Assembly: GCF_002177135.1 (NCBI RefSeq)
Contig: NZ_MWPH01000006.1
Location: forward strand, 5,955 to 69,954
Origin: Natronolimnobius baerhuensis
GTDB taxonomy: Archaea > Halobacteriota > Halobacteria > Halobacteriales > Natrialbaceae
Length of the DNA stretch: 64,000 nt
Direction: 5' to 3'
Shown here: positions 1 through 64,000 of the stretch, one piece after another
How positions within the stretch are numbered: position 1 is the first letter of the stretch
Layout of the letters: the number at the start of each line of letters is the position of its first letter
Position numbers and translations under genes: made by a program
Notes under the pieces: generated by a model
The model's input: the letters and a program-made list of their open reading frames with translations, nothing else
Database searches by the model: none
What the model was told of the DNA's origin: nothing

Positions 1-21
1 TCTCAAAGCAATACGACATTA

Positions 22-702
22 ATGGATGGATTAAAACCCTTCGACACATATTCCTCTTTCACCCATATATTTTTGTACCTTTTGGGCATCCCTCTTTGGA
101 TATTAGTATACTCTGGCATGAGTCGAATAGTAGTTGGAGACGGGGTGGTGATCGCTACCTATGCAGCAATCAGTGCTGCATTAGTGATGGGCATATATTA
201 TTGCGTTCTATTTATTATGGGTGTTGGTTCACCGGTAGGAAATATCCTCGCACCGGCAGGTATTACGCTTGCTATGCCAGGAGTTGTTTACCGTACACTA
301 CTGCCAGGTGGCGTAGTGAACCAGAACTCCGTGGTGCCAATTTTAGAAGGTGAGGTAGGGATGCTAGCTTTTGCGATTGGTCTTGGATTCCCGCTTCTTA
401 TATTACCATTATATTATTTCTTCCATTCAAAACCATCTCAGTGGGAGAAAGAAGTAATGCCAGATGGATTTAGTTTTATTGAATATGTGCTTACCACTGG
501 ATCAGACACATCGATACAGAATATTGTGTCAATCCATCCAAAAGCAGGTACTGTTGGTCTTCCACTATTCTTTCTTCTTTTGTTCTCTCTTGGATTCACG
601 CTAATACTCGTCTCAGATCAATATTACATCAATGCCGGAGATTTTACTGGACTATATATGGTTATTTTTAGTATAATATTTATACTAGTAGTTAGAGAAT
701 AA
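22..702 (+). CDS. hypothetical multipass membrane protein (AT-rich island)
   Basis: 226-aa ORF with 5-6 hydrophobic helices. Low-GC codon usage differs from the rest of the window. Confidence 0.5.
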   Translation: MDGLKPFDTYSSFTHIFLYLLGIPLWILVYSGMSRIVVGDGVVIATYAAISAALVMGIYYCVLFIMGVGSPVGNILAPAGITLAMPGVVYRTLLPGGVVNQNSVVPILEGEVGMLAFAIGLGFPLLILPLYYFFHSKPSQWEKEVMPDGFSFIEYVLTTGSDTSIQNIVSIHPKAGTVGLPLFFLLLFSLGFTLILVSDQYYINAGDFTGLYMVIFSIIFILVVRE

Positions 703-847
703 ATTGTGCCCTATGGGTTAGTATTTTCCATTTTACATTGGTCATATTAGTTGAGGATCACAACAAATAATATTCAGGAGAAAATAATATGAGAAAATAA
801 ATTGATATCTGTGTCACTCGATATTGGGAGATAATATATTCACCAAT

Positions 848-1168
848 TCAAATATCTGCTTTTTTTGCACGGTTAAGATAAGATTCAATAGAATCAATGT
901 CCGATACACATGATGCTTGCGCTGAATTTGGTATCTTATTCAATGAATTGACCAGTCCGTAGAGTCCATTGAGCCAGGTGATGTTCTGTTCAATCTGCTC
1001 GTTTGCATCTACTTCATTTATTTTCCCTTCCTCAATCTTTTCCACTAAATCTTTCAGATCAGTTGTGTCGTCTGTGGCGTCGCCCCTGAATAAGCGACCA
1101 TCTCGAAGGGGAATATCGACCGTTATACGCGTACTGTCACCTTGATCACCGTCCGGTCTTGTTTCCAT
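848..1168 (-). CDS. hypothetical small acidic protein
   Basis: 106-aa ORF in the AT-rich island. No recognisable domain. Confidence 0.3.
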   Translation of the reverse strand: METRPDGDQGDSTRITVDIPLRDGRLFRGDATDDTTDLKDLVEKIEEGKINEVDANEQIEQNITWLNGLYGLVNSLNKIPNSAQASCVSDIDSIESYLNRAKKADI

Positions 1169-1363
1169 TATGAAAGATACTTTACACTACCAGTTAACCA
1201 TTATTCACTCCAACAAGTGAGTGTGGATTCATAGCAACTGTTTACAAGATATTATGTAAACTAAAAAGAATATTTATGCATAATGGTTACTGAAAATCCT
1301 GAAGAGTTAGCCTGAGCAGGAATTAATAAGACTGCAGTGAAACACTATACCGAGACATAACTG

Positions 1364-1993
1364 ATGGAATTTTTAGACAGTGGTGACATTCGGATAAATC
1401 GAGATTTGAACGCGCTCGACGTCTTAGCGGGTGATGTGAGCTCGGCATTATCTGAGCAGGGAATTGAGCACGTCCTTGTCAGTGGCTATATGGTCGTTTT
1501 AATGGGTCGATCTCGAGGGACAGAAGACATTGACACTCTGATCGGGATAAGTGACATCTCAACAGAGACGATTGAAGCCTTGGCTGATGAACTCGAGAAT
1601 CGTGGCTATTGGGGATCAGCAATGCCTCTTTCGAGTATGAACGAGATGTTCCAGCATGGAGATCCGATTCGAGTCGCTCGTGACGGCAAGCGAATTCCAT
1701 CTGTCGAATTGAAACCGACGGATCTTAGTCACGTATCGTTTCAAAACCAGCGGAGAGCAATCATTGGATTAGATGACGGTGACCAAATCCATCTTCCGAT
1801 AGTAGCCCCTGAGGTGCAGATTGCCTACAAACTCGATATGGGAGGGAACGTGGATTTCGAGGATGCATACTATCTGTTCAAGATCTGTAAAGGCGAATTG
1901 AATAGCGAACTTTTAGAAGGAATGGTCTCTAAGTATGGTGTAGAAGGTGAATTCCATGAGCTCAAACGCCAAGCAGAAAACGGATCGGTCTAA
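1364..1993 (+). CDS. hypothetical protein, possible nucleotidyltransferase-fold
   Basis: 209-aa ORF. Segment 'VSGYMVVLMGRSRGTEDIDTLIG' resembles the G[SG]x9-13DxD signature of minimal nucleotidyltransferases. Weak. Confidence 0.45.
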   Translation: MEFLDSGDIRINRDLNALDVLAGDVSSALSEQGIEHVLVSGYMVVLMGRSRGTEDIDTLIGISDISTETIEALADELENRGYWGSAMPLSSMNEMFQHGDPIRVARDGKRIPSVELKPTDLSHVSFQNQRRAIIGLDDGDQIHLPIVAPEVQIAYKLDMGGNVDFEDAYYLFKICKGELNSELLEGMVSKYGVEGEFHELKRQAENGSV

Positions 1994-2222
1994 CAGACAT
2001 ATCGATCCTGATCGTCTGGCGCGACGGCTCGACGCGATTGATCAGTGGGTAGCGCATATCAATTCGACCCCTGCCCCAGAATGGGGTGCAGAACTGAACA
2101 GTTTAATAAACTCACAGGTTAGCGGGGCAGAAGCACTCTCAGAGGCTCGAGGAGAGGATTTCCCACAATTTGATCACTTCGACCCAGACGCAATTCGCGC
2201 AGCGGGTCAGTCAACTGATTGA
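1947..2222 (+). CDS. hypothetical protein
   Basis: 91-aa ORF overlapping the 3' end of the previous gene. No domain recognised. Confidence 0.25.
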   Translation: MNSMSSNAKQKTDRSNRHIDPDRLARRLDAIDQWVAHINSTPAPEWGAELNSLINSQVSGAEALSEARGEDFPQFDHFDPDAIRAAGQSTD

Positions 2223-2531
2223 TCTGCAAATATAGAATTGCCGTGCCTGCTCAGTAAGACACCGACCGTCTCGCTGCCCACTCACTCATTTTGTCTGTGA
2301 TGACGTTATCGCCGTTCTGTGAGCACGTTAACACTTTGGTCCCACCTATGTGATTTGATTGGAGTTTGTCTGAAGCGATTGGCTATTCTACGTTTACAGC
2401 CCGCACGTCGCTGCTCCCTCGGTGTGCTTACGGCTCACTGCATTCGCCGTTCGCCTCGGATGACATCGTAGTCGAGGCCAGTCTGCACGAGCATATTCAT
2501 CGCTGCAGTAACTGACGAACGAGGATGTCAT

Positions 2532-3140
2532 TCACTTCGCGAATCCGGATTGAACGATAGCTCGATAATCTCTCCAGCTTCGAGTTCTGTCTGCTCCAGC
2601 AATTGGAGGAACTGCCTCTCCCTCTCCGCCACTCAGCACGCGAGCTCTGACGGTCTTGTCGGACTGCTCGAGTTTTGCATCGATAGCGTCGAGTCGAGCG
2701 AGGAGTTCGGCCTCGAGCGACTGTTCTTCGAGTGAATCAGTCTCAGCCACCGACTCTTGTTCGCCAGTTGTGACGGCATCGGAACTCGTGGATACATATG
2801 GATCTGCCGCAGTCCGTGCAAACGTCGCCTTGAGGGCGTCGAGGTTAACGCCTTCGGCCTCGAGAGTGATCGGTTTGCGTCGGATGACATCCAGTGAGGT
2901 ATCCACCTCGAGAGTCTGTTCCTGTAGCGCCTCCAACTGGCGTCTGCGAATCCGAGTTGCAGTTGCCTCCGCGATCCACCCAGGGGCGTTCCAGCGTCCA
3001 TCTTCGTAGAGTCGGTGGACATTCAGGTCATTCGTGCCCCAGGTGAAACATCGATCAAAGCGGCATTGGAACCGGTTGAGCGGATCGCCTCTCGCGTGCT
3101 TGATGAGGCCGATCAACTTGACAGTCTCGAGGTTGTCCAC
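2532..3140 (-). CDS. hypothetical protein (uncertain; antisense to Orc1 remnant)
   Basis: 202-aa ORF. Its 5' end overlaps the Orc1/Cdc6 pseudogene on the opposite strand. No motifs. Confidence 0.25.
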   Translation of the reverse strand: MDNLETVKLIGLIKHARGDPLNRFQCRFDRCFTWGTNDLNVHRLYEDGRWNAPGWIAEATATRIRRRQLEALQEQTLEVDTSLDVIRRKPITLEAEGVNLDALKATFARTAADPYVSTSSDAVTTGEQESVAETDSLEEQSLEAELLARLDAIDAKLEQSDKTVRARVLSGGEGEAVPPIAGADRTRSWRDYRAIVQSGFAK

Positions 3141-3757
3141 GAGTTGTATGCCGTCAATGGGCTGATGTTGATGTCATTTCGAACAAGCCGTGGCAGGCAT
3201 CCAACCCAGAGAATCCGCGGCTGAACTCGCGTGTTGGTTCGCTTCAAGAGATTCCGTTTAGCGCCTACAGCGATTCACAGCTCGTCTCAATTCTCGAGCA
3301 GCGCACACAGGCCGGAATCGAACCGGGTGTGGTCTCACAGGATAACCTCGAGTATATCGCCCGGCGCGTGGATGGGGATGCGCGGCAGGCAATCTCGCTG
3401 TTGTATCACAGTGTTCGGAACCTCCAATTTGGCGACCGGGTGGAACTCACCGAAGCGGCGATCAACGATGCCGAACCCGATGCAACCCGCCATATCGTTC
3501 GGTCGCGTCTCTTGTCGCTGTCGCGCGACCAACGCATTGCGCTTGAGTGTCTAGGAGAAAACGGGCCGTCAACGAGCGGTGAGTTGTATGTGTGCTACCG
3601 CGACCGGGTTGACGATCCGTGTACGAAACCCACTGTTCGGGGCTGGATGCCGAAATTCGGGGGGTATGAGTTAGTCGTCAACAAAGGGCCGTCGCACGCG
3701 CCGCGTTATCGCGTGTGTGAGCAGGTACTCGAGGAATTGGACTACAAACCAATATGA
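3015..3757 (+). pseudogene. Orc1/Cdc6 remnant (N-terminally truncated, frameshifted)
   Basis: Frame 0 (3015-3224) gives 'VLDEADQLDSLE...LYAVNG' (Walker-B/sensor region). Frame 2 from ~3122 gives 'SNKPWQASN...RVGSLQEIPFSAYSDSQLVSILEQR...RRVDGDARQAISLLYHSV' then a winged-helix C-terminus. This is collinear with the intact Orc1 at 42436-43770 ('SNVGSRAVSSFTPEDVHFNDYDANQLREILYHR...HGDARKAIDLMRTAG'). No Walker A lies upstream. Confidence 0.7.
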
Positions 3758-3782
3758 GGTGATGTGATCAGTAGAGTTACTA

Positions 3783-4268
3783 TTACATATGTGGGAGAAA
3801 GAGAATTATCAATGAGATTGAATTAACAACAATTGTTGTGACGATGATGCCGATAAGAGACCAAAATACAAAACTCCCAGCTTGAGCTGGTGCAATACTC
3901 CACTGATGATCAAACACAAAATATGGGGCCGTGCTAAGGATTGCGACACATGACACTATAAGAAGGAACGATATTATTGTTAGACCTATATTTTTACTAG
4001 CCAATAGCCACCTCAATCCTGTTTCTGACTGTTTGGTTCGAGTCTGGGTTATCACATATATATGAATTATCGCATAGAGTGATATTGATCCAACAAAAAA
4101 AGTTACTCCAATTACGAATGGAACATCAGTTGCTGAATTGGAATATCCTAGTCTGTCCATAGTATACCAGGCGATAAACGATACGAGTCCAGCAATAAGG
4201 ACAGAGGTTGCGAGTTTCTTTATATTTAATGAAGATGCCATTTTGAGATTTGTAGCCATTTTATTCAA
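3783..4268 (-). CDS. hypothetical membrane protein (AT-rich)
   Basis: 161 aa with 4 predicted TM helices. Low GC. Confidence 0.45.
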   Translation of the reverse strand: MNKMATNLKMASSLNIKKLATSVLIAGLVSFIAWYTMDRLGYSNSATDVPFVIGVTFFVGSISLYAIIHIYVITQTRTKQSETGLRWLLASKNIGLTIISFLLIVSCVAILSTAPYFVFDHQWSIAPAQAGSFVFWSLIGIIVTTIVVNSISLIILFLPHM

Positions 4269-4474
4269 TCTAATTGAAAGATTATTCCTATATAGTATTT
4301 ATTGTTGAGATAGTTCCATTAAATATCTGATGTGAAGGGTCATAAAGTATGGGATATTGTCACAGCTTGTCTTTATTTTAAGTTCGTTTTATAATAAAAA
4401 GTATAAGTCGAATTTGTACTTCTATCAAATCTAGAAAATCTAAGAGTGATCTTAGTTAATTAATCATCATTTCA

Positions 4475-5020
4475 ATGGTGTTGTTAATGGTGAGTTCTGT
4501 GGTATCAATGCCGGCGCTCGCAAATTCCGGATCTCCAGCTGTCAATTTAGAGAATACTCCACTTGGTCACGATAACGGAGGCCCAGGACATACTCCACCC
4601 GGCCACGATAACGGAACCCACAATGAATATTCTATCCCAGAAAGTAATCTCACAGTCCCCTCACACATTGAAAACGCTACCATAGATGATGTTGAAAACT
4701 TGACTCCGTTGGAGAAACGAGTCTGGGCTGTTATGAAACTCGAGACAACTAAACCATCAAATAACAAAGCGGCTCAGCAATTAAAGCGAGCACATGAAAG
4801 TGTGAATGGATCACTTGAACGATTCAAACGCACAGAGACGCCCTTCTCGAGGTTCTCGACGAGCAGGAGAGAGGACAGTGACGCTCGAGGGGTCAGTCGA
4901 ACGAGAGCAATTGCACGACGACGTGGTGAAGATCCAATTGCAAAAACACATACAAGATATCGATGCCTCAGTTGCGGTAATCCTCGGTATCGACGACTTT
5001 CTTCGTTTCGTCGTGGGTGA
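4475..5020 (+). CDS. hypothetical secreted protein
   Basis: N-terminal signal-like 'MVLLMVSSVVSMPALANSG'. Repeated 'GHDNG(G)PGHTPPGHDNGTHN'. The 3' end overlaps vapC and may be shorter. Confidence 0.35.
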   Translation: MVLLMVSSVVSMPALANSGSPAVNLENTPLGHDNGGPGHTPPGHDNGTHNEYSIPESNLTVPSHIENATIDDVENLTPLEKRVWAVMKLETTKPSNNKAAQQLKRAHESVNGSLERFKRTETPFSRFSTSRREDSDARGVSRTRAIARRRGEDPIAKTHTRYRCLSCGNPRYRRLSSFRRG

Positions 5021-5369
5021 GGTCGCCATCTGTTGAGACGACTGGTGCATCCAATTCTCGGCCGACCGCTGCCACAATCGCGTCGACACCGTCAAGGAAC
5101 GGTCCCTCTGGCCCGATCTCGTCAGCGATCTCTCCAGCGAGAACGGCCGTGTGTTCGTCAACTGCGTGCTTTTCGGTCCACGCGAGATCTGCGCGAGCAC
5201 CTTCGACATCCCCAGCTGGGAGATTCCCCTCACCAACTAATACCTCGGCGTACGCTGGAACAGGAACAACCCACTGTTCGGACTCGTCGCCGTTAGCTTC
5301 GTAAAACTCTTTGACCGCCTCATCGCCTTTGAGGTAGTCGATAAGAAAATTCGCGTCGAGAACCTTCAT
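4968..5369 (-). CDS. vapC: PIN-domain toxin (VapC family)
   Basis: 133 aa. 'MKVLDANFLIDYL' N-terminal acidic residue plus conserved D/E pattern, and C-terminal 'VVSTDGDL', are typical of PIN ribonucleases. ATGA start/stop overlap with the upstream antitoxin. Confidence 0.8.
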   Translation of the reverse strand: MKVLDANFLIDYLKGDEAVKEFYEANGDESEQWVVPVPAYAEVLVGEGNLPAGDVEGARADLAWTEKHAVDEHTAVLAGEIADEIGPEGPFLDGVDAIVAAVGRELDAPVVSTDGDLTHDETKKVVDTEDYRN

Positions 5370-5629
5370 GCGTCCGCGTCCTCACCCGCATCGCCGGCCA
5401 GTCGTCGCATTCGCGCTTTCCGCTTCTCCTTTGCCTGTTCTCGCTGCTCGCGAACGCGCTCGGCCTGGTCATCTGACCACCGGCCAAAACCATCGTAGAA
5501 GTCACCCTCATTGTCTTCGTCGAGGACACGCTCGAGAACGTCGTTATAGGACTCTCCCTCGTGACGGCGTCGATCAAGGATGCGCTTCACTCGATCGCTG
5601 ACTCGGATCTGTTCATCGGCGGTTGCCAT
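5366..5629 (-). CDS. vapB: antitoxin partner of VapC (ribbon-helix-helix-like)
   Basis: 87-aa charged protein immediately upstream, with a 4-bp overlap with vapC (5366-5369). This is the usual haloarchaeal VapBC arrangement. Confidence 0.65.
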   Translation of the reverse strand: MATADEQIRVSDRVKRILDRRRHEGESYNDVLERVLDEDNEGDFYDGFGRWSDDQAERVREQREQAKEKRKARMRRLAGDAGEDADA

Positions 5630-6252
5630 GTCACGTCAACGTTCGCGTTGACAGGATTTAGTCGTTGGGTTGGTCCTCCGAAAGAGAACGCCACTGTGAC
5701 AGCTCTACCCGTCTTTCCAAACTCACTTTTGCTATTTTTCACCTCCTGTACAGCTATTGTTCCTGTTGTATACGAATCCACAGGCCGTCCTCGAGTTTAA
5801 ATACGAATACGGGGCCAATTCCTATAGCTCACTGGATCAGAGAGAACAGGCTCACAGAGAATTGCGTCCACGTGGAGAAGCGCTTCCTGCTAACGATCCC
5901 GAACTCGAGGAGGCTCAGGAAAGTACACGGAACGTCGGTTGGTGCTGCCCGCCGATGCAGCAATCCCGGGTGAAACGGGAGGTGAAGAATAAGAGCCGGT
6001 GACAGCTGGTGTCTTCGGGTGACCGGGGACAGTGGGTTCCAGGACGCCTCGAGAGAGGCCTAGTGACTCTCTGAGAAAACTAACTGACAGGACGAACGCG
6101 GGTTGTACGAGGGTTGGTTACATTCGCCGAGTAGTAGCGTATTCGTCTGTCAGTAACCCACGACTGAAGTCGTGGGCTTCCTCCTTGCATTTCTGTGAAC
6201 CGCCTCGGATTCAAATCCCCAGACACTTGGCCTGCTCCGCCTGTAGAGTACA

Positions 6253-6294
6253 GCGCACACCTCTCTCAGTAGTGCGCACACCTCTCTCAGTAGT
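6253..6294. repeat. perfect tandem duplication of 21-bp unit gcgcacacctctctcagtagt (x2)
   Basis: Read directly: 6253-6273 and 6274-6294 are identical. They sit in a 680-bp non-coding stretch. Confidence 0.9.
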
Positions 6295-6310
6295 GGGGAG
6301 TTCGTGCGCG

Positions 6311-7351
6311 TCAACTCCGGTTCTCTAGGAGGTCTTGGATCGCGTAGTACGCGGGCTTAGGATTGAAGTTTTCGTCGAAGAGCAGTGGGTCGGCCGTCAC
6401 GTCGTAGCGATTCTGAAGCCAAGTACCCGCGTCGTGGACGCCCCACGTGACGAGCGTGTTACAGCCGTTGTCGAGACACGCCTCGAGGACATCCCGATAG
6501 TACTGTGCCTGGTGTTCGAGGCGATCGTCGAACTCCTCGTCGGGACCGTACGCGACGTCCATCTCGGTGACCTGGACGTCCAAGCCGAGGTCTTTGAAAC
6601 GACGGATGTTTGCGCCGACCGCTTCGGGATCTTCTCGAGTGTGTTGATACGACGGAAGGGAGTGCATCTGGATCCCAACGCCGTCGATCGGCACACCACG
6701 CTCGAGCAGACGTTCCAGGAGGTCGTAGACGGCGTCGGCCTTGTCGTTGTCTGACGCGATCTCGTAGTCATTGTAGTAGAGATCGGCGTCCGGCGCGACG
6801 TCGTTTGCCCACTCGAAGGCCTTGTCGAGATACTCCTCACCCATTGCCTCGTACCACATCGTCTCGCGCATCGACCCGTCATCGGCCACCGCTTCGTTCA
6901 CGACGTCCCAGACGTCCACCTTGTCGTGATACCGGCCGGCCACCGTGTGAATATGATCCCGGACGAACGCCTCTAACTGGTCGTCGGTGTAGTCCCAGGC
7001 GAGGAACCACTCCGGGGTTTGCTTGTGCCAGAGCAACGTGTGTCCCCGGACGGTCATGTCGTTCTCGACGCCGAAGTTCACGATCGCGTCGGCGTCATCG
7101 AAATCGTAGACCTTGGGTTCGGGGCGCAACGGCCCCATCTTCAGCGCGTTCGCTGTCGTAACCGCGTTGAACTCTCGCTTGAGCGTCTGTGCGAGTGTCG
7201 GATCGTCAGGATACTGTCTGAATGATCGAGCGGGAACGCCTGCCCCAATCGTCACGCCGTTCTCGTCGGCCAGTTCGCGGAGTGTCTTGTCACTGGACAT
7301 TCGCAGATACGCGAGCGCGAGGCGACAAAGCCGTATGGATACCGGAAACAA
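6311..7351 (-). CDS. glycoside hydrolase family 10 endo-1,4-beta-xylanase (no signal peptide; likely cytoplasmic)
   Basis: GH10 hallmarks: 'TLLWHKQTPEWF', catalytic 'VTEMDV', 'TWGVHD'. The likely true start is 'MSSDK' at ~7300. Confidence 0.8.
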   Translation of the reverse strand: MFPVSIRLCRLALAYLRMSSDKTLRELADENGVTIGAGVPARSFRQYPDDPTLAQTLKREFNAVTTANALKMGPLRPEPKVYDFDDADAIVNFGVENDMTVRGHTLLWHKQTPEWFLAWDYTDDQLEAFVRDHIHTVAGRYHDKVDVWDVVNEAVADDGSMRETMWYEAMGEEYLDKAFEWANDVAPDADLYYNDYEIASDNDKADAVYDLLERLLERGVPIDGVGIQMHSLPSYQHTREDPEAVGANIRRFKDLGLDVQVTEMDVAYGPDEEFDDRLEHQAQYYRDVLEACLDNGCNTLVTWGVHDAGTWLQNRYDVTADPLLFDENFNPKPAYYAIQDLLENRS

Positions 7352-7512
7352 TATTGTTACAGATGAACCCTTGTGGGATTAGTCCGAGGAAAGAATGACA
7401 GTTGACAGTCCCCTCTGCTTGACCTCCTCCCGCGCCTAAAGTCGCGGGAATCCCACCATGGAATTTCAGGCCGAGCGCGGCCCTAAGGTTTCAAGACGCA
7501 TACTGACGAGAA

Positions 7513-10500
7513 TCATCGATTCTCGAACCACTTACCCTCGGGGCGATTCGGATCTCGGAACCGCTGGCCAGCGGCGAGGGAGACGACGATTGCCAGTAAC
7601 GTGATGCCAACACTGAACCCTGGTGTCCCATCCTCAACAGCGTCGGTCGTACCATCCTGATCGTTATCGCCGGCGCTCGAGTCATCACCATCTGCATCCA
7701 CGTCGGACGCCTCATCAGCATCCGTGTCGTCGGCAGTCGAGTCGGGATCGTCCACGTCAGGCGTGCCGACACCGACCCCAAACTGCGAGAAGCCGTCGAC
7801 AGCGGCACTGAAGCGTATGTTGTTATCCGCCTCGTCGAGTACTGTCGTCTCGAGTGGCCGCCACTCAGTAGTGTCTGAATCGAAGTGATACAGTGAGACC
7901 GCATCGATGTCACCGTCGGCGGTCTCGAGCGCTTCGGTCGGAATAGTAAACTCGATTGTCGCCGATTCGAGCTGGTCGGATTCGAAGTCGGTGGTGATCT
8001 GGAGGTAGCCACCCGCCTCGAGACCCAGATCCAGGTCGCGAACGTCGTCGGTGGTCGGGGTGCTGGCCTCACGGATCGTTAACGCCGTGTCGATCGAGTC
8101 GGAGAGTTCAATGTCGAGTTGCTCGGTCGTCGCTACTGGGCGGTCCTCGGCTGTAGTGTCGTCAGTGAAGAACCGGAGTTCGATCGTTCGGGTATTGCTG
8201 AATTCAAGGTGTGATTCGGAGATACCGTCGCTAACGGAGGGAGTGATGTCTGCTCGAAGCTCATCACCCACAGTGCGAACCGATGTCGTCTCATCGCTGT
8301 CTACTGCTGTGCTGGGGCTGCTCGTCGCGCTTCCGGTGGAGGGCACAGCTTCGACGGTCACCGTTGTCGGAGCGGATTCAACCTCGTTCAGTTCAGCAGT
8401 CACCTCGTATTCGCCAGCGGCAGTTCCCTCGAACGTGCCGTTGTCTGCGTTCGTCCAGTTGAACGCGGTGTCGTCATCTTCGACGACGTTCCCGAATTCG
8501 TCGAAGGCAGTCGCCACGAAATCGACGGTCTCACCAGCGTCGATTGTCTGTTCTGCGGCCGGATCGAGTTCGACCGACGCTACGTCTCCGGGCTCAAAGG
8601 TGACAGATCCCGTAGCGTCGATTGTGGTCTGCTGTTCGGTAAAGACGATTTCGACGGCGTCCTGTGCCGTCGTCGAATTCACCGCGAAGGTAACCTCGCC
8701 GTCAGCGTCGGTGGATGCAGTCGTCGTCGTCTCGTCGCCGTTGAGATGAAGATCGGAACCATCACTGCCATCGGCTTCGACGTCGACGTTTGCGACCGGG
8801 TTGTCGTTCGCGTCAGTGATGACGACGGTGTAGGTGATCGCGCTCTCGCCGTCGGCGGCGATTGTCTCGTTGGCGGGATCGGCAGCAATTGCAACGTCAG
8901 CGGGGTCGCCCGATTCGAACGTTACGGTGGCGTCTGCAGTTCCCGCATCGGACTCGCTGAACTCGAGAGTGTACACACCGGCGTCACTTGAGGTCGCGGT
9001 GAACACTGCCTTACCGTCTGAATCGGTCTCACTGGTCTCGCCAGTAAGATCTTCGAGCCCATCGGCGTCGTCTACCTCGACAGTTGCCGCTTCGACGGGG
9101 CTTTCGAACGCGTCCGCAACGGTCACCTCAATCTCGACTTCTTCATCGTTGTCGGCAACCGCCCCGTCAACGGTCACGGTCGCGTCGATCTGCTGGGGGA
9201 TGGTTTCGACGGTCACCACCTCGCTGTCAGTGTCGTCGCCGCTCGTCACGGTCACGCTTCCCGTGCCGGCGTCGCTGACTACGGTGTCCCATCGTAGGGT
9301 ACGTTTTTCGGAGTCACCGCTCTCGAGTGTGATCGCTTTGGTGTCCTGTTCGTCGCCGTCGAAATCACGCAGTTCGACAGTCCGGTCGCCGTCTGCACCC
9401 CAGTTGGTGACCTCGGAGGTCACCTCGAGGGTGTCGCCCTCGCCGACTGGTGCGTTGGTATCGGTGACGTTCACCCCGTAGAACGGCTCGATGTCTTGCC
9501 AGGCGAGCGCCGGGTAGGTGTTGGTGGCATGCCAGGTGCCATCGGTGCTCTCAGCGGGGAACTCGAAGTCGGACATGAGCGCGGTAGCGTTTTCGCCGGT
9601 CATCTGGGCGGTGGTGAAGCCTTCCCCACCCCCGGCCGAGTCGTCTTGGCCAGTCGTTTCAGTGTCCCAGTAGGAGTCTTCGACATCGCTTTCGGTGTCG
9701 TGGAAGCCAACCAGCCCGCCGGCCGTCGTTCCGTTGACAGCGCCAGTGGCGTACGACTCGCTGACTGTGCCTTCGGTGTTGTAGCCGACCAGCCCGCCGA
9801 CAAAGTTTCCGTCGACAGTGCCAGTGGCGTACGACTTGCTGACTATGCCATCGTTGTAGCTGATCAGCCCACCAACAACTTCCCCACTTCCTTTGACATC
9901 ACCGGTTACGTACGACTCGCTGATCACGCCATTGTTATAGCCAACCAGCCCGCCGACATAGTTTTGACCGTGAATGTCGACATCTTCGAGTCCAACCTTC
10001 TCGATGGTTGCATCGTCTGTGTACCCAAACAGGCCTATAACGTCCTCGTCGCGGTCAATTGTGAGATTCGAAATCGTGTACTCGCTGCCGTTGAACCAGC
10101 CCGTGAACTCCTCGCCGTCCTCACCAATTGATTCGAATCCGTGACCATTGTTAACCGCTGCATCGGCCACGTCGTCGTAGCCAGCCGTCTCCGTGTCAAG
10201 GTCGTTCGTCAGCGTGAAGTTCGAATCGAGGTTCTCGCGCACGTTGTCGAGATGGTACCAGTCTTCGATTACGTAGGGGTCATCCTCGCCGTCGCCGTCC
10301 GCGTATAGCGTGGCGTTCGGTGCTGGGTCCTGTGGATTGTCTTGGAGGGTAGGATAGTACTCGAGGGCTCCGTCGGCAGAATCACCCTCGGATACGTCCC
10401 ACGACTCCTCAAAGTCAAATTCCATGCTGTCTTCGGCCCTGTCGCCAGTCATCTCCACAGTGGTGAGTCCCTCACCGTTGCCGCCAGATATTGATTGACC

Positions 10501-11553
10501 TGTGCTCTGTGTATCCCAGTAGGAGTCGGAGACGGTACCACCGTCGTCGGTCCCGACGAGTCCACCAAGCGTCGTAACGCCGTCGACGGCCCCAATTGCG
10601 TACGAGCCCTCGATCGCTCCGTTGTCGTTGAGGCCGACAAGTCCGCCAGCACCGGTGGGCCTCAAATCGGTATCGCTGTCACTGGAAACCGTGCCTGTCG
10701 CGTAGGAGTGAGACACTGTCCCCTCATTCGCGCCGACGAGTCCACCCAGATCGTAGCTCCCATCGACATCGGTGCTGGCGACGGATTCCGTTATCGTCCC
10801 GCGGTTATTGCCAGCGATGCCACCCTGTGTATGGAAGGAGCCATCTATATTTCCAGAAACCGTCGTTCCTGTCACTTCTCCCGAAGCAAGTCGTCCGACC
10901 ACTCCCCCCACTATTGAGGACCCATCGACGCTGATTTCTACGGTCACGTTGGTTATCGACGACCCCCGGGCACGCCCCGCGAGACCTCCAGTACGTGCGT
11001 TGCCATCGACGGATCCCTGAATGGAGACGTCCGTCACCTCCGTATCGACCGCCAACCCGACGAGTCCGCCGGTGTCCCACTGGCCGCCGGAGACATCAAT
11101 CACTTCGAGGTGAACGTTCGTTATCTCCGCCCCATTGGTGGCCCCGAACAGTCCAGTCTCGTCCTCACCGCTGTCGATGATTAGATTCGAAATCGTGTGG
11201 CCGTCACCATCGAACTCACCCTCGAACGGATTGTCTTGACAAGAGATGCCTCCGCACTCACCGATCGGCTCGAAGCCATCGCCGTCGTTCCAGTCGGCCG
11301 TTGCGCCCGCGTCGATGTCGCTTACAAGCACATAGTTCTCGTCGAGTCCCGGCCCGTGCTTCTCGTCGCCGATACACTGTAGTTGGGTAACGTTCTCGAC
11401 CTCGTAGTACCCCAAACTGTTCGTCTCGTACGCCACGGTGCTACAATCCGGCGCGGAAGTCTCGTCGGCAGCCGCGGCCCCCGTCGCCGCCGCTACCCCG
11501 ACTGTAAGAACGACCAGCACGAGCAAACCAATGCCAACACGACGCGGATTCAT
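7513..11553 (-). CDS. giant secreted cell-surface protein with GLUG-motif repeats, Ig-like domains and PGF-CTERM archaeosortase signal
   Basis: Signal peptide 'MNPRRVGIGLLVLVVLTVGVAAATGAAAA'. More than 12 GLUG-type repeats ('GGLVG', 'GGLAG', 'GGVVG'). D/E-rich linker. C-terminal 'GTPGFSVGITLLAIVVSLAAGQRFRD' matches the PGF + TM + basic pattern of PGF-CTERM. Confidence 0.85.
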   Translation of the reverse strand: MNPRRVGIGLLVLVVLTVGVAAATGAAAADETSAPDCSTVAYETNSLGYYEVENVTQLQCIGDEKHGPGLDENYVLVSDIDAGATADWNDGDGFEPIGECGGISCQDNPFEGEFDGDGHTISNLIIDSGEDETGLFGATNGAEITNVHLEVIDVSGGQWDTGGLVGLAVDTEVTDVSIQGSVDGNARTGGLAGRARGSSITNVTVEISVDGSSIVGGVVGRLASGEVTGTTVSGNIDGSFHTQGGIAGNNRGTITESVASTDVDGSYDLGGLVGANEGTVSHSYATGTVSSDSDTDLRPTGAGGLVGLNDNGAIEGSYAIGAVDGVTTLGGLVGTDDGGTVSDSYWDTQSTGQSISGGNGEGLTTVEMTGDRAEDSMEFDFEESWDVSEGDSADGALEYYPTLQDNPQDPAPNATLYADGDGEDDPYVIEDWYHLDNVRENLDSNFTLTNDLDTETAGYDDVADAAVNNGHGFESIGEDGEEFTGWFNGSEYTISNLTIDRDEDVIGLFGYTDDATIEKVGLEDVDIHGQNYVGGLVGYNNGVISESYVTGDVKGSGEVVGGLISYNDGIVSKSYATGTVDGNFVGGLVGYNTEGTVSESYATGAVNGTTAGGLVGFHDTESDVEDSYWDTETTGQDDSAGGGEGFTTAQMTGENATALMSDFEFPAESTDGTWHATNTYPALAWQDIEPFYGVNVTDTNAPVGEGDTLEVTSEVTNWGADGDRTVELRDFDGDEQDTKAITLESGDSEKRTLRWDTVVSDAGTGSVTVTSGDDTDSEVVTVETIPQQIDATVTVDGAVADNDEEVEIEVTVADAFESPVEAATVEVDDADGLEDLTGETSETDSDGKAVFTATSSDAGVYTLEFSESDAGTADATVTFESGDPADVAIAADPANETIAADGESAITYTVVITDANDNPVANVDVEADGSDGSDLHLNGDETTTTASTDADGEVTFAVNSTTAQDAVEIVFTEQQTTIDATGSVTFEPGDVASVELDPAAEQTIDAGETVDFVATAFDEFGNVVEDDDTAFNWTNADNGTFEGTAAGEYEVTAELNEVESAPTTVTVEAVPSTGSATSSPSTAVDSDETTSVRTVGDELRADITPSVSDGISESHLEFSNTRTIELRFFTDDTTAEDRPVATTEQLDIELSDSIDTALTIREASTPTTDDVRDLDLGLEAGGYLQITTDFESDQLESATIEFTIPTEALETADGDIDAVSLYHFDSDTTEWRPLETTVLDEADNNIRFSAAVDGFSQFGVGVGTPDVDDPDSTADDTDADEASDVDADGDDSSAGDNDQDGTTDAVEDGTPGFSVGITLLAIVVSLAAGQRFRDPNRPEGKWFENR

Positions 11554-12130
11554 CGGGTACTCCGTCGAAGCGCATCTGTCGCGACCGCTCGATGTGGGAG
11601 TTCCCGCCCGTACATCCGTTCTGTCGTTCGGTCGCCGCCCCTAGCGCTCGAGCCCCGTTCAGTCACCAGTTCCCCCCGTCGCATCGGCCTCGACGGCCGG
11701 GTGATCCCGTGTAGCATGTGTGTGTATTCCGTTCGACTCGCATTCTCGGGTCGTACCTTTCACCCGAATCACTTAGCCGAGATACCAGTGCATGGTGGTA
11801 CGGAGGGAAATCGACCGGAGAGTCGATTGTGATAGTAACAACTGCAACGAGGCACACACTGATCGCGCAGCCGTCGTGCGATCAGGTGTGCATTGGCTTG
11901 CAGCGACTACTATAGTTGCCCGTGGAAACTCGTTGGAGACCAAATCGTCTGTCGGAAGGCTGTGCCGGTGGCATACGACCCTGTGTTGACAGAACGAATA
12001 CCAACGAGTAGTGGTGTGTCGAGAAATGGCACTCCGAGAAAGTCGTCGGGGGCCGGTTGATCAATTCGTTTGCGAACAAATTCGAACCGATAGAGTGGTA
12101 CTGGCTGGCGTACAAAACAATCACAGACTC

Positions 12131-14059
12131 ATGTATATCGCCGGGCTGATCGCCTACGCCGGGTCGGCACTCATCGGCGGTCTGCTGGCGGTCGCGCTGC
12201 TGACAAAATACGACCGCCGACAGCCCTCCTTTACCTTCGGTCTGTTTCTGCTCGTCATCGGCTTCTGGGCGGCGGCGTACGTCGGCTATCTGGTCGCCTC
12301 GAGCGAGCAGTGGCTCCTGTTTTTCATCCAGCTGTCGTATCTCTCAGTCGTCTCTGCGCCCATCGTCTGGCTCGTCTTCGCACTCCAGTACACCGATCAC
12401 GAGGCCTGGCTCTCGAGGCGACGGATCGCCCTGCTGTCGGTTGTTCCTGCGGGCGTCCTCACACTTGTCTGGACCGCACCATCTCACTCGCTGTTCTACG
12501 TCGACACCGTGGTCACGATAGTCGACGGCGTCGCCCTGCTCGACACGCCGCCCGCGGTCGGCCACCGAATTAATATCGTGTACGGCTACGGGCTGCTCCT
12601 GATCGGCACCGCCCTGATCGTCGCCGAAATCTTCACCACAAACCGGCTCTACCGTCGACAGTCGCTGGTGCTTTTGGCCTGTCTGAGCGCGCCGTGGTTC
12701 GCAAACGGCGTATTCCACCTCGGCGTACAACCGATTCCGACAGCGGATCTCACCCCGGTCGTCTTCGTTCTCGCCGGCATCCCACTGGCGGTGATCGTCC
12801 AGCGCGCCGAACTCACCGGCTTCGTCCCGGTCGCCCACGAACGCGTCTTTCACACCCTCGACGATCCCGTGTTCGTTCTCACCGACTCGAATCGGATCCT
12901 CGATGTCAACCGCGCTGCTCGCATCCTGGTCGACGCCGACGCCACCGTCACACCCATCGAAGGCAGCGATATTACCGACCTGCTCCCAGAAGCACTGCTC
13001 GACGACGATGACCTCCATCCCGATCTCGAGACTGCCATGGGCTGTGTGATTGACGTCGACGGCAGGCCCCGACAGTACATCGCCCGCGTTCGCGCCATCG
13101 ATCCGGGCCTGCAGGATCCACGCGGTTCTATCGTTTCCCTGACGGACATTACGGTTCAAAAACGCCAGCAAGCAAACCTCGAGGCCAAAAACGAACAGCT
13201 CGAGCGCCTCGCCAGCGTCGTCTCGCACGATCTCGCGACGCCGCTTGCAACCGGCGAGAGCCTGGTCCACCTCATCCGTGCCGATGTCGACGATGGAGAT
13301 CCGGAACTCGAGCAGTCGCTCGACGATCTCGAGGCCGTCCACGCCCGGTTGCGGGAGTTCGCCGAGGCGCTCCCCGAACTCGCACGGGAAAGCACCGACG
13401 TTGCGTCACCGGTCGAGTGCGATCTCGAGTCCGTCGCGCACGCGGCGTGGGACGTCGTAGACACTGGCGAGTTGACCCTCGTGATCGAGTCAACACGGAC
13501 AATAAGGGGAGATCCACGGCGGCTGCAGCAGGCGTTCGAAAACCTGTTCCAGAATACCGTAGCGCACGGCTCTACGAACCCTGCTTCACAGACCCAGCAG
13601 GATACCGTCGAACACGGTTCACCGGAATATCGCCCGGACGACTCCAAGATCGCCGTCGACGCTGACGTCGTCGAGCAGAACCAGAATCGGGAGGAATGCT
13701 GGGCGGGCAAAATTGCCCCTCCCAGCGAGCAGACCAGCGGGGCAGGGGAAGCGGACGACACTCGAGTCACGACGGTTCGAGTCGGAACAGTCGGGGCGGC
13801 CGTCGACGACAGGGATGTAGGGGCCGACTCCACCGCTCGAGAAATCGCCCGGAAACGCGGCTTCTACGTCGAGGACGACGGCCGCGGAATCCCGCCCGAA
13901 CGACGCGAGCACCTTCTCGAGTTCGGGGTTAGTACGGGCTCCGGTGCGGGCTACGGGCTTGCCATCGTTCGAACCATCGTCGAAGCACACGGCTGGTCCC
14001 TCGAGATCGGCGAGTCGGCCGAGGGTGGGGCGCGGTTCGAAATCCTCGAGGGCGACTGA
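12131..14059 (+). CDS. membrane sensor histidine kinase (6-7 TM, PAS, HisKA, HATPase_c with large insertion)
   Basis: N-terminal TM bundle. H-box 'SHDLATPL'. G-boxes 'GFYVEDDGRGIP' and 'GSGAGYGLAIV'. A ~90-aa acidic insertion lies between the N-box and G1. Likely start is ATG 12131 (MYIAGL). Confidence 0.8.
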   Translation: MYIAGLIAYAGSALIGGLLAVALLTKYDRRQPSFTFGLFLLVIGFWAAAYVGYLVASSEQWLLFFIQLSYLSVVSAPIVWLVFALQYTDHEAWLSRRRIALLSVVPAGVLTLVWTAPSHSLFYVDTVVTIVDGVALLDTPPAVGHRINIVYGYGLLLIGTALIVAEIFTTNRLYRRQSLVLLACLSAPWFANGVFHLGVQPIPTADLTPVVFVLAGIPLAVIVQRAELTGFVPVAHERVFHTLDDPVFVLTDSNRILDVNRAARILVDADATVTPIEGSDITDLLPEALLDDDDLHPDLETAMGCVIDVDGRPRQYIARVRAIDPGLQDPRGSIVSLTDITVQKRQQANLEAKNEQLERLASVVSHDLATPLATGESLVHLIRADVDDGDPELEQSLDDLEAVHARLREFAEALPELARESTDVASPVECDLESVAHAAWDVVDTGELTLVIESTRTIRGDPRRLQQAFENLFQNTVAHGSTNPASQTQQDTVEHGSPEYRPDDSKIAVDADVVEQNQNREECWAGKIAPPSEQTSGAGEADDTRVTTVRVGTVGAAVDDRDVGADSTAREIARKRGFYVEDDGRGIPPERREHLLEFGVSTGSGAGYGLAIVRTIVEAHGWSLEIGESAEGGARFEILEGD

Positions 14060-14244
14060 TCAGCCTGCGGCGCACCAGCGCATAGTGGTATGCGTTTTAG
14101 TATGTCCGGTGCCGACCTCTGAGCAGTGATATCGACAGCGCGACCGACAAATCGACTCGCCTCCCCACAAAAGGGGTGCCAGATCGGTCGCGACGGTCCC
14201 CCACCGACGGGAGACACCACAGCGGGCGGTGAGAAGACACCCCA

Positions 14245-15942
14245 ATGACAGCACTGAACACAGACACTAGATTGAACGACCGATACGCCCCGCCCGGGAC
14301 GGTCGACGCCCTGCTCGTCGACGACGACGAAACGTGGGCCAGAACCCAACGACGAGTCCTCGAGCGGCACTACGACGCCGTCTCAGTCTCGACGACCCAC
14401 ACGCTTCAGGACGCCCTCTACGCCCTCGAGACGGGGTCGCCAGATTGTCTCATCTGTGACTACCAACTCGGCGACGGCACCGGGCTCGAATTGCTAGAAG
14501 CGATCAGACGTGACCACCCGAAGCTGCCGTTCGTACTCGTCACCGGACAGGGGGACGAATCGGTCGCGAGCGCGGCAATCCGAGAGCACGTTACCGACTA
14601 CGTTAGAAAGGACGAACTGGCGAGTCAACCTGACCTCCTCGCCACGCGGGTCGCGTCCGTCGTGGAGGCCTATCGGACAGAGCAAGCGCTCGAGCGCGAA
14701 CGGCGGAGCAAAGAGGCGCTCCGTAGACTGGTGACCGCCAGCACAACCAGACAGGAACTCGGCCAAGGCGTTTGCCAACATTTCGTCGACGAGCACCGGT
14801 ACGCATTCGCGTGGATCGGCGTCCTCAATCGCAACGGCGCGGTCGTCCCGTTCGCCACGGCCGGCGACGACAGCTACCTCGAAGCAGTCCTCGAGCCGGG
14901 GACGAAACCTGACGACGGGGCCGAGCCAGCGGTGACGTCGCTGGCGTGTGGCGACACAGTCGTCGAATCACCGATAGACCCCGTCGGCGAAACACCAGTG
15001 TCAGTCGATGCTGAATCAAGAATCGAAGACGCAAAATTGGGCCCCGATTCCAGCGAAGAGATCGACGGGGACCAGAGCGGAGCGCAGTGGCGACACGCGG
15101 CGCTCGAGCACGGTATCGGCTCCGCGATGGCTGTCCCCATCGAGCACAACGGCGTCCATTTCGGCGTCCTCGCCGTCTACAACGACGAGGTCTCGTTCGA
15201 CGGCCAAGCGAGGGAGTTGCTCTCCGAGTACGCCGAAACGATTGGCTACGCCTTCCAGGCAACGGAGTGGCGACGGGCACTGTTCTCTTCGGCTATCACC
15301 CCCCTCGAGATCACCGTCGCGGACGAATTCTCAGCCCTCGTAGCGCTCTCCCGCAAACTGACGCGAACGGCAACAATCGAGGTCGAAACCGTCATTCCCA
15401 GAAATGACGATGAAGTGCTTTATTTGGCCTCGATCTCGGGTGCGTCCGCGAACTCGCTCGAGGACGCCGGCGAAGCCGTTGTATCCGTACGCTCGCTCGA
15501 GGTGTATGAGACCGGCGACCCTGTGCGATGCGGACTCATCGTGGAGACGCCGGTGCCGGAAACGGTCCTCGTTGAGGTGGGCAGTCGATTCCGACGAACC
15601 GTCGTTGCCGACGGTCAGATGCGTATCTTCGCGTCCGTTCAGGCTACAGAGGCGGTTCGCCCCGTAATCGATCGTCTTGAGGACGCGTTCGCCGATGCAT
15701 CGGTGACGGCGGTCTGGTCCGACCACTCACACCCAGAGGACACCGACGGGGGTGGACTGGAACGACTGACGGACCGGCAGCGTCAGGTGCTGGAACTGGC
15801 GCTCGATGCAGGATACTTCGAACGACCACGCCGGCACAACACCGGCGAACTCGCGGCGATGCTCGATATCTCTCGAGCGACCTTCACTCAGCATCTTCGT
15901 GCTGCACAGTCAAAGGTGTTCGAGGACCTGATATCTGAGTGA
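14245..15942 (+). CDS. response-regulator transcription factor (REC - GAF-like - HTH_10/Bat-type)
   Basis: REC: 'DALLVDDDE...D' (phospho-acceptor in 'ICDYQLGDGTG') and 'LVTG'. C-terminal 'LTDRQRQVLELALDAGYFERPRR...ELAAMLDISRATFTQHLRAAQSKV' is a canonical HTH_10. Confidence 0.8.
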   Translation: MTALNTDTRLNDRYAPPGTVDALLVDDDETWARTQRRVLERHYDAVSVSTTHTLQDALYALETGSPDCLICDYQLGDGTGLELLEAIRRDHPKLPFVLVTGQGDESVASAAIREHVTDYVRKDELASQPDLLATRVASVVEAYRTEQALERERRSKEALRRLVTASTTRQELGQGVCQHFVDEHRYAFAWIGVLNRNGAVVPFATAGDDSYLEAVLEPGTKPDDGAEPAVTSLACGDTVVESPIDPVGETPVSVDAESRIEDAKLGPDSSEEIDGDQSGAQWRHAALEHGIGSAMAVPIEHNGVHFGVLAVYNDEVSFDGQARELLSEYAETIGYAFQATEWRRALFSSAITPLEITVADEFSALVALSRKLTRTATIEVETVIPRNDDEVLYLASISGASANSLEDAGEAVVSVRSLEVYETGDPVRCGLIVETPVPETVLVEVGSRFRRTVVADGQMRIFASVQATEAVRPVIDRLEDAFADASVTAVWSDHSHPEDTDGGGLERLTDRQRQVLELALDAGYFERPRRHNTGELAAMLDISRATFTQHLRAAQSKVFEDLISE

Positions 15943-16045
15943 TTCTGGACGGATCAGCAACTTCCTCGGGTACACTGCTACTGGGTAGATTATGTCAGTT
16001 TGATATCAACGTCGGTATCAAACAGTGGCTTCAGCGTCGCTATCT

Positions 16046-16168
16046 CCGCTAAATGCTGAGTCGATGGATCAACATGGACGTGCGTGATCGCAACGTCGTC
16101 CGCTCGTTCTCCCAGGCTTCGTTGAAATCCGTGACGTAGCTCTCGCTGAGCAGGTCTGCGAGTTTCAT
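16046..16168 (-). mobile_element. IS6-family transposase N-terminal remnant
   Basis: Translates to 'MKLADLLSESYVTDFNEAWENERTT...'. This matches the N-terminus of the IS6 fragment at 56349 ('MQFADLLSESYAAEFDEVWERERT'). Similarity is also visible at DNA level. Confidence 0.5.
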
Positions 16169-16306
16169 TCCAAAGTGACTCAACAGTCTGTTCATTTCGC
16201 GAACTGACTCGACAAGACAGGACTGTAAAACTCTCTGCTTCCGTTCTATAATTTAGTGTCTACTTACTAAATGTAAGATTGACTCATAAGTACAGATTAG
16301 TGTCAT

Positions 16307-16318
16307 CGAAAGTATAAA
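16307..16318 (+). promoter_or_regulatory. BRE/TATA promoter 'cgaaagtataaa' for kinase 1 (leaderless)
   Basis: Lies ~30 bp upstream of ATG 16347. The identical element sits upstream of paralog 3 (23270-23282). Confidence 0.55.
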
Positions 16319-16346
16319 CATCCCACCAGAGACAGTGTGCACGTAC

Positions 16347-19300
16347 ATGGAATTCGATGGAGGGAACCACAGTTGGGTTACAACCGATGGGAAATACTTT
16401 CTTTACAGTATACTGGCACTGATCGTCACCCCAATACTGCTTCTTCTCGGCGGAATTTGGTATGTCGTCCTTGCTATTCCAGGGGCGATCATTGACTGGC
16501 TGATACTAACTATACTCGGTGACGGACTGATTCACGGGTTTTATACTGTTCTTATGATATTCGTGATCATCGTCGGTTTCGTTGCGATCTTTGGAGCCAT
16601 CGCCACTATGTTTATTGGAACAAATCCAACGCCTGAACTACCAACAGGGGTTAGAAGTGGTCTCTGGTGGCTTGGACTGCCAGTGATTGGCGCAGCGGGT
16701 CTTCTGTACGGTTTACTCTCGGGTTTTGTGATTGACTCGACAACTCAATTTCTTGTCACTCTCCCTGTATTTATTTTTGTTACACTTCTTATTGCAACGC
16801 GAACCTTGAGCGTTGTTCGACAGTCGAAATCGTCGGAGGATGTAGCGTTGACCGCAACGACAGTGCTCGCGGGTTATGTAATCGTCGCTGGCGTCCTCGA
16901 CTCGATGGCGCTGGTTGCGGTCGTTCCAGCTGTATTGGATCCAATCAGCGGATGGCCGGGTCTAGGCGCTGTGTATCTTCCGGTGTTGTTGCTCCTCTTC
17001 GTTATCCTCTCCCCACTCGAGCGACTCGGGGCAGTAGACGTGAGCGGGAGCGGAACGCTATCGGCAATTGACTCAGGTTCAATCGAAGAGTTGCCGACAC
17101 ATCTGCCGCTGTTTTTTGATGCCGAGTCCGGTGACGGGTTATTCGCTGCTCTAGCCATTGCGTTTGTACTCGTTCCCGCTGCCAGTGCACTCATCGAATC
17201 ATCGTGGCATGGGTATCGAGTCGGGACCGATATCCGTACTCAAAAACACAAACTCGGATCACGAAAACACAGGTTCGAAAAGGCCCGCAACGAGTACCGT
17301 ACCGCTGTCGAGAACGCTGAAGCCGCACTCAAGGACGACCGCTACGACGAAGCCGAACAACTCGTTACCGATGTCGCCCAACCCAAGCTGAACGCGTGCC
17401 AACGACTGCACAAAAGCTACGAAATTTCGAAGTCCACTCCCGACAGCAATCGATTGGAGAATCTCAAGTATGAGCTAGAACGATACGAAGCCGATCAAAA
17501 ACTTGAGGACCTGATTCAGCAACAGGAAGAGATCGTCGACGAATATTACCAGCACCGCGACGCGGCCAACCACGAGAAGGCGGTTGAAGCCCTGCGACAA
17601 GCAAAGTCGATCGCACGTGACTGTACAAACACAGCTTCAGGATACAATCTTGGATATGACCTCGAAGACTTGCTGTCCATGTCGACAGACGAGATTGACG
17701 CCGCGATGGCCGACCTCGAGGCAGTACAATCGAAGGCCACGCTCGAGAACATTGTAACAAAATACGTGACGACTCTCGCAGCCTTCGACGATGCGGTTTG
17801 GGACGGTAACCTCGAACGCTGCGAGACGCTATTCGAGGCGCTGCGTCAGAAACGCTCGCGGATCGAGCAACTCGAGCAAGAACTTGGAACCAACGCCAAG
17901 GCCCTCTCAGATGCTGATCGTGATCTCGATGGTCGGATCCACCACGTCACTCAGCAGGCGATTAGATCGAAATTTAACGAGGATATTGAGACCGGTGACT
18001 GCCACGGGGCGTTTGCCTGGCCCGAGGCGAAGGCACGTTACCTGCTCGCTTCGGGAACACAGGCTGCCGAAAACGGCAACTATCGAGACGCAATCGTACG
18101 AGCAGAGACTGTCTCAGATTATCTCTTACAGCACCTCGATGCCGGATCTCCAGACGATCGGAATCGAGATGCGTTGAGCAACCTACTCGGAACCGCCCGC
18201 GATCAGAAAGGGAAGTGGGAACGGCAGTTGATCGTACAACAGATCAACGACGCGGTCGACAGGGAACCGGACGAGTACGAAGAAGCGAGCAAAATCCTCA
18301 CGCGTGCGCTATCGCGGATCGATCAGACGAACGCGTTTGACGAGGAGGAGCGAGCGATCATCGAGCAGGATACCCGCAAAGCGTACGCCACCGTTCACTC
18401 GGATGGGGCATCTGCGCTCGTCGATAGCGGTAACGAACGACTCGAAGCTGGAGACGAATCGTCTGCTGTCACCTTTTACGAGAGGGCGATGACGGTTCTC
18501 GAGGATCTCAGCGATGCAGTCGCGGATTGGAACGACGTCACTAATGAACCCATTAATGAACAGTACGACGCAGTCGAACAGAAATACGTCGAGGCACAGA
18601 CGACACTTCTTGAGGAACGTATTCGTCTGGGAATCGATCAGTTCGACGCCGGTGAGTACGACGCCGCTCTCGAAACGTTCCGAGACGTGACAAACGAGAC
18701 CGAGACTGTCCGCGAGCGTGTTGAGAACGAATACGATCGTCTGCTGTATCTCCAAGACCTCACCGAAGCGAACGCGAAGACGACCCAACGAACCTCACTG
18801 GGTATTGGGACCGGATCGAAATCCCTCCAAGAACCCGAAGATGATGCGGCTGGCACAACCCAGCAAGATCATATCGATTCGAGTGCCAGTGCCACCTCAC
18901 AGGCTGCTGGTGCACCCGGAAACGACATATTCGACGCGGTTGAGGCATCGCTTCCAGATGAGATAGACTACATGCAACTCGAGAAGGACGCGGTGCTTGG
19001 GTCAGGTGGAAATGCGACCGTTCATAAAGCCAGGCTGGATGGCGACGAAACCAAGCATATCGCTCTCAAAGAGCCTCAGGTTCCTGAGGGAACAGTCGAC
19101 AAGGCACTGTTCGACCGATTCAGAGACGAAGCAGAAAACTGGGAAGAAGTCGACGATCATCCCCACGTCGTCAGCATCCTTGATCATGGTATGCACACGC
19201 TTCCCTGGATTGCGATGGAATATCTCGACGGCGGCCATCTCGGTGACCGTGTCGGGAAACTTGGAACTGAGCAGGCGTTATGGACCGCACTGGGTATCAC

Positions 19301-19802
19301 CAGAGCGATCAAACATGCTCACCGGCCTGGCATCACCCACCTCGACATCAAGCCTGAGAACATCCTCTTCAAATCGGTTGATGGGTACTGGGATATTCCC
19401 AAAGTCGCCGATTGGGGGCTAGCGAACCACCTTCTCGATCGTCCGGACGGCGTCGAAGGACTGTCGCCACAGTACGCTGCTCCGGAACAGTTTGATCCCG
19501 ATATCTTTGGCGACACCGACCTCGAGACGGACATCTACCAGCTCGGGGTCGTTTTCTACGAACTGTTTACGGGAACCCTGCCGTACGAGGGTGACCGCTA
19601 CAACGTGTTGCAGAACGATCCGGACCGAAAACCAACGCCTCCGAGTGAAATCGCAGACGTGCCACCAGAACTCGACGACGTGCTTCTGAAAGCGCTCGCT
19701 CCGGAGAAAGCAGACAGGTACGAGAATGTCGCCTTCCTCGAACAGGAATTAGAAGTGCTCTTCGAGTCGCTGGTCGAGGACATGAATCCTCCACAACGCT
19801 AG
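16347..19802 (+). CDS. membrane-anchored Hanks-type Ser/Thr protein kinase, paralog 1 (N-terminal multipass TM + ~650-aa helical/TPR-like region + C-terminal kinase)
   Basis: Kinase motifs: 'LGSGGNATV' (Gly loop), 'IALKEP' (Lys), 'HRPGITHLDIKPENILF' (catalytic loop), 'DWGLA' (DFG variant), 'SPQYAAPEQ' (APE). The six-frame track starts at GTG 16335. ATG 16347 fits the TATA spacing. Confidence 0.85.
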   Translation: MEFDGGNHSWVTTDGKYFLYSILALIVTPILLLLGGIWYVVLAIPGAIIDWLILTILGDGLIHGFYTVLMIFVIIVGFVAIFGAIATMFIGTNPTPELPTGVRSGLWWLGLPVIGAAGLLYGLLSGFVIDSTTQFLVTLPVFIFVTLLIATRTLSVVRQSKSSEDVALTATTVLAGYVIVAGVLDSMALVAVVPAVLDPISGWPGLGAVYLPVLLLLFVILSPLERLGAVDVSGSGTLSAIDSGSIEELPTHLPLFFDAESGDGLFAALAIAFVLVPAASALIESSWHGYRVGTDIRTQKHKLGSRKHRFEKARNEYRTAVENAEAALKDDRYDEAEQLVTDVAQPKLNACQRLHKSYEISKSTPDSNRLENLKYELERYEADQKLEDLIQQQEEIVDEYYQHRDAANHEKAVEALRQAKSIARDCTNTASGYNLGYDLEDLLSMSTDEIDAAMADLEAVQSKATLENIVTKYVTTLAAFDDAVWDGNLERCETLFEALRQKRSRIEQLEQELGTNAKALSDADRDLDGRIHHVTQQAIRSKFNEDIETGDCHGAFAWPEAKARYLLASGTQAAENGNYRDAIVRAETVSDYLLQHLDAGSPDDRNRDALSNLLGTARDQKGKWERQLIVQQINDAVDREPDEYEEASKILTRALSRIDQTNAFDEEERAIIEQDTRKAYATVHSDGASALVDSGNERLEAGDESSAVTFYERAMTVLEDLSDAVADWNDVTNEPINEQYDAVEQKYVEAQTTLLEERIRLGIDQFDAGEYDAALETFRDVTNETETVRERVENEYDRLLYLQDLTEANAKTTQRTSLGIGTGSKSLQEPEDDAAGTTQQDHIDSSASATSQAAGAPGNDIFDAVEASLPDEIDYMQLEKDAVLGSGGNATVHKARLDGDETKHIALKEPQVPEGTVDKALFDRFRDEAENWEEVDDHPHVVSILDHGMHTLPWIAMEYLDGGHLGDRVGKLGTEQALWTALGITRAIKHAHRPGITHLDIKPENILFKSVDGYWDIPKVADWGLANHLLDRPDGVEGLSPQYAAPEQFDPDIFGDTDLETDIYQLGVVFYELFTGTLPYEGDRYNVLQNDPDRKPTPPSEIADVPPELDDVLLKALAPEKADRYENVAFLEQELEVLFESLVEDMNPPQR

Positions 19803-19940
19803 GCTGCTCGCCGAGGCCCGGCCGAGCCGGGTACGTGGTCAATCTTGTTTCCAGTTCCTCCAAATCTGTTACTGAGAGCGATCTTTCTTCAAGGAAAGAA
19901 TCCCGCCGTTCATGGCGAGGAGGAAGTCACCAAAGCAGGA

Positions 19941-22900
19941 CTACTCCTGCTGATACTGGTCATCGTATAGTTCCTGCAGCGCGTCCCGCAGGTAGAGAAC
20001 CGACTCATACCGGTCGACCTTCTCTTTTGCCATGGCTGTTAACAGAATCTCGTCGAGTTCCGGCGGGACATCTGCGAGTTCGCTCGGCGGCTGCGGCGCT
20101 TCTGTGAGCACCTTGTTCATCACACGAGCCGGTTGTCCCTCGAACGGCGGCCGGCCCGTGAACAATTCATAGTAGACTGAGCCGAGTTGGCACACATCCG
20201 TAATATCGTCAGCCGACCCGTAGTTATCGTCGAACTGCTCGGGAGCTGCATAGTGTGGAGACAATCCTTCGATACTCTTGGAGTGCTCGAGCAGGTGTTT
20301 CGAGAGTCCCCAATCGGCTACTTTCGGGACATCCCAACCGTCTGTGACCGATCGAAAGAGGATGTTTTCGGGTTTTAAATCGAGGTGGGCGACGCCCCGT
20401 CGGTGAGCGTGTCGCACTGCCTCTGCCGTGACGATCGCCGTCCACAACGCGTGATCAAACGGCATTTCTCCGGCCCGATCGCCAACATGGCCGCCGTCCA
20501 TGTGCTCCATGGCGATCCACGGCAACGGTTGTGACCCCCAGTCAATTACGCCAACGATGTGATCGTGGTCGTCGAGTTTCGCCCATGTCTCGGCCTCCTG
20601 TGTGAATTCCTCAACGACTTGGGTACCGATCGTTCCCTGAATACGCGGCTCTTTGAGTGCAACCGTGTGAGTAGTACCGTCGACTGTGACAGTCGCGCAA
20701 TAAACGTCGGCATTACCCCCTCTGCCAATAGACTCATCCCGATCTAGTCGGTCGTATGCGAACTCAAGGTCTGGTGCGCCAGGGATCTCGGTCGCTATCG
20801 TCGAACCGACTGCCGAGACAATCGTTTCCGTCGCCTGTATCCGAGCACCGCTGGACTGGTGGCGGGCGTCCGGCTGCTCGAGCGCAACCGTTGCGACCTG
20901 ATTCGGCTCTCTCATCGTGGGATTTTCAGTTCCGATTCCCAGTGACGCACGCTGTGCTTTGCGAGCGTTGTCGCTTGCCACGCTCTGGAGGTGAGCGAGT
21001 TGATCCGCGTCGTCTGGATCTGCGATTTCGCCCTGAATCTCAACAGTCTCCTCGCCGACAGCTGTGAACGTCTCATATGCGGATTCGTACGATCCGTCCT
21101 CGAACGCCGCGATGCCATCACCGATCCGTTCGTTGATCCGAGTGACTTCTACTTCGGCTTTCCTTGTTTCAACCATCGAAGCGACTGCAGTCAACTCATC
21201 CGTCTCGATGTCGTCCCACGGTTTAGCTCTCGTAGCGGCCGTGGCAGCGACCTCAGCTGCCTCGTCGAATGCATCTGTCGCACGAGCGTATGCCTCGGAC
21301 TCAAGGTGCCGCTCGCCTTCCTCGAGCAGGTACGTTGTACCCTGAATACTGACCGAGAGGTACGCCTCGCGTGCCTCTTGTTTCAGGAAGTCCAGCTGAT
21401 GATCGTCGACTAATCGAACTTCCGAGAACTGTCCCAACACGGAGCCTAACTGTTCCAATGCGTCGTCGTATCCAGCTGGCTCCGCATTGAGAGCCGAGTT
21501 GATACGAGTAACCAGCATTTTCTGTTCCCAATCTGATCCGTTTTCGACAAGTTGCTTGCGGAACCGCTGGTACGGTTCTGTTTCGTAGTCGTGTTCGTTC
21601 GCATGTTCGACAGCCTGGTCCAGTGATGCGTTCGCGCTCCGAACATGCTCGACGGCGTTCCGGTAGTTTCCATGGTCAGCTTCGTCCGTCGCTCGCTGGA
21701 GTGAGTTCTCAACCAGCGTCGAGAGCAGATCGAACTCGAGTTCTCGAGCGGTATCCCATTGATCTTCTACCTCTTTGACGTGTGTCCTCAGATTGGGCTG
21801 TTTAGCCCAGTCGACTGCGGCGTTGAGATTCTTGAGTGCCTCCCGTATAGATGGCAGTGCAGCGGAGGGTGACTCCTTGGATGCCGTGTATTTGCCGTCT
21901 GCTAACGCCTTCACTCCGATTTGTCGTAGCGATGTAAACTTCACTTCCGAAAGTGATTTCCTCAGGTCGAATATCTCCGATTGGTCTATCGTAGAAACGA
22001 GGTGTACTGATTCCTCAACATCTTCTAATTCGGAGAGACCCACTTCGGCGTGTTCCAATGCTAGATGATAGTCGCCGGTACGTTCGGCGTCCTTTCCCTC
22101 CTGATAGCAGTTGTCTGCTACCTTGTATCCGCCGATTTTCGCCTCCAGAATTTGCTCTTGTATATATTCTTTTGCTTCGCCAACTTCATCTTGATTCTCC
22201 TGCGGTGCAAAGCTATATTGGGTTCCATCGTCGAGTTCGAATGATAGCTTATCGAAAAATATCGGTTTTTTCGAGGACGGATTTTGTATTTCCTCGTAGT
22301 CAAAGTACTGGATTTCGTCTCCCTTTTTCCTGCCAATGAGATAGATAAGACGTTCGTTCGTGACGATAAGATGCCGACTTCCTTCCTCATCGTCGCTAAA
22401 TGAGACATGATGCGGCGTTACCTCGCGCCCGCCAGGCTTCGTAATTCGAAATCCTTTTGTCTGATTCCTGAAGAAAAATTCGGGACGCTCCGCAGGTTCA
22501 AAAATCTTGATCGGGGGTTTATCGTACAGATGTTGAGTGAGGAACCCACCAGTATGTGTCAGTTGTTTCGATTGTATTGTCCCGCTCGCAGCCGCTGCTA
22601 GTTCTTCTGGTGTTGAGGGCGTTGGCTGTGGCTTGTCCTGAACGTCTTTCGAGAACGATTCAACCGATGATTCCATTGACGAATCTGTATCGTCATCGAC
22701 TCCATCTCGAGCGTACAGATAATATAGTGGATAGAAACCAATCGTTAGAAAGGTCAGCGTCAGTGTGATGATCCAATGTCGCTCAGTGACTTCGTTTGAG
22801 TGTTGGCTGAGTTGCTGCTTGTCTGTAGCGATATAGTATCCCGCAACAGGTAATCCGAAAAGAAACATGACACCCAGTAGAGGCACTAGTCCAGGAACAA

Positions 22901-22979
22901 TCACAGCACTGATCCACGACGCGAAGTACAGCGCGACCGTCCATTTGACATAGCGGTATGCACTGTCCGTTTCAGTCAT
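19941..22979 (-). CDS. membrane-anchored Hanks-type Ser/Thr protein kinase, paralog 2
   Basis: N-terminal TM helices and long helical middle. C-terminal 'IGRGGNADVYCATV', 'VALKEP', 'HRRGVAHLDLKPENILF', 'DWGLSKHLL', 'SPHYAAPEQF'. Confidence 0.85.
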   Translation of the reverse strand: MTETDSAYRYVKWTVALYFASWISAVIVPGLVPLLGVMFLFGLPVAGYYIATDKQQLSQHSNEVTERHWIITLTLTFLTIGFYPLYYLYARDGVDDDTDSSMESSVESFSKDVQDKPQPTPSTPEELAAAASGTIQSKQLTHTGGFLTQHLYDKPPIKIFEPAERPEFFFRNQTKGFRITKPGGREVTPHHVSFSDDEEGSRHLIVTNERLIYLIGRKKGDEIQYFDYEEIQNPSSKKPIFFDKLSFELDDGTQYSFAPQENQDEVGEAKEYIQEQILEAKIGGYKVADNCYQEGKDAERTGDYHLALEHAEVGLSELEDVEESVHLVSTIDQSEIFDLRKSLSEVKFTSLRQIGVKALADGKYTASKESPSAALPSIREALKNLNAAVDWAKQPNLRTHVKEVEDQWDTARELEFDLLSTLVENSLQRATDEADHGNYRNAVEHVRSANASLDQAVEHANEHDYETEPYQRFRKQLVENGSDWEQKMLVTRINSALNAEPAGYDDALEQLGSVLGQFSEVRLVDDHQLDFLKQEAREAYLSVSIQGTTYLLEEGERHLESEAYARATDAFDEAAEVAATAATRAKPWDDIETDELTAVASMVETRKAEVEVTRINERIGDGIAAFEDGSYESAYETFTAVGEETVEIQGEIADPDDADQLAHLQSVASDNARKAQRASLGIGTENPTMREPNQVATVALEQPDARHQSSGARIQATETIVSAVGSTIATEIPGAPDLEFAYDRLDRDESIGRGGNADVYCATVTVDGTTHTVALKEPRIQGTIGTQVVEEFTQEAETWAKLDDHDHIVGVIDWGSQPLPWIAMEHMDGGHVGDRAGEMPFDHALWTAIVTAEAVRHAHRRGVAHLDLKPENILFRSVTDGWDVPKVADWGLSKHLLEHSKSIEGLSPHYAAPEQFDDNYGSADDITDVCQLGSVYYELFTGRPPFEGQPARVMNKVLTEAPQPPSELADVPPELDEILLTAMAKEKVDRYESVLYLRDALQELYDDQYQQE

Positions 22980-23269
22980 AGTGATATCACCTATTCAGAT
23001 TTGCTACATATAATACTTTACTTTGTGATAAGTTATTAGATGGCTACATCGAGAGAACAGCAAATCGACTGCGAGACTGACTTCCCATAGGTGTGTTCCG
23101 TGCGGGGACTGTTACGACCTGTCCACCAGGTATTGCCGGAAAATGATTCTCTGCAAACCGATGGAGCATCTATCATTTATACTTATATTAATGGAAGCTC
23201 ATATTAAAGAACGGAAATAAGCCCCCCAGAGCCCTGTAATGCTGACTTTGCCGATTATCATAATTTCAT

Positions 23270-23282
23270 CGAAAGTATAAAT
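23270..23282 (+). promoter_or_regulatory. BRE/TATA promoter 'cgaaagtataaat' for kinase 3 (leaderless)
   Basis: 28 bp upstream of ATG 23310. Context 'tcatcgaaagtataaa' is conserved with 16301-16318. Confidence 0.55.
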
Positions 23283-23309
23283 AGATCCGTACTTCCAATT
23301 ATCCTGTAT

Positions 23310-26300
23310 ATGGGGATCGACGAACGCGATCAACACTGGTTCACTGCCGATATCACGCACTTTGTGTATAGTATCTTTTCGCCAATTACAGTTCCATTTG
23401 TCCTCCTAGCGGCGATGATTTGGCTACTCATTGTTGGCATTCCAGGTTTTATGCTCGAGTGGATTATCAAGCTTATTTTCACGGAGAACGGACTCGTTCA
23501 CTCACTCTATATGATCGTTTTCCTGTTTGTGATAGTCGTCGTTTTTGTCGGCTATTTCGCATTCGCTCTCATCGAATATCTCACCGCAGAGCCGATGCCG
23601 GACCAAATGCCAACGAGCACGGCCGGCTATTGCTGGTGGATTGGTCTTCCTGTTCTCGCTGCCGTCGCCGTGCTTGCCGGCCTCGCCGCCGGTGTCGAGA
23701 TTGAGTCGACAAGACAGTTCCTCGTCCTAGTCCCGCTATTCGTGTTCGGTTCAGTGCTCCTGATGACGCGAACGCTAAGTGTCGTTCGACGGTCGAAATC
23801 CTCGGCCGACGTCACCGTCACCGTCACTACCGTCGTCATCGCCTACATACTCGTCGCTGGCGTCCTCGAGGCGGTCGGCCTGTTCGTGGTTGCCCCGTTC
23901 CTCTTCGAACCAATAAGCGAGTGGCCCGGCATGGCATCGGTGTATGTTCCGCTGTTGCTTGTCCTCCTCGTCATAATCGAACCGCTCGACGCACTCGGAC
24001 TGCTGGATTCATCCTCGACTGACGGCTCCACTGATCCCGGTGAAATGGCGGCGAATGTCCCAGTTTTGTTCGACGCTGAAACGGGAGAAGGCCTGTTTAT
24101 GTCGCTAGCGCTCACGTTTGTCGTCCTTCCCGCTCTCGTCGCAGTCGTCGAATCATCGTGGCATGGATATCAAATCACATCCGAGATACGTGCCCGGAAA
24201 AACAGGCTCAAGGCGCGGAAACGTAAATTCGAAGAGACTTCTAGGGAGTTCAACTCCGCCATCGAAGATGCCGAAGCTGCACTCGAGGACGACCGTTACG
24301 ACGAAGTCGAACGGCTGGTCATCGACGTTGCACAGGCCAAGCTGGATCGGTGCCAGCGACTGCACAAGAACTACGATATTCCGGAGTCCGTTCCTGCCAG
24401 TGCTCGAATCGAGAATTTGAAGATTAAACTGAAGCGACACGAGGCCAAACAAGAACTCGAAGACCTGATCCAACGACAAGAGGAACTCATCGAGGAGTAC
24501 CGCCAGAACCGCGATGCAGCCAACTACGAGAAGGCGAAAGGATCGCTGCGTCGAGCAAAGTCGGTCGCAAGCGACTGTACAAACACAGCGCGGGAACACG
24601 GCCTCAAGTACTCGCTACCAATGTCGAGCAATGACATTGACGCCGCGATAGCTACCCTCGAGGCGACAGAGACCGAAGCCGAACTCGAAGACATCGTCGC
24701 CGAATACGAGTCCCATCTGTCGACGTTCGACGACGCGATTTGGAGCGGTGACCTGGATCGCTGCGATACGCTGTTTGAGACGCTACGTCAGAAACGCTCG
24801 CAGATCGAGCAACTCGAGCACAAACTAGGGACCAATGCCGAGGCGCTCTCGAGTGCTGATCGGGATCTCGCTGACCGGATTCACCACGCAGCCCAGCAGA
24901 CGATTAGGACGAAATTCGATGTGGGTGTTGGGACCGGTGAGTGCGACGGCGCGTTTGCCTGGCCCGAGGCAAGAGCACGCTACCTGCTCGCTTCGGGGAG
25001 ACAAGCTGCTGAAAATGGCGAGTATCGAGACGCAATCTCGCGAGCAGAGACCGTCGCCACCGACCTCTTACAGCACCTCGACGACGGGTCCCCCAGCGAA
25101 CGGAATCGAGACTCACTGGGAGACCTGATAGGGACCGCCCGAGATCACAAGGGAGAGTGGGAACGACAGTTGATCGTCCGACAGATCAACGACGCGGTCG
25201 ACAGAGAACCGGACGAGTACGAGGAGGCGAGCAAAATCCTCACAAGTGCACTGTCGCGGATCGATCAGACGAATGCGTTTAGCGAGGAAGAGCGAGCGAT
25301 CATCGAGCAGGATACACGCAAAGCGTATGTTACCGTTCGCTCGGACGGGGCATCTGCGCTCGTCGATAACGGTAACGAGCGGCTCGAAGTTGGCGACGAA
25401 TCGTCTGCAGCCACCCATTATGAGGACGCGATGACAACTCTTGGGGACCTCGGCGATACAGTCGCAGAGTGGAACGACGTTAACAATGAACCCATTGATG
25501 AACAGTACAACGCAGTCGAACAGAAATACGTTGAAACACAGACGACACTGCTTGAGGAACGTATCCGGCTGGGAATCGACCAGTTCGACGCCGACGAGTA
25601 TGACGCTGCTCTCGAGACGTTCCGAAACGTGACGAACGAGACCGAGACTGTCCGCGAGCGTGTCGAGACCGAATATGATCGTCTATTGTACCTCCAAGAC
25701 CTCACCGAAGCGAACGCGAAGACGACCCAGCGCACCTCGCTGGGTATTGGGACCGGATCGAAATCCCTACAAGAACCCGAACAGGATGCGGCTGGCACAA
25801 CCCACCGGGAGCATATGGACTCGAGCATCAACTCCACCTCACAGGCCGCCGGCGCACCCGGAAACGACATATTTGACTCGATTGAGGCATCGCTTCCCGA
25901 CGAGATAGACTACATGCAACTCGAGAAAGAGACGGTGCTTGGGTCGGGTGGAAACGCGACCGTCCACAAAGCCAGGCTGGATAGCGATGAAACCCAGTAT
26001 ATCGCCCTCAAAGAGCCCCAGGTTCCTGAAGGAACAGTCGACAAGGCACTGTTCGACCGATTCAGAGACGAAGCGGAAAACTGGAAGCAAGTCGACGATC
26101 ACCCTCATATCGTCAGCGTCCTCGATCACGGTATGCACACGCTGCCCTGGATCGCAATGGAGTATCTCGACGGCGGTCATCTCGGTGACCGCGTCGGACA
26201 ACTCGAGACTGAGCACGCGTTGTGGACCGCACTAGCAGTCACCAGAGCGATCAAACATGCTCATCGACCTGGCATTACCCACCTCGACATCAAACCTGAA

Positions 26301-26741
26301 AACATCCTCTTCAAATCGGTCGATGGATACTGGGACATTCCCAAAGTGGCCGACTGGGGGCTAGCGAATCATTTGCTCGACCGTCCGGATGCCGTCGAAG
26401 GACTGTCACCGCAGTACGCTGCTCCGGAACAGTTTGATCCCGATATCTTTGGCGACACCGATCTCGAGACGGATATCTATCAACTCGGAGTCGTCTTCTA
26501 CGAACTGTTTACCGGAACGCTGCCGTACGAGGGTGACCGGTACAAGGTGTTGCAGAACGAACCGGAGAGAACGCCAACGCCTCCGAGTGAACTCGCAGAC
26601 GTACCACCAGAACTCGACGACGTGCTTCTGAAAGCACTGGCCCCGGAGAAAGCGGACAGGTACGAGAACGTCGCCTTCCTCGAGCAGGAATTAGAAGTGC
26701 TCTTTGAATCGCTGGTCAACGACGCGAGTCCCCAGCGTTGA
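23310..26741 (+). CDS. membrane-anchored Hanks-type Ser/Thr protein kinase, paralog 3 (recent duplicate of paralog 1)
   Basis: Same architecture as paralog 1. The C-terminal ~800 aa are ~90% identical to 16347-19802. The kinase domain is near-identical. Confidence 0.85.
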   Translation: MGIDERDQHWFTADITHFVYSIFSPITVPFVLLAAMIWLLIVGIPGFMLEWIIKLIFTENGLVHSLYMIVFLFVIVVVFVGYFAFALIEYLTAEPMPDQMPTSTAGYCWWIGLPVLAAVAVLAGLAAGVEIESTRQFLVLVPLFVFGSVLLMTRTLSVVRRSKSSADVTVTVTTVVIAYILVAGVLEAVGLFVVAPFLFEPISEWPGMASVYVPLLLVLLVIIEPLDALGLLDSSSTDGSTDPGEMAANVPVLFDAETGEGLFMSLALTFVVLPALVAVVESSWHGYQITSEIRARKNRLKARKRKFEETSREFNSAIEDAEAALEDDRYDEVERLVIDVAQAKLDRCQRLHKNYDIPESVPASARIENLKIKLKRHEAKQELEDLIQRQEELIEEYRQNRDAANYEKAKGSLRRAKSVASDCTNTAREHGLKYSLPMSSNDIDAAIATLEATETEAELEDIVAEYESHLSTFDDAIWSGDLDRCDTLFETLRQKRSQIEQLEHKLGTNAEALSSADRDLADRIHHAAQQTIRTKFDVGVGTGECDGAFAWPEARARYLLASGRQAAENGEYRDAISRAETVATDLLQHLDDGSPSERNRDSLGDLIGTARDHKGEWERQLIVRQINDAVDREPDEYEEASKILTSALSRIDQTNAFSEEERAIIEQDTRKAYVTVRSDGASALVDNGNERLEVGDESSAATHYEDAMTTLGDLGDTVAEWNDVNNEPIDEQYNAVEQKYVETQTTLLEERIRLGIDQFDADEYDAALETFRNVTNETETVRERVETEYDRLLYLQDLTEANAKTTQRTSLGIGTGSKSLQEPEQDAAGTTHREHMDSSINSTSQAAGAPGNDIFDSIEASLPDEIDYMQLEKETVLGSGGNATVHKARLDSDETQYIALKEPQVPEGTVDKALFDRFRDEAENWKQVDDHPHIVSVLDHGMHTLPWIAMEYLDGGHLGDRVGQLETEHALWTALAVTRAIKHAHRPGITHLDIKPENILFKSVDGYWDIPKVADWGLANHLLDRPDAVEGLSPQYAAPEQFDPDIFGDTDLETDIYQLGVVFYELFTGTLPYEGDRYKVLQNEPERTPTPPSELADVPPELDDVLLKALAPEKADRYENVAFLEQELEVLFESLVNDASPQR

Positions 26742-26833
26742 GGGGTCTTTCGCCGGTGGGTCTCGAACCGACTCGTCCAGACCGTCCCGACGTAGTCCTT
26801 GGAGACGGTTCACCTGCTGAATTGACGGTGGTG

Positions 26834-28372
26834 CTACGGTTCAATCGTTCCGAACAAACCAACCGCTTTGCGTCGCCGATAGAGATATAATAGGAACGTC
26901 AATGCATAGGCGATAAGGCCGATGTAATAGAGGTAGCGCCGCGGCGACCACTCGATCCGCTCACTCTGTTGAAACAGTACCATCTCCTTGTTCCAAGCGT
27001 AGAAGAATCCGATGATAGAACCAAGTATGATCACTGCACCGCCGTCAGTGCCGCTTGCGCCGCCAAGGATGAAGGCCGGGAACGACCCGTATAGTATATG
27101 ATGCGTATGAAGCGTACCGAAATCGGTCTCGATTACTGCTGACGAAACGCGTTGTGCTGGCGTGGGTTCGGTTGGTGATTGTTGCGAGGGCGATTCGGAC
27201 GTAGAACGCGAGTTCGGTTGTTCAACACCGGTGTCAGCTCCCGTATTGGGACGGGTTGTATCACGCCTGTCTGTTTCTTTGTCATTATTCGAAACCGATG
27301 GATCACCAGGATTCGTTATCGTCGTTCCACTGTTCGTGCCGGCCTGATCGGTTGATGAAACTGTACCGCGCTGAGTTGAAGTGGACGCTGATGTCGAGTC
27401 GCTGGTGTTCTGTGAAGGTGTACTTCGAGGAGCTGCCATCGATTCGGCCGGGTCGTTGCCGAGTGCCAACTCGAGCAAACGGTTGAGTTCGCGTTTGAAG
27501 TCAAGAATTGACTCGTACCGATCAGATTTGTCCTTTGTGAGTGCGCGCATGAGCGCGCTGTCGGTTCCCTCGGGGAGACCATCAACTCGTTCACTGGGTG
27601 GTATCGGTTCCGACTCGAGGACGTCATGCATGACGGTCGCGGCAGATCCAGTAAACGGTGGTTCGCCGACGAGCGCGGCGTACACAACCGCACCAGTTGC
27701 ATAGATATCTGTGTAGTCGTCGGTATGCCCGTAGGTTTCGTCATCGAACTGTTCGGGGGCGGCATAGTGTGGCGACAGTCCTTCGATGCTCTGAGAGTGT
27801 TCAAGCAGCATCTTCGCAAGTCCCCAATCAGCGACTTTTGGAACATCCCACGAACCCGGCTCCGTCTCTGCGAACAAGACGTTTTCCGGTTTGAGATCGA
27901 GATGGGCAATACCTCGCCTGTGAGCGTGACGGACCGCACGAGCGATGCAGACGCCGATCCACAGCGCTTCTGCGGGCTCGAGATCGCCGAGTCGCGCATC
28001 GAGACTGCCGCCATCCATGTATTCCAGTGCAATCCATGGGAGCGGCTGACTCTCATAACCGAGCACGCTGACGATGTGATCGTGGTCGTCGAGTTTCTCC
28101 CACGTCTCCGCCTCTGCAGTGAACTGTGAAAGGGATTCGACGTCTAGTGTCCCCTGCATTCGTGGCTGTTTCAGCGCACAGATGTCAGGCCCCTCACCCT
28201 TGAATTGAACCTTGGTGACATCGGCGTTCCCCCCTGATCCAATCGCCTCGAGTTCTTCGAAATCTGTGAAGTCAGCGTCGATCCGGACAGGATCGGTATC
28301 AGCAACGTCCGGACGTAAATCCTTGTGTACCCCCGAAGACATATCTCTGTTCTCGAATACTGAGAGAACCAT
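26834..28372 (-). CDS. Hanks-type Ser/Thr protein kinase with inverted architecture (N-terminal kinase, S/T/P-rich linker, C-terminal TM helices)
   Basis: 'IGSGGNADVTKV', 'ALKQP', 'HRRGIAHLDLKPENVLF', 'DWGLAKMLL', 'SPHYAAPEQF'. Low-complexity STP/Q linker. Two or three C-terminal hydrophobic helices. Confidence 0.85.
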   Translation of the reverse strand: MVLSVFENRDMSSGVHKDLRPDVADTDPVRIDADFTDFEELEAIGSGGNADVTKVQFKGEGPDICALKQPRMQGTLDVESLSQFTAEAETWEKLDDHDHIVSVLGYESQPLPWIALEYMDGGSLDARLGDLEPAEALWIGVCIARAVRHAHRRGIAHLDLKPENVLFAETEPGSWDVPKVADWGLAKMLLEHSQSIEGLSPHYAAPEQFDDETYGHTDDYTDIYATGAVVYAALVGEPPFTGSAATVMHDVLESEPIPPSERVDGLPEGTDSALMRALTKDKSDRYESILDFKRELNRLLELALGNDPAESMAAPRSTPSQNTSDSTSASTSTQRGTVSSTDQAGTNSGTTITNPGDPSVSNNDKETDRRDTTRPNTGADTGVEQPNSRSTSESPSQQSPTEPTPAQRVSSAVIETDFGTLHTHHILYGSFPAFILGGASGTDGGAVIILGSIIGFFYAWNKEMVLFQQSERIEWSPRRYLYYIGLIAYALTFLLYLYRRRKAVGLFGTIEP

Positions 28373-28540
28373 CTTTAATCTTTATCTGAATTTTCAACAG
28401 CGAGTTATTAGTGAATTAATGTCTCAAAGATAGAGCAGATTGGATGTGATGATCGGTCAGAAGACGCAACATCCCTGCTACCGCAAACCTTCGCTGTTTG
28501 ATTACTTGAAATAGAAGCAGTCACCGAGCAGTGCGTTCTC

Positions 28541-29257
28541 TCAGAGTGAACTAAGGAGGACACTCACATTGTCACTTCCGCCGTTTTCGTTCGCTCGTTC
28601 AACGAGCAGGTCAGCGCCCTTTGCGAGTGTCGGCGCTTCGTGGATGAGTTCGTGGATTGTTTCGTCGGCGACTTCCTCGGTCAACCCATCCGAACAGAGC
28701 AATAGCGTGTCTGCTCCAGAAACTTCGTAAAAATCTGGCTCAACCGTCTCATCTGTTCCAAGTGCTTGTGAGATTACGTTTCGCTGTGGATGCTCCGCAG
28801 CTTCTTCCGACGTGAGTTTCCCTTGATCGACCAACTCTTGGACTAACGACTGATCAGTGGTTACCTGCTCGATTGAACTCTCGGTGAGGGTGTATGCCCG
28901 ACTGTCGCCAACGTTCGCGAGGAGTACCTCACCGCTCCGAACGAGTGCAACGACCACTGTTGTTCCCATTCGTGAACGCTCGTTACACTGGTCGTGGATC
29001 GCTCGATTGGCGTCCACAATTGCTGATTCCAACAGATCCTTCCACTCGGTCCGTGGTGGTATCGAATCGCCACCAAGCGTCTCTTCGAGCGTGTCGATTG
29101 CCAGTTGACTCGCGACGTCGCCAGCGGCGTGGCCGCCCATCCCGTCAGCGACCGCGAGGAGTTTCGTATTATCTGTCAGCTGCGTTCCAAACAGGGTATC
29201 CTCGTTGTGTTCGCGTTGACGGCCGACGTCAGTTCGGGTTACAAAAGTCTCGTTCAT
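28541..29257 (-). CDS. PP2C-family (PPM) Ser/Thr protein phosphatase
   Basis: 'GRQREHNEDTLF', 'LLAVADGMGGHAAGDVASQLAI', 'GDSRAY', 'LLLCSDGLT' and the C-terminal 'GGSDNVSVL' are canonical PPM motifs. Confidence 0.85.
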   Translation of the reverse strand: MNETFVTRTDVGRQREHNEDTLFGTQLTDNTKLLAVADGMGGHAAGDVASQLAIDTLEETLGGDSIPPRTEWKDLLESAIVDANRAIHDQCNERSRMGTTVVVALVRSGEVLLANVGDSRAYTLTESSIEQVTTDQSLVQELVDQGKLTSEEAAEHPQRNVISQALGTDETVEPDFYEVSGADTLLLCSDGLTEEVADETIHELIHEAPTLAKGADLLVERANENGGSDNVSVLLSSL

Positions 29258-29269
29258 ATCACAGAGGTA

Positions 29270-30085
29270 TTAATTAGAGTTTGCTGGGTCACAGTGCGGA
29301 CAGGCATCCTCATAGGCCAGATCGTGAACCTGACAGAACTGTTTCGTGGCGGTTTCGGACGGTGCTGTATCGCCACCCGGTTCCGATGGCTGGTTCGAAC
29401 CGAGGTCGTACCCGCAGTTAGGACAGTACAATGCAGTGGCGCTGATCTCGCTCCCACATTTGATGCAAAACTGTGTATCGCTCGTGGTCTCTTCGGACCC
29501 CGGTTGCGGTTCGGGAGTAGACGTCTGATTGTTGACCGAGATCGTATCCGACGGGTTCGACTCGCTTCCGATGCTCGAGCGATTGAAGACATTATCGTCG
29601 CCGACCTCGGCCGGTTCTTCGCCACCGATGTCCGTACGGTTAAAGACGTTGTCGTCACCGACGGTAGTACTGTTATCCTCACCCACCACGATTTTCCCGT
29701 CCCCGGTGTTGACAAATTTCGCATCTCGCTCGGTCGTCAACTGTAACGTAGTCTGGTAGCCAATCGAGATCGTAGCGTCGCTCGAGACCGTCTCAATACG
29801 TCCGTTGGCGACCTCTCGCTCCATACCTTTCGAAGTGACGGTGATGCCGTTAGAGTTCCCGTTGTTGTGAATCTCGATCCGTTCCTCGCGTGGCTTGAAC
29901 GCGACTGGCGCGGTATCTCCCTTTTTACGAGAGACAGTAATGTCAGCGACACCCAATGGCACGACTTTACCGTCTACTTCGGCAACGACTTGTTCGCCTC
30001 GTTCAGGGTCGCGATACACCTCTGTCCATGATTCGACAGAAATTTTCCCCGTATCCGACGAATCGATTGTTACGTACCCCCTCAT
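29270..30085 (-). CDS. zinc-ribbon protein with degenerate FHA-like N-terminal domain
   Basis: C-terminal 'FCIKCGSEISATALYCPNCG' and 'FCQVHD...CPHCD' are CxxC pairs. The N-terminal beta-rich region ('ITVSRKKGD...IEIHNNGNSNGITVTS') loosely matches the FHA 'SR.HA...S.NGT.VNG' pattern. Internal repeat 'VGDDNVFNR(T/S)(D/S)IG' x2. Confidence 0.55.
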   Translation of the reverse strand: MRGYVTIDSSDTGKISVESWTEVYRDPERGEQVVAEVDGKVVPLGVADITVSRKKGDTAPVAFKPREERIEIHNNGNSNGITVTSKGMEREVANGRIETVSSDATISIGYQTTLQLTTERDAKFVNTGDGKIVVGEDNSTTVGDDNVFNRTDIGGEEPAEVGDDNVFNRSSIGSESNPSDTISVNNQTSTPEPQPGSEETTSDTQFCIKCGSEISATALYCPNCGYDLGSNQPSEPGGDTAPSETATKQFCQVHDLAYEDACPHCDPANSN

Positions 30086-30317
30086 CGATTACCACCCATG
30101 TTTACAAGTCAACCCATTAATAACTACGGAATCTCCAGCAGACGTTCGCCGATGATGGAATCCCAGTCGCGCTACTCTGCCACATCGGCACTGTGGTGAT
30201 TGTCGTTGCAACCGCCACAATTGGCCCACCAGAGTCACGGACTCCAAAATGCGTTGCTGTTCAAACAAGCACCCGGTCGCGCCCGTTCTAACGTGATCGA
30301 GTGGTCTCACGGTCTTC

Positions 30318-31112
30318 TCACCCACTCCGTTCGTGCAGTCGCCGGATGCGCGTTGCAAGTTCACGCACGCGTTTCTGGCGATCCTCAGCAAGGGAGTTGT
30401 CCGCGGGTACAATTTCGAGTTGCTCGACGACCCCATCGACCTCCTCATAGAGTTCATCGTAGGCGGCATCAGAGACTGGATTAGCCGCCAGAAAGTCGCG
30501 CAGTTCTGTTGCTCGCTGGTGGCAGGCTTCCGGTGATTCTCCGGCAGCGGCCTCGAGATGCTCGGCTAGCGAGACTCCGAGGTAGCCAACGGCGTTTCCA
30601 ACGTCGTCGGTCTCCGTTTCATCAGTGCCCGAACCAGTACCTGCACTACCAGCACTATTTTCGATAGTAACATCCTGTAATCGCTGACGTGCACGTCGTC
30701 GCTCGTCTTCGTACGTGGCATTTCCAGCGATTTCAGCGAGCGTCTGGCCGATACGCTCTTGCTCGGTTGCCTTGATCTCAGGATACAATCCCCGAAGCGT
30801 ATCGATGGCGTCGAGTCGTTCGCTCGTATTAGTTCCGTCCTCGGCAAGCGTACAGAAGAGCGGAACAACGACCGACGCAGCAACGGTTGGATCCCGATCG
30901 AAAAGCGACTGCAGCGTCTTGCGTGCGAGTTCCCGCTCAGCGCGTCCCGTCGAGTCGGTCACTGTCGTTCGCAGCGTCTCGAGGATGCGGCGTCGCTCGC
31001 GCTCGTCAGCCGTCGGATACAGCGTCGCGAGCGATTCGATTGCCTCCTGTCGGTCCTGCGAATACGGTGATTCGAGGGCCGTCTCTCGGTGGGTATCGAT
31101 TGCTTCCTGCAT
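30318..31112 (-). CDS. HEAT/PBS-lyase-like repeat protein
   Basis: Repeating helix-pair units of ~30 aa ('AIESLATLYP', 'ILETLRTTVTD', 'AIDTLRGLYPE'). ATGA overlap with the upstream gene at 31112. Confidence 0.6.
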   Translation of the reverse strand: MQEAIDTHRETALESPYSQDRQEAIESLATLYPTADERERRRILETLRTTVTDSTGRAERELARKTLQSLFDRDPTVAASVVVPLFCTLAEDGTNTSERLDAIDTLRGLYPEIKATEQERIGQTLAEIAGNATYEDERRRARQRLQDVTIENSAGSAGTGSGTDETETDDVGNAVGYLGVSLAEHLEAAAGESPEACHQRATELRDFLAANPVSDAAYDELYEEVDGVVEQLEIVPADNSLAEDRQKRVRELATRIRRLHERSG

Positions 31113-32890
31113 CAGATGTTCTCCCCGCAGTTCGTACAGAAATCGTTCTCGGCCGGTACCGCCGTCTCACAGCTGGGACAGACGACATCCGTCTCGGAGG
31201 TGGTGCCGCTGCCGCTATTGCTACCACCGCCGTCACCACCCTGGACAATGGTGGTATCGCCGCCGCTGCTGCCACCTGCGTCCGGAATAATAACATTATC
31301 TGACGTGTCCTCTGCAGCCGCGCGGCCAGTCTCGCCCATGTTATCCATGGCCGACTCAGTCGTCTCCTGCATCCGATCCATCGAGTCGCCCATCATCTCT
31401 TTCATCTCCTCACGGAATTCCTTCTGGTCATCGACGCGCTGGCGTTCTTTCTCGGCACTGTTTGCCTCCTGGCGGGCCTTCGCGAGTTCGTCGCTATCTT
31501 GGGCACCCAGTGCTTCGAGTTGGGCGGGCGAGAGATTCCCGGCCTTTTCCATCTCAGCTAACTCCGCAACTGACTCATCAACGCCATCCATGCTCGCGAG
31601 CGTACCAAGGTCGACGTCGTCGCGGGCTTCCAGTTGCTCCTTCTCGACTTCGACCTCGTGGCGCTCCTTTTCCATCTCGAGGTCTTGCTCGCGTTGCTCG
31701 CGGTCGAGTTTCTGTTGGTCTTTCTTCGACTTGACGTCGATCAGATCTTCGATTTCGGTGATGTCCTGCTCGTGTTCAAGGTCGCGGCGGTCGACTTCGT
31801 TCTCCTTGCGCGTGGTCTTGGCGTGTTCTTCGTGTTCGACTTGCTCGCGCTCGGCTGTATGTCGGTGCCGGCGCTGCATGTCGTCTTTCTCGTGGTCGTA
31901 CTCGAGATCCTGGGTCTCAATCTGGTGGTCAGCGGATTGTTTCGTGGTTTCGCGCCGGACCCGCTGTTTCTCGTCGTGGACCGTATCGCTGGTGTCACGC
32001 TCGCGTTCGCGACGGTCGAGTTCCGCGCGGCGGTCCTCAAGGTCTTCCGTCTCGGCACGGATCTCAACGTCTTTCTTCCCCTCGCGAATCTCGTCTCGGT
32101 CATCCTCATACTCAAACGACCGTAGGTCGACCAGCGCCAGTCCGTTGCGCTCGAAAATCGCCTGACACTGCTGAGCGACATCCGATTGCAGCGTTGCCGT
32201 CAGTTCGCGATTTCCGTACAATTCCTCATGCTCGTATGAAGAAAGCGTCGCCGCCAACTCCCCCCGAACGGCGTCGCCGAGCAACCGCTCAAGCGTATCA
32301 GTTGTAACCGCATCCCGATCCGTGACCATGCTGGTGAAGAACTGCTCGGTATCCTCGAGAGTGAAGACGAGTTCGACGGTCACATCGACGGGATACTCCG
32401 ACGCCGTCCGGACGCCCTCAATCGGTAGGGTCAAGACCGTGTTTCCATCTGGAACTAACACGACGGATCGATCTTGGCCAGTGCGGAAATCGACGATCTT
32501 CTGCCCGAGTGAGTCAAGCGTGTGGTTCCCTGGCCCGATCTCTTCGGTCACCGAACCGTCCTCGAGCAGGAGTGCCCGCGTTCCCTCTTCGATGCTGATC
32601 TCCTCTTTCTGACGCAGTCGGTTTAGGAAACCGCCAGATTGTAGCGCCGCACCGTCTACTCGTCGAGCCAGTTCCGTTGGCCGCAACTGGATTGGACCTG
32701 ACTCAGAATCGTTTGTCGATTTGTTATCGGACCGTGCGTCGAGGGACTCACCACAGCTCGGACAGAACGACCCACTTGCCGAAACGCTGTCACCGCAACT
32801 CGGGCAACTCTCGCTGACCGAACAGCCACAGTCGCGGCAGAAATTTGCCGCATCGGGGAGTTCGGTCCCACAGTCGGGACAGATCGTCAT
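31112..32890 (-). CDS. flotillin-like protein: N-terminal Zn-ribbons, SPFH/band-7 domain, ~270-aa charged coiled coil, C-terminal Zn-ribbon
   Basis: 'CPDCG...CRDCG...CPSCG...CPSCG' N-terminal. 'VVLVPDGNTVLTLPIEGVRTASEYPVDVTVELVF...TDTLERLLGDAVRGELAATL...LALVDLRSFEYED' matches the SPFH core. E/R/D/K-rich heptads follow. C-terminal 'CPSCE...CTNCG'. Confidence 0.7.
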   Translation of the reverse strand: MTICPDCGTELPDAANFCRDCGCSVSESCPSCGDSVSASGSFCPSCGESLDARSDNKSTNDSESGPIQLRPTELARRVDGAALQSGGFLNRLRQKEEISIEEGTRALLLEDGSVTEEIGPGNHTLDSLGQKIVDFRTGQDRSVVLVPDGNTVLTLPIEGVRTASEYPVDVTVELVFTLEDTEQFFTSMVTDRDAVTTDTLERLLGDAVRGELAATLSSYEHEELYGNRELTATLQSDVAQQCQAIFERNGLALVDLRSFEYEDDRDEIREGKKDVEIRAETEDLEDRRAELDRRERERDTSDTVHDEKQRVRRETTKQSADHQIETQDLEYDHEKDDMQRRHRHTAEREQVEHEEHAKTTRKENEVDRRDLEHEQDITEIEDLIDVKSKKDQQKLDREQREQDLEMEKERHEVEVEKEQLEARDDVDLGTLASMDGVDESVAELAEMEKAGNLSPAQLEALGAQDSDELAKARQEANSAEKERQRVDDQKEFREEMKEMMGDSMDRMQETTESAMDNMGETGRAAAEDTSDNVIIPDAGGSSGGDTTIVQGGDGGGSNSGSGTTSETDVVCPSCETAVPAENDFCTNCGENI

Positions 32891-33104
32891 CGTGCGACCT
32901 CCTCTCCCGCACTCGAGTCAGTTGTTGCGTCCGAGATTCCCGTTGCATCTGCGTTTGATAGCGGAGTCACACAGTCTCGACTCTGTGTATTTCTCGTTCG
33001 GCTGCCGGTTCCCCCCTGTTTAGTCGTCGAAATACGTGTGTACTTCATCGATTGTATGTAATCTGTTGTGAAAGACATTTCAATATTTGGGCATCAGTTA
33101 GCGC

Positions 33105-34307
33105 TTATTCATCCCAATCAGCGAGACTCGAGTCAACTGACTCGACTGCCGCTGTAAGGTGGTGCTGGGTTACTGGCTGGATCTCCGACTCATCGCGGGC
33201 CTCCTTGAGCGCGTCTCTAGCGGCCGTCGTCGCGACGAGCTCGAGGTCGCTCGCGGCGTAGCCCTCGGTTAGGCCTACGATTTCGTCCCAGTCAATCGTC
33301 TCAGTGAGGACCGGCCGATCACGGAGATGAACGCGCAAGATGGCTTCGCGTGCGGTCTCGTCCGGTGGCGGTACCTCAATTCGCTCGTCGAACCGGCCAG
33401 AGCGCTTGATAGCGTCATCGACAGCCTCCAGCAGATTCGTCGCCGCAAAAACAACGACGTCTTCGCCCTGGACATCTGAGAGTTCGGTCAGTAATTGATT
33501 GACCATCTGCTGTTGGCTTTGGGTCGTCTGTGCGCCGCCAGTTCGCTGACCAGCAATCGCATCGATTTCGTCGATGAAAACCAAACATGGCTGGTTCTCG
33601 CGGGCAACGGTGAACAACTCGGCGACGTTGTCTGCCGCTTCTCCGACTAAGGAACTTGACAGGTCTGACGGCGTCACCTCAATGAAATTGTAGCCGAGTT
33701 TACCAGCAAGTGCCTGTGTAATGTAGGTCTTGCCCGTCCCCGGCGGCCCGTACAACAACACGCCGTTGACGACGCCGAGTCCGTATTCCTCGTAGAGGTC
33801 GGGCCGCTCGAGTGGGTCGACAATGGTGTCGATTACGGTTTGTTTCAAGTCAGTCATCCCGCCGACATCATCAAAATCCAACTCAGGTGGATCCTTCAGA
33901 TATGCCTTCGCGTCGACCTCTTTGTTCTCATCGCCGTTGCCGGTCCCACCTGGTGGGCTGGCGTTTGCAGTTCCACCTGGTTCAGGTCCGCCCGATTGAG
34001 TTCCGGACCGGTCATCAGAGAACTCCGCGGTAGTCTCACTCTCCCCATCAACGACACTCACCTCACCCGATGCAATTGCCTCGAGTGTGTCGGCAGCCTC
34101 ATCGAGGTTCTTTGCAAGTGATCGCCGTTTCTCAGCGAGTTTCTCGGCCGACTCAAGGTCAGCGATCTGATCGACAATCTCGGCAGTTTTACGGTAGTGT
34201 TCGGCAGCCTTGGCGGGTTCTTTCCGTTCACGGAATTTCTCTGCGAGTTGGCGGTGGCGCTCGTAGTCGTCCTCAAGGATTTCTTTGTGTGCCCCGTCTT
34301 CTAACAT
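33105..34307 (-). CDS. Vps4/CdvC-like AAA+ ATPase (MIT-like N-terminal helical domain, disordered linker, single classical AAA domain)
   Basis: Walker A 'GPPGTGKT'. Walker B 'LVFIDEIDAI'. SRH 'ATNLLEAVDDAIKRSGRFDERIEVPPPD'. The N-terminal 85 aa form a three-helix pattern with an A/Y/E periodicity reminiscent of MIT. Confidence 0.8.
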   Translation of the reverse strand: MLEDGAHKEILEDDYERHRQLAEKFRERKEPAKAAEHYRKTAEIVDQIADLESAEKLAEKRRSLAKNLDEAADTLEAIASGEVSVVDGESETTAEFSDDRSGTQSGGPEPGGTANASPPGGTGNGDENKEVDAKAYLKDPPELDFDDVGGMTDLKQTVIDTIVDPLERPDLYEEYGLGVVNGVLLYGPPGTGKTYITQALAGKLGYNFIEVTPSDLSSSLVGEAADNVAELFTVARENQPCLVFIDEIDAIAGQRTGGAQTTQSQQQMVNQLLTELSDVQGEDVVVFAATNLLEAVDDAIKRSGRFDERIEVPPPDETAREAILRVHLRDRPVLTETIDWDEIVGLTEGYAASDLELVATTAARDALKEARDESEIQPVTQHHLTAAVESVDSSLADWDE

Positions 34308-34402
34308 TGATTGCTTCCCTCCGAACCGTCTCCTGTCGATTCCACCATTTCTACGCCCCCACGAATTCAGTAATTCCCATCGCTCTCATCTGTCTCACTT
34401 GC

Positions 34403-35083
34403 TTAGATGTCGAACTCCTGTTCGTCGATTTCGACTTCCTCGAGGTCGAGGTCATCCTCGATTGCAGCGTCATCGCTGGTGTCAGCGGAGACTTCGGCTT
34501 CCATCTCGATGTCGACTTGCTCTTCTGAGATTTCGGAGGCAGCCATCTCTTGCATCAACTGCTCTTCTTCGCTGACGTCCATTGCGATGTCGTCTTCCAT
34601 GATGGGGATATCCAGTGCCTCCTGAATCTCTTCCATGTCCTCCATCTCGATGCCGAACGCAGCCATCCGCTCCATGATCTCGCTTTGGATCTCTTGAGCA
34701 TCAGCGTCATCCATCGCATTATCGAGCGCGATGTCGTCCTCGTTTTGTACTTCCATGATCTCGCGCATTCCCTGAATAGAAAGGATAGTACCGAGTTTGA
34801 CGCTGTTTGCGCGATACTTCTTTTTCTTGATCGCATACTTTTTCTTCTCAAATTTGGCTTTCTGTGCGTACTTTTTACGCTTGAGATCACTCACCTCCGC
34901 ACCTTCTTTGAGGAGTTTCTTGTATGTCCGACTATGTTGATCCATCTCATTCTCGAGTTTTTTCAGCTTGTGCTCGAGTTTCGTGATGTCTTTTCGGATG
35001 TCGGTATGACTGTAGACATCCTCGTCGAGGAGCGTCTGTCCTGTGCCGCCGAATCGGTCTTGAACCCAATTTCGAAGTTCCAT
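34403..35083 (-). CDS. Snf7/ESCRT-III-like (or PspA/Vipp1 superfamily) coiled-coil protein
   Basis: Basic N-terminal helical hairpin ('LKRKKYAQKAKFEKKKYAIKKKKY' resembles CHMP4 'LKRKKRYEKQLAQ'). Strongly acidic C-terminal half ('DIALDNAMDDADAQEIQSEIMERM' resembles CHMP4 'DIDKVDELMQDIADQQELAEEIS'). Adjacent to the Vps4-like ATPase. Confidence 0.55.
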   Translation of the reverse strand: MELRNWVQDRFGGTGQTLLDEDVYSHTDIRKDITKLEHKLKKLENEMDQHSRTYKKLLKEGAEVSDLKRKKYAQKAKFEKKKYAIKKKKYRANSVKLGTILSIQGMREIMEVQNEDDIALDNAMDDADAQEIQSEIMERMAAFGIEMEDMEEIQEALDIPIMEDDIAMDVSEEEQLMQEMAASEISEEQVDIEMEAEVSADTSDDAAIEDDLDLEEVEIDEQEFDI

Positions 35084-35414
35084 GAATATCGTCTTATGTC
35101 GTCGCGAATATTATCATTCGCATACCTGTTTAGTGGTCGCCACGTCCTTCTCTCTCGCCGGTTGCGTGGTCCGGTGCACACCGAATCGATCTACCCGGCC
35201 GTTGACCCAGTTGGCCACCATCAGTCCATATTCGCTGCAACGGGAAGACCTACCACTCAGAATGAAACGCCGGTATCGACGTCTTACAGCCTCGAATCGG
35301 GCACGTTCCTCGATTTGAGCAGTAGACAATCTGGTGGACATTCTCGTTTGACGACCCGTATTGACACATGTCCCTCCCTCCGACTTAAACCTTTGTACAT
35401 TTCGTAATATCTGC

Positions 35415-35537
35415 TGAGTCTCCATAATGGAGTGTGTATGAGACTCAACAAAATCCCCTTATGTGTTGTAACACGCGCTATTGGGACGGTATTGAGTTAC
35501 AACCCTCTAGTGACAGGATGAGTCTCCAATATGGAAA
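35415..35537. promoter_or_regulatory. two copies of palindromic motif GAGTCTCCA(TA/AT)ATGGA in divergent intergenic region
   Basis: 35415-35432 'tgagtctccataatggag' (with flanking inverted 'gagactca' at 35440-35447) and 35518-35537 'gatgagtctccaatatggaa'. The core TCCAnnnnTGGA dyad is a candidate operator. Confidence 0.4.
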
Positions 35538-35704
35538 AAAATATGGTGCTACAAGATGGTAGTAGGTGTAGAGGATGAGCGCAACAACGAATCGACGACC
35601 AGATGACCCTCCCTCCGTTCCGTCAACAAACCGATTCGGGACGCGTCGTTCGCGGGCACAACCGCGTGAGAAGACCCGCCAAGACCGTTCAGTCACTACG
35701 ACCG

Positions 35705-36253
35705 ATGTCTAACACTGACCCATCGAGCGACGAGACGTCCACCGACACGGAGTATCTGTTCGTCGTCGACTACGAGGACGACGCCGAGCGAAAGCGCATC
35801 GAGTATCTCTTCAATAACTGGGACGACGGCGAAATCGCAAAACCAAGCGGGCTGGTTCGTGTCGGTCAATCGGTATCCCACGACGAACTGTACCAAGATC
35901 TCGTCGCGAAGGTACCCGAAGAGCAAGTCCAGTCGTATCGTCTCGAACCGGTCGAGACAGACGTCGCCCCGGAGACGCTCACCGTTGAACAATCGATTGA
36001 TGCACCAGCAGATGCAGTCGAAACGTTCGTCGAATACATATTCTCGAAAAGAAAAGCAGTCCTCCAGTCGGCGCCACATAATGAGTACGAGGTCTACACA
36101 AAAAAAGGACGTGCGGACGTAACGTACCGACTGGACGCAGACGATGAATCAACCGACGTAACTGTCACGATCACCGGCCACGCTCCCGCACCCGGCTTCC
36201 TCGCCAACTTCTTCGAGACAGAACTCAAGGCATACGCGGACAGTCAATCCTAA
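35705..36253 (+). CDS. hypothetical acidic protein
   Basis: 182 aa from ATG 35705 (the track ORF starts at 35603). No recognised motifs. Co-directional with the next gene, 14-bp gap. Confidence 0.5.
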   Translation: MSNTDPSSDETSTDTEYLFVVDYEDDAERKRIEYLFNNWDDGEIAKPSGLVRVGQSVSHDELYQDLVAKVPEEQVQSYRLEPVETDVAPETLTVEQSIDAPADAVETFVEYIFSKRKAVLQSAPHNEYEVYTKKGRADVTYRLDADDESTDVTVTITGHAPAPGFLANFFETELKAYADSQS

Positions 36254-36267
36254 CCAACACTCCACTC

Positions 36268-38268
36268 ATGAACTGTGCACGACGATTTCAGGATCTTGTT
36301 CGGGACCGAGACGTTGTTCTCGAGGAAGATCTGGCAGCGCTGAAACGCCAAAGTGAACGAGGACGTATCGAGCGGTACAATACGATCAAATCCGATGAGG
36401 CGACGTTCCAGTCGGCATTTACTGGCGACTGCCGAGAGTTTCTGACGCAGTCCGAGCGCAACCGCGCCCGCGGAGAATTCCGCCTTGCACGGTTGCTCAT
36501 TGCAGCCAGTTTCTACGACGATGATGAGAACCAATTCCCGCCGTCGATGGCCGACGACTTCGCGAACGCTGCCCTCGAGGCAGTCGTGGACTTTGAACGG
36601 TTCAAGCGCTTCGACGCGCTCTCGACGAACCAGATCGAAGAGCACATCCGGCGGATGGACGGCGAAGTGTACGAACTTGTTGTCGAGTACACATCGACGC
36701 AGCTAGCGACTGTCGAAGAGTTGCTCGAAGAGCCCGATGTCCAGCAGGACCTGATCGAGCGACTGCTTACACGCTACGAAGAGCGTCGCGAGAAAATTCG
36801 GCAAGGCTTTTTCACCTACGTCGAGACTCACGGTCTCGAGCACATGGTCGCCGAAATCGAGGCGGCCGTCGAGGCCGTCGCCAACGCCTCTGACACACGA
36901 GAAACGATCCACGAGCAACGCCAGGATGGCCCAGGGGACACATCATTGCGTCTCGACGGCAACCTGCGGCGTCGCACGCGAAAACTGGAGTCAGAATTGG
37001 GAGCTGCCGAAGCCGGTCTCGACGGTCAAAGCGACATCGACCACCTCCGTAAGCAGGTTGCTAACCTCACCGACACGCAGCAAACGGCGGTGACAGAACT
37101 CGAGGACCGCATCGACAAGGCGAGTGACCTCAAAGATCGCATCGACGCAGAGATTGAACGCCTCCAACAGACGCACGGTGATGTCGCCGACGCTAATCGC
37201 AAGGAGGTCGCCGACGCGACAGCCGACCTCATCGAGACCGAACTCGAGAATCTCGAAGCCGAGCGTGATGATCTTCTGACGGAGATTGATCACCTCAAGC
37301 GCGAGCGTGAGTTGCTTGAAGCGACTCGTAGTCGTCTGGACGAACGCCAAGGAACACTTACAGAGCCAATCGATAGTGATGTCGAAGCCGCGCTTGGACC
37401 CAACGTGGAGACCGGACTGGACGGCGACGATGTTGTTACCGCATCGGTTGCGTGTCTGCAGGAACTGGACTACCTCGGTCGCTTCGATATCTCGATGCGG
37501 GATGCCACGAGCATCACAACTGACGCGTCCGGCACCGAGTTTGAGGTTCCTGATAATTACTGGGACGACCGGAGCGAGCGGCGCAACGAACGGACACGAC
37601 TGGCAGATCTGCTCGAGGATGGCGACCCAACCGCCGTCGAGCAGTACCCCGTCAACCGGAGCGCGCGCTACGAGATCACCAACTCTCAGTACTTCGGTTT
37701 CGCCCGCGAAACAGAGATGATACTCGAAGCGCGAGTCTGTGCACATCTCATGGCGTACGCGACCACCGGGTTCGACGCGGCGCCGGCAGATCTCGACGAT
37801 GTGCTGTCCGTCCTCAACGACGTGATTTACGAAGCAGAGCAGCGGGACATCACGTATCTGCTCGGAATTGCATCCCCGACTGGCTGGACTGAGCGCGTTA
37901 TTGAACAACTGCAGGGAGAGGGGCAAAACGTGACCCGAACCCGAATGAGTCAAAACGTCGGTCTCTGTCTCGTCGATCTCCAAGACGGCTCCGTACTGTA
38001 CGACAAATCAGATTCCGTTGTCGCGGAGAACGCTCACCTCTTCGAACCACCACTTGAGAGCGAGCGTGTCACAAACTGTGTCTCAACCCTCCGCACCGAG
38101 TACGTTGACGATCTCGGCTGTGAGACAGTACTGCTGTGTGACATCGTTGAACACCACGACTATGACCCACACATTGTCGACCGAGCGTTTGACAAGCTAG
38201 AGCGTGATGGAACCGGCCACCAATTCTACGTCGAGGAGCTCGGATTGGCGTTAGCCGTCGGAACCTAG
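36268..38268 (+). CDS. hypothetical large acidic coiled-coil protein with globular C-terminal domain
   Basis: 666 aa. Central ~250-aa E/R/D-rich heptad region ('LEAERDDLLTEIDHLKRERELLEATRSRLDERQ'). No enzymatic motifs recognised. Confidence 0.55.
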   Translation: MNCARRFQDLVRDRDVVLEEDLAALKRQSERGRIERYNTIKSDEATFQSAFTGDCREFLTQSERNRARGEFRLARLLIAASFYDDDENQFPPSMADDFANAALEAVVDFERFKRFDALSTNQIEEHIRRMDGEVYELVVEYTSTQLATVEELLEEPDVQQDLIERLLTRYEERREKIRQGFFTYVETHGLEHMVAEIEAAVEAVANASDTRETIHEQRQDGPGDTSLRLDGNLRRRTRKLESELGAAEAGLDGQSDIDHLRKQVANLTDTQQTAVTELEDRIDKASDLKDRIDAEIERLQQTHGDVADANRKEVADATADLIETELENLEAERDDLLTEIDHLKRERELLEATRSRLDERQGTLTEPIDSDVEAALGPNVETGLDGDDVVTASVACLQELDYLGRFDISMRDATSITTDASGTEFEVPDNYWDDRSERRNERTRLADLLEDGDPTAVEQYPVNRSARYEITNSQYFGFARETEMILEARVCAHLMAYATTGFDAAPADLDDVLSVLNDVIYEAEQRDITYLLGIASPTGWTERVIEQLQGEGQNVTRTRMSQNVGLCLVDLQDGSVLYDKSDSVVAENAHLFEPPLESERVTNCVSTLRTEYVDDLGCETVLLCDIVEHHDYDPHIVDRAFDKLERDGTGHQFYVEELGLALAVGT

Positions 38269-38573
38269 CAGTAGTTCTGAATTTGAGCGCTATATTTCAG
38301 TCGCATAGACTAACTCGTCAGCGGAGACCACGAAATACACTCGGGAGATCAGCACCGAGCAAAAGATGCGGACGGTCACCGAAGCTGCTGCTGAGTATAT
38401 GGAACTCGCGATACCGCACATCGACTTTGGTCGTGATCCGGACGCACCCAACTACCAATATCCTCCAGAGTCGTTTTACCGCCTCTTAGCTCACGAAACG
38501 AGGTAGTTCAGTTGGAAGCAGCCACACCGTCAAGGAACGGTTGTATACATGAAGGTGGAACCACCTTCTGATT

Positions 38574-39635
38574 TTATGGCCCTTCCTCCCAGACAAAACT
38601 CATCATTTCTACGTCCGCTTTGTCAAAAAATTCTGTTTGCAATTTTTCAGCATTTTCAGCCAACCTTTCCATTTCCTCCCCTTCCTCTAAGAACCGATAT
38701 GAAACATGGTCTACTAACCAATTATATAGTTCATCTATCGCATTATCATAGTCTACGATTGCTTCACTAATGATAACGTTATTCTCCCAACTATCTACGT
38801 ATCCTTTTGCTCTTGTTGACCATTCATTGCTCGATAGCACATACTCTTTATCTAATGCAAAAGAGTACCGTTCCTCCTCAGACATATGTATAGTGAAATC
38901 TATCGGCTCATGGTGAACAATGTAATTTCGAAGACTAGTGAAAAACGGTTCATACAAATCAAGGTTACATTTTTTCACTTTTACATCATACAACTCGCTT
39001 ATCAGCGGATCCGATGAACAGTACTCATCTAACTCAGAAACTATCCTCTCAGTGTAGTTTTCTGCATTTTTCATAGATCCAATATAATTGGACAATAGGC
39101 GCATGAACTCTTTTGAGGATTCATTGACTTGCTTCCAATATATTTCCTCAGTTGTCTCACATCTGGCAATCAAGTGAATGAGTTCAGTATAGTTTCTGTG
39201 ACAAATATGGTTTATCGCATTCATCAATGTCAGGATGCAATTTCCAATATAATAGCCAGGAGAACTCTCCCATTCTCGTGTTGCTTCCATTGCTGCGTGA
39301 AATACTTCTTTTTCCTCTTCAGAATCAATACTGTCAGAATATGTTTTTAGTAGACCAAGTGACTCTGGAGGCATGATAGTCACTGTTAACATCTCAATTA
39401 CAAAATATCTTTCAGCCCTCTCTGCCTTTTCCCCTACCACCCCTTGGGGCCACACGTCGGCAAAACACGTTTCTCGAATATGCACACGAACTCCTGTTTT
39501 CTGTGTGCAGATCCAGATACTGCCTCTCGAGTCAATCTGAGGGCCTTCCATTGGGGACTTCAGATAAAATAGACCTCGAGAGAACAATGCAAACCACGAG
39601 AAGAGCCAGTCTGTGATCACAACCCCGCCAAACAA
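38574..39635 (-). CDS. hypothetical protein (AT-rich island; W/Y/C-rich, no TM)
   Basis: 353-aa ORF in a ~38% GC segment. Compositionally foreign. Confidence 0.45.
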   Translation of the reverse strand: MFGGVVITDWLFSWFALFSRGLFYLKSPMEGPQIDSRGSIWICTQKTGVRVHIRETCFADVWPQGVVGEKAERAERYFVIEMLTVTIMPPESLGLLKTYSDSIDSEEEKEVFHAAMEATREWESSPGYYIGNCILTLMNAINHICHRNYTELIHLIARCETTEEIYWKQVNESSKEFMRLLSNYIGSMKNAENYTERIVSELDEYCSSDPLISELYDVKVKKCNLDLYEPFFTSLRNYIVHHEPIDFTIHMSEEERYSFALDKEYVLSSNEWSTRAKGYVDSWENNVIISEAIVDYDNAIDELYNWLVDHVSYRFLEEGEEMERLAENAEKLQTEFFDKADVEMMSFVWEEGP

Positions 39636-39674
39636 GTCTGCTACACCAACTCTATTTACTTAACCAACAAAATT

Positions 39675-40034
39675 ATGCTCTCGAGAATTGTGTTGGTTAA
39701 CAGGGAGACCATGTCCGACGAACCACCGGAACCGCCAGCAGAACTCCCAAACGATTTGGTCGACACAATTGCTGACTACTCAACCGATCAACTTCGTCAC
39801 ATAGCTCGCTACGGCGAAGCACTTGCTGAATACAAGGAACGTGAGGAACGGCTTGCTGAGAAATCAGATGACGATGACATCGAAAAATCCGCTGCCGATC
39901 TACCAGACGACGTCCCGGCGAAAGCGACACCGACGATCAAGGAAATCAACGACAATCGGTACTACTACTGGCAGTGGAGAGATGGGGACCAGATTAAGTC
40001 CAAATACAAAGGGCCAGTCAATCCTGACGAGTAG
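39675..40034 (+). CDS. hypothetical acidic protein (a partial copy of it lies at 42060-42170)
   Basis: 119 aa. 'LRHIARYGEALAEYKEREERLAEK' is duplicated in degraded form inside the ORB cluster. Confidence 0.45.
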   Translation: MLSRIVLVNRETMSDEPPEPPAELPNDLVDTIADYSTDQLRHIARYGEALAEYKEREERLAEKSDDDDIEKSAADLPDDVPAKATPTIKEINDNRYYYWQWRDGDQIKSKYKGPVNPDE

Positions 40035-40351
40035 ACTGGCGGGGAAGCGACCATGGGTTGACACCCCAGTGCGTCCAGTGTCTTTACCCACACTCCGTGT
40101 GCAAAGTGAATTGATTCAGGACTCGAGAAGCGTGATACCAGAGATCAATACAACACGGTCCGACAACAGAGTGGAATGCGGCGATCAGTGTTTAGGCCGC
40201 GGGGCAGTTTCGTACCGAGAGATATCATCACGCTTCTCAATCCGGTCGTAGGTTTCCTGAAGTGTCTCTTTGGCACGGAGGAGTTTGTGCTCCTCAAGGA
40301 ATTGCCGACCACTCTCACTAAAGGCCAATGGAACATTCCTATTAGAGTGGG

Positions 40352-40945
40352 TTATGTATCGGTGTGCAATTCCATCAAAATAGATAGACTTGTGACGTCT
40401 TCGTCCTGTTGTCCATATCTCATTAAACTCTCCATCTGGTATTCTCCAGTAGGAAAGCACCCATCAGCAGATGGGTCGTCAGCGATAATATATTCATTAG
40501 AAATTGTTTCGCCTGGTTCAAGATCCGGTGTTTGAACTCCTTCTAGTGTCCAGTTAATATCTTCATTAGATGCACATTCTGGAGCAGAGTCAACAGATAG
40601 ACTATCTGCAGCAGCAAGAGAATAAATAATTATGCCAGCTGAACCATGATTGGAACTTGGCATTTTATAAAATGGTATTCGTGCCCCCACTACGGATTGA
40701 GAGTCGTTTGTTATACTTATCTCGAAAGTCGCACTATGTTGGGAATTTATCTCATTTTCTAATGTGACAACATCAAGTGTATAGGGAGAATCATTATCGT
40801 CCTGCTCGAGTTCGTGAATTGATAATTTCCGCTCAAAGTCATCGGTCATTTGATTACCTAATCCTAAGCAGCCTGCTGTTGAAGTGAAAGCTATTAAACC
40901 ACTTGTGGCAAGTATATTTCTTCTATTCATTAAGATAATTGTCAT
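40352..40945 (-). CDS. hypothetical secreted protein / lipoprotein (Tat-like signal plus lipobox-like AGC)
   Basis: 'MNRRNILATSGLIAFTSTAGCLG' N-terminus. AT-rich. Confidence 0.5.
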   Translation of the reverse strand: MTIILMNRRNILATSGLIAFTSTAGCLGLGNQMTDDFERKLSIHELEQDDNDSPYTLDVVTLENEINSQHSATFEISITNDSQSVVGARIPFYKMPSSNHGSAGIIIYSLAAADSLSVDSAPECASNEDINWTLEGVQTPDLEPGETISNEYIIADDPSADGCFPTGEYQMESLMRYGQQDEDVTSLSILMELHTDT

Positions 40946-41732
40946 ACCTGATTGAATATATACTTTTGGTACCCCCGTTACACTGGATTTAATCAGGAGA
41001 ATTGCAGAGTACTTCTGTCACCTCATCGAGCACGACCTCGTCGAGATCGCTACCCCTGACACTGTTAACTCCGATATCGACCGATTCAGAGATGTGATGG
41101 TTGCTAATGGAACCGTCCTACGGTTGCACGCCCAACTCATACTCCACGAACTCAGCGAATATCTCGGCTACTCGCCGCCACCGCTCCTCTACCGACTGAC
41201 CGAAGATGCACAGAAGATCCACCAGCAACAGCCAGTGTTACAAGAGACGCTCGCTACCGCTACGCAACCGAGGTGTGAGTCTTAGCTAAAGAGGAATAAT
41301 GCAAATCTCAGGTCACTCGAGTTAAAATCTCAAAGATGCTGCAGACACCTCTATCGATTTGTTTTTCGCGAGTACGTTGCTAGCGCCATCAATCCTTGGC
41401 ACCCCAGTACGTCCAGTGTTGATCAACCAGGATACCAAACACCCCCCGCCATGTCCAGTGTCTCGAGAAACAATTTCACTACACCCCACCATGTCCAATG
41501 TCTTTGTCTTTCCAAGGCTGCTGCAGACACCCCTATCGATTTGTTCGAAACAGGGCAAACCATCACGCATACACTCCACCCGTCGAGTGTAAACCGGCGA
41601 ATATTCAGAGTACAGACCGTCTCTGTGACGGTCAAAAAAGAGGTTTGCTTGAATCCGGTGAGCTGACAATCTAAGAAGAGCAGATGATAGAAAGTTAGTA
41701 CAGAGGATCTCGCGGAAGACGTGGCCATCTCG

Positions 41733-41750
41733 AGATGATGATGATGATGA
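41733..41750. repeat. (GAT)6 microsatellite
   Basis: 'gatgatgatgatgatgat' read directly. Confidence 0.9.
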
Positions 41751-42059
41751 TGGTTCCCACGGTTATATAAATACCTCTGTAACCGACACTCAATGCACCT
41801 ACTGGAGAAATCCCTCGTTCAAAGTCCTATACAATCCCTGCTGTAAGGCAGCTATCTACGCACAATTTCGGGAATTTACACTCGACAGGTGGGGTGTTCC
41901 TTGAACTCAGTGTACATGTTAGTCGATACACTCGACGCTTGGGGTCCCAGATGCCTGAGTTTGGAATTCTGTTTTTATTTTAATTCTATTTGGTTAATAG
42001 GGAGTCTATAGTCGGTGTATTTGAGGTCTTACACTCGACAACCGGGGTGATATGAGTGA

Positions 42060-42170
42060 CTCTATGCGCATCCTATGTCAGATTTCTTTGAAGACCTACT
42101 TCGACACGCAACTCGCTACGGCGAAACGCTTGCTGAGTACAAAGAGTGTTAGGAGCGCCTCGCGAACGAT
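42060..42170 (+). pseudogene. degraded partial copy of gene 39675-40034
   Basis: 'LRHATRYGETLAEYKEC*ERLAN' versus 'LRHIARYGEALAEYKEREERLAE'. About 80% nucleotide identity over ~85 bp. Confidence 0.35.
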
Positions 42171-42435
42171 ACCTAGTTTAATCTATATAATTATATTAAC
42201 TTCTGTTCTTCTACCACCTTGAGGATGTTGCGGACACCTCTATCGATTTGTTTTTCGCAAGTACGTTGCTAGTGTCGTCAATGATTTAGCACCCACCACG
42301 GACAGTGTCTTTGTTTCCCTAATGACGCCAGATTCTGTTGTTTTACCCCTCAAAGAGACTGGAGACACCTCTATCGATTTGTTCTACACAGTCCAGACCA
42401 CTACGCACACACCCCTATCGATTTGTTTTTCGCAA

Positions 42436-43770
42436 TTACTGAGATTGCTTACGGAGTTGAGCTTGAACCACCGCTTGGAGTTCGTCATCATGCACATCAT
42501 CAAACCGAGAGTCTTCACGAAGCGTATCCATGATTGTTTCTGGACTTTCAGCAAACGAAAACTCGAGATAGCTCCCTGAGTGTGGACCTTGGCTTTTGCG
42601 TTCGGATTCCACGAGAGAGTACGTCGTCAACTCCTTCATCTTGTTGACATAGGTCTCTTGATGATACTGATCTACATTGAGCGTGTCTGTGAGATATCGA
42701 TAGACAGTGTAGCCATTCGGGCTTTTTGCAGTCCCGTTGCCAGCTTGTTGAGCTACCGCCGCTGTTGCCAGTAAACAGAGTTTTTTCTGAGTACTGATTC
42801 CACGCGTGACCTCCAGTACGCGGTTCTTCTCGACTTTATCTTGGGCTTTTCGTACGTGAGTTTCACTTACCTGATCTGCAGCCTCACGTTCAGCAATGGA
42901 CCCTGCTGTCCGCATCAAGTCGATTGCCTTTCGAGCATCACCGTGAGTTTGGGCAGCGAATGCAGCTGCAAGTGGGATCACATCTTCACTGAGTGCATCC
43001 TCATAGAACGCATCCGTCCGATGGTAGAGAATTTCCCGAAGCTGGTTCGCGTCATAATCATTGAAATGGACATCCTCAGGAGTAAACGAACTCACTGCAC
43101 GGCTCCCGACATTGGACATCATTGTGGCATCGTTTGTAATCGCTGTCACTGAAACGTTTGCCCTCGTATCGTCAGTACTTCCAGCCCGAGAGAGTTGGTA
43201 CAACAATCGCGAAAACGCAGGTTCATCGATATCCCGACGGCCAACCAGCATATCGAGTTCATCGAGAATAACAACTACAGTGTCGTAGTGTTCATCAATC
43301 AACCGATACAGCTCACGCCATTTCTTTTTTGTTGGGATACCGTGCTCAGGCACTTCGACCGTAACGCCAGCATCAGTAGCAACCTTCCGCGCGAGTTCAT
43401 AAACTGCAGAACCAAGCGTACCGACATTTTGGCAGTTCATGTGGATAACGCCAAAGCGAATGTCTCGAGTCTCGCATAGCTCAAGGATGTTTTTACAGAC
43501 TGCGTTGATGATCAACGATTTTCCTGTACCTGATGGACCATAGAGGAAGAGATTAGGTGGTCGTTCACCGTTGATAGCAACGCGAAGATGCTGAGTGATC
43601 TCTGTAAGCTGTGAATCTCGCCCAACAATGCGGCCTTCATCAACAATCTCGTTAGGCTCCAAGAGAGGCCGGTTCCGGATAAGACTCGCAGATTCCTCCT
43701 GATCGAGAATAAGATCCTTAATAGAACCCGTCTCACCAGGCGGGGTCCCTGAATCTGGATCTTTTGACAT
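42436..43770 (-). CDS. orc1: Orc1/Cdc6 replication initiator (AAA+ plus winged helix)
   Basis: Walker A 'GPSGTGKS', Walker B 'VVVILDELDML', sensor 'HGDARKAIDLMRTAG', C-terminal WH domain. Flanked on both sides by ORB-like repeats. Confidence 0.9.
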   Translation of the reverse strand: MSKDPDSGTPPGETGSIKDLILDQEESASLIRNRPLLEPNEIVDEGRIVGRDSQLTEITQHLRVAINGERPPNLFLYGPSGTGKSLIINAVCKNILELCETRDIRFGVIHMNCQNVGTLGSAVYELARKVATDAGVTVEVPEHGIPTKKKWRELYRLIDEHYDTVVVILDELDMLVGRRDIDEPAFSRLLYQLSRAGSTDDTRANVSVTAITNDATMMSNVGSRAVSSFTPEDVHFNDYDANQLREILYHRTDAFYEDALSEDVIPLAAAFAAQTHGDARKAIDLMRTAGSIAEREAADQVSETHVRKAQDKVEKNRVLEVTRGISTQKKLCLLATAAVAQQAGNGTAKSPNGYTVYRYLTDTLNVDQYHQETYVNKMKELTTYSLVESERKSQGPHSGSYLEFSFAESPETIMDTLREDSRFDDVHDDELQAVVQAQLRKQSQ

Positions 43771-43908
43771 ACAAAGGCCCTCACAGTCAATTGACTAAAA
43801 GGTTCCCCTATCGATATGTATTTTCTCAGTAGAGGTGTTAGGAAGGGGGTTTGTGGGTTTTTCAGTTATAGGTTCGGAAACCTACAACGACTTGTTACAG
43901 GACAGTCT

Positions 43909-44270
43909 CACACCCCTATCGATTTGTTCGAGCCGGAAGAGGGGTGGAGTCCTAAAAGCAAGAAGAGTTGACCAAGATAGCGGAAGACGAGTAGATGCAG
44001 TTGATGCATTTGTTATTCTAGGTTTCTAGTCTAGAACTAGAATAGAACACACTCCTATCGATTTGTTCAACTTGACACCAGCAACAATGTTTCACCTCTG
44101 ATCTACTCGATATGATCGGTCGGCGAACCATTATTAATCTATAATCTAATCCCTCTAACACCACATTTCCTCGTTGAAAGAGCGTCTGCTGATAAATATT
44201 GAATTGAATCCCCAGTCCTACAGCTCCCAGTCTATTTTGAGCAAAAACAAATCGATAGGGGTGTCTGTGT
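43909..44270. repeat. origin-recognition-box-like repeats, cluster B (3 copies; one inverted) upstream of orc1
   Basis: 43909-43930 'cacacccctatcgatttgttcg' (+), 44048-44068 'cacactcctatcgatttgttc' (+), 44244-44270 'aaacaaatcgataggggtgtctgtg' (inverted). Confidence 0.6.
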
Positions 44271-44541
44271 ACTACACATCAAAATACTCATCAATCCATT
44301 GGTTGTGCTGTTCCTCTGCACCGACTAATTCGATTACCCATCTCGAAATCGATCAGATTTCACTTGGAAAAATAACGGACTGACTTGATGCGCGGCAGCA
44401 GACTCGAGGCACTAGGTGCCATCTTATTAATCCGGAGATCCGTGGAAAAATCGGTGGAGAATATAAACAGCATGAACTAGAATATCTGGTTGAGAGTGTA
44501 GGAGCACAGTTATCAGTGCATTCGGGAAATTGACATGACCT

Positions 44542-44612
44542 CACTACTTCCGCTGTTAGCCATGAATAACTGTAGCACTCATTGCATCCTTAGTGTAACA
44601 GCGGAAGTAGTG
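44542..44612. repeat. 17-bp perfect inverted repeat (cactacttccgctgtta / taacagcggaagtagtg) separated by 37 nt
   Basis: Read directly. Could form a long hairpin in RNA or a cruciform in DNA. Confidence 0.8.
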
Positions 44613-45060
44613 GGGTGGGGGTGCCTCAGGTTCGTGGAATGATGTCTTCTCGCTTTTTCCTGCCAAGTGTATTTTGACACCCTCTGTTCCCTTCAGAATG
44701 CCTTTAACCAACAACATGGACCAGAAGCTCGGCGTTGGTTAACAACAAGACCATATCCTACGAGTCATCGGAACCGTCAGCAGATACGCCAACAGTAAAA
44801 ATAATCAGAACTCTAACAAGTAATGTCTGGCACAGATATCCGATCAATGGCTGTATCAATTGCTTCTGTAAGGTTGAGGATGGTAGGCCATCGATCAGGA
44901 TCTCAGACGTCCGTCTTCAACGTAGTTGAAACGACAGCTTTCATTGTCGTAACTCGCTATGAGTGTAATAACTGACCTCTACTGTCCTGACTACTGATGT
45001 TCATTGTGATAAATATTAGAAATACATACGTTTAACTATCTCTGATAGTGGCGTCACATT

Positions 45061-48000
45061 ATGGGAATTAATCCCAAAGAGAGACAGTCAGTGTTCGGAC
45101 GTCGCGGTTTCATGGCACTAACTGGGACGGCACTCGGAACGACGTTTACGGGCGTCGGCCGTCGGTCCGCTGCACCGTCCCCGGTCGACGAAACTGGTAT
45201 CGATGCGCTTTCGTTTTACTCCGCTGCGAGCCAGATCGCAGCTGATGGTGAGAGTGAACTCGCAGACGATGAGACCGTCGTCGTCTGGGCGGAGCCGACA
45301 GCCTATAACTTCGAGTCGACGGACGACGGGCCGGAAACGGTTGTCTACGACGACAATCCCATTCCGTTGGTCTCTGAGGACGGTCCTGTCGTCGGCCTCG
45401 GAACAGTCGACTTCGTCAGCGACGATCAGGGTGGGTTCGACGTCGACAACGAGGCGTTCCTGCTCAACCTCTTCGACGCCAAGATCGGCGGCGAAGGAAC
45501 GGTTCTCTGGGACGAGGGCCACGACCAATTCCACGAACTGGGGCTTGATTACTACCATTCCTTCGACCAGTACGCCGCGGACGCAGGCTACGACCTGACG
45601 GCGACGACGAACATTCTTGGCGGGACGGAACTGCTGTTTCCTTCGACGGCGAGCCAAGTCGCGGCGGGTGGCGGCCCACTTACGGATCCTTCACACGTCG
45701 TCGTCTGGGCTGAATCGACCGCACAGAACGTCGACGACGCGGGGGATGAAGCGTCGTATATCTACAGCGACGGCGAAGACATTCCGCTCGTCTCCCGCGA
45801 CGGCACCGTCGTCGGTATCGGGACGCCGGAACTGCTCGAGGCCGGCTTCCGGTTCAACTCGGATCAGGTAATCGACGAAGAGAACAGCGGTTGGGCCCCG
45901 TTCGTGGTCCGGACGACGAACTTCAACGAGGCGTTCGACTTCTTCAGCGAGGGTGGTGACGATGAGTCCGCTGTCGACGCTGCCGACGCGGTTATCATTC
46001 CGTCGCCCGCCGACCCGTACACCGACACAGAGCTCGAGGCGCTCGCAGATCACGTCGCCGGCGGCGGCGCGGTGTTCCTCCTCGACGAGTCGGAGTTTAC
46101 CAACGAGGAGACGGCGAACCTCAACGCCATCGCCGAGGAACTCGACCTCGCGTTCCGGTTCAACGCTGATCAAGTCGAAGACGAGACGCACAACGACGGC
46201 GTCGAGTTCGTTCCAACAACGTCGAACTTCAACGAGGGATTCGACGTCTTCCATGGACTGGATGGGGCCGGCCTCGAGGACGCTGACGGCCTGGTTGTCA
46301 CGTCGCCGACTGCAGCGTTCACGGAGGCGGAACTCGAGGCACTCGAGAACTTCGTGGCTGACGGTGGAGCCGTGTTCCTGTTCGACGAGTCCGACTTCGG
46401 CGGCCAAGGCAACACCAACTTCGGCTTCGACGAGACGGAAAATCTCAACGCTATCGCGGACGCACTCGATCTTTCCTTCCGGTTCAACTCGGATCAGGTG
46501 AACGACGGCGACGGGGAGTTTGATATCACGACGACGAACTTCAACACCGCCTTCGATTACTTTGCGGAGCGTGAGAACTCCATTGGAATCGATTTCAATT
46601 CCGACGAGGAATACTACGGCCGCGTTGTGCGGGTGTTCGACGGCGACACCTTCGAGGTTGAGTTCGACAGCGAGTACGACTATCGCGACGTGGTCCGCCA
46701 CCTCGGATTCGATACGGCCGAGACAGGTGACGCCGAAAACGAGATCCACGAGTGGTTCGGCATCGAGGATCTCGAACACCTTGACGAGTGGGGAACGAAG
46801 GCGACCGAGTTCGCGCTCGATCGCATGACGCCAGAGGGGACCGGTGCGGGCGACACCGACGTGGAGGGACGCCGGATCAAACTTACATTCGACGATGTCG
46901 AGCCGATCCGCGGCAACTACGGCCGATTGCTCGGTTACATGCAGTATGATCCGGATGACTTCGACGCTGACCCCGAAACAGACACGTACTCAGTCGACTA
47001 CAATCTCGAGATGGTCGAGGAGGGGTATGCTCGCGTCTACTCCTCGGGCTTCGCCCGCCACGACGAGTTCGCAGCCGCCGAAGAGGATGCGCTCGCCGAC
47101 GGCCGCGGCGTCTGGTCGGCGTCCGATTTCGACGCAGTTCCGGAACATCGCAACGACCCCGTCGAGGATGTCTTTGTCCCGCACGCGTCGAGCGTGACCA
47201 CCGAGTCTGGCCCGCTCGCCGACGAACGGGTTCCCGTCGTTGCCGGGCCGACGGCCGAACAGGAGCCGCTGGGTGACGATGAGAACGAGTTCGACGCGTA
47301 CGATGATGCGCCACTGATCGGAATCGACCGTGACAACCGCGTTGCGATGGTCGGCGGACTGCTGTTCAACGAAGCCTACGAAGAGCTGGAGGGATTCCCG
47401 GCCGATACCAGCGAGTACGGCAACTTCCCGCTGTTGACCAACCTCGCACGCTATCTCTCGACCAACGACGGCGACTTCCTCATCGAGGGCGGACACGCAC
47501 AGTTCGATGTCTCGGGTTCGCTTTCCTTAGAGCGGACACAGTATTACCTGCGCTACCTCGAAGGTGTCGGGCTCCGTCTTCGCCAGTTCAACGATGTCGT
47601 GAACACGCTTCCCGAAGAGGACGATCCGACCGTAGTGTTCCTCACCGCACCGGGACGAGCCTACACTGACGCCGAACTCGAGACACTCCGCGAGTACCGT
47701 GACGCCGGGGGTGCGGTGATTCTGATCGGTTCGACCGGTGCGAACTCCGACCATCGCGGGAACCTCGACGCGGTCGCCGCCGGACTGGGTTCGGATCTCC
47801 GGCTTAACGACGACCGCGTCGTCGACGCTGAGGACAACCTTGCGGACGACCCGGCGCTTCCGGTGACGAGTGGATTCAACTCTTCGTTCCCGCTATTTTC
47901 ACCGGTCGGTGACGGCCAGTTCGACCACCTCGAGCCCGAACAACGAGCGTACCTCGAGCTAATCGCCGACGATAGCGGGACCGTTAGTCGCGAGGCGGTC

Positions 48001-48102
48001 GACGGAGCCATCGAAGACTGGTCGGCCGGTCGAATCGAACGCGAGACGCTCGACGCGACAATCCAGGCGTGGTCGCAGGACCTTCAGGTGATCGCCCCAT
48101 GA
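45061..48102 (+). CDS. Tat-secreted multidomain protein with staphylococcal/micrococcal nuclease (SNase) domain and repeated 'FRFN(S/A)DQV' modules
   Basis: Tat motif 'GRRGFMALTG'. The SNase-like core 'GRVVRVFDGDTFEVEF...VRHLGFDTAETGD...GRLLGYMQYD...EMVEEGYARVY...ADGRGVWS' contains the conserved Ca/active-site D/E/R pattern. Four repeats of ~130 aa. Confidence 0.75.
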   Translation: MGINPKERQSVFGRRGFMALTGTALGTTFTGVGRRSAAPSPVDETGIDALSFYSAASQIAADGESELADDETVVVWAEPTAYNFESTDDGPETVVYDDNPIPLVSEDGPVVGLGTVDFVSDDQGGFDVDNEAFLLNLFDAKIGGEGTVLWDEGHDQFHELGLDYYHSFDQYAADAGYDLTATTNILGGTELLFPSTASQVAAGGGPLTDPSHVVVWAESTAQNVDDAGDEASYIYSDGEDIPLVSRDGTVVGIGTPELLEAGFRFNSDQVIDEENSGWAPFVVRTTNFNEAFDFFSEGGDDESAVDAADAVIIPSPADPYTDTELEALADHVAGGGAVFLLDESEFTNEETANLNAIAEELDLAFRFNADQVEDETHNDGVEFVPTTSNFNEGFDVFHGLDGAGLEDADGLVVTSPTAAFTEAELEALENFVADGGAVFLFDESDFGGQGNTNFGFDETENLNAIADALDLSFRFNSDQVNDGDGEFDITTTNFNTAFDYFAERENSIGIDFNSDEEYYGRVVRVFDGDTFEVEFDSEYDYRDVVRHLGFDTAETGDAENEIHEWFGIEDLEHLDEWGTKATEFALDRMTPEGTGAGDTDVEGRRIKLTFDDVEPIRGNYGRLLGYMQYDPDDFDADPETDTYSVDYNLEMVEEGYARVYSSGFARHDEFAAAEEDALADGRGVWSASDFDAVPEHRNDPVEDVFVPHASSVTTESGPLADERVPVVAGPTAEQEPLGDDENEFDAYDDAPLIGIDRDNRVAMVGGLLFNEAYEELEGFPADTSEYGNFPLLTNLARYLSTNDGDFLIEGGHAQFDVSGSLSLERTQYYLRYLEGVGLRLRQFNDVVNTLPEEDDPTVVFLTAPGRAYTDAELETLREYRDAGGAVILIGSTGANSDHRGNLDAVAAGLGSDLRLNDDRVVDAEDNLADDPALPVTSGFNSSFPLFSPVGDGQFDHLEPEQRAYLELIADDSGTVSREAVDGAIEDWSAGRIERETLDATIQAWSQDLQVIAP

Positions 48103-50801
48103 AAGTGGACCGACACGTCACGCTCTCGCTCATAGTCGTGTCAATACTGGTCGTCGGTGCATTAGCAGTGTCTCCCGCGGTACTGGGGCTCGTCGCTGCC
48201 GACGACGTGAGTCTGACCGTCGAAGACGACGAAGCCGGCGCGGCGACGTCACACACCTGGACGTTCGACGACGTCGACTACGAGGGCGAAGTGGAGACGA
48301 TCACCGTCGACTACCCAGTTGGAACGAGCTTCAATGGACTCGACAATGATGACGTGTCCGTCGCGATAACCCGGGACGGAGAGAGTGAACCCACGGATAT
48401 CAGCGTCAACGCCAACACCTACAGCGGCTCGCAGGCAACGTTCGATCTCAGTGGGATCTACAACACTGACATCGACGGCCCGGTGACCGTCGCGGTCGAC
48501 GGCCTCGAGAATCCGTCGGCTGGTGACCACGAGGCGACGCTTACGTTCGAGGGTGACGACACCGTGACCACCAACACAGTGTTTACCGTGACGGAGTCGG
48601 AAAACACGGAACCGACTGAGCCTGCCGAGGCAGATCTGACGCTCGATCCCGAACTGGAAGGGGCGGCGTCCACGCACACTTGGGCGTTCGACGATGTCGA
48701 TTACGACGGTGAAGTTGATTCGATCACCGTCGACTACCCCGACAGCACGAGTTTCGACGGACTCGACGACGATGACGTGTCCGTCGCGATAACCCGTGAC
48801 GGGGAACGCGAGCCAACTGAGATCGATGTCAACAGCGATACCTACGGCGGCTCGCAGGCGACGTTCGACCTCAGCGGGATCTACAACACCGACATCGACG
48901 GGACGGTGAGTATCGCGATCGATGGCATCGAGAATCCGCCGGCGGGTGACCACGAGGCGACGCTCACATTCGAGGGTGATGACACGGTCACCACAGAGAC
49001 CGCATTCACTGTCGCCGCCGATGGCGAGGACGGCGACAACACCGACGAGACGCTCGTTGCAGAGATCGTCGACACCGATGGTGACGTCCTCGAAAACACG
49101 GACATCGTCGTCGAACTCGAGGGTCCGAGCGAGGACGTGACGTTCGTAACGACCGACGCCGGTGGCGTCGCCGAGATCGACGTTCCCGAGGCGGGTACGT
49201 ACGACGTCACGATCACGAGTCAGGAGGCCGGTACTGTGACTGACACCGTGGACGTTTCGGGCACGACCGAGTCACTGTTTGCGCTCGAGTCGCCGGAAAC
49301 CGGTGCCATCGACGCACTGATCACCGACATGGATGGCGACACGCTCCCCGAAGGAACGTGGGTAACCCTAAGCGGCGGTGACGACTTCGGTGCCGACCGA
49401 ACCGGCCTGCTCGAGGTCGACGGGACGGTTTTGCTCGAGGGCATCGAGCCCGGAACGTACGATCTGTCCGCGACGACCAGCGCCAGCGGTGAGACTGATA
49501 CGACCACGGTGACGGTTTCGGCCAACGAGACGACTGCCACCGAACTGACCTACGGCGACGCGCCGACGAGTGCAACACTCGAGGGCACGGTCTCGACGCC
49601 GGACGGTGATGCGCTCGCTGACGAGACGGCCGTCGTCGAGTACGACGGTCCCGAATCGGGCGTCTCCATCGTTGATACCGATGCCGACGGCAACTTCGCA
49701 GTTCACCGCGTCGCGGCCGGAACTTACGAGGTGACGGTCACGGCAGCGGCGTACGATTCGAGCGACCCCGTACTGGTCGATGCCGAAGCGGGCGATACTG
49801 CCGAAGTCGCTCTGAACGATCCCGAGAGCGGTTCGATCGCTGGAACCGTTACCGATGCGGACGGCGAACCGCTCCCCGACGGAACGTGGGTCTCGTTCAG
49901 CGCGGACGGCTTCGAGACTGACAAAACCGTCCAGATCGACGACAATGGACAATTCCTGCTCGAGGGAATTGAGCCCGGAAGCTACGAGGTCACCGCCGAG
50001 ACGCTGGCCTTCGGTGAGACCGACGCGGTCACCGTCGATGTCACGGCCGACGAGACAGCTGGTGTCGCGTTCACGTACGCCCAGGATGACGCTGACGTGC
50101 CCGAAGACCGCGGCGAGGACGTTACAGAACTTCGCTTCCAGAGCGACACCGTCGACGAGGATGTCGTCATTCACGGCGACGTCGAGGGCGACGTCGTGCT
50201 TGCGGGCAACACCCAGATCGACGGCGAGATTCTGATTGCGGGCGATGTCGAGGGTGATGTCGTGGTTCGTGGTGCGTCCTCCGTCGACCGGATCCTTGTC
50301 GCGGGTGATGTCGACGGGGACATCCGACTGCTCGGTAGCGGAACCGTCGCCGGAAACGTTACCGTCGGCTCCGCAGAGACTGTCGCAGTTCGGGGCAACG
50401 CAGCGCTCGAGGGAACCCTCACTTCCGACGATATCGGTACCGTCGAGGTCGTCGGCTCCGGATCGGTCGGCGAAATCGCTATCGACGGTCCGGCGAGCAA
50501 TATCGAACTGACCGGTGGATCGACTGTGGGGAGCGTTACCGTTGCGGGTGATATCGATACGTTCGAAGCCCGTGGTGGCGCGACCGTCGACGGGTCAGTA
50601 ACTCTTGAAACGGCTGAGACGATTCGTCTCAGTGGTGGCATCACTGTCTTTGGAGATATCATCGCCGACGAAATCACCGAGACGCTTGATGCACCGTCCC
50701 GCCTTGTTGATGGCGAGATTCTAATCGAGGAGTCACCTGGCGATGGAGCGCCCAGTCACGGCTCAGCCAATAGAGCAGGGGTGATGGTTACCGCGTTCTG
50801 A
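48099..50801 (+). CDS. cell-surface protein with two ~180-aa tandem repeats, carboxypeptidase-regulatory-like domains and C-terminal right-handed beta-helix-like 'GDV(E/D)GD' repeats
   Basis: N-terminal TM/signal 'LSLIVVSILVVGALAVSPAVLG'. The repeat 'TSHTWTFDDVDYEGEVETITVDYP...ATLTFEGDDTVTT' occurs twice (48240-48600 and 48660-49020, ~85% identity). 'GDVEGDVVLAGNTQIDGEILIAGDVEGDVVVRG' bactofilin/beta-helix-like. ATGA overlap with the upstream gene at 48099-48102. The track ORF begins at 48069. Confidence 0.7.
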   Translation: MKVDRHVTLSLIVVSILVVGALAVSPAVLGLVAADDVSLTVEDDEAGAATSHTWTFDDVDYEGEVETITVDYPVGTSFNGLDNDDVSVAITRDGESEPTDISVNANTYSGSQATFDLSGIYNTDIDGPVTVAVDGLENPSAGDHEATLTFEGDDTVTTNTVFTVTESENTEPTEPAEADLTLDPELEGAASTHTWAFDDVDYDGEVDSITVDYPDSTSFDGLDDDDVSVAITRDGEREPTEIDVNSDTYGGSQATFDLSGIYNTDIDGTVSIAIDGIENPPAGDHEATLTFEGDDTVTTETAFTVAADGEDGDNTDETLVAEIVDTDGDVLENTDIVVELEGPSEDVTFVTTDAGGVAEIDVPEAGTYDVTITSQEAGTVTDTVDVSGTTESLFALESPETGAIDALITDMDGDTLPEGTWVTLSGGDDFGADRTGLLEVDGTVLLEGIEPGTYDLSATTSASGETDTTTVTVSANETTATELTYGDAPTSATLEGTVSTPDGDALADETAVVEYDGPESGVSIVDTDADGNFAVHRVAAGTYEVTVTAAAYDSSDPVLVDAEAGDTAEVALNDPESGSIAGTVTDADGEPLPDGTWVSFSADGFETDKTVQIDDNGQFLLEGIEPGSYEVTAETLAFGETDAVTVDVTADETAGVAFTYAQDDADVPEDRGEDVTELRFQSDTVDEDVVIHGDVEGDVVLAGNTQIDGEILIAGDVEGDVVVRGASSVDRILVAGDVDGDIRLLGSGTVAGNVTVGSAETVAVRGNAALEGTLTSDDIGTVEVVGSGSVGEIAIDGPASNIELTGGSTVGSVTVAGDIDTFEARGGATVDGSVTLETAETIRLSGGITVFGDIIADEITETLDAPSRLVDGEILIEESPGDGAPSHGSANRAGVMVTAF

Positions 50802-51151
50802 CCGCAGGAACGTGGGCATTCTCGATCTCGAGAGTCCTTTCGCATATTCCGAATACAAATACTATACCTTGTTTGAACGCATGATTTCACGGATGTGAGT
50901 CCTCGATGGCGCGTTCGATGTTGCGGACGGCAGATTTCATGACAAGTTCACGGAATTGCCCGAACCAAGTTCTCGACCAGAGCGTATCGCCGTATCTGCG
51001 TCGAAGGCCGAAAAACACCGATTCAGCGTTTGAACGCTGGTGATACGCTCAATCCTTGATTGAGCATGTCTGTCGCAAGTTGATGAGAACAGGTCGTCTG
51101 GAGGAGTTGTCCGAGCGGTTCTTGGAACCGTCTTTTTTCGAGTGCTGTAGA

Positions 51152-51712
51152 CTACATTGATTGACGACGAACGTCTGCAATTGCATCCGGCAGTTCGTCG
51201 ATATGTTCGATTGCAACTTTCAAAATTGCATCGTGAATCTCTCGCGTCTCCTCATCGCGGATTCCCATCCGACGAAGTTCGGGCGTCACCGTAATTCCAA
51301 GTTCGTCCTCGAGTTCGTTCCACGTCGAATCACGTGCGTACAGTGGCTTTTGTCGGACTTCACTGTACTCGAATGCCGGACCAGTCTCGGCTGCATCCGG
51401 TTCATCATCATTGGTGGTGTCAGTCTCGGTTTCACCCGTGACAGCTTCGGCATCTGTGACTGGGGCGGTCTCCTCCGAAGCCTCAGCACGCGATTCTGGT
51501 TCAGCATGGTGCATTGCCGGCGACTCCGAAGATGATTCCACAGGGGGTGAGACATCATCCGTCGATTCCGGTTCCGTGGATGTCGACGAATCCGCCACTG
51601 GTTCTGAAGCCGGTGTCTCAGTACCAGTCGGTGCACTTGAGTCAGTCTTACCCTCGATCTCGTCCGCGTCGTTCTCGTCACCAGCTTTGAGATCATCGAA
51701 CGGGTTGCTCAT
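51152..51712 (-). CDS. acidic protein translationally coupled to parA (candidate centromere-binding/ParB-analog)
   Basis: 186 aa with an extremely acidic N-terminal half and a basic/helical C-terminal 60 aa. ATGA overlap with parA at 51709-51712. Confidence 0.5.
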   Translation of the reverse strand: MSNPFDDLKAGDENDADEIEGKTDSSAPTGTETPASEPVADSSTSTEPESTDDVSPPVESSSESPAMHHAEPESRAEASEETAPVTDAEAVTGETETDTTNDDEPDAAETGPAFEYSEVRQKPLYARDSTWNELEDELGITVTPELRRMGIRDEETREIHDAILKVAIEHIDELPDAIADVRRQSM

Positions 51713-52629
51713 CGATTAATCCCTCCGGCCGCAACGATTTCGGCGAGTTCCTCGTAGTGTTCAATCTGGTCACTTTCGCTCTCGTAATCCTGCAACGGTT
51801 GGTTGTGCTGAAGCGACCGGGAGAGTGCCGACCGGTGCCGGATGCCCGGCTTCGGCGCAGTCATCTCACCGGAGTCAATCGACTCGAATTCGGATGCCGT
51901 GATTCGGGCGAACTCCGGCACCGCATCCTGGAGTGGCTGGCCAGGGTTGACCTCATAGGTTGCCGTGTTGAGATTCTCGAGGAGTTCCCGGTCTTCGGTC
52001 TGTTGATCGATCCGATCTGAGAGCTTGTTCGGGATCACCGCAAGGACGTCAACGTCGATATACTCGCGAGCCGGTTCGATCAATCGCTCCATCGTTCGCT
52101 TGTAGCCACCGATTGCACTCGAGCCAGGTTCGATTGGGATCATCACGTTGCCCGTCGCGACGAGTGCATTATTGTTCAACATGCCCGGATATGCCGGACA
52201 ATCAAAAACGATGTACTCGTACTCCTCCCCAAGCAGCGGATCGACAATGTTTGACTTGACTCGCGCCGACCCTTGCATCGCACCCGCGAGATCTTTCTCG
52301 ACATCCTCGAGCGTGTTCGAGGAGGGGAGGAGATCGAACTCGTAGTCAGTCGGTTGGATGAGATCGTGTGGTGTGGCATCCCCATCGAGAATCACGTCGC
52401 CGAGATTGACGTCTGCCTGATAGGCGTCGGTGAATCCGAGTCCGTTTGTCGCGTGCCCATTTGGATCGAGATCCGCGAACAGGACTCGCCCGCGTTCTGC
52501 GAGTTGGCGCGCGAGATTCATCGAGGTTGTTGATTTTCCGACACCGCCTTTCAAGATGACTACGCTTACAGCGCGTGGGGAAGTTGTTGCTGACATTGTT
52601 GGCGCTGCCCGCTTCGATTTAATAGGCAC
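51709..52629 (-). CDS. parA: ParA/Soj-family partition ATPase
   Basis: Deviant Walker A 'ILKGGVGKSTT', 'FADLDPNG' and 'VFDCPA' motifs. The start may be the internal 'MSATTSPR'. Confidence 0.85.
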   Translation of the reverse strand: MPIKSKRAAPTMSATTSPRAVSVVILKGGVGKSTTSMNLARQLAERGRVLFADLDPNGHATNGLGFTDAYQADVNLGDVILDGDATPHDLIQPTDYEFDLLPSSNTLEDVEKDLAGAMQGSARVKSNIVDPLLGEEYEYIVFDCPAYPGMLNNNALVATGNVMIPIEPGSSAIGGYKRTMERLIEPAREYIDVDVLAVIPNKLSDRIDQQTEDRELLENLNTATYEVNPGQPLQDAVPEFARITASEFESIDSGEMTAPKPGIRHRSALSRSLQHNQPLQDYESESDQIEHYEELAEIVAAGGINR

Positions 52630-52689
52630 CTATTGTACCATGAATGCCAGTCTTAGCGGACAGTACACACATATAATCAGTTCTACTTA

Positions 52690-53050
52690 GTTGTACCGCA
52701 GGTAGGCTCAGTAGGTGGCTTAGGTCCAATAGGTGAAATAGGTAACTCAGAAAAGGTAGGTGAGTTGAACGAGGCACCTATTGTAGCTAACTTGTGTAGA
52801 GAGAGTTAGCAGGTACAACAGCAAAGAGAGGTGCAATAGGCACCGTAGCTACAATAGAATAGGTAGCTGAGTTAGCTATTGCACCTAGAGAAGCGGATTG
52901 TGATGGAGTTACGTAGAAGAGAGGCTGGCTACGTAAGAGAAGAAACAATAGGTGGGCCAGGCGGGGAAGGTGAAATAGGTAGAATAGGGGAGATAGGTGG
53001 GTAAAAAGGAGAACCGAGAGAGACGGGAGACGGAATAGAACAGTTCGCGA
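52690..53050. repeat. iteron array of (A)ATAGGT(G) hexamers upstream of parA (candidate centromere/parS-like site)
   Basis: More than 15 copies of ATAGGT / AGGTAG in both orientations within ~360 bp, e.g. 'ccaataggtgaaataggtaac' and 'ggtgaaataggtagaataggggagataggtgggt'. Confidence 0.6.
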
Positions 53051-53178
53051 TCCCAGAGCACTTTGCACCCAGACAGCAAAGATATGAGGGTCTTTGTCGA
53101 AAGAGAGAGACAGCAAGAACGCTTCGAAGGTTGACCTCGAAATACTTTCCCCTCACCTGATCGAGACATACACACCGC

Positions 53179-53591
53179 ATTTCCGGTGAAAATGGTTGAG
53201 ACTGTGTTTGTCTTTTCTCCAAAGATGAACTCTTTTGAACTGCTTCTCCCCCTAGTTATATATAGCATGTGTGAGTAAAACTCATTAAGTTAATCACAAA
53301 CAAGAAAGAAGTAGCATCACTTCGTGTCCCCAGTTGAATTCATCCTTCACTCCTTCTCAAACGTCTATTCTTAGTATCTGTTTTTTGTTTGTCTCTGCTG
53401 TCGCACGATGTTTCCGGTGAAAATCAACCTCCGTTTCCCGTGAACACCACACTCTCTCGAATCCACTTTCACCGGAAACGTGGTGTGTGTGTCGGCGAAA
53501 CGTTCAAGAGATTTCACCGGAAACGTGGTGTGTCTTCAAAATGCGTACGACACTGCTCGGTGAGTATGTAGACACCGTATTTCCGGTGAGA
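53179..53591. repeat. five copies of dyad element TTTCACCGGAAA(C) (two with G-rich tail 'GTGGTGTGTG'); mini-ORB-like
   Basis: 53179-53190 (-), 53411-53422 (-), 53467-53491 (+, 'tttcaccggaaacgtggtgtgtgtg'), 53512-53534 (+), 53580-53590 (-). 'tttccggtgaaa' is the reverse complement of 'tttcaccggaaa'. Confidence 0.55.
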
Positions 53592-53615
53592 TGACGCGGG
53601 TTCGTCGTGGAGACA

Positions 53616-55541
53616 TCACGCCGAAGATGCCCAGGTCACACCACTAAATTCGAATCGTGCGCCGCCGGACGTTCTTTCCGTAACACGTACCGTCCAGCCG
53701 TGGGCGTCGGCGATTTGCTGAACGATTGTCAACCCAAATCCGGTCCCATCTGACCCAGTATACCCCGACTCAAAAAACATTTCTCGCTGGTCATTGGGGA
53801 GGCCCTCACCAGTGTCTTCGACGTAGAAGCCGCTTTTGTCAGCTGTAGTGACTTCACCAACACGAACAGTCACAGCGGAACCACCGTGTTCAATCGCGTT
53901 CCGAAACAGGTTCTCGAGGATATGCCGAACCCGACTTGGATCACAGCGAAGTGGCTTCTCGGTTTGGATCTCGAGTGTTGCAGCCTCGGTGTCTACGGTG
54001 TGCCAGCATTCTCGACTGAGTTCGTCAAGGCAGACGTCTGTGAGCTTATCGACGAGCTGTCCATTGCGGGCCAGCGTTAGCGTTTCGTCGACAATTGACT
54101 TCATTCGTGAGAGTGCCTGTTCAGCCTCTGTCAGTGAATGAGAGTCATAATTTTCCTGTGCGAGTTGCAGGTGGCCTTCCGCCACGTTGAGCGGATTTCG
54201 AAGGTCATGGGAAACGATTCGGGTAAACTCTTCGAGACGGTTGTTTTGATGTCGTAACTGCTGCTCACGCTCAAGTCGGTCCAGTGCACTTGTCGTGTGA
54301 CTGATGAGGAGTTCACCGAGTTCGAGATCGGTTTTATCGAATGCGTTAGGATCTTCTGAAACCGCCTGAAATACTCCGTGAGATCCAATTGGAATACTAA
54401 TCGCTGAGTGATACGGCCCCTCTGGCTTTGCCTCTGGATGCGCTGAAATGTCGTCAACGAGGATTGAGTCGCCAGTTCGGTACGTTTTTCCAGCAATTCC
54501 TTCATCGACTGGCATTGTAATTGCATGCACCTCCGGGATGTCTTCGGAAATTGCTGCTTTCGAAAGCATGCCATCCTCTTCGATGTCGATCACACTGAGA
54601 TCGAACTGAAGAAGTTCCTTACTGGCGTCGATACTCCGTTTACAGATTCCTTCGACCGTCTCATACGTATCGAGATCGACCGCAACGTTGTTGAGTGCAG
54701 TGAGGACTTGTTCTCGGTCTTTCCGCTCAGAGATGTCGGTTATTGCACCGACCATCACCGTTGGTGTATTCCCTTCGAGTACGAGTCTGCCACGCCACAG
54801 ACAGTCGATATACGACCCATCCTGGCGCTGCCAGCGACACTGCTCGGAGACGTATCCATGGTCGTCCTCGAGCGTTTCAAAGATGGCTGGATCACAAGCC
54901 AACATCGCATCGGTCTGGTCACGGATGGTCTCGCGATCATCTGGATGAACTCGCTCGAGCCACCACTCGAGGCCTGTTGTGACCTGTGTTTGGTGATAGC
55001 CGAACTCTTCGAACCCAGTTTCGAGCTGTAGTGTCTCCGTGGAGACGTTGTATGTAAAGAATGCATCTGTCGACGCGCGTGTCGCGAGTTCGTACCGGCG
55101 CTCGAGTTCAGTAATGCGTTTTTCCGCTTGGTAGGTTTCGACGGCGTGTTGGATTCGGTTGGAAAGCACTGAATACTGAAGCGTCTTGGTGTCTATATGC
55201 AGATACTCGGTGACACCAGCGCGAATCGATTCTGTTTCGAGATCGGTGCTATCCGCGCGTGTCAGTAGAAAAAACGGGATATCTAGATTGTGGGTTCGGA
55301 CAGTCCGCAATAACTCGAGTCCAGTCGTGCTGTCCAGCGTATTGGTACTGAGGACACAGTCGGCCGGGGTGTCCTTGATGACAGGTATTGCCTGCTCGAA
55401 ACTGGTTGCCATCTGTATCGAGAAGCTATCCGAATGGTGGGTGAGGCCAGTCTCAATCCGATCGAGAAATGCCGGATCATCATCGACCACAACGATTTTA
55501 ATTCGGTCTACTGACGTGTCACCCATACCCAACGATACCAC
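53616..55541 (-). CDS. hybrid sensor histidine kinase (N-terminal REC, PAS, GAF, HisKA, HATPase_c)
   Basis: REC 'IVVVDDDPAFL...' N-terminal. H-box 'SHDLRNPLN'. 'GFYVEDTGEGLP' and 'GTGFGLTIV' G-boxes. Confidence 0.8.
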   Translation of the reverse strand: MVSLGMGDTSVDRIKIVVVDDDPAFLDRIETGLTHHSDSFSIQMATSFEQAIPVIKDTPADCVLSTNTLDSTTGLELLRTVRTHNLDIPFFLLTRADSTDLETESIRAGVTEYLHIDTKTLQYSVLSNRIQHAVETYQAEKRITELERRYELATRASTDAFFTYNVSTETLQLETGFEEFGYHQTQVTTGLEWWLERVHPDDRETIRDQTDAMLACDPAIFETLEDDHGYVSEQCRWQRQDGSYIDCLWRGRLVLEGNTPTVMVGAITDISERKDREQVLTALNNVAVDLDTYETVEGICKRSIDASKELLQFDLSVIDIEEDGMLSKAAISEDIPEVHAITMPVDEGIAGKTYRTGDSILVDDISAHPEAKPEGPYHSAISIPIGSHGVFQAVSEDPNAFDKTDLELGELLISHTTSALDRLEREQQLRHQNNRLEEFTRIVSHDLRNPLNVAEGHLQLAQENYDSHSLTEAEQALSRMKSIVDETLTLARNGQLVDKLTDVCLDELSRECWHTVDTEAATLEIQTEKPLRCDPSRVRHILENLFRNAIEHGGSAVTVRVGEVTTADKSGFYVEDTGEGLPNDQREMFFESGYTGSDGTGFGLTIVQQIADAHGWTVRVTERTSGGARFEFSGVTWASSA

Positions 55542-55689
55542 AATATCTTATATATAGACACTGGTTATTTCCACACGTCACAGTGGAGAAATCGGATGCC
55601 CACATCGTCTCTCAGTTTGACCGGTTATTTGAATTGAACTGATACCAAGTGGCACTACTTTTATGACAATCGACGATAGTTGAATATTA

Positions 55690-56190
55690 TTGCCTAAAAT
55701 CACGTTTATCGGGGCCGGAAGTATGGTCTTCGCCAAGAATCTTGTTGGCGATATTCTCTCGTTCGAGGCACTCGTGGACTGTACACTCGCGCTCATGGAT
55801 ATCAACGAGCAGCGATTGGCACAGACGACTGCCGTCGCTGAGGCGATGGTCGAAAACGGCGATGTTGGGGCAACCATCGAGTCAACGACAGACCGACGCG
55901 ATGCACTCGAGGGAGCCGATTACGTCCTCAACATGATCAACGTCGGCAGGACGGAGCCGTTCGAGAACGAAATTCGCATTCCCGAGCGTTACGGTGTCGA
56001 ACAGGCAATCGGCGATACGCTCGGCCCGGGTGGCATTTTCAGGGGCCTGCGGGCGATCCCGACAATGCTCGAGATTGCCGCGGATATGGAGGCTGACCCG
56101 CCGAGGGCAAAACTCTCGCGGGTCGGGAACGCTGTTAGCCAGCCGACGTACCCAATTCCAAACTGCCCCATAAGAGCGTTCAACGCCTAA
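55690..56190 (+). pseudogene. glycoside hydrolase family 4 (alpha-glucosidase/galactosidase) N-terminal fragment truncated by IS6 insertion
   Basis: 'MPKITFIGAGSMVFAKNL...LMDINEQRL...TTDRRDALEGADYVLNMINVG...GIFRGLRAIPTMLEIAADME' is a GH4 NAD-binding N-terminus. Homology stops at ~56104 where IS6 sequence begins. Full-length GH4 is ~440 aa. Confidence 0.6.
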
Positions 56191-56349
56191 TTCAGCGAGA
56201 ATAGTTGTTGTCTCACGAAGCGAACATCCAGTCGCGTGGAGACGGACGGCGAACACCCTGGCGGGTGGCGCCGTCCGCTCACGCTCCCAAACTTCATCAA
56301 ATTCCGCCGCGTATGACTCGCTGAGCAGGTCTGCGAACTGCATGATCAA
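56110..56349 (-). mobile_element. IS6-family transposase N-terminal fragment
   Basis: 'MQFADLLSESYAAEFDEVWERERTAPPARVFAVRLHATGCSLRETTTILAELGVERSYGAVWNWVRRLA' is collinear with residues 1-70 of the intact transposase at 57122-57775. Confidence 0.55.
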
Positions 56350-56724
56350 ACCAACTCTACGACCTGCTCACTTCTCAAACCACGCTAACTAGGCGGTGCC
56401 GGGCAGCCTTTTCGACCAGTCATGACCCGTTTTCGACAGAGATTGTCGCGTCTCCGTGAACGTTTTCACCGGCATTCGCAACAACACGTTTTCGGGATCT
56501 ACCACCGCTACAAACGAGATCAGAGAGAAGTTAGCTCGATTTGAGACCGTTATATCTGAATCGGCTGGTGTAGTTCACCGATGACCAGTGATATTCAGCA
56601 AACGACGGCTCTTTATGCAAAATCTCGCGGAGAGTACGAGCACTATGGCTCGCCGCAAGTGGACTGGGTTGCCAGGAATCCCCCCTCTGACTATGTTCTC
56701 GTCGGAGGGTGACCCAAGACGCGC

Positions 56725-57102
56725 ATGATTCAGTTCGAACAGGAGTTGACGGCGCTACTCATGCATGGATATGGATACAACTCTACTCGAGGTGGCGATT
56801 ATACGGAACTGAATCTCCACTGTTCGCCCCCACATGATCCGACCGATACCACTCCAGAATTAGCCAATGCACTAGCCACGGTGGACCATGATGAACTGTC
56901 GAAGTTTGGCGAGGCGTTACTGAACGGGGACGTAGAAAACAAAATCACAGAGGATACTCCCCGGCTTGTCCGACGTAACTCGCTAAAAGAAGGGCGCGTA
57001 GGTCGCACCAGCTCTTGCTCTATAGCGACACCAATGGAGCAGAGAAAGACGCCCGTCGCGAACTTGAGGACCGGCTCGGCGACGACGGTCGTGTTTAGTT
57101 AA
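56725..57102 (+). CDS. hypothetical protein between IS copies
   Basis: 125-aa ORF. No motifs. Confidence 0.25.
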   Translation: MIQFEQELTALLMHGYGYNSTRGGDYTELNLHCSPPHDPTDTTPELANALATVDHDELSKFGEALLNGDVENKITEDTPRLVRRNSLKEGRVGRTSSCSIATPMEQRKTPVANLRTGSATTVVFS

Positions 57103-57783
57103 CGCTGAAGGATGAGACGAGGTGATTTTCAGCTGGTCTATGGCGAAAACCGTTCGTCTCAGTGGTCGTAGCGACTGGATTGAATTAGACTTTGTGGAGC
57201 GAGAGCGGACACCGCGCCAGCTGATGAAGCTCGGTATTCGGCTACATCTTGCGGGATTATCGCCTTCGAATACCGTTCGAGAATTAGAGAAGTTCGGTGT
57301 CGAACGGTCGCGGAAAGCTGTTCACGACTGGGTACAGAAAGCAGATCTACAGCCAGCCAGCAACGCGAGTCCGGATCACGTTGCGCTCGACAAGACGGTG
57401 ATCCGAATCAACGGCCAACAGTTCTGGCTGTATGCTGCGGTCGATCCCGACACAAACGATTTCCTGCACGCAAGGCTGTTTACAACGACTACGACGGCAT
57501 TAACACAGCGGTTCCTGCAAGAACTTTGTGAGAAACACGACGTCGATGACGCCGTGTTTCTCGTCGATCATGCCCATCATCTAGCGACAGCACTCCAGCG
57601 AATCGGGCTCCGATTTCGACTCGAACGACACGGAAATTGGAACGCTATCGAACGTGTCTTTCGAGAGGTAAAACGACGAACCTCCTTGTTCAGTAATAGC
57701 TTCGGCCACGTCGATCCATCAACCGCCGAAACGTGGTTACAAGCCTTCGCCGTCTGGTGGAATTCGCGTAACTAAACACGATG
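57089..57783 (+). mobile_element. IS6-family insertion sequence (ISH-type) with imperfect ~17-bp terminal inverted repeats
   Basis: Left 'tcgtgtttagttaacgc' (57089-57105) and right 'gcgtaactaaacacga' (57768-57783), one indel apart. They enclose a single 217-aa transposase. Confidence 0.7.
57122..57775 (+). CDS. IS6-family DDE transposase
   Basis: 217 aa. N-terminal HTH 'LGIRLHLAGLS...TVRELEKFGVERSRKAVHDWV'. DDE region 'WLYAAVDPDTNDFLHARLF...AVFLVDHAHHL...ERVFREVKRR'. Confidence 0.85.
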   Translation: MIFSWSMAKTVRLSGRSDWIELDFVERERTPRQLMKLGIRLHLAGLSPSNTVRELEKFGVERSRKAVHDWVQKADLQPASNASPDHVALDKTVIRINGQQFWLYAAVDPDTNDFLHARLFTTTTTALTQRFLQELCEKHDVDDAVFLVDHAHHLATALQRIGLRFRLERHGNWNAIERVFREVKRRTSLFSNSFGHVDPSTAETWLQAFAVWWNSRN

Positions 57784-57984
57784 CTTGTGGCCCAGATAAA
57801 CTATATTTGATATACGAGTGTACGTCTGTAAATTTGGTGTTGATGATATTGTCTAGCCCGAGCGTTGCGTTGTTCCACAGAGACAATTGCAGATCCTTCA
57901 CCATGGTATCTCGGTGGCAGCCAGCGTCGGATCGAATGCCACGATCTACGGGATCGATTATACGGAATCGGCTGCTCACTCTCG

Positions 57985-58770
57985 TTAGCGAGAGTCCATA
58001 TTGAGATCGACTTCGATGATATTCGCCGTCCGTGTAATGGCTTCCGGGACGTGTTTGCGGAACTCGTCTCCTTTGATCCGGCTAGTGGGTCCGGAAATAC
58101 TGATCGCACCGAGCACGCGTCCACTTTTGTCACGGATCGGTGCTCCGACCGCGCGTAGCCCCTCAATTTGCTCTTCGTTGTTGTACGCATACCCCTCTGA
58201 CCGAATCGTTTCGAGTTCCTCCCGGAGGGCGTCTGGCGCGGTGATCGTATTCTCGGTTTTACGAACTAAGTCACTTTGCTGGATAATTTCTTCTCGTCGG
58301 GTCTCCGGGAGGTGGGCGAGAATCGCTTTTCCAGTCGCAGTGTAATGAAGTCGATCCGTCTCCTGCATCTTGTTTTTCTGAAATCGTTGCCCAACCGCGT
58401 GTTCGCCTTTCACCTTCCAGATATGGATTAACCGACCGTGTTCTTCAGTCGAGAGATGGGTGTACTCACCCGTGTTTTCAGCTAGTTCGACAAGTCGCGG
58501 TCGCGCGGTCACATATACTCGATTCTTATTTCGTACAAACTCTCCCAAACGTAAAAATTCCAGACTGAGAGAATAACGATCTTCCTCTTGGACAATGTAG
58601 CCATGCTGCTTGAGCGTTGTAAGATGATTGTACACCGCGCTCTTCGAAAGATCCAGATCAGACATCAACTCGACAGCCGTCGCCTCATCGAGCCGTTCGA
58701 GCGCATCGATAATTCGAAACGTTGTCGATACCGTCGACAAAGTACGGGAAGAGGGTTTGTCTGCATTCAT
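57985..58770 (-). CDS. IclR-family transcriptional regulator
   Basis: N-terminal wHTH 'TVSTTFRIIDALERLDEATAVELMSDLDLSKSAVYNHLTTLKQHGYI'. C-terminal effector domain. Confidence 0.8.
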   Translation of the reverse strand: MNADKPSSRTLSTVSTTFRIIDALERLDEATAVELMSDLDLSKSAVYNHLTTLKQHGYIVQEEDRYSLSLEFLRLGEFVRNKNRVYVTARPRLVELAENTGEYTHLSTEEHGRLIHIWKVKGEHAVGQRFQKNKMQETDRLHYTATGKAILAHLPETRREEIIQQSDLVRKTENTITAPDALREELETIRSEGYAYNNEEQIEGLRAVGAPIRDKSGRVLGAISISGPTSRIKGDEFRKHVPEAITRTANIIEVDLNMDSR

Positions 58771-59078
58771 CTATGGCGTGATCTAGCTAGCCAACACATA
58801 GCTGTTTTCCTATGGAGCAAAATTCACCGTTTCATTTCTTCGGATCCACTACCTCCACTCAGGTGCTGGTAATCGGAACCCACGTTTGTCTCAGAGAGAC
58901 AACGCTACAACCTCTATCGGTTGTGACCGTGGGATGGGCAGTATAGGGTGCTGACGCTGTACTATTTAGGGTGGTCCGTCTTATCGGATATGTATCCGTT
59001 GCACCTCTCGAGCACCACCGGGATTCCAGGATAACTAATGAGAACAGTATCAGCATATCCAGCCCGTTCAGGCGGAAA

Positions 59079-60359
59079 CTACTCTGCTTCGGCTAGCGTC
59101 TCGATGGCGCCCGTGAGGATCTGTGTCGCAGCTACACAATCATCCCAGTCCGTCCATTCCAGTGGTGTATGAGAGAGTCCATCGTGGGAGGGGGCAAATA
59201 GCATGCTAGCATCGGTGACTTTGGCGACGCGCATGGTATCGTGGGCAGCTCTCGACTCAAGTTCAACCACTGGTATGTCGTGATTCGTAGCGGCGTCTTG
59301 AAGCGCGATTCGACATCGCTCGTTCATCGTTTGCGGCGGTCGATCTGCGGACCGGTTAAACGAGGTTTTGACGCCACGTTCGGACTCGAGTCGGGCAAGA
59401 CTCGTCTTTGCTCTGTCGACGAGATACTCCATTGTGCTGTAGTTGGTGTCCCGAACATCGACCGTCAGCGTGACGGCTCCGGGAACAACGTTTGGTGCGT
59501 TCGGTGAGACGACGGAATGGCCAACAGTCGCAACGGGTGCCGAAGAGTCCACGGCTAAACGCTCGGAGGCTGCTCGCTCGATGTCGAGCACAAACTCACT
59601 TGCTGCGGTGAGGGCATCTGTTCGGTCTCTCATAGACGTCGTTCCCGCGTGGTTCGCTTCGCCTTCGATGGATGCTTCGCAGCGCGTGATTCCAGTGATT
59701 GCTGAAATGATCCCAGCTTGGGCGCCTTTGTTGATGAGCGTCTCAGCCTGCTCAATATGGAGTTCGAGCCATGAATCCCAGGTTTCCGGGTTGATCGTGT
59801 CAGACCCAGAAAAGCCGATTCGTTGGAGCGCCTCTTCGAGTGATACTCCCTCATCGTCTTCGCGAGTGAGGGCCCACTCGGTTGAGACGTCGCCCACTGC
59901 GACGGCCGAGCCGAGTGCACCGTAATCGAATCGCTGCCCTTCTTCTCCGGTAAAGCAGACGACGTCGATGGGACGTTCCAGCGGCACTTCGGCGTCCTGC
60001 AGCGCACGTACGCTCTCGAGAGCTGCGTACACGCCGAGTGGTCCGTCGAAGATTCCACCGTTTGGGACGGAATCAAGGTGGCTACCGAGTGCGACTGGTG
60101 CCGTCATCGGATCCGCACTATCGGGGACCCAACGACCAGCGATGTTCCCGACAGGGTCGACGCGAACCTCCAGGTTGCGCTCTTCGAGGCGATCAACGAA
60201 GTACTCGCGAGCGCGTCGGTCGGCGTCAGTTCCGGTCAGTACCGTTCTTCCATGGCCCTCTTCGACGTTCACCGCGCCGAACGTGGCATTGGTGAGGAGG
60301 TCCTCTCGAAGGCGTCGCCGCTGAACCTGCATGATATTACACTCGTCCACAATTACCAC
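59079..60359 (-). CDS. M20-family Zn-dependent amidohydrolase (allantoate amidohydrolase / N-carbamoyl-amino-acid hydrolase type)
   Basis: 'GSHLDSVPNGGIFDGPLGV', 'VVCFTGEEGQRF' and 'GANHAGTT' motifs. Confidence 0.8.
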   Translation of the reverse strand: MVIVDECNIMQVQRRRLREDLLTNATFGAVNVEEGHGRTVLTGTDADRRAREYFVDRLEERNLEVRVDPVGNIAGRWVPDSADPMTAPVALGSHLDSVPNGGIFDGPLGVYAALESVRALQDAEVPLERPIDVVCFTGEEGQRFDYGALGSAVAVGDVSTEWALTREDDEGVSLEEALQRIGFSGSDTINPETWDSWLELHIEQAETLINKGAQAGIISAITGITRCEASIEGEANHAGTTSMRDRTDALTAASEFVLDIERAASERLAVDSSAPVATVGHSVVSPNAPNVVPGAVTLTVDVRDTNYSTMEYLVDRAKTSLARLESERGVKTSFNRSADRPPQTMNERCRIALQDAATNHDIPVVELESRAAHDTMRVAKVTDASMLFAPSHDGLSHTPLEWTDWDDCVAATQILTGAIETLAEAE

Positions 60360-60450
60360 GGTCTACTTGACTGTACCGTCTTTGGCCACATATGTAACTG
60401 AACATATGGTTATCCATAGTATTATACCTACGGTTCACCCTGCAATCGCT

Positions 60451-61725
60451 ATGGGCCAACTCGATAGCTTGTCTCTCACAGAGATCCGTCGGGACCTGCA
60501 CAGATATCCTGAAAGCGGTTGGAAGGAGTTTCGGACAACCGCACTCCTTGCCGAAGAACTCGATGAGCGCGGGTTTGACCTGTTTTTTGGAGGCGAAGCG
60601 CTTGACGAGACGGCTCGTCTTGGTGTTCCACCCGCTGACGAAATATCGGCAGCACGAAAGCGGGCACGCAGGAACGGGGCACCAGCATGCTACCTCGACC
60701 AAATGGACGGCATTACCGGACTTGTCGCCGAAAAACGGTACGGATCGGCAGGACCGACGGTTGGGGTTCGGATCGATATCGACGCTCTTGAGATTCGGGA
60801 AGCGTCCGACGACGACCACAGACCCGCTCGACTCGGGTTTGCGAGCGAGTATTCGAACACGATGCACGCGTGTGGCCACGACGGTCACACATCTATCGGC
60901 CTTGGACTTGCGCGCGCAATCGACGAGGAAGGAGGATTCGATGGAACGCTTAAACTGTTCTTTCAGCCGGCAGAGGAAGGAGGACGCGGCGGAAAGCCGA
61001 TGTCTCGGTCAGGACACCTGGATGATGTGGAGTACTTCTTTGCGTTACATCTCGGATTGGGGAACGAAACCGGGACGATCATCGCGGGTTACGAGCATCC
61101 CCAACCAAATGCGAAACTCGATGTGACTTTTTCCGGCGAGTCAAGTCATGCAGGAAAAGCACCAGAAGACGGGCGGAATGCACTCCAGGCACTTTCGGCC
61201 GCGATCCAGAACCTCTATGCCATCCCTCGCCACAGCGACGGCGTCACGCGGATCAATATTGGGCATGTTGAATCACCAAACCCACAGAGTGTAGTTTCCG
61301 ACGCAGCCACGATGCGAATCGAAGTCCGTGGAGGTAGCATCGACCTCAAGGAATATATGCTGGAGCGAGCCGAACGCACCGTTCGTCATGCTGGCGCAAT
61401 GCACTCGGTTGACGTGGAGACCGACCGGTACGGTGAAACGACAACGTTTACCGCCGACGACGAACTCATCGACCTGGTTGCGACCGCCGCGGCTGATGTT
61501 CCTACCGTCGATCGGATCACCCGGCGCCAGACGTTTGCTGCGAGCGAAGACGCTTCATATCTCATCAGACGAGTCCAGAACAGCGGTGGTGTAGCAACGT
61601 ATCTCGGTATCGGAGCAAGCAATGTCGCTGGCCATCATAATTCGCACTTCGATATTGACGAAACCGCCCTCGAACTTGGGGTAGCCGTTCTCGCTGCTTC
61701 GATCCGCTCGCTCGACGGCGACTGA
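60451..61725 (+). CDS. M20D-family amidohydrolase (aminoacylase/hippurate-hydrolase type)
   Basis: 'MHACGHDGHTSIGLG' and 'FQPAEEGGRGG' metal-binding motifs. Start set at ATG 60451 to avoid overlap with the divergent gene. Confidence 0.8.
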   Translation: MGQLDSLSLTEIRRDLHRYPESGWKEFRTTALLAEELDERGFDLFFGGEALDETARLGVPPADEISAARKRARRNGAPACYLDQMDGITGLVAEKRYGSAGPTVGVRIDIDALEIREASDDDHRPARLGFASEYSNTMHACGHDGHTSIGLGLARAIDEEGGFDGTLKLFFQPAEEGGRGGKPMSRSGHLDDVEYFFALHLGLGNETGTIIAGYEHPQPNAKLDVTFSGESSHAGKAPEDGRNALQALSAAIQNLYAIPRHSDGVTRINIGHVESPNPQSVVSDAATMRIEVRGGSIDLKEYMLERAERTVRHAGAMHSVDVETDRYGETTTFTADDELIDLVATAAADVPTVDRITRRQTFAASEDASYLIRRVQNSGGVATYLGIGASNVAGHHNSHFDIDETALELGVAVLAASIRSLDGD

Positions 61726-61767
61726 ATGGCGGATCGGACGAGTCCGCACTGGCGATCGCGACAATCG

Positions 61768-62493
61768 TCAGTACTTGATCTCCGAATCGAGCATCTCTTC
61801 CGGATATGTACCCAGTTGCTCGGCGAGACGCCCCGGTAGTTCATCGGTGACTCGCTTTGTGTGCTCGAGCAGTTCACGAAGATCGGTAACGGGGTCGTCG
61901 GACAGGTCGACTCGGAGATTGTGGTATCGCTGGGGGACCGGCGCGTGGACCAGCAGAGCCGCACTTACCTTTCCACGTTTGTCGCCACCGGCTTCCTGGC
62001 CCGCTTCGAGAGCAGTCACCAGCCGATCAACCAATTTTCCGTCCGCGTCAACGAAGGCTTCGGTAACCGCATCGAGAACTGCCTCGCCGGCGAGCATGTT
62101 TCCTGCGACTGTGTGTGTTTCTTGTGAACAGCCACCGTTCCATGAAACGCAGTCGTCTCCGGTGTGGACGAACGTCGTGCCGTCGGTCTGGATCCCGTGG
62201 AGTTGTCGATAACTGGCGTATTCGTCGGCGTCGAGCAACACTTCACATGCTGCGTCAAGCGGGATACCGCGATCAACGAATTCGAGCGCATTAGCGCCGT
62301 GAGAGGTCTTTGTGAACGACTGGGTTACGACCGCGGCCCGATCACTCACGTACGGACACACTGCACCGACGCCAGCTGTACCTGTCGTCACTGCGACTCC
62401 CGTCTGGGAGGTTTCAGGATCGGTTGCGGCAATCGAGAACGTTCCGGGTGCAAAGCCAGTCTGCCAGGTGTTGGCATCAATGTCGGCCATCAT
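61768..62493 (-). CDS. DUF1028-family protein (Ntn-hydrolase-like)
   Basis: The N-terminal 'GTFSIAATDPETSQTGVAVTTGTAGVGAVCPYVSDRAAVVTQS' is the characteristic DUF1028 start. Confidence 0.55.
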   Translation of the reverse strand: MMADIDANTWQTGFAPGTFSIAATDPETSQTGVAVTTGTAGVGAVCPYVSDRAAVVTQSFTKTSHGANALEFVDRGIPLDAACEVLLDADEYASYRQLHGIQTDGTTFVHTGDDCVSWNGGCSQETHTVAGNMLAGEAVLDAVTEAFVDADGKLVDRLVTALEAGQEAGGDKRGKVSAALLVHAPVPQRYHNLRVDLSDDPVTDLRELLEHTKRVTDELPGRLAEQLGTYPEEMLDSEIKY

Positions 62494-62642
62494 CTGGTAA
62501 TGAGTTGCAAGTTGAATAAATAACTACTGATCAGCAAATCTTTTACACGATTGTGTTGACGTTTGGTTTCTGATTACTCATTCTGGTGCCCGAACAAAAA
62601 ATTATATATACTGGTACTGAGTTGTGGGTGTTGTGTTAGTCA

Positions 62643-64000
62643 ATGACGCCCGGAGATAAGTATACAATTCTGAAATCGGCGGCGGACTTCGACGAAGCAG
62701 GAACTGATCGCAGAGAGTTCATGAGCCGTCTTGCGGCCGGTGGCGGTGCCGTGATGCTCGGATCTTCGCTTGCAGGTTGTCTCGGATCGGACGACGAGGA
62801 GATGCCGAACGAACTGACCGTTCTCCGGGCAGGGGATTCCGACATGCTAGATCCCCACCGTACGACGCTCGCGTACTCGAGTATGGTCATGACATGGTTG
62901 TATGATTCCTTGCTGAAAATTGATTTTGATGGGAATATGCAGCCTGGACTCGCGACTGATTGGGAGTACAACGATGACGGAACAGAGTGGACAGTCGAAC
63001 TTCGTGACGGAGTCACTTGGCACGACGGTTCCGAATTCACTGCAGAAGACGTCGAATTCACCTATACTCGTGGCGCCGACATATCCGGCTGGTCGTGGGC
63101 GTTTGGCCCCCTTGAGGATGTCGAGATCATCGACGATCACCAGGTCACATTCGTCTTCGATGACCCATACTTCCCTTGGGAAAACTACTATGCCGGGGCG
63201 AACGACGGCTTCTTTGACGTTATTCCGAAGGGACCGGTCGAAGCGGACGAGGACGGGTTTAGCGCGAATCCCATCGGAACTGGACCGTACGAGTTCGATG
63301 AATGGGTTCGCGACGACCATATTACTCTGGTCCGAAACGACGACTGGGCAGTCCCACCGCTCCCAGAGGTCGAATCGGAAGACGCGCCCCTGCCCGAAAA
63401 GATCACGTTCCGAACGATCGCGGAGGAGACACCGCTGGTCCAAGAACTAATCCAGGGGAACGCGGATGTGCTATACAGTCGTGACTTCCCTCATCGCGAG
63501 CGCGACACAATCGAGAACGCTGACGGAACGCGGATTGAGCGGCAGGTCGGGGAAACCGCAGGGTACGTGGTCTTTAATATGGATCGCGAGCCAACCGACG
63601 AGATCGAGGTGCGTCAAGCACTCGCTCACGCTATCGATAAAGATCGAATTATCAACGATATTTTCTACGGTCTTGGACAGGAAAATTGGGTTCCGTTCTC
63701 TGAAAATGTCGAGTATTGGGCCGGCGATACGGTTCGGGAGGAAGTACCGCTCGAGTTCGATCCGGATCGGTCCCGTGAACTCCTTGAAAACGCTGGATGG
63801 GAGGACACTGGCGGCGAGTTCAGGGAACGAGATGGAGAAGAGTTGCGTTTGGATCTCCTCTCGGTCAACACGCCTGCACCGGTCTTGCAACTGTCCGAGG
63901 AAATGGTTTCAATGTTCGCTGATGTCGGTGTGAACGCGGATCTCAACGCCCTCGAGTACGGGACGGCGTACTCCCAGGGATCCGAAGGCGTGCACAACGT
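62643..64000 (+). CDS. ABC transporter substrate-binding protein, family 5 (peptide/nickel), Tat-lipoprotein; 3' end beyond window
   Basis: Tat motif 'DRREFMSRLAAGGGAVMLGSSLAGCLG' with lipobox. 'LATDWEYNDDGTEWTVELRDGVTWHDGSEFTAEDV' is a SBP_bac_5 signature. The frame stays open to position 64000. Confidence 0.75.
   Translation, partial: MTPGDKYTILKSAADFDEAGTDRREFMSRLAAGGGAVMLGSSLAGCLGSDDEEMPNELTVLRAGDSDMLDPHRTTLAYSSMVMTWLYDSLLKIDFDGNMQPGLATDWEYNDDGTEWTVELRDGVTWHDGSEFTAEDVEFTYTRGADISGWSWAFGPLEDVEIIDDHQVTFVFDDPYFPWENYYAGANDGFFDVIPKGPVEADEDGFSANPIGTGPYEFDEWVRDDHITLVRNDDWAVPPLPEVESEDAPLPEKITFRTIAEETPLVQELIQGNADVLYSRDFPHRERDTIENADGTRIERQVGETAGYVVFNMDREPTDEIEVRQALAHAIDKDRIINDIFYGLGQENWVPFSENVEYWAGDTVREEVPLEFDPDRSRELLENAGWEDTGGEFRERDGEELRLDLLSVNTPAPVLQLSEEMVSMFADVGVNADLNALEYGTAYSQGSEGVHN

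Follow-up and report, generated by a model that had tools for sequence, protein, structure and literature searches.

The question raised by this locus, which lies in a 64-kb window (the whole stretch of DNA analysed) from Natronolimnobius baerhuensis, is how two kinase genes came to be so alike at one end and so different at the other. Genes A and B are open reading frames of the same strand (16335/16347-19802 and 23310-26741, plus strand) and each encodes a protein of about 1150 aa. They had been interpreted, in an earlier note made from the DNA itself, as a recent segmental duplication with a steep N-to-C divergence gradient, attributed either to gene conversion of the 3' part or to diversifying selection on the membrane sensor. 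The two kinase frames and their shared promoter context were borne out, the peptides quoted from A and B are present in the translations, and a third paralog does lie between the two genes on the opposite strand. How old the pair is and what caused the gradient were studied here.

The open frame of gene A begins at GTG 16335, but its true start is most likely the ATG at 16347, as judged from its alignment to B and to outgroup homologues and from the identical TATA-ATG spacing. The gene so defined (16347-19802) encodes 1151 aa, with about 7-8 TM helices at aa 1-288, a helical region at aa 289-868 and a Hanks-type kinase domain at aa 869-1140. Gene B (1143 aa) has the same architecture, an N-terminal multi-TM domain being followed by a helical region of roughly 570 aa and a C-terminal Hanks kinase. 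The sensor domains are cut off in the deposited gene models, since that of A (P0002, 979 aa) begins inside the gene at residue 173 and that of B (P0001, 1044 aa) at Met100.

A BRE/TATA-like core promoter element, TCATCGAAAGTATAAA, is located upstream of A (16303-16318, plus strand) and an identical one upstream of B (23266-23281, plus strand), in both cases with 28 nt between the end of the element and the ATG. These are the 2 exact copies of the 16-nt sequence in the 64-kb window, and no further copy with up to 3 mismatches was found there. Given archaeal TATA-TSS geometry, this spacing suggests that the A mRNA is leaderless or near-leaderless. Comparison of the A and B upstream regions gave no alignable sequence beyond the 16-mer, the 28-nt spacer included. 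The 3' flanks were also unalignable and homology ends sharply, at most ~25 nt from the stop codon, next to coding silent sites that are still 73% identical. The shared unit is therefore the core promoter plus the CDS and no larger segment.

All four kinases of the locus scored above the Pfam PF00069 Pkinase cut-off of 31.7 bits (100 for A, 104.8 for B, 95.4 for C and 110.6 for D). In the alignment, Hanks catalytic motifs were recognized with minor variants in 4 of the 4 paralogs, namely LGSGGNATV, IALKEP, DEAENW, HLDIKPEN, ADWG and AAPE, covering the Gly-rich loop, the VAIK Lys, the alphaC Glu, the HxD..N catalytic loop, DxG and APE. Of these, HLD and DWG depart from the canonical motifs, the kinases being non-RD (HLD) and having DWG in the place of DFG. 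From these signatures, A-D are predicted to be Hanks-type (eukaryotic-like) Ser/Thr protein kinases. Their top NCBIfam match, PknB_PASTA_kin, was confined to the kinase domain and reached ~160 bits against an equivalog cut-off of 450. The two modules of the helical region form a weak internal repeat (E=0.008), and a PDB sequence search with this region gave no match.

Gene C, the third paralog (19941-22979, minus strand, 1012 aa), has a bPH_3 domain and 2 TM helices; from ~aa 560 onward it carries a helical module with homology to A/B, and its kinase domain shares 53% identity with those of A/B. Its TATA-like element, TATTATAT (23008-23015, minus strand), ends 28 nt from the ATG. Gene D, the fourth paralog, follows B (26834-28372, minus strand, 512 aa); in its product a low-complexity linker connects the N-terminal kinase to a C-terminal TM anchor. 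An ortholog in Natronosalvus rutilus shares 51% identity with D across the whole protein and 72% within the kinase, and D is the system's conserved 'core' kinase. The kinase tree placed C with P0059 and D with the Natronosalvus ortholog. A recent tandem duplication of a two-gene unit, from [A+C] to [B+D], was considered and rejected, since the kinase domains of C and D share only 54-55% identity, their architectures differ and both genes group apart in that tree.

Three strata can be distinguished along the A/B alignment. The old one, formed by the TM domain and the juxtamembrane linker (16347-17315 in A, plus strand, paired with 23310-24269 in B), is 46% identical in aa and 58% in nt. The intermediate one, the first helical module (17316-18026, plus strand, with 24270-24968), reaches ~62% and 72%, and the young one, which comprises the second helical module and the kinase domain (18027-19775, plus strand, with 24969-26717), 85-93% and 87%. 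Over the whole genes nucleotide identity is 76%, and blastn gave 84% across 17316-19775 versus 24270-26717. The value of ~45% claimed for the membrane domain agrees with the 46% measured in the N-terminal 290 aa, whereas the ~90% claimed for the C-terminal ~800 aa (81.5%) stands for the last 400-500 aa only, identity in the C-terminal 300-500 aa being 89-92%. The final 110 nt, described as near-identical, are 85% identical and the final 27-30 nt 70%, with homology fading over the last 8 codons and gone past the stop codon. The first step in aa identity (~codon 325) matches the boundary between the TM and cytoplasmic domains. Base composition is also heterogeneous, with a GC3 of 0.35-0.47 in codons 41-200 of A versus 0.59-0.75 in B, and ~0.6 elsewhere in both genes.

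Divergence at silent sites is not uniform either. The 4-fold-site differences in conserved codons were 0.53 in the old stratum (codons 1-290), 0.40 in the intermediate one (291-562) and 0.27 in the young one (563-end). Their heterogeneity along A/B was significant by Fisher's test (p=3e-5), a maximum chi-square test on these sites placed a breakpoint near codon 350 (permutation p<0.0005), and BIC favored a two-level model that breaks at codons 350-410 (A nt 17390-17570), 5' of which silent divergence is about twofold. After removal of the low-GC3 part of A, codons 201-562 and 563-end still differed (p=0.008); silent-site support for the third stratum was weaker (p=0.03). In addition, the ti:tv ratio dropped from 2.9 in the 3' part and 2.1 in the intermediate stratum to 0.77 (155:202) in the TM part, a sign that the 5' part is saturated.

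The same strata were obtained when the A/B distance was normalized by that to P0057, the sole full-length outgroup, which is distant (~33-38% identity). From 5' to 3', d(A,B)/d(A|B,outgroup) was 0.66 (bootstrap interval 0.53-0.82), 0.30 (0.22-0.39), 0.13 (0.09-0.18) and 0.11 (0.06-0.16), the last two values belonging to the young stratum, and the intervals of 0.66, 0.30 and 0.13 do not overlap. Helical residues 561-868 match the outgroup no better than the TM domain does (~36%), and still A and B are 85% identical there. This helical segment equals the kinase segment in relative age and in silent divergence (0.28 versus 0.26) under very different constraint, so that constraint alone can explain the 85% versus 93% inside the 3' stratum, and not the differences across strata. 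The identity gradient is thus real and is not just a product of constraint. In the TM-domain tree, A and B were closest relatives (bootstrap 100%) with long tips, and in the kinase-domain tree a long stem united them, their own tips being tiny.

These data bear on the recent duplication of a 3.5-kb block including the promoter that had been proposed. Such an event would account for the common orientation and architecture and for the identical promoter element and spacing. However, the pair is not recent, because its youngest part differs at 13% of the bases and 27% of the 4-fold sites; NG86 dS, windowed along A/B, was at least ~0.5 everywhere, upstream sharing is restricted to 16 nt between non-homologous flanks, and there is no long identical run. 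This proposal, which the divergence values refute, is hardly credible. A GENECONV-style check found no unusual run in the 3' stratum, the longest being 50 nt against a permutation expectation of 43 nt (P=0.19), so nothing points to conversion still going on. A single duplication as old as the 3' part and free of recombination, after which sensor and proximal stalk sped up under relaxed constraint or diversifying selection and the kinase stayed constrained, is somewhat less implausible, although we still regard it as quite improbable. It would fit the position of the first identity step at the domain boundary, the fast evolution of the TM domain throughout the family (26-33% identity between A/B and more distant members) and the variation of kinase sensor domains between genomes in this system, and the GC3 shift in A could have inflated the silent differences. 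Nevertheless, it predicts a uniform dS and is disfavored by the silent-site tests, given the twofold divergence in conserved codons 5' of codon ~350 and a ti:tv saturated in the TM part alone. The high A/B identity of the weakly constrained helical residues 561-868 also argues against it. No window had a dN/dS above 1, or even above 0.47, NG86 ω being 0.16-0.47 in codons 1-330, where saturated dS weakens the test and leaves it low power, and Tajima relative-rate tests were not significant, with no rate asymmetry between A and B. Diversifying selection on the sensor, one of the two causes suggested before, consequently received no positive support. The other, gene conversion of the 3' part, is better supported by two independent lines, the silent 4-fold sites and the outgroup-normalized distances.

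We therefore favor, as the probable history of the pair, an ancient duplication followed by an old non-reciprocal homogenization of the 3' part. A complete membrane sensor Ser/Thr kinase gene with its core promoter would have been duplicated anciently to give A and B, and at least one later non-reciprocal homologous exchange (ectopic gene conversion) would have overwritten the 3' part of one copy with that of the other. The direction and the number of these events are inferred. One exchange may have extended from near the stop codon to ~codon 325-410, just beyond the last TM helix, and a younger one probably affected the second helical module and the kinase domain only (from ~codon 560-625 onward). 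Even the most recent exchange would be old (silent divergence ~0.3), with purifying selection acting on both copies since then. The end of homology near the stop codon and the unalignable 3' flanks are expected if exchange was confined to the homologous gene body. Efficient gene conversion has been documented in polyploid haloarchaea (PMC11276520), and precedents were found at two other loci of the same system. In L086, adjacent kinases are 88% identical at the nucleotide level in a 744-nt kinase cassette only, their N-termini being unrelated, and in L085 two kinases with PQQ and antiporter-like sensors share a 62%-identical C-terminal stretch of 362 aa. The outcome would be two diverged membrane sensors joined to a near-identical stalk and predicted catalytic output, with the same BRE/TATA element driving both genes, which may be co-regulated. 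Points against homogenization are the low GC3 of A codons 41-200, which inflates silent differences there and may signal imported DNA instead, the single and distant outgroup, the weaker silent-site support of the third stratum and the lack of a significantly long identical tract.

Import would make the pair a mosaic in another way, one copy, or only the 5' sensor part of A, having been acquired horizontally from a diverged strain or species and put in place by homologous replacement. A and B would then be partly xenologs, and their 5' part would look old through its foreign origin and not because the 3' part was homogenized within the genome. The setting is consistent with this, as the replicon is plasmid-like and very uneven in GC, carrying orc1/cdc6 between repeat arrays, a ParA gene and an IS240-type transposase, and the flanks of A and B lack homology. 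The locus has been rearranged elsewhere, since a related contig (L082) shows PP2C and A-type TM-domain remnants, and homologous replacement is frequent between haloarchaeal species (PMC3542582). However, no donor-like sequence turned up among 5.8 billion proteins or 1.84 billion representatives, A and B are sisters in the TM-domain tree with full bootstrap support, and the identical promoter element and spacing argue for common descent of the 5' ends. Moreover, the silent-site step remains without the low-GC3 segment, and three strata need at least two import events. We consider import unlikely, and homogenization of the 3' part remains our preferred reading.

No A/B orthologs were detected in any collection searched, those 5.8 billion proteins and 1.84 billion representatives included. 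Word-indexed protein searches, made with the whole of B and with the 860 aa outside its kinase, recovered A and B only. A contig scan with non-kinase motifs matched 232 stretches, 0 of which were confirmed by tblastn, and with kinase motifs only distant kinases were present among the matches listed; these included a Halovenus MAG (54%, kinase domain only) and a 1127-aa protein of Halobacteriales QS_8_69_26 (33%), and the source genome itself was absent from the loci listed. Together with the precedents above, A/B could point to something more general, although we would suggest it tentatively and with more doubt than conviction: in haloarchaeal ESCRT-associated clusters, a 3' 'stalk plus kinase' cassette would be repeatedly homogenized or re-copied among neighbors while the 5' sensors diverge or are swapped. 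Directional concerted evolution would then have three independent instances, A/B, the k804/k503 pair of L086 and the PQQ/antiporter-type pair of L085. If true, recurrent cassette copying would keep several different sensors wired to one output, made up of common FHA, PP2C and ESCRT substrates.

The four Pkinase genes and a Stp1/IreP-type PP2C Ser/Thr phosphatase gene (28541-29257, minus strand; 257.5 bits, cut-off 230) are contiguous with a conserved module, and this synteny is maintained in two other loci (L084 and L085). The phosphatase is followed by a gene for an FHA-fold domain with C-terminal zinc ribbons (29270-30085, minus strand), a conserved neighbor of these kinases in other haloarchaea which is also located directly downstream of the outgroup kinase P0057. 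The remainder of the module (30318-35083, minus strand) encodes a helical repeat protein (30318-31112), a double-zinc-ribbon and SPFH protein (31112-32890), a Vps4/CdvC/PAN-like AAA ATPase (33105-34307; 154.8 bits for CdvC, cut-off 650, with the PAN/CDC48 models under their cut-offs) and a coiled-coil, acidic-tail ESCRT-III-like protein (34403-35083) that gave no Pfam Snf7 match. A defense-system reading was rejected, because the PADLOC matches (PD-T4-6, mad6, IetA) cover generic kinase or AAA domains only and are thus domain-level matches. A and B belong to a four-kinase cluster that would feed this PP2C/FHA/SPFH/Vps4/ESCRT-III ('Halo_FHA') module, and their shared kinase cassette presumably acts on the same FHA/ESCRT substrates.

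By gene content, the locus is the published Halo_FHA ESCRT neighborhood, as outlined in the accessible portion of Makarova et al. (2024, mBio; PMC10936438), where the N. baerhuensis neighborhood is given as the Halo_FHA representative, with three membrane-associated arCOG03682 ('SPS1') Ser/Thr kinases (WP_087715642-44) and the Vps4 protein WP_087715647. The organism is the same, and the window contains the FHA-domain protein and the associated Ser/Thr kinases and PP2C phosphatase of that system, together with a Vps4-like AAA ATPase and an ESCRT-III-like protein as candidates for its other two components. The FHA protein found here combines FHA with zinc ribbons, whereas arCOG13166 is described in that portion as FHA plus a CdvA-like domain, and the same portion holds no discussion of the paralog pair, of mosaic divergence or of the N-terminal TM domain. 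Four kinases, two of them partially homogenized, the truncated sensor domains of the deposited models and the FHA fold of the zinc-ribbon neighbor are useful for the design of genetics or phosphoproteomics on Halo_FHA.

The locus also resembles the bacterial PknB/PrkC and Stp1/PrpC pairs in its membrane-anchored Hanks kinases and in the adjacent Stp1/IreP-family PP2C above the curated cut-off. However, A and B are without PASTA domains and have the reverse order, with a 7-8-TM sensor at the N-terminus and the kinase at the C-terminus. Similarity to the Sulfolobus archaellum network, formed by ArnA (FHA and zinc ribbon), the ArnC/ArnD kinases and PP2A, is at fold level only. That network belongs to another phylum; here the phosphatase is PP2C and not PP2A, linkage is to ESCRT-like and not to archaellum genes, and no vWA partner was found. 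Finally, A and B agree with ectopic (interparalog) gene conversion, or partial concerted evolution, in their heterogeneous silent divergence and in a high-identity block that ends at the limits of homology, and both copies appear to remain functional. Unlike in typical gene conversion, the tract is old (13% nucleotide divergence) and lacks a GENECONV-type long identical fragment. Partial gene conversion between paralogs is a well-known evolutionary phenomenon, and we regard A/B as a real and fairly ordinary case of it in an already catalogued archaeal ESCRT/kinase locus, showing a route by which one module may gain more sensor inputs: the gene is duplicated, the sensor drifts and recombination keeps the catalytic cassette uniform.

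The translations of genes A (16347-19802) and B (23310-26741) can be aligned end to end with few gaps. Both carry about 7-8 predicted transmembrane (TM) helices within the first 285-290 residues and a C-terminal Pkinase domain (PF00069; 100 bits in A and 105 bits in B), and the helical region of about 570 aa between them gave no match in Pfam or PDB sequence searches. A weak repeat is present inside this region (24756-24938 versus 25589-25757; E=0.008) and a similar '...Q(T/R)...G(I/V)GTG' motif closes both helical modules, which suggests that this stalk may have originated by module duplication. Identity between A and B was 46% over the N-terminal 290 aa, 81.5% over the C-terminal 800 aa, 89% over the C-terminal 500 aa and 92% over the C-terminal 300 aa, and blastn aligned 17316-19775 with 24270-26717 at 84%. 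Hence the N-to-C divergence gradient described in the earlier note is real and its observation was partly confirmed, although the figures of about 90% for the C-terminal 800 aa and of near-identity for the last 110 nt (measured, 85%) were overstated.

The same note considered the duplication recent, which the silent sites contradict. Nei-Gojobori estimates of dS and dN were 1.68 and 0.44 for codons 1-290, 0.98 and 0.26 for codons 291-520, 0.51 and 0.10 for codons 521-860, and 0.49 and 0.04 from codon 861 to the end, so that dS is at least 0.49 in every segment. Nucleotide differences in the 3' stratum amount to 13% and are scattered, with no unusually long identical run (longest 50 nt versus 43 expected; P=0.19). 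With the count restricted to 4-fold degenerate sites whose codons match at the first two bases, the proportion differing was 0.53 in codons 1-290, 0.40 in codons 291-562 and 0.27 from codon 563 to the end, being nearly equal in the helical (0.28) and kinase (0.26) sections of this last part. A maximum chi-square scan placed a breakpoint near codon 350, and none of 2000 permutations reached the observed value. The TM part differed from the 3' part by Fisher's test (p=3e-5), as did codons 201-562 (p=0.008), a comparison leaving out a compositionally odd segment of A. By BIC, a two-level model with a break at codons 350-410 was preferred for silent sites, and a three-level one, breaking near codons 325 and 625, for amino-acid mismatches. 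The transition:transversion counts changed from 174:60 to 153:72 and 155:202 toward the 5' end, which is consistent with saturation.

An exhaustive profile search yielded a full-length homologue of the same architecture, P0057 (1175 aa), from a hypersaline metagenome, and it was used as outgroup. As a fraction of the mean distance to P0057, the A-B distance gives a relative age in which segment-specific constraint is cancelled. This ratio was 0.66 for the TM segment (bootstrap interval 0.53-0.82), 0.30 for aa 291-560 (0.22-0.39), 0.13 for aa 561-868 (0.09-0.18) and 0.11 for the kinase segment (0.06-0.16). Conservation against the outgroup is as poor in segment 561-868 (35-36% identity) as in the TM domain (33-36%), whereas A and B share 85% in that segment; the gradient therefore cannot result from differential constraint. 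The gene is composed of strata of different coalescence age.

Diversifying selection on the membrane sensor, which had been offered as one explanation, found no support. Windowed Nei-Gojobori dN/dS between A and B was 0.02-0.47 throughout, Tajima relative-rate tests against P0057 gave no A/B asymmetry in any segment, and none of the tests detected such selection, their power being lowered in the TM part by dS saturation. On these sequence comparisons both genes look functional and constrained.

The other explanation in the earlier note, gene conversion of the 3' part, is supported by the silent-site heterogeneity and the outgroup-normalised ages. The best-supported history is an old duplication, non-reciprocal 3' exchange and later divergence. 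The complete gene would have been duplicated with its core promoter, the cytoplasmic 3' part would then have been homogenised through non-reciprocal homologous exchange, and both copies would have diverged further. The phylogenetic trees agree with this model: A and B are sisters with long tips in the TM-domain tree (100% bootstrap), and in the kinase-domain tree they share a long stem and have very short tips. Their kinase domains are 53-56% identical to the other kinases of the cluster, which share 64-73% among themselves. The 5' boundary of the homogenised part lies just past the last TM helix; exchange may have stopped there because mismatches had built up or because loss of the sensor differences was selected against. 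At the 3' end, the two genes keep about 92% nucleotide identity as far as 19775/26717, after which it decays across the last eight codons and is gone past the stop codon, an abrupt loss that would fit a limit set where homology ends. Gene conversion is highly efficient in polyploid haloarchaea (PMC11276520).

The main rival, recombination the other way, by which a diverged 5' part or a whole copy was imported, is worth taking seriously. In its favor, GC3 of A falls to 0.35-0.47 in codons 41-200 (16467-16946), against 0.59-0.75 in B and about 0.6 in the rest of both genes; this segment may be foreign DNA or reflect local mutational bias. The contrast with the 3' part is also obtained from codons 201-562, outside that segment. 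Homogenisation of the 3' part and import would both produce a recombinational mosaic, and we consider it highly probable that one of the two occurred, duplication followed by 3' exchange being preferred.

The shared promoter context stood only in part. The 16-mer TCATCGAAAGTATAAA occurs exactly twice in the window (16303-16318 and 23266-23281), with no third site allowing up to 3 mismatches, and a looser BRE/TATA-type pattern, CGAAANTWTAWA, matched the same two sites and no further one. Between each copy and the ATG downstream of it (16347 in A and 23310 in B) lie 28 nt, and the remaining upstream regions, including these 28-nt spacers, cannot be aligned. The exact 16-nt identity adjoins 5' coding sequence that is saturated and spacers that do not align. 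Purifying selection on a BRE/TATA element explains it best and would imply that A and B use the same basal factors. Gene C, a minus-strand kinase paralog, has a TATA-like TATTATAT (23008-23015, minus strand) also ending 28 nt before its ATG, and for this reason the 330-bp B-C intergenic region holds two divergent promoters that are probably leaderless.

This common spacing makes ATG 16347 the most likely start of A, instead of the GTG at 16335 from which the ORF was mechanically listed (16335-19802; B, 23310-26741, on the same strand). Similarity of A to B and to distant relatives starts at the methionine of that ATG, and W10, D14 and P95 are invariant in nine TM-domain homologues. The deposited models truncate both sensor domains (16347-16863 and 23310-23606), P0001 (B) beginning at internal Met100 and P0002 (A) at residue 173. 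Homology of the missing parts in A, B and seven distant relatives, and a TATA element at -28 in front of them, show that the real genes are the long forms. Another public gene call of A (P0056, 268 aa) is frameshifted exactly at a six-T run (17113-17118), and C also has a frameshifted version (P0054); homopolymer errors in further assemblies of this organism probably account for both.

The source contig, of 111,945 bp and from Natronolimnobius baerhuensis, seems to be a plasmid-like replicon, as the window also holds, besides a ParA gene and an IS240-type transposase, an orc1/cdc6 gene with repeat arrays on either side, and its G+C content is uneven (41 to 62%). One motif, ACACC[C/T]CTATCGATTTGTT (about 22-35 nt), is present at least eight times, in both orientations, around orc1/cdc6 (42436-43770, minus strand) in a low-GC stretch (41335-44271), and a second family, TTACACTCGAC...GGGGTG, is found at 41569-42049. 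Both resemble arrays of origin recognition boxes at a replication origin. Two large secreted/surface proteins contain tandem internal repeats, a CarboxypepD_reg protein (48237-48994; 82% identity over 335 nt) and a GLUG/Big_1 protein (9688-9878; 79% over 116 nt).

The cluster contains four kinase paralogs, A and B among them. C (19941-22979, minus strand) combines 2 TM helices and a bPH domain with the distal helical module and the kinase; in D (26834-28372, minus strand) the kinase is N-terminal and an anchor is C-terminal. Upstream of D, on its strand, are genes encoding a Stp1-type PP2C above the NCBIfam cut-off (28541-29257), an FHA/zinc-ribbon protein (29270-30085), a helical protein (30318-31112), a double-zinc-ribbon/SPFH protein (31112-32890), an AAA ATPase (33105-34307) and a coiled-coil acidic-tail protein (34403-35083). 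A homologue of the FHA/zinc-ribbon protein (45% identity) is encoded directly downstream of the P0057 kinase gene. Synteny of the complete gene set extends to a metagenomic contig (L085; 42-62% identity per protein), and it is partial in Natronosalvus rutilus (L084), with the D ortholog, the FHA/zinc-ribbon gene and PP2C adjacent. In the closest relative of the module (contig L082, and L083; SPFH protein 77% identical), the kinase end of the locus has been rearranged: just short remnants persist (L082 4249-4452), namely 21 residues from the N-terminus of PP2C and, encoded on the other strand, 36 residues of an A-type TM domain, beside a CetZ/tubulin-kinase fusion gene. Directly upstream of A (12011-15942), a HisKA_7TM/PAS histidine kinase and a receiver-GAF-BAT-HTH_10 regulator are encoded, so that the Ser/Thr kinase cluster abuts a two-component pair.

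Similarity restricted to the 3' cassette inside the cluster recurs in two further contigs of this system. In L086 (9774-13729), from an unrelated metagenomic haloarchaeon, adjacent kinase genes (804 and 503 aa) share 86% amino-acid and 88% nucleotide identity over a 744-nt kinase cassette only, their N-terminal parts being unrelated. In L085, kinases with PQQ-propeller and antiporter-like sensors are 62% identical over the C-terminal 362 aa and are sisters in the kinase tree. These cases support, without proving it, that cassette-level exchange may be a general process. According to Makarova et al. (2024, mBio; PMC10936438), the archaeal ESCRT clade Halo_FHA comprises Vps4, ESCRT-III, an FHA protein and associated kinases and phosphatases; the N. 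baerhuensis neighbourhood is given there as its representative, and three arCOG03682 kinases and the Vps4 protein of this species are listed, the genes of the locus thus being already catalogued. The accessible text of that paper contains no discussion of the mosaic paralogy of A and B. The pair adds one more case of a well-known evolutionary process, in a gene family already known and at a locus already published.

Follow-up and report, generated by a model that had tools for sequence, protein, structure and literature searches.

Of what machinery, if any, is a haloarchaeal SPFH protein part when it carries zinc ribbons at both ends and is encoded beside an AAA ATPase, membrane kinases and a protein phosphatase? 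This question is raised by a locus of Natronolimnobius baerhuensis, here analysed in a 64,000-nucleotide stretch of DNA (the window). The reading that we favour, at a probability of roughly 0.55, is that the protein is an anchor-less SPFH scaffold and a dedicated part of an ESCRT-like system of the Halo_FHA type, with which haloarchaea would remodel membranes under phospho-regulation.

The target ORF (ATG start; Table 1) was confirmed as a real, conserved gene and is not a chance ORF, because about 54 homologues match it at 42–79% identity with full-length coverage. It runs directly into the downstream 264-aa gene at a TGATG junction with a 1-nt overlap at 31112, so that the translational coupling to a HEAT-repeat gene given in the preliminary description stands as tight coupling but not as ATGA; ORF coordinates at two orthologous loci (L003 and L006) imply a 4-nt overlap. 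Searched by profile against the PDB, the partner matched a designed helical repeat (E = 6e-7) and the HEAT protein PP2A-A (E = 6e-6), in agreement with a helical-repeat protein; the narrower name HEAT-like is weakly supported by the PP2A-A match. A long antisense ORF over the target (31089..32165, plus strand) is the usual high-GC shadow.

An SPFH/Band-7 core followed by a highly charged coiled coil of about 270 aa had been proposed from the sequence, and both elements were recovered. Pfam PF01145 (Band_7/SPFH) matched aa 99–263 (E = 3.2e-9, 37.5 bits versus a gathering cut-off of 23.6), and the AF2 model, with pLDDT 80–90 over the core, had only SPFH-family proteins as its top 43 PDB matches in Foldseek (best E = 7.6e-9), with prohibitin, HflK/C, flotillin and stomatin among them; a search of PDB sequences with the single protein turned up nothing above noise (Pizza designs, E ≥ 0.2). 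The coiled-coil claim holds because residues 265–528 form long predicted helices (265–354, 376–424 and 467–528, AF2 DSSP) containing 32.6% D+E and 17.8% K+R. The motif at aa 528–552 is near-invariant among haloarchaeal homologues and is kept in distant relatives as a hydrophobic pattern, P(T/A)V(V/I)..G..P(V/I)V(I/V), from which Thr is absent; these hydrophobic strands without Thr indicate a structural role, and in flotillin a beta-barrel is formed at the equivalent position (PMC11260169). Hydropathy revealed neither a TM segment (maximum over 19 residues, 1.06) nor a hairpin membrane anchor in the target, and the profile check suggested earlier, here run with Pfam, was positive for PF01145 and negative for the PF15975 flotillin domain (E ≤ 0.1); PF13421 (Band_7_1) did not match the target in Pfam either. 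Since it has no PF15975 match and no membrane anchor, we reject membership of the flotillin family, and ‘flotillin-like’ is a description of the layout only, namely SPFH followed by charged helices.

The termini were described in advance as having four CxxC pairs and one CxxC pair, of which the N-terminal count is right (C4, C18, C29 and C43, making two ribbons; Pfam DZR, aa 4–47, E = 1.8e-14) and the C-terminal count is two (C571 and C585, making one ribbon; Pfam Zn_ribbon_15, aa 565–589). Conservation of these pairs in homologues, named beforehand as a point on which the description could fail, was found for 12 of 12 Cys (each at least 90% conserved in an alignment of 39 sequences). What did not survive is the statement that a flotillin capped by zinc ribbons is unique or unusual: of 133 full-length representatives of 50%-identity clusters that were examined, at least 82 have the DZR-SPFH-...-Znr architecture, many of these in Planctomycetota, and for ESCRT-III-type proteins SPFH partners with zinc ribbons have been published before (YdjI, PMC11237479; Meth_adaptin, PMC10936438).

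Table 1 Features of the window, in order of position, with the domains of the target listed beneath its gene.
Feature	Position	Strand	Evidence or remark
Large membrane Ser/Thr kinase	16335-19802	+	Pkinase match; TM-like segments
Large membrane Ser/Thr kinase	19941-22979	-	Pkinase match; TM-like segments
1143-aa polytopic membrane protein, coiled coil and Ser/Thr kinase domain	23310..26741	+	Pkinase E 6.5e-30; ~8 TM-like segments
512-aa Ser/Thr kinase, hydrophobic C-terminus	26834..28372	-	Pkinase E 1e-31
PP2C Ser/Thr phosphatase	28541..29257	-	NCBIfam Stp1_PP2C 257.5 bits, cut-off 230
271-aa protein: FHA-like N-terminus (by eye), beta-rich DNVFNR repeats, C-terminal zinc ribbon(s)	29270..30085	-	Zn_Ribbon_1 E 1e-7
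264-aa helical-repeat (HEAT-like) partner	30318..31112	-	Start overlaps target stop by 1 nt; PDB profile
Target gene, 592-aa DZR-SPFH-coiled coil-Znr, no TM segment	31112..32890	-	ORF; Pfam; 54 homologues; AF2 and Foldseek SPFH fold; maximum KD19 hydropathy 1.06
N-terminal double zinc ribbon, aa 1-50 (CPDC, CRDC, CPSC, CPSC)	32741..32890	-	Pfam DZR; 8 Cys at least 90% conserved
SPFH/Band-7 domain, aa 97-263	32102..32602	-	PF01145 37.5 bits; pLDDT 80-90; Foldseek E 7.6e-9
Charged helical ‘wall/cap’ region, aa 265-528	31307..32098	-	AF2 DSSP; 50% charged residues
Motif DTSDNVII ... GDTTIVQGG, aa 528-552, proposed cap beta-strand(s)	31235..31309	-	Conservation
C-terminal zinc ribbon, aa 568-592 (CPSC ... 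CTNC)	31115..31189	-	Pfam Zn_ribbon_15; four invariant Cys
400-aa classical AAA ATPase, MIT-like N-terminus (Vps4/CdvC-like)	33105..34307	-	PF00004 132 bits
226-aa ESCRT-III-like protein: basic helical hairpin, acidic tail	34403..35083	-	
Divergent pair, 216 aa and 666 aa	35603..38268	+	Beside cluster in L001, L004-L007

The genes around the target would fit membrane remodelling under phospho-control. The N-terminus of the AAA ATPase gave profile matches to archaeal Vps4 MIT domains (2v6y, E = 0.008; 2w2u, E = 0.02); no Vps4_C match was found in the protein, and its NCBIfam scores for PAN (217 bits) and CdvC (155 bits, cut-off 650) lie far under the cut-offs. Upstream of it, the 226-aa gene fits ESCRT-III in position, size, charge pattern and helical-hairpin model, and ESCRT-III proteins dominate the top Foldseek matches of its product, the best E being only 0.2; Snf7 was matched neither in Pfam nor in PDB sequences. 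FHA-like motifs (TVSR, NxNG and DxxIxIG) are invariant in four orthologues of the 271-aa protein, which is conserved in loci L001, L002 and L004 and has a weak PDB profile match to the FHA protein 3gqs (E = 0.4); Pfam FHA matched none of the four, and hhalign against three FHA proteins aligned only the zinc ribbons. Altogether the window encodes four Pkinase proteins and one Stp1-type PP2C.

This set of genes recurs. The family is patchy, with nine target loci among 185,579 species genomes, and in all seven haloarchaeal loci of at least 17 kb the target is syntenic with the ESCRT-III-like protein, the AAA ATPase (7/7), the HEAT-like and zinc-ribbon proteins, PP2C and membrane kinases. The HEAT-like partner accompanies the target in nine of nine loci and is adjacent to it in seven, gene order is kept across families of Halobacteria, and variant loci contain extra proteins with C-terminal zinc ribbons. 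The earlier suggestion of a membrane-remodelling module is in keeping with a conserved cluster in which an ESCRT-III-like gene and an MIT-like AAA ATPase occur together (PMC10936438).

Among the closest known systems is Halo_FHA, an archaeal ESCRT system comprising Vps4 (arCOG01307), ESCRT-III (arCOG07402), an FHA-CdvA-like protein (arCOG13166), arCOG08177/09748, STK and PP2C (Makarova 2024, PMC10936438). What appears to be the same gene set and order surrounds the AAA ATPase in the window, with Ser/Thr kinases and PP2C (Stp1, 257 bits versus 230) present, and the 216-aa and 666-aa pair are probably the counterparts of arCOG08177 and arCOG09748, matched by order and size alone (Table S2, PMC10936438). 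Three species named in the Halo_FHA lists of that paper, Halapricum desulfuricans, Haloplanus salinarum and Halorhabdus amylolytica, also carry the target locus. The reference locus of Halomicrobium mukohataei, however, has neither an SPFH gene nor the 264-aa HEAT-like gene, and the putative FHA protein of the window has zinc ribbons and beta-repeats but no recognisable CdvA-like tail. In its main text and the part of its supplement considered, PMC10936438 names no SPFH component for Halo_FHA and gives an SPFH-coiled-coil-Znr protein only for the clade Meth_adaptin.

That Meth_adaptin protein (Methanosalsum zhilinae WP_013898576.1), for which a cage or ‘lid’ role was proposed by the authors (PMC10936438), likewise has an SPFH domain, a coiled coil and a zinc ribbon and is the product of an archaeal Vps4/ESCRT-III locus, but its SPFH domain begins at residue 1, leaving no N-terminal double ribbon, and its partners are adaptin-appendage, GOLD and ProX proteins where those of the target are kinase, PP2C and HEAT-like proteins. 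Bacillus subtilis YdjI, a TM-less SPFH protein on which, in experiments, the recruitment of PspA to the membrane through YdjG/H depended (PMC8581546), has a C-terminal zinc ribbon, and its operon partner YdjG has two (PMC11237479, where YdjI is named YdjL). Both YdjI, in the pspA-ydjGHI operon, and the target are TM-less SPFH proteins with a C-terminal ribbon encoded beside a gene of the ESCRT-III superfamily, or in the case of the target an ESCRT-III-like one. Compared by description only, YdjI is far shorter and lacks the N-terminal double ribbon and the helical region of about 260 aa; it is partnered with PspA, and neither a Vps4-like ATPase nor a kinase or phosphatase accompanies the pair, and the PF13421 match of the YdjI type is missing from the target. 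With the cages of flotillin, HflK/C and prohibitin, the target shares the SPFH fold and the chain order of SPFH, wall helix, cap helix, short beta-strand and CTD (PMC11260169), whereas it has no membrane anchor, lipidation surface or Flot domain match, bears zinc ribbons at both termini and is only 12–20% identical.

By analogy with these systems, we infer that the target would form an SPFH ring or cage and in this way organise ESCRT-III on the membrane, comparable to YdjI with PspA. It would oligomerise as other SPFH proteins do, the SPFH domains forming a wide rim, the charged helices the wall, and the conserved ‘MDRMQE..AMDNMG’ helix and hydrophobic strands the cap, an order of wall helix, cap helix, beta-strand and CTD that is known for flotillin (PMC11260169). 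In this arrangement the apex would carry the C-terminal ribbons, and the double ribbons of the N-terminus would lie at the rim. The assembly may be kept at the membrane by partner proteins, a role for which the polytopic kinases are candidates; there it would seed or confine the growth of polymers of the 226-aa ESCRT-III-like protein, which would then be remodelled by the AAA ATPase. Several proteins of these loci carry zinc ribbons, which may serve as docking modules between components, and kinase and PP2C would switch the assembly on and off.

We caution that the same molecular mechanism could operate in a stress or antiviral ‘conflict’ system and not in a vesicle or sorting machine. Once the kinases sensed an insult, the membrane would be repaired, or deliberately perturbed, by the SPFH cage together with the ESCRT-III-like protein and the AAA ATPase. 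Bacterial relatives do lie amid caspase (Peptidase_C14), CHAT, Peptidase_U49 (Lit-like), FGE-sulfatase sensor fusions and many kinases, the family has the patchy distribution described above, PspA/YdjI is itself a stress system (PMC8581546), and the AAA ATPase of the window resembles the anti-phage ATPases IetA/IteA at the level of general AAA similarity. We nevertheless regard this reading as rather doubtful: the haloarchaeal cluster yielded neither a protease nor a nuclease effector, PADLOC had no match for the SPFH, HEAT-like, ESCRT-III-like and Znr proteins, and the kinase and IetA matches reflect generic family similarity. The present module is not described in the Aravind-laboratory paper on conflict systems (PMC7159879). 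Improbable, too, is a soluble vault-like cage enclosing cytoplasmic cargo independently of membranes. The lack of a TM segment or hairpin and a significant Foldseek match to major vault protein (E = 2e-5) speak for it, but membrane-bound SPFH proteins score better in the same search, the neighbours include the ESCRT-III-like protein and polytopic membrane kinases, and YdjI is recruited to the membrane although it is TM-less (PMC8581546).

Least credible is a housekeeping microdomain organiser of the stomatin/flotillin type that merely adjoins the other genes; the generic SPFH domain would suit it, but synteny across families of Halobacteria, a sporadic rather than universal distribution, and the lack of an NfeD partner, a membrane anchor or a Flot domain make it very hard to sustain. 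A separate question is whether the Thr-rich tail (DTSDNVI / GDTTIVQGG) is mainly a kinase substrate and an FHA-docking site recruiting the neighbouring protein, as its invariance in haloarchaeal homologues and the kinases and PP2C of the cluster might suggest. This is unlikely, since distant relatives keep the hydrophobic strand pattern and not the Thr, and the FHA domain of the neighbour is only putative.

Beyond Halobacteria, distant relatives in Planctomycetota adjoin Snf7-like genes, AAA genes bearing Vps4_C, kinases and FHA; some distant relatives show faint PF13421 matches, and tblastn against a plasmid collection returned bacterial DZR matches only. Relatives with the DZR-SPFH pairing number about 2,700. 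We tentatively suggest, as a possibility short of even odds, that the DZR-SPFH-coiled coil-Znr family may mark one ancient module, found in Halobacteria, Planctomycetota and other bacteria, that contains an SPFH cage, one or more ESCRT-III-like proteins, one or more Vps4-like AAA ATPases and Ser/Thr-kinase/FHA/PP2C control, its bacterial version being wired to caspase, CHAT or Lit-type proteases.

Under the favoured reading, the Halo_FHA archaeal ESCRT system would gain an SPFH-Znr component together with its HEAT-like partner. Membranes are organised both by SPFH cages and by ESCRT-III polymers, two ancient machineries whose functional link has only lately begun to be documented (YdjI–PspA; flotillin–ESCRT-0/I). 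In this locus and its bacterial counterparts, a compact set of genes couples an anchor-less SPFH scaffold with an ESCRT-III-like protein, a Vps4-like ATPase and switching by phosphorylation, and how such a cage recruits ESCRT-III, or confines it, could be tested there directly. The loci of Planctomycetota also matter for the existence of Snf7/Vps4-type machinery in bacteria, where the current view holds Vps4-like ATPases to be essentially absent from ESCRT-III systems (PMC7619361). If the family does mark one ancient module, zinc ribbons would be its common docking code, and Planctomycetota would, against that view, possess a genuine ESCRT machinery of the Snf7/Vps4 type that is organised by an SPFH protein.

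Pfam matches and the positions of the CxxC motifs bear out the preliminary description of an intact reading frame in which an SPFH core lies between zinc ribbons; the score of the core clears the Pfam gathering cut-off of 23.6 bits. The four N-terminal CxxC motifs that had been described (residues 4, 18, 29 and 43) make up two ribbons, and the C-terminus carries two pairs (571 and 585, forming one ribbon) rather than the single pair claimed. The highly charged helical stretch was likewise recovered, with long helices predicted across residues 265-528, half of which are charged. The protein is nevertheless flotillin-like in layout only, and membership of the flotillin family was rejected, because Pfam gave no match to the flotillin-specific domain. 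No membrane-spanning segment was found in it (top 19-residue hydropathy 1.06). The proposed ATGA coupling to the HEAT-repeat gene was not seen: the junction reads TGATG, with one base (31112) common to both genes, and ORF coordinates in two orthologous loci imply a 4-nt overlap at the same junction. The original observation is confirmed, and its interpretation is partly supported.

Coordinates of features in the window and in related loci (those of L-numbered loci are internal to each locus)
Feature	Position	Strand	Remarks
SPFH-Znr gene	31112-32890	-	Intact ORF, 592 aa
Double zinc ribbon (DZR)	residues 4-47		Pfam, E 1.8e-14
SPFH/Band_7 domain	residues 99-263		Pfam, E 3.2e-9, 37.5 bits
C-terminal zinc ribbon (Znr)	residues 565-589		Pfam
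1346-aa protein	7513-11553	-	GLUG motifs, Big_1, invasin D3 Ig-like domains
Ser/Thr kinase genes	16335-28372		Four in a row; three >1000 aa
271-aa protein	29270-30085	-	Zinc ribbon
264-aa HEAT-like protein	30318-31112	-	Weak Adaptin_N match, E 0.029, aa 4-114
Low-GC stretch	38000-46000		GC 0.45-0.48 vs about 0.57 elsewhere
353-aa ORF	38574-39635		No family match
Orc1/Cdc6 gene	42436-43770		
L004, inserted genes	10910-15249		ORFs of 544, 332 (coiled coil), 387 and 185 aa (C-terminal zinc ribbon)
L005, inserted genes	12017-15964		ORFs similar in size to those of L004
L005, 292-aa protein	7890-8768		C-terminal ribbon
L013, relative	994-13151		DZR-SPFH-Znr, tubulin (CetZ/FtsZ-like) and 1047-aa PQQ/beta-propeller genes
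L015, Planctomycetota	3505-13029		
L016, Planctomycetota	2015-10043		
L017, Planctomycetota	3102-21443		
L018, Planctomycetota	146-21320		

About 54 relatives emerged when 5.8 billion proteins were searched, almost all of them full-length and 42-79% identical, and those with names were all Halobacteria (Haloarculaceae, Halosimplex, Halapricum, Salarchaeum and Haloplanus). The conservation of Cys pairs on which the preliminary description had staked its claim holds among these homologues: across 39 aligned sequences, all four C-terminal cysteines were invariant and the eight N-terminal ones at least 90% conserved. The gene turned up at only nine loci, all haloarchaeal, across 185,579 species-representative genomes. 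The 226-aa neighbour has a 100% match in a named NCBI protein of Natronolimnobius baerhuensis; for the 592-aa protein, the protein collection yielded no full-length entry but only a 326-aa fragment (P0048, 100% identical), and the protein may be differently annotated in, or missing from, the public record.

Each of the seven loci of sufficient length for a judgement has the gene within a single conserved cluster, in the order 226-aa protein, 400-aa AAA ATPase, SPFH-Znr, 264-aa helical-repeat protein, zinc-ribbon protein, PP2C phosphatase and Ser/Thr kinase(s), flanked by a divergent pair encoding 216-aa and 666-aa proteins. The 226-aa protein is acidic and helical. The ATPase is a classical AAA protein for which NCBIfam models show no preference for CdvC (PAN 217 bits, CdvC 155 bits), and its N-terminal 90 residues weakly match archaeal Vps4 MIT domains (2v6y, E 0.008; 2w2u, E 0.02). 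In 9/9 loci the SPFH gene occurs together with the 264-aa gene, which abuts it in seven and whose product has an N-terminal half similar to HEAT repeats (PP2A-A, E 6e-6; designed repeat, E 6e-7). The PP2C is a Stp1-type phosphatase that exceeds the curated cut-off, and four kinases flank the cluster, three of them large and with membrane regions. The 271-aa protein keeps invariant FHA-like motifs; neither Pfam nor hhalign matched an FHA domain in it, and a PDB profile match to an FHA protein reached E 0.4.

Several further features of these neighbours were recorded. The HEAT-like protein has a separately conserved C-terminal helical domain with an invariant YL..SL.EHL..A motif. The 271-aa protein carries tandem GDDNVFNR(T/S)(D/S)IG repeats, weak gp5 beta-helix and bactofilin-type matches and a second Cys/His cluster (FCQVH...CPHC) beyond its zinc ribbon; its DNV(I/F) motif echoes a DNVII strand in the SPFH tail. 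In the kinases of more than 1000 aa, a long coiled coil or linker joins the C-terminal kinase domain to an N-terminal membrane region, which is polytopic in two of them and consists of one hydrophobic stretch in the third; two window kinases (1155 and 1143 aa) look like close paralogues, and one kinase carries a bacterial PH domain. In the orthologous loci L004 and L005, three to four uncharacterised genes are inserted between the SPFH and HEAT-like genes; these, and the 292-aa protein of L005, may be extra components of the system. The low-GC stretch, which contains the 353-aa ORF and the Orc1/Cdc6 gene, could be an island or integrated element at the edge of the cluster, and the domains of the 1346-aa protein are bacterial-type and surface-adhesin-like, here in a haloarchaeon.

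The AlphaFold2 model (mean pLDDT 68.6; SPFH core 80-90) begins with an SPFH alpha/beta domain and continues with three helices (265-354, 376-424 and 467-528), after which come a disordered Gly/Ser stretch and the last ribbon. In Foldseek against the PDB, the best 43 matches were all SPFH proteins, including prohibitin (E 7.6e-9), HflK/C, flotillin, erlin, stomatin, QmcA and major vault protein. Between helices and ribbon lies a segment that is near-invariant in the 39-sequence alignment, MDRMQETTESAMDNMGETG.AAAEDTSDNVIV...GDTTIVQGG. Our first idea, that this Thr-rich tail is a kinase or FHA target, was weakened when 38 diverse relatives were aligned, since Thr is not conserved outside haloarchaea; the relatives instead share a helical segment (ADRLERM..AL.QMG), either one or a pair of short hydrophobic strands (P[TA]V[VI]..G...P[VI]V[IV]), a linker of Gly residues and the ribbon. 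Because this helix-strand-ribbon pattern matches the order of the flotillin cage (SPFH1/2, wall helix, cap helix, beta-strand and CTD, with one strand per subunit forming a parallel barrel; PMC11260169), the motif is by analogy more likely a cap strand of an oligomeric assembly; phosphorylation of the tail in haloarchaea is possible.

The Halo_FHA type of archaeal ESCRT system, as given in the text and part of the supplementary tables of Makarova et al. 2024 (PMC10936438), comprises Vps4 (arCOG01307), ESCRT-III (arCOG07402), an FHA-CdvA-like protein (arCOG13166), arCOG08177/09748, kinases and PP2C. Its component tables include Halapricum desulfuricans, Haloplanus salinarum and Halorhabdus amylolytica, species in which we find SPFH homologues, whereas the reference locus (Halomicrobium mukohataei) is without an SPFH gene. 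That text describes an SPFH-coiled coil-zinc ribbon protein, with a suggested cage or 'lid' role, for the Meth_adaptin clade only, and, in that text and the part of the tables covered, Halo_FHA appears to be given neither an SPFH nor a small HEAT-like component. The best experimental precedent is YdjI of Bacillus subtilis, an SPFH protein without a TM segment that depends on the membrane proteins YdjG/H and is itself required for the ESCRT-III homologue PspA to reach the membrane (PMC8581546); YdjI carries one C-terminal ZnR domain and YdjG two (PMC11237479). The haloarchaeal protein is best filed as an SPFH-ZnR partner of ESCRT-III-type systems, added to Halo_FHA together with its HEAT-like partner.

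It is a real SPFH scaffold with conserved bracketing zinc ribbons in an ESCRT-like, phospho-regulated cluster; its domain architecture, conservation, lack of an anchor and synteny are shown by the data. We infer that it would form a ring or cage with the N-terminal double ribbons at the rim and the C-terminal ribbons at the apex, held at the membrane by partner membrane proteins, where it would organise an ESCRT-III-like polymer remodelled by the MIT-AAA ATPase under kinase/PP2C control. Since several other proteins of these loci also bear ribbons (the 271-aa protein, the extra proteins of L004 and L005, and kinases, an FGE-sulfatase and a U49 protease in Planctomycetota), we speculate that they share a docking role.

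A vault-like cage acting independently of membranes is possible, given that the protein is without a TM segment and that major vault protein is among its structural matches, but its membrane-linked neighbours speak against it. Conserved synteny and a patchy distribution contradict an unrelated housekeeping SPFH protein. A stress or antiviral role, which would be compatible with the same molecular mechanism, is favoured by the caspase, CHAT and Lit-like proteases in which the context of bacterial relatives is rich, though we rate it as the less likely reading; the haloarchaeal cluster is without such effectors, and PADLOC registered there only generic kinase, AAA and PP2C similarity.

Those bacterial relatives emerged from a filter-free HMMER search of residues 1-300 against 1.84 billion cluster representatives, which gave 2,677 matches at E<=1e-3 (210 at E<=1e-10), most of them collinear from residue ~4 to ~295. 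The top 149 include 133 full-length representatives, of which 129 carry two or more CxxC motifs at the N-terminus and 82 possess both terminal ribbons; the bracketed SPFH core is not the unique architecture it had been taken for. Named distant members belong to Planctomycetota (Planctomycetes bacterium SM23_32, Pirellulales, Sedimentisphaerales), with one Thermodesulfobacteriota bacterium. At L013, a 30%-identical gene adjoins tubulin and beta-propeller genes, recalling the Halo_adaptin ESCRT locus, whose published description, in the text covered, includes no SPFH component.

Neighbourhoods of the distant relatives repeat the haloarchaeal theme: an ECF sigma factor with a kinase, a ~215-aa protein followed by an AAA ATPase, DZR-SPFH-Znr, Znr-FGE-sulfatase, Znr-Peptidase_U49, FHA-kinase, and caspase or CHAT. 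The ~215-aa Planctomycete protein is collinear with the haloarchaeal 226-aa family (hhalign E 4e-5, probability 70%). A ~197-aa protein, also followed by an AAA ATPase, matches Pfam Snf7 under the gathering cut-off (E 6e-5 to 0.025), and one ATPase paired with it has Vps4_C above cut-off; CdvC is among the top three NCBIfam models for the Planctomycete ATPases, all far under cut-off. L015-L018 combine the DZR-SPFH-Znr family with one or two units of a small helical protein and a classical AAA ATPase, alongside an ECF sigma factor, several Ser/Thr kinases, FHA, Znr-FGE-sulfatase, Znr-Peptidase_U49 and caspase/CHAT genes. A recent review regards Vps4-like ATPases as apparently missing from the ESCRT-III systems of bacteria (PMC7619361); sporadic transfers in which snf7 is displaced are noted elsewhere (PMC11237479). 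These loci may represent a bacterial Snf7/Vps4-type system of which we found no description, and a Planctomycetota module joining the same SPFH family to Snf7-like and Vps4-like genes is the most interesting spin-off of the analysis.

Follow-up and report, generated by a model that had tools for sequence, protein, structure and literature searches.

The window analysed here, a 64-kb stretch of DNA from Natronolimnobius baerhuensis, carries on its minus strand a 226-codon open reading frame with an ATG start (34403..35083 in the ORF list of the window). A 226-aa protein had been reported at this position in the first-pass annotation; the frame is present, and all the peptides quoted from it occur in its translation. 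The product, an ESCRT-III-like protein, matches the accession WP_087715648.1 / OVE82830.1 exactly and belongs to arCOG07402. NCBI labels it 'hypothetical protein', and it is uncharacterized in UniProt as well. The gene adjoining it on the same strand (33105..34307) had been described as coding for a Vps4-like ATPase, and this description holds: it encodes a 400-aa Vps4-like AAA ATPase with an MIT-like N-domain (WP_087715647.1; arCOG01307 'Vps4'; PF00004, 2e-38).

Four further genes lie on the minus strand beyond the ATPase gene. These encode an SPFH/Band-7 protein that has zinc ribbons at both termini and a charged coiled-coil stretch (31112..32890; WP_087715646.1, arCOG15283); a 264-aa helical-repeat protein, named 'HEAT repeat domain-containing protein' in UniRef, whose gene start overlaps the SPFH stop (30318..31112; WP_054862127.1); a 271-aa zinc-ribbon protein listed as FHA-CdvA-like, in which Pfam detected no FHA domain at E ≤ 1 (29270..30085; WP_087715645.1, arCOG13166); and a PP2C-type Ser/Thr phosphatase (28541..29257). 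Four Ser/Thr protein kinase genes are found at 16335–19802 (plus strand), 19941–22979 (minus), 23310–26741 (plus) and 26834–28372 (minus), and three of the four kinases have an N-terminal region of ∼750–880 aa ahead of the kinase domain. On the other side, a divergent intergenic region of ∼520 bp (35084..35602) separates the ESCRT-III/Vps4 gene string from two plus-strand genes. The first encodes an arCOG08177 protein with inactivated Cas2-like and TBD/DUF3568 domains (35603..36253; WP_087715649.1), and its true start is probably the Met at 35705; the second encodes a 666-aa arCOG09748 protein (36268..38268; WP_054862121.1). Orc1/Cdc6, ParA and an IS element are also present near the ESCRT-III locus in the window.

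Archaeal ESCRT systems have been surveyed by Makarova et al. (2024; mBio 15:e00335-24; PMC10936438), who described several euryarchaeal Vps4 clades. One of these, 'Halo_FHA', comes from Halobacteriales and has as its hallmark an FHA protein (arCOG13166) whose C-terminus is CdvA-like; its loci often add arCOG09748, arCOG08177, Ser/Thr kinases and phosphatases (PMC10936438). To represent Halo_FHA, that work uses the N. baerhuensis locus, which it models in Fig. S5. In Table S1, WP_087715648 stands under arCOG07402 as 'ESCRT-III/Snf7 family', along with WP_087715647.1 (Vps4, arCOG01307), WP_087715646.1 (arCOG15283), WP_087715645.1 (FHA-CdvA-like, arCOG13166), WP_054862121.1 (arCOG09748), WP_087715649 (arCOG08177) and the SPS1 kinases WP_087715642/643/644; the ATPase was also placed in the Vps4 tree (PMC10936438). 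The N-terminus of WP_087715649.1 matches its row in Fig. S3. The composition found in the window (Vps4, ESCRT-III, FHA-CdvA-like, SPFH, arCOG08177, arCOG09748, kinases and phosphatase) agrees with the published description of Halo_FHA, and the 264-aa HEAT-like protein WP_054862127.1 was not found in the tables of the survey.

The ESCRT-III assignment of WP_087715648.1 and of its gene cluster was therefore already published in 2024; it is correct, and it is not new. Protein and locus are the same as those of the published Halo_FHA system, with nothing different, and the novelty implied by the first-pass annotation has to be withdrawn. The protein appeared novel because NCBI and UniProt still label it hypothetical or uncharacterized. 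Beyond the computational survey of 2024, we found no experimental work in the literature searched on arCOG07402 or on haloarchaeal ESCRT-III/Vps4.

The gene at 34403–35083 is real and conserved. A search of ∼5.8 billion protein clusters returned 149 related clusters at E ≤ 0.01, and the 120 of these that were listed share ∼53–100% identity with WP_087715648.1 over nearly its full length. Among the clusters listed, the named relatives are all haloarchaeal and the remainder come from hypersaline metagenomes, with none carrying a precomputed Pfam domain; the genera include Natronolimnobius, Halosimplex, Salarchaeum and Halonotius, and Haloarculaceae and J07HX64 are also represented. The family is small and has clear limits: HMMER, run exhaustively over 1.84 billion representatives, retrieved no more than 87 proteins at E ≤ 0.001. 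When 24 diverse members were aligned, 38 columns proved invariant and the start, MELRNW..., was conserved; the invariant positions include W6, AQKAKF.KKKY (residues 73–83), K96.GT..S..G.R (96–107) and Q154.ALD (154–158). Family HMMs run on six-frame translations of the 64-kb window found no second ESCRT-III paralog. In H. mukohataei, the arCOG07402 paralog that adjoins the ATPase gene is 22% identical to WP_087715648.1 (E 3e-8), and the other arCOG07402 paralog gave no BLASTP match to it.

The pairing of the ESCRT-III and ATPase genes is invariant across the genera examined. An exact-protein look-up led to three contigs from other genera, and in all three the ATPase gene lies directly downstream on the same strand. 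A scan of genome contigs gave at least 10 loci with the ESCRT-III family, also from other genera; the same arrangement was seen in 10/10 species-representative loci listed, with gaps of ∼7–100 bp, two of these loci coinciding with sites on two of the three contigs. An arCOG08177 gene lies divergently upstream of the ESCRT-III gene in half (5/10) of the related loci listed. A small membrane-protein gene found upstream in Halonotius and Halosimplex was looked for in the window and is absent at the N. baerhuensis locus. A tblastn search with WP_087715648.1 found no match on PLSDB plasmids, and plasmid carriage of the family is therefore not general; the H. mukohataei system is carried on a 222-kb plasmid.

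The protein was modelled twice with AlphaFold2. In the model built from 24 sequences, two long helices (residues 26–62 and 66–114) are predicted with pLDDT > 90, and after them come shorter helices and then a disordered tail; the alpha1–alpha2 hairpin for which the first-pass annotation had recommended looking is thus predicted with high confidence. A second model, from a 59-sequence alignment of the family that reaches down to ∼20% identity, was better (mean pLDDT 79, pTM 0.67) and places helices at residues 3–11, 15–19, 26–62, 66–115, 127–142, 147–157 and 173–181. The first of these, an amphipathic, alpha0-like helix (minus strand, 35051..35077), occurs in both models, with pLDDT ∼85 in the second. 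W6 in this region is invariant, F11 and G12 are at least 90% conserved, and hhalign pairs the helix with the N-terminus of CHMP4B; we regard it as a candidate membrane anchor.

The hairpin itself is formed by alpha1 (residues 26–62; 34898..35008, minus strand; pLDDT > 90) and alpha2/3 (residues 66–115; 34739..34888, minus strand), the latter being lysine-rich, with the invariant AQKAKF.KKKY and K.GT..S..G.R and a net charge of +12 that is reached by residues 66–114 alone. Beyond it come two acidic helices, alpha4-like (127–142) and alpha5-like (147–157), encoded at 34613..34705 on the minus strand, which hhalign aligns with low confidence to alpha4/alpha5 of CHMP4B; Q133, A141, F143, Q154, A156, L157 and D158 are invariant here. 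The C-terminal part (residues 173–226; 34406..34567, minus strand) consists of a further conserved acidic helix, 173–181, and then a disordered, hyper-acidic tail, with E172/E173 invariant. Inspection of the sequence revealed neither a canonical MIM1 ((D/E)xxLxxRLxxL(K/R)) nor a proline-rich MIM2, and helix 173–181 is our candidate for a MIT-interacting element.

The bipartite charge organisation noticed at first pass is borne out by the residue counts. Residues 1–114 contain 28 K/R against 17 D/E (net +11, pI 9.8), and the 112 residues from 115 to 226 contain 1 K/R against 46 D/E (net −45). All of its neighbours in the locus have pI 4.3–4.6, and among haloarchaeal proteins a basic/acidic split like that of WP_087715648.1 is extreme.

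In the partner ATPase, a conserved helical MIT-like N-domain (residues 1–80) is joined by a variable linker of low complexity to a single AAA domain, in which Walker A (GPPGTGKT), Walker B (LVFIDEID) and the arginine fingers (RSGRFDER) are intact. No MIT domain was matched in it by Pfam. A profile of the N-domain from four sequences reached the MIT domains of crenarchaeal CdvC/Vps4 (2v6y, E 0.0095; 2w2u, 0.043; 4lcb, 0.13), and these matches fall at matching N-terminal positions, with TPR repeats scoring equally well or better. On sequence grounds we therefore refer to this domain as MIT-like rather than as a proven MIT domain. The ATPase scores 154.8 bits on the CdvC model NF041006, against a cut-off of 650 bits, and scores higher on PAN (216.7 bits), FtsH (203.6) and CDC48 (194.9); among PDB sequences it is closest to VAT and p97. 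Pore loop 1 reads SSLVGEA, which is non-aromatic and lacks the aromatic-hydrophobic K-W/Y/F-x-G. The window and each of the 11 further subfamily loci in which the region is present have this same loop (11/11), and the pore loop of the H. mukohataei Halo_FHA ATPase reads SKYFGE. SSLVGE recalls the p97 D1 type of pore loop 1.

WP_087715647.1 also matches the IetA/IteA defence models. A defence-system reading of the locus was considered and rejected, the match reflecting generic AAA similarity and the other proteins having no PADLOC matches.

Conventional searches do not place WP_087715648.1 in any known family. Scanned as a single sequence against Pfam, NCBIfam, PADLOC and PHROGs, it had no relevant match and none to Snf7 or PspA; PF03357, with its gathering threshold of 27.3 bits, did not match at E ≤ 1, and neither PF03357 nor PF04012 matched any of 59 family members (0/59) at E ≤ 0.01. 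When PDB sequences were searched with narrow and broad family profiles (hmmsearch), no ESCRT-III chain came up at E ≤ 10, and the matches were chance or coiled-coil ones only. For profile–profile comparison by hhalign, six CHMP/Snf7 and two PspA/Vipp1 reference sequences were used and were validated beforehand with Pfam, the former scoring 60–198 bits on PF03357 and the latter 166–242 bits on PF04012.

Against the six Snf7/CHMP sequences, a small reference profile, the family gave a probability of 56–63% (P 1e-4 to 9e-6). The subfamily to which WP_087715648.1 itself belongs gave 70–73% (P 4e-5 to 4e-6), in a collinear alignment that covers the whole core (columns 11–178 against 5–163). Profile–profile matches are usually taken as confident at a probability of 90–95%, and the 56–73% obtained here, though above background, lies under that level. 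The alignment scored 36.3; with the Snf7 profile reversed the score was 13.4, and none of 20 column shuffles exceeded 18.0. This excess over the nulls indicates that the kinship to Snf7-type ESCRT-III, as judged from sequence profiles, is probably real, albeit in the twilight zone.

It had been claimed that the hairpin and the acidic segments are collinear with CHMP4, and hhalign reproduces this, with low posterior confidence outside alpha1. Helix alpha1 and the loop form the confident part of the alignment and are in exact register with CHMP4B 27–62. The global alignment to CHMP4 includes LKRKK at the start of alpha2, and pairs DIALDNAMDDADAQEIQSEI with CHMP4 DIDKVDELMQDIADQQELAEEI and EMEDMEEIQEAL with CHMP4 EEFDEDELMAEL, all at low posterior confidence. 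As to whether an ESCRT-III or PspA profile would match above background, Snf7 did so, narrowly and by profile–profile comparison, while HMM-versus-sequence methods gave nothing and PspA did not match by either route.

At the level of fold, Foldseek of the model against the PDB returned nothing at E ≤ 0.001 (best E 0.27). About 17 of the top 50 matches are CdvB, CdvB2, Vipp1 or Asgard ESCRT-IIIB chains, and the fold searches place 14-3-3, Smac, STAT, IpaB and many other hairpins level with ESCRT-III.

The hhalign scores over nulls, the predicted hairpin, the charge split, the strict adjacency of the gene to that of an AAA ATPase with an MIT-like N-domain and the listing under arCOG07402 agree with one another, and they uphold the candidacy for ESCRT-III (Snf7/CHMP-like) put forward in the first-pass annotation. 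We consider it probable, at roughly 80%, that WP_087715648.1 is an ESCRT-III-superfamily, Snf7-type subunit of the Halo_FHA system that works in the general ESCRT-III/Vps4 mode.

The alternative that survives best is that this is a hairpin/coiled-coil protein which resembles ESCRT-III by analogy only, for example an adaptor, regulator or dedicated substrate of the ATPase that forms no membrane-remodelling polymer. The level ranking of 14-3-3, Smac, STAT, IpaB and other hairpins with ESCRT-III in the fold searches is what such a protein would give, as is the yield of profile-versus-sequence searches, which return generic coiled coils alone (YlqD, STAT_alpha, DAD3, kinesin), and the AAA domain of the partner is not nearest to CdvC by score. 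Nevertheless, the Snf7 signal in hhalign is specific, exceeds the nulls and is collinear across the core, and it is lacking for PspA, which is similarly helical and charged. The order of domains (alpha0, hairpin, short helices, acidic tail), the charge split and the fixed place upstream of an MIT-like ATPase match ESCRT-III, and arCOG08177 and arCOG09748 are shared with other archaeal Vps4/ESCRT-III loci, to which they have been reported to be common (PMC10936438). We therefore regard resemblance by analogy as unlikely.

Membership of the PspA/Vipp1 clade, which the first-pass annotation had kept as an alternative, would make the protein a membrane-stress protector independent of ATPase-driven turnover. 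Comparison by hhalign with E. coli PspA and Synechocystis Vipp1, a two-sequence reference and so a weaker test than that for Snf7, gave P values of 0.07–0.4, equal to those of the reversed and shuffled controls, and there was no Pfam match, PF04012 failing on each of the 59 members. As these scores equal the null, assignment to PspA is unsupported. The helix lengths and the hyper-acidic tail suit the Snf7 type better, and strict pairing with an MIT-like AAA ATPase follows the pattern of Snf7/Vps4; to our knowledge PspA/Vipp1 proteins are not normally partnered by an MIT-domain AAA ATPase. The evidence supports placing WP_087715648.1 with the Snf7 clade and not with the PspA clade, which we hold to be a very improbable home for it. 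Least credible of all is a nucleic-acid-binding or chaperone-like protein with a lysine-rich helix for DNA or RNA and an acidic tail as mask, as suggested by the extreme K/R density of helix 66–114, including the invariant AQKAKFEKKKY, and by a very faint similarity to ribosomal protein bS21 in a profile search (E 1.6), since that match is at chance level, the Snf7 profile signal would be left unexplained, and the locus has no nucleic-acid machinery, the gene being tied instead to AAA ATPase, SPFH and kinase genes.

WP_087715648.1 resembles Snf7/CHMP4 (PF03357) in its N-terminal amphipathic segment, in a basic alpha1–alpha2 hairpin of similar length, in the acidic alpha4/alpha5 and C-terminal tail, and in having an MIT-domain AAA ATPase as partner, MIT-like in the present case. 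It differs from Snf7/CHMP4 in falling under every Pfam threshold, in a gap of ∼12 residues that hhalign opens in alpha2 against CHMP4B, in showing no canonical MIM1 or MIM2, and in a far more acidic tail (46 D/E against 1 K/R in 112 residues). With the crenarchaeal Cdv system (CdvB/CdvB1/CdvB2 and CdvC) it shares the pairing of genes for an archaeal ESCRT-III and a Vps4-type ATPase; the N-domain of WP_087715647.1 is marginally similar in sequence to CdvC MIT domains, and a CdvA-like segment is present in the neighbouring FHA protein, as reported by Makarova et al. (2024; PMC10936438). Unlike CdvB, WP_087715648.1 has no C-terminal winged-helix domain, and unlike the Cdv system the N. baerhuensis locus is linked with Ser/Thr phospho-signalling and with SPFH, in a host that divides by FtsZ.

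By analogy with ESCRT-III/Vps4 systems, the acidic C-terminal half of the soluble protein would fold onto the basic hairpin and hold it autoinhibited. Upon activation, the hairpin and the N-terminal helix would bind anionic membrane, and the protein may then polymerise into curved filaments that deform or cut it. The MIT-like domain would bring the ATPase to the C-terminal region of the ESCRT-III protein, where helix 173–181 is the best candidate site, and the ATPase would use ATP to disassemble or remodel the polymer. A scheme of autoinhibition, polymer formation and turnover by the ATPase was also proposed by Makarova et al. (2024; PMC10936438). Through the kinases, the phosphatase and the FHA protein, recruitment presumably depends on phosphorylation; the site on the membrane may be marked or scaffolded by the SPFH protein.

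Haloarchaea use FtsZ for division (PMC10936438), and because the host divides in this way a cytokinetic role for N. baerhuensis ESCRT-III is unlikely. For the same reason the system more likely serves to form vesicles, sort proteins or repair membranes, as Makarova et al. (2024; PMC10936438) also argue.

The subfamily may depart from canonical ESCRT-III/Vps4. The non-aromatic pore loop 1, the lack of a recognisable MIM and the extreme poly-acidic tail are the reasons for which the polymer might be remodelled without threading, and the phospho-regulated module (four kinases, PP2C, FHA and SPFH) might serve a membrane response triggered by stress or infection and encoded on secondary replicons, rather than a housekeeping machine for vesicles or sorting. 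Orc1/Cdc6, ParA and the IS element in the window, and the plasmid location in H. mukohataei, would fit such replicons. To this departure we would give only a slim chance.

The existence of the locus, its composition and the ESCRT assignment are already in the literature, and the present analysis adds no new object. Its additions are small: an independent and controlled measure of how weak the evidence from sequence and fold is, support for the Snf7 over the PspA clade, the invariance of the gene pair across genera, and a conserved non-aromatic pore loop in the partner ATPase. The presence of ESCRT-III/Vps4 in euryarchaea that divide with FtsZ bears on the origin and timing of ESCRT membrane remodelling before eukaryotes, and the same systems bear on the function of ESCRT outside cell division.

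The ESCRT locus adjoins a stretch of low GC content (0.45–0.48 across 38000–46000 of the window, as against 0.55–0.62 nearby), inside which an Orc1/Cdc6 gene is encoded (42436–43770, minus strand). Beyond it lie genes for a ParA-like ATPase (51709–52629, minus strand) and an IS240-type DDE transposase (57122–57775, plus strand). This region has the appearance of either a secondary replicon or an integrated element. In Halomicrobium mukohataei, the related system is carried on a 222-kb plasmid, pHmuk01, while a tblastn search of PLSDB with the 226-aa ESCRT-III protein returned no match.

Two large proteins encoded on the plus strand (45061–48102 and 48069–50801) appear to have no relation to the ESCRT-III finding; one combines GIFT/ABC_transp_aux-like repeats with a staphylococcal-nuclease domain, and the other has carboxypeptidase-regulatory-like Ig repeats. 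A GH10 xylanase-family gene (6311–7351, minus strand) adjoins a gene (7513–11553, minus strand) whose 1346-aa product, a surface protein, has GLUG motifs together with Ig domains of the Big_1/invasin type; such cargo looks unusual for a haloarchaeon.

Three Ser/Thr kinases of 1012–1155 aa are encoded at 16335–19802 (plus strand), 19941–22979 (minus strand) and 23310–26741 (plus strand). The N-terminal 750–880 residues of each are almost devoid of Pfam annotation, and a bacterial PH domain was detected in one of the three. Presumably, these N-terminal regions are sensory or membrane domains that provide input to the locus's FHA/PP2C branch. The FHA-CdvA-like protein (WP_087715645.1; 29270–30085, minus strand), curated as ‘FHA fused to CdvA-like’, had neither an FHA nor a CdvA match in Pfam at E ≤ 1; a C-terminal zinc ribbon was the sole domain detected. 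Its start differs between annotations, giving 271 aa in RefSeq and 249 aa in GenBank.

In Halonotius and Halosimplex, the gene immediately upstream of ESCRT-III encodes a predicted membrane protein of 92–94 aa that contains hydrophobic segments (L001, 6618–6896; L003, 7666–7950). The window has no counterpart of it; a 520-bp divergent intergenic region occupies this position instead. Halonotius aquaticus has two ESCRT-III/ATPase pairs on separate contigs (L008 and L013), which are 59% and 53% identical to the query. In H. mukohataei, two arCOG07402 paralogs lie in tandem, and BLASTP picked up a relationship to the query for only one of the two.

In the Vps4-like ATPase (33105–34307, minus strand), pore loop 1 reads SSLVGEA (residues 218–224), with Leu-Val and no aromatic residue. 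This motif does not vary between the window and the 11 other related loci that have the pore-loop region (drawn from L001–L011 and L013). In contrast, the Halo_FHA ATPase of H. mukohataei (L014) has the canonical SKYFGE at this position. Given its non-aromatic pore loop 1, the window ATPase might engage its substrate in a manner unlike that of Vps4.

What the first reader, a model, noticed from the sequence alone, without database searches (positions are those of the whole stretch)
40050..44400. orc1/cdc6-associated replication origin with a non-canonical ORB-like repeat family
Eight copies of 'CAC(A)C(C/T)CCTATCGATTTGTT' flank orc1 (42436-43770). Five are downstream and three upstream. One upstream copy is inverted. 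They are interspersed with AT-rich stretches (41700-42320, 43800-44250) and a (GAT)6 microsatellite. The CACACCCC part resembles the G-string of haloarchaeal ORBs. The core TATCGATTTGTT differs from the usual TTCCAnnGGAAAC dyad. This suggests an Orc1 paralog with distinct ORB specificity. A frameshifted second orc1 remnant (3015-3757) and a degraded duplicate of gene 39675 inside the repeat field indicate past rearrangements at origins.
Basis: partly seen in the sequence, partly recalled or inferred. Interest (0 to 1): 0.65.

Follow-up and report, generated by a model that had tools for sequence, protein, structure and literature searches.

The report
Plasmid-type haloarchaeal orc1 replication origin module
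The repeats are real and are almost certainly the binding sites of the neighbouring Orc1 replication initiator, forming a self-contained origin-plus-initiator cassette that recurs in more than 80 salt-loving archaea, so it is a new member of a known kind of origin.

Summary
Observation confirmed. Eight near-perfect copies and one degenerate copy of (C/G)ACAC(C/T)(C/T)CTATCGATTTGTT flank an intact orc1/cdc6 gene (42436-43770, minus strand). None occur elsewhere in the 64 kb window, where 0.33 are expected by chance.

The motif travels with orthologous orc1 genes in all 85 related loci fetched, with one conserved layout. Inverted copies face a lower-GC spacer upstream. A degenerate copy abuts the orc1 TATA-like box. 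Three to four direct copies follow the stop codon.

One core base tracks the Orc1 clade. It is T in 321/326 copies next to Orc1 at least 76% identical to the window protein, and G in 303/313 copies next to Orc1 under 70% identical. The G-type was already listed as a predicted origin beside Hlac_3539 (Wu et al. 2012). This T-type is therefore a sister subfamily: real and well supported, but not a new kind.

On a complete 94.5 kb plasmid, all copies surround its only orc1.

There is a second, canonical-looking ORB set (40061-42312) with no cognate orc gene in the window, an IS4 fragment (41002-41302), and a linked DUF6788 gene. Origin firing remains untested.

The parts
42436..43770 (-). orc1/cdc6 initiator gene, 444 aa, intact. 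Walker A GPSGTGKS, Walker B ILDELD and GDARKAIDL are all present.
   Evidence: Pfam Cdc6_lid 8.6e-25, Cdc6_C 1e-13 and AAA. TIGR02928 at 405 bits. Aligns to the DNA-bound Orc1 structures 2V1U and 2QBY_A. 80-91% identical orthologs occur in many haloarchaeal genera.
44246..44264 (-). ORB-A copy, the outermost upstream copy. It is inverted relative to all the others, and its TTGTT end faces the spacer.
   Evidence: I1-I12. It corresponds to the '+' upstream copies in loci oriented on orc1.
44068..44245 (.). Candidate duplex-unwinding spacer between the inverted ORB-A copies. It is 178 nt with GC 0.41, and a minimum 60-nt window of 0.35.
   Evidence: The equivalent spacer has a median length of 164 nt and GC 0.485 against a locus GC of 0.57. 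It is lower than the locus GC in 75 of 76 related loci.
44049..44067 (+). ORB-A copy (ACACTCCTATCGATTTGTT), the inner partner of the inverted pair.
43910..43928 (+). ORB-A copy (ACACCCCTATCGATTTGTT), upstream of orc1.
43794..43820 (-). orc1 promoter region. A TTTTAGT TATA-like box lies at -24 to -30 from the ATG. It is directly abutted by a degenerate ORB-A (minus strand ACATATCGATAGGGG). Inferred to be an autoregulatory operator.
   Evidence: AAATCGA(C/T)AGGGGAA plus TTTTAGT is conserved in all 30 distinct T-clade upstream regions, while the flanks vary.
42409..42427 (+). ORB-A copy immediately after the orc1 stop codon (downstream array, copy 1).
   Evidence: A conserved downstream array of 3-4 direct copies is seen in 40 T-clade loci.
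42365..42383 (+). ORB-A copy, downstream array copy 2.
42234..42252 (+). ORB-A copy, downstream array copy 3.
41527..41545 (+). ORB-A copy inside a diverged duplicate (41521-41577) of block 42359-42415.
   Evidence: D3 (57 nt, 81%)
41345..41363 (+). ORB-A copy inside a diverged duplicate (41335-41419) of block 42224-42308.
   Evidence: D5 (85 nt, 80%)
41399..41505 (+). Three direct copies of a second ORB type, B1 (CACCCC-N5-GTCCA(G/A)TGTC), at 41399, 41441 and 41481. Further copies are at 40061-40085, and a degenerate one at 42288-42312.
   Evidence: D4 and (10 hits against 0.73 expected, 8 of them here). The same type follows a truncated orc in L039.
41571..42049 (.). Second ORB type B2 (CACCCC-N4-GTCGAGTGTAA). 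One copy at 41571-41593 (+) faces three at 41876, 41926 and 42029 (-). They lie around a 282-nt spacer (GC 0.46) that holds (GAT)6 at 41734-41751. This is origin-like, but no cognate orc gene is present in the window.
   Evidence: (D6, I7, I14). It resembles the H. marismortui cdc6g ORBs printed in the Wu 2012 supplement. tblastn finds no other full orc in the window.
41002..41302 (.). Fragment of an IS4/ISH8-family transposase gene that bounds the repeat field.
   Evidence: Megablast against plasmids gives 84-94% identity to IS4 transposase genes. One search gives the L003 match.
39675..40034 (+). DUF6788 small protein gene (probable start Met13 at 39711, 107 aa), a frequent companion of this origin family. 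A decayed piece lies at 42075-42173 and a 5' remnant at 44734-44790.
   Evidence: precomputed PF20586; P0121 is 100% identical, from Natronolimnobius baerhuensis. Homologs lie within 6 kb of orc1 in 41 of 86 loci. Searches cover the fragments.

Best explanation
This is a complete replicator-initiator cassette of the haloarchaeal orc1/cdc6-adjacent type, sitting in a low-GC, rearranged island.

Shown:
- An intact Orc1/Cdc6 gene is flanked by a repeat (CACC(C/T)CTATCGATTTGTT, G-string at one end). The repeat co-occurs with this Orc1 lineage across more than 80 genomes, in a fixed architecture.
- One core base co-varies with the Orc1 clade.

Inferred mechanism:
1. ATP-bound Orc1 monomers bind each repeat. 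The winged helix and wing contact the TATCGATTTGTT core, and the AAA+ initiator-specific motif contacts the G-string side, as in the solved Orc1-ORB complexes.
2. The inverted pair at 44049-44067 and 44246-44264, with TTGTT ends facing inward, brackets a 178-nt AT-rich spacer. There the duplex is opened and MCM is loaded.
3. The weak copy abutting the TATA-like box lets Orc1 repress its own promoter.
4. The direct array just past the stop codon has three conserved copies here, plus two from a local duplication. It acts as an initiator sink that damps firing or sets copy number, like oriC2D of Haloarcula hispanica.

The cassette is mainly plasmid or megaplasmid borne and moves between genera. 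Here it lies next to relics of at least one other origin (orphan B-type ORBs), an IS fragment and gene fragments.

Whether it fires in this genome or is dormant cannot be told from sequence.
For: - Repeats are real and confined to the orc1 flanks.
- Orc1 identity is established.
- The motif is present around orc1 in all 85 related loci.
- Of 657 instances, 94% lie within -1300 to +1000 of orc1. Most exceptions are arrays displaced by insertions.
- Clade/base covariation: T in 321/326 against G in 303/313.
- Upstream '+' copies always precede '-' copies. They lie around a spacer whose GC is below the locus GC in 75/76 loci.
- A promoter-proximal half-ORB plus TATA-like box is conserved in 30/30 distinct T-clade sequences.
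- On the complete plasmid NZ_CP100410.1, all 12 copies lie at 85781-88357 around the only orc1 homolog.
- 151 PLSDB plasmids carry relatives at E<=1e-100, 52 of them at 60% identity or more. In two finished plasmids the gene sits at the start of the record.
- The sister motif was already called an origin beside Hlac_3539.
- Downstream ORB arrays were shown experimentally to restrain oriC2 in H. hispanica (PMC3936714).
- Clade-discriminating Orc1 residues within the conserved C-terminal half concentrate in the winged-helix wing, residues 388-401.
- The cumulative G-C skew of the window has its minimum at 43.5-45 kb.
Against: - No binding, ARS or marker-frequency data exist for this family, in the window organism or any relative found.
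- Wu et al. found 2 of 7 predicted H. hispanica origins without ARS activity, so prediction does not equal firing.
- The island carries an IS fragment and pseudogene pieces, consistent with a silent integrated relic.
- The ATCGAT palindrome could also suit a dimeric regulator.
- The wing clustering of clade-specific residues is not significant protein-wide (P=0.19).
- The skew minimum in a 64 kb window may only reflect gene orientation. On the H. marina plasmid the skew minimum is about 8 kb from orc1.
Confidence: 0.8

Rival explanations
1. The cassette is what it looks like, but in this genome it is a dormant or dead relic of an integrated plasmid origin. The repeats still match the consensus, but no initiation occurs here.
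For: - The 38-45 kb low-GC island has GC 0.46 against about 0.58 in the flanks.
- An IS4 fragment lies at 41002-41302.
- There are DUF6788 pseudogene pieces, a segmental duplication of the downstream array, and orphan B-type ORBs.
- Dormant predicted origins are documented in Haloarcula and Haloferax (PMC3528665, PMC4595724).
Against: - orc1 is full length with intact ATPase motifs.
- The promoter box and all eight ORBs are within 0-1 mismatch of the family consensus.
- The window's cumulative skew turns at this locus.
Confidence: 0.35
2. The repeats are binding sites for a protein other than Orc1. Candidates are the linked DUF6788 protein, or a partition or transcription factor, as in a plasmid centromere or iteron-like operator. 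Orc1 would merely be a neighbour.
For: - The core holds a perfect ATCGAT palindrome.
- A DUF6788 gene lies within 6 kb in 41/86 loci, often directly beside the arrays.
- Direct-repeat arrays next to maintenance genes are typical of centromeres.
Against: - The motif is present in the 45 loci without a nearby DUF6788 gene.
- It carries the halophile G-string at the end that faces away from the spacer, the same polarity as the B2-type ORBs in the window and the Hlac_3539 ORBs.
- Inverted sets bracket an AT-rich spacer.
- The motif variant tracks the Orc1 clade almost perfectly.
Confidence: 0.07
3. The repeats are a dispersed mobile or genome-wide repeat (MITE-like) that happens to be clustered here.
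For: IS debris is nearby, and the cassette is clearly mobile between genera.
Against: - There are zero copies elsewhere in the 64 kb window.
- Only 48 of 657 instances in 1.04 Mb of related loci lie outside the orc1 flanks, and eight of those are an orientation artefact of locus L086.
- There are none outside the orc1 flanks on a complete 94.5 kb plasmid at 1 mismatch or fewer.
- The motif has no match in IMG/VR.
Confidence: 0.02

Closest known systems
Predicted origin adjacent to Hlac_3539 (HLAC_RS17115) on Halorubrum lacusprofundi pHLAC01, listed in Wu et al. 2012 BMC Genomics, Additional file 4
   Same: - The Orc1 is 68% identical over 428 residues.
- The ORB is CACACCCCTCTATCGATGTGTT, with the same G-string, the same TATCGAT core and the same inverted layout around a spacer upstream of orc1.
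- It belongs to the 'G-type' clade of 43 loci analysed here.
   Different: - The core base is G, not T (GATGTGTT against GATTTGTT).
- The G-string sits two bases further from the core.
- The downstream array has the opposite orientation.
- The Orc1 is about 45 residues longer at the N terminus.
- The 68% identity is below the 80% threshold those authors used for one family. The T-type motif is absent from their supplement and from all searchable paper text.
Haloarcula hispanica oriC2-cdc6E with its downstream ORB-rich region oriC2D (Wu et al. 2014 NAR, PMC3936714)
   Same: - ORBs lie on both sides of the initiator gene.
- The origin proper is upstream.
- A separate cluster of cognate ORBs lies directly downstream. 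There it was shown to restrain the origin, probably by titrating the initiator.
   Different: - The Orc family and ORB sequence differ (ACACCACCCTGCAAGTGTT).
- oriC2D has 11 ORBs in 722 bp, against 3-5 here.
- No functional data exist for the present family.
Orc1-ORB complexes of Aeropyrum pernix (PDB 2V1U) and Saccharolobus solfataricus (PDB 2QBY)
   Same: - The window Orc1 aligns end to end with both (E=1e-45 and 1e-42).
- This includes the VP-x-x-G loop region of the initiator-specific motif and the winged-helix wing.
- The binding mode is therefore assumed to be the same.
   Different: - Crenarchaeal ORBs have a TCCA...GGAAA dyad and no halophile G-string.
- The present core, TATCGATTTGTT, is unrelated in sequence.
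H. marismortui cdc6g-adjacent ORBs (CACCCCACCGTGTCGAGTGTTC), the closest printed match for the second repeat family in the window
   Same: The window B2 copies read CACCCCACCTGTCGAGTGTAA. They have the same G-string, a spacer that differs by one base in length, and the same GTCGAGTGT core.
   Different: - No cognate orc gene lies next to them in the window.
- In relatives L039 and L026, B-type ORBs follow truncated orc genes that keep only the lid and winged helix.

Membership tests
Haloarchaeal orc1/cdc6-adjacent ORB-type replication origin (criteria of Norais 2007 and Wu 2012) | [quoted passage not shown] | tested here: met
   444 aa. AAA, Cdc6_lid and Cdc6_C hits. TIGR02928 at 405 bits against a cutoff of 181.
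Haloarchaeal orc1/cdc6-adjacent ORB-type replication origin (criteria of Norais 2007 and Wu 2012) | Several conserved repeats carrying a G-string in the intergenic regions flanking the gene | tested here: met
   Eight copies plus one degenerate, each ending in CAC(A)CC(C/T)C, which reads GGGGTG on the other strand.
Haloarchaeal orc1/cdc6-adjacent ORB-type replication origin (criteria of Norais 2007 and Wu 2012) | Inverted repeats bracketing an AT-rich unwinding region | tested here: met
   44049-44067 (+) and 44246-44264 (-) lie around a 178-nt spacer of GC 0.41. The same holds in 75/76 related loci.
Haloarchaeal orc1/cdc6-adjacent ORB-type replication origin (criteria of Norais 2007 and Wu 2012) | ORB sequence conserved with, and specific to, the Orc family (linkage specificity) | tested here: met
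   All 85 related loci carry the motif. The T or G core base tracks the Orc1 clade.
Haloarchaeal orc1/cdc6-adjacent ORB-type replication origin (criteria of Norais 2007 and Wu 2012) | Autonomous replication of the cloned fragment, or a marker-frequency peak in vivo | not testable with these tools
   No experimental data were found for this family. The only indirect support is that it is the sole orc module on the complete plasmid NZ_CP100410.1.
Haloarchaeal orc1/cdc6-adjacent ORB-type replication origin (criteria of Norais 2007 and Wu 2012) | Sequence-specific binding of the adjacent Orc1 to the repeats | not testable with these tools
   Inferred from covariation and architecture only.
Hlac_3539-type origin family of Wu et al. 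2012 | Orc/Cdc6 at least 80% identical (the authors' family threshold) | tested here: not met
   68% identity over 428 aa. It is a sister subfamily, not the same family by that rule.
Hlac_3539-type origin family of Wu et al. 2012 | ORB CACACCCCTCTATCGATGTGTT | tested here: not met
   The window and all 40 T-clade loci have GATTTGTT (321/326 copies) and a G-string two bases closer. The G-clade has GATGTGTT in 303/313 copies.
oriC1-type canonical ORB (dyad TTCCA..GGAAA plus G-string) | Dyad-symmetric TCCA/GGAA core | tested here: not met
   The core is TATCGATTTGTT. Only the G-string is shared.
Downstream ORB-rich negative-control region (oriC2D of H. hispanica) | Cluster of cognate ORBs directly downstream of the initiator gene, separate from the upstream origin | tested here: met
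   Copies at 42409, 42365 and 42234, plus duplicated copies at 41527 and 41345. Three to four such copies occur in T-clade loci (115 of 116 downstream copies share one orientation).
Downstream ORB-rich negative-control region (oriC2D of H. hispanica) | Deletion raises origin activity or copy number (initiator titration) | not testable with these tools
   Known only for oriC2D (PMC3936714).
Dispersed repeat / MITE | Copies scattered through the replicon irrespective of orc1 | tested here: not met

The most novel reading that the evidence does not exclude
The T-type and G-type cassettes are a natural pair of orthogonal replicator-initiator systems. They would be separated chiefly by one ORB base (GATTTGTT against GATGTGTT), a 2-nt shift of the G-string, and a handful of substitutions in the Orc1 winged-helix wing (388-401) and initiator-specific-motif loop (142-152). 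This discrimination would let two sister replicons coexist in one cell.

Both types do occur together in four genomes: Halorubrum salsamenti Y69, H. halophilum B8, Natrinema zhouii YPL30 plasmids 4 and 2, and Halocatena pleomorpha.

A further untested possibility is that the linked DUF6788 protein is an accessory replication or maintenance factor of this origin family.
Probability: 0.4. Interest if true: 0.5.

Novelty: new member of a known kind. Interest (0 to 1): 0.35.

Why it matters
It adds a large origin-initiator subfamily that I could not find described in the searchable literature. There are about 40 species representatives of the T-type and 43 of the sister G-type among the 85 loci, and many are on plasmids.

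The module has a clean, conserved architecture: an origin, a promoter operator and a downstream array. The near single-base ORB difference between two Orc1 clades that coexist in the same cells makes a compact natural system for two questions. One is how archaeal Orc1 proteins read DNA. The other is how multi-replicon haloarchaea keep origins from cross-talking.

It could also supply new vector replicons for Natrialbaceae.

It does not change the established picture that each haloarchaeal Orc family has its own ORB and that such cassettes move horizontally.

Tried and rejected
- Literature search for the motif as a text string. The T-type core appears in no archaeal paper and not in the Wu 2012 supplement. 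Shorter strings led to the sister motif at Hlac_3539.
- Phage or virus origin. tblastn of Orc1 against 50,697 phage records found nothing. The 18-mer motif has no exact match in IMG/VR.
- Structured RNA. There is no Rfam hit at gathering score anywhere in the window.
- Integrated-element borders. There is no tRNA in the window and no integrase among the neighbouring ORFs. The island limits remain undefined.
- A second full orc gene in the window that could serve the B-type ORBs. None was found by tblastn with two different Orc queries. The 3329-3757 remnant matches neither B-linked truncated orc.
- Natrinema J7 and Haloarcula comparative papers. They gave no sequence that ties an experimentally tested ARS to this family.
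- My own hmmscan of the 119-aa protein found no Pfam family, although precomputed annotations list PF20586/DUF6788 for its homologs. I took the latter as a label only.
- Wing clustering of clade-specific residues. It is significant only within the conserved C-terminal half (P about 0.002), not protein-wide (P=0.19), so it is treated as a lead.

Full report
**1. What is in the sequence**

The ORF at 42436-43770 (minus strand) encodes a 444-aa Orc1/Cdc6.
- It has AAA, Cdc6_lid and Cdc6_C domains.
- It matches TIGR02928 at 405 bits.
- It aligns over its full length to the DNA-bound Orc1 structures 2V1U and 2QBY_A.

A search for CCTATCGATTTGTT with up to 2 mismatches finds 9 sites, all between 41350 and 44259. 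Chance expectation is 0.33, and no shuffle reached 9.
- Eight are near perfect. The full unit is (C/G)ACAC(C/T)(C/T)CTATCGATTTGTT (D1/D2).
- Relative to the gene, five lie downstream (41345, 41527, 42234, 42365, 42409).
- Three lie upstream (43910, 44049, and the inverted 44246).
- A ninth, weaker copy sits at 43805-43820.

(GAT)6 is at 41734-41751.

**2. The motif belongs to this Orc1 lineage**

The protein has 80-91% identical relatives in many genera, including Natronorubrum, Halorubrum, Haladaptatus, Halococcus, Haloarcula and Halobacterium. It also has a second tier of relatives at about 67% identity.

I fetched 85 loci encoding relatives. Every one carries clusters of CTATCGATNTGTT around the gene.

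Of 657 instances in 1.04 Mb, 94% lie within -1300 to +1000 of orc1. Most of the rest are arrays pushed away by insertions.

The layout is fixed:
- Upstream, copies reading toward the gene are followed by copies reading away from it, so the TTGTT ends face each other across a spacer.
- That spacer has a median length of 164 nt. Its GC (median 0.485) is below the locus GC (0.57) in 75 of 76 loci.
- Downstream, 3-4 direct copies start within a few bases of the stop codon.

In the window, the inverted pair is 44049-44067 and 44246-44264. Its spacer (44068-44245) has GC 0.41.

**3. Covariation**
- Next to Orc1 at least 76% identical to the window protein (40 loci), the variable core base is T in 321 of 326 copies.
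- Next to Orc1 under 70% identical (43 loci), it is G in 303 of 313 copies. The G-string also sits two bases further out, and the downstream array is flipped.
- Three Halorussus loci at 70-76% identity have G and a further A substitution.

This near-perfect partition is the strongest available argument that the adjacent Orc1 reads the motif.

Forty-six residues discriminate the two clades. Within the otherwise conserved lid and winged-helix half, 6 of 12 fall in residues 388-401. These align with the wing hairpin of the solved structures. The clustering is significant within that half (P about 0.002) but not protein-wide. Four more discriminating residues (142, 146, 149, 152) lie in the stretch that aligns with the VPFTGLS loop of the initiator-specific motif. 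The assignment of these elements as DNA contacts rests on the published Orc1-ORB structures, which I recall rather than tested.

**4. Not a dispersed element**

The window has no copy outside the orc1 flanks.

The complete 94.5 kb plasmid NZ_CP100410.1 (Haloarcula marina) gives the clearest test.
- All 12 copies with 1 mismatch or fewer lie at 85781-88357.
- They surround the only orc1 homolog (86594-87919) on the replicon.
- That makes this cassette the only recognisable Orc-type replication module of that plasmid.

Other searches agree:
- 151 PLSDB plasmids carry relatives at E<=1e-100, 52 of them at 60% identity or more.
- No phage record has the protein.
- No IMG/VR contig has the motif.

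**5. Conserved promoter operator**

Upstream of the ATG, all 30 distinct T-clade sequences keep AAATCGA(C/T)AGGGGAA immediately followed by a TTTTAGT box at -24 to -30. The surrounding sequence varies.

In the window this region is 43794-43820. A TATA-like box at that distance fits a leaderless or short-leader haloarchaeal transcript. A weak ORB abutting it would let Orc1 repress its own gene. This step is inference.

**6. Downstream array**

In H. hispanica, an ORB-rich region directly downstream of cdc6E restrains oriC2, probably by titrating Cdc6E. The authors noted downstream ORBs at many other predicted origins (PMC3936714). The conserved array here is the same arrangement, and I infer the same role.

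In the window, two of the five downstream copies arise from a diverged duplication:
- 41335-41419 matches 42224-42308.
- 41521-41577 matches 42359-42415 (D5 and D3).

**7.

*A second ORB family.* It reads CACCCC-N4/5-GTC(C/G)AGTGT and occupies 40061-42312. There are 8 sites against 0.73 expected. It has two subtypes.
- B1 (GTCCAGTGTC) forms a direct array at 41399-41505, plus copies at 40061 and 42288.
- B2 (GTCGAGTGTAA) has one copy at 41571 facing three at 41876-42049. They lie across a 282-nt spacer that holds the (GAT)6.

B2 closely matches the ORBs printed for H. marismortui cdc6g.

Only 3 of the 86 loci held at the time of that scan contain B-type sites. In two of them, the sites follow truncated orc genes that keep only the lid and winged helix (L039:7403-8245 and L026:3210-3755). 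L039 is the closest relative of the window cassette (91% Orc1), and there the truncated orc sits right after the T-type downstream array.

The window has no such gene. The B-type cluster is therefore best read as the relic of a neighbouring origin that has lost its initiator. It could still be served in trans by an orc elsewhere in the genome.

*Other features.*
- 41002-41302 is a fragment of an IS4/ISH8 transposase gene.
- Gene 39675-40034 is a DUF6788 protein. It is 100% identical to a Natronolimnobius baerhuensis protein, so that is the likely source organism.
- Homologs of that protein lie within 6 kb of orc1 in 41 of 86 loci, often directly beside the ORB arrays.
- The window also holds a decayed internal piece of it (42075-42173) and a 5' remnant at the syntenic upstream position (44734-44790).
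- The whole 38-45 kb segment has GC 0.46, against about 0.58 in the flanks.
- No tRNA or integrase marks its borders.

**8. Comparison with the literature**

Wu et al. 2012 (PMC3528665) established two points. Most haloarchaeal orc genes have adjacent ORB clusters carrying a G-string, and ORB sequence is specific to the Orc family.

Their Additional file 4 lists, next to Hlac_3539 on pHLAC01, inverted CACACCCCTCTATCGATGTGTT repeats. That Orc is 68% identical to the window protein and falls in my G-type clade.

The T-type motif is absent from that supplement and from all searchable paper text. I found no ARS, marker-frequency or binding data for either subtype.

The window cassette is therefore a new subfamily of a known kind, not a new kind.

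**9. Is it active?**

Points in favour:
- The gene, promoter box and ORBs are intact.
- The cumulative G-C skew of the window falls from 4.5 kb to a minimum at 43.5-45 kb and then rises.

Points against:
- The locus sits in a rearranged island.
- Predicted haloarchaeal origins are often dormant.
- The skew signal in 64 kb can be produced by gene orientation alone.

I put roughly even odds on firing in this genome. I put high confidence (about 0.8-0.85) on the repeats being the cognate Orc1 sites of a bona fide origin cassette.

**10. Verdict**

Novelty is modest. The most interesting open angle is the T/G specificity switch between two Orc1 clades. These coexist in the same genomes in four cases (L022/L050, L031/L074, L042/L056, L040/L079), which suggests orthogonal sister replicons.

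Noticed in passing
window 40061-42312: A second, canonical-looking ORB family (CACCCC-N4/5-GTC(C/G)AGTGT) in two subtypes. One subtype includes an inverted set around a 282-nt spacer. No cognate orc gene is present in the window. In relatives L039 and L026, the same ORB types follow orc genes truncated to the lid and winged helix.
   Followed up: partly
window 41002-41302: A fragment of an IS4/ISH8-family transposase gene, 84-94% identical to copies on many haloarchaeal plasmids. It bounds the repeat field.
   Followed up: partly
window 39675-40034 (also 42075-42173 and 44734-44790); L087/L088 85437-85709: A small DUF6788 protein gene lies within 6 kb of this orc1 family in 41 of 86 loci, often directly beside the ORB arrays. 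The window has one intact copy and two decayed pieces. Its function is unknown. My own hmmscan did not recover the Pfam family that precomputed annotation lists.
   Followed up: partly
window 3329-3757: An ORF encoding only a C-terminal Orc1/Cdc6-like lid and winged-helix piece (GDARQAISLL motif; TIGR02928 E=2e-7, below cutoff). It is unrelated to the truncated orcs next to B-type ORBs in L039 and L026. No ORB cluster was looked for around it.
   Followed up: partly
loci L022/L050, L031/L074, L042/L056, L040/L079: T-type and G-type cassettes occur together in the same genome, and in Natrinema zhouii on two different plasmids. This suggests the two types are compatible.
   Followed up: no
window 38001-45000, and 1-2000, 4001-5000, 16001-17000, 22001-24000: Several low-GC segments (0.38-0.50) sit in a window that otherwise runs at 0.55-0.64. 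The one at 38-45 kb holds the origin cassette. The others were not examined.
   Followed up: no
window 29270-38268: A run of genes with no or only generic Pfam hits lies left of the island. It includes zinc-ribbon proteins, an SPFH/Band 7 plus double-zinc-ribbon protein (31112-32890), an AAA ATPase (33105-34307) and a 666-aa protein with no hit (36268-38268). Their function was not pursued.
   Followed up: no
window 43500-45000: The cumulative G-C skew of the window has its minimum here, next to the predicted unwinding spacer. This is suggestive of an origin, but cannot be separated from gene-orientation effects in 64 kb.
   Followed up: partly
L039 11608-11657: Two extra T-type ORB copies lie 4.3 kb downstream of orc1 in the closest relative, just upstream of a ParA-like gene (12011-12949). 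A possible link between ORB copies and partition genes was not explored.
   Followed up: no
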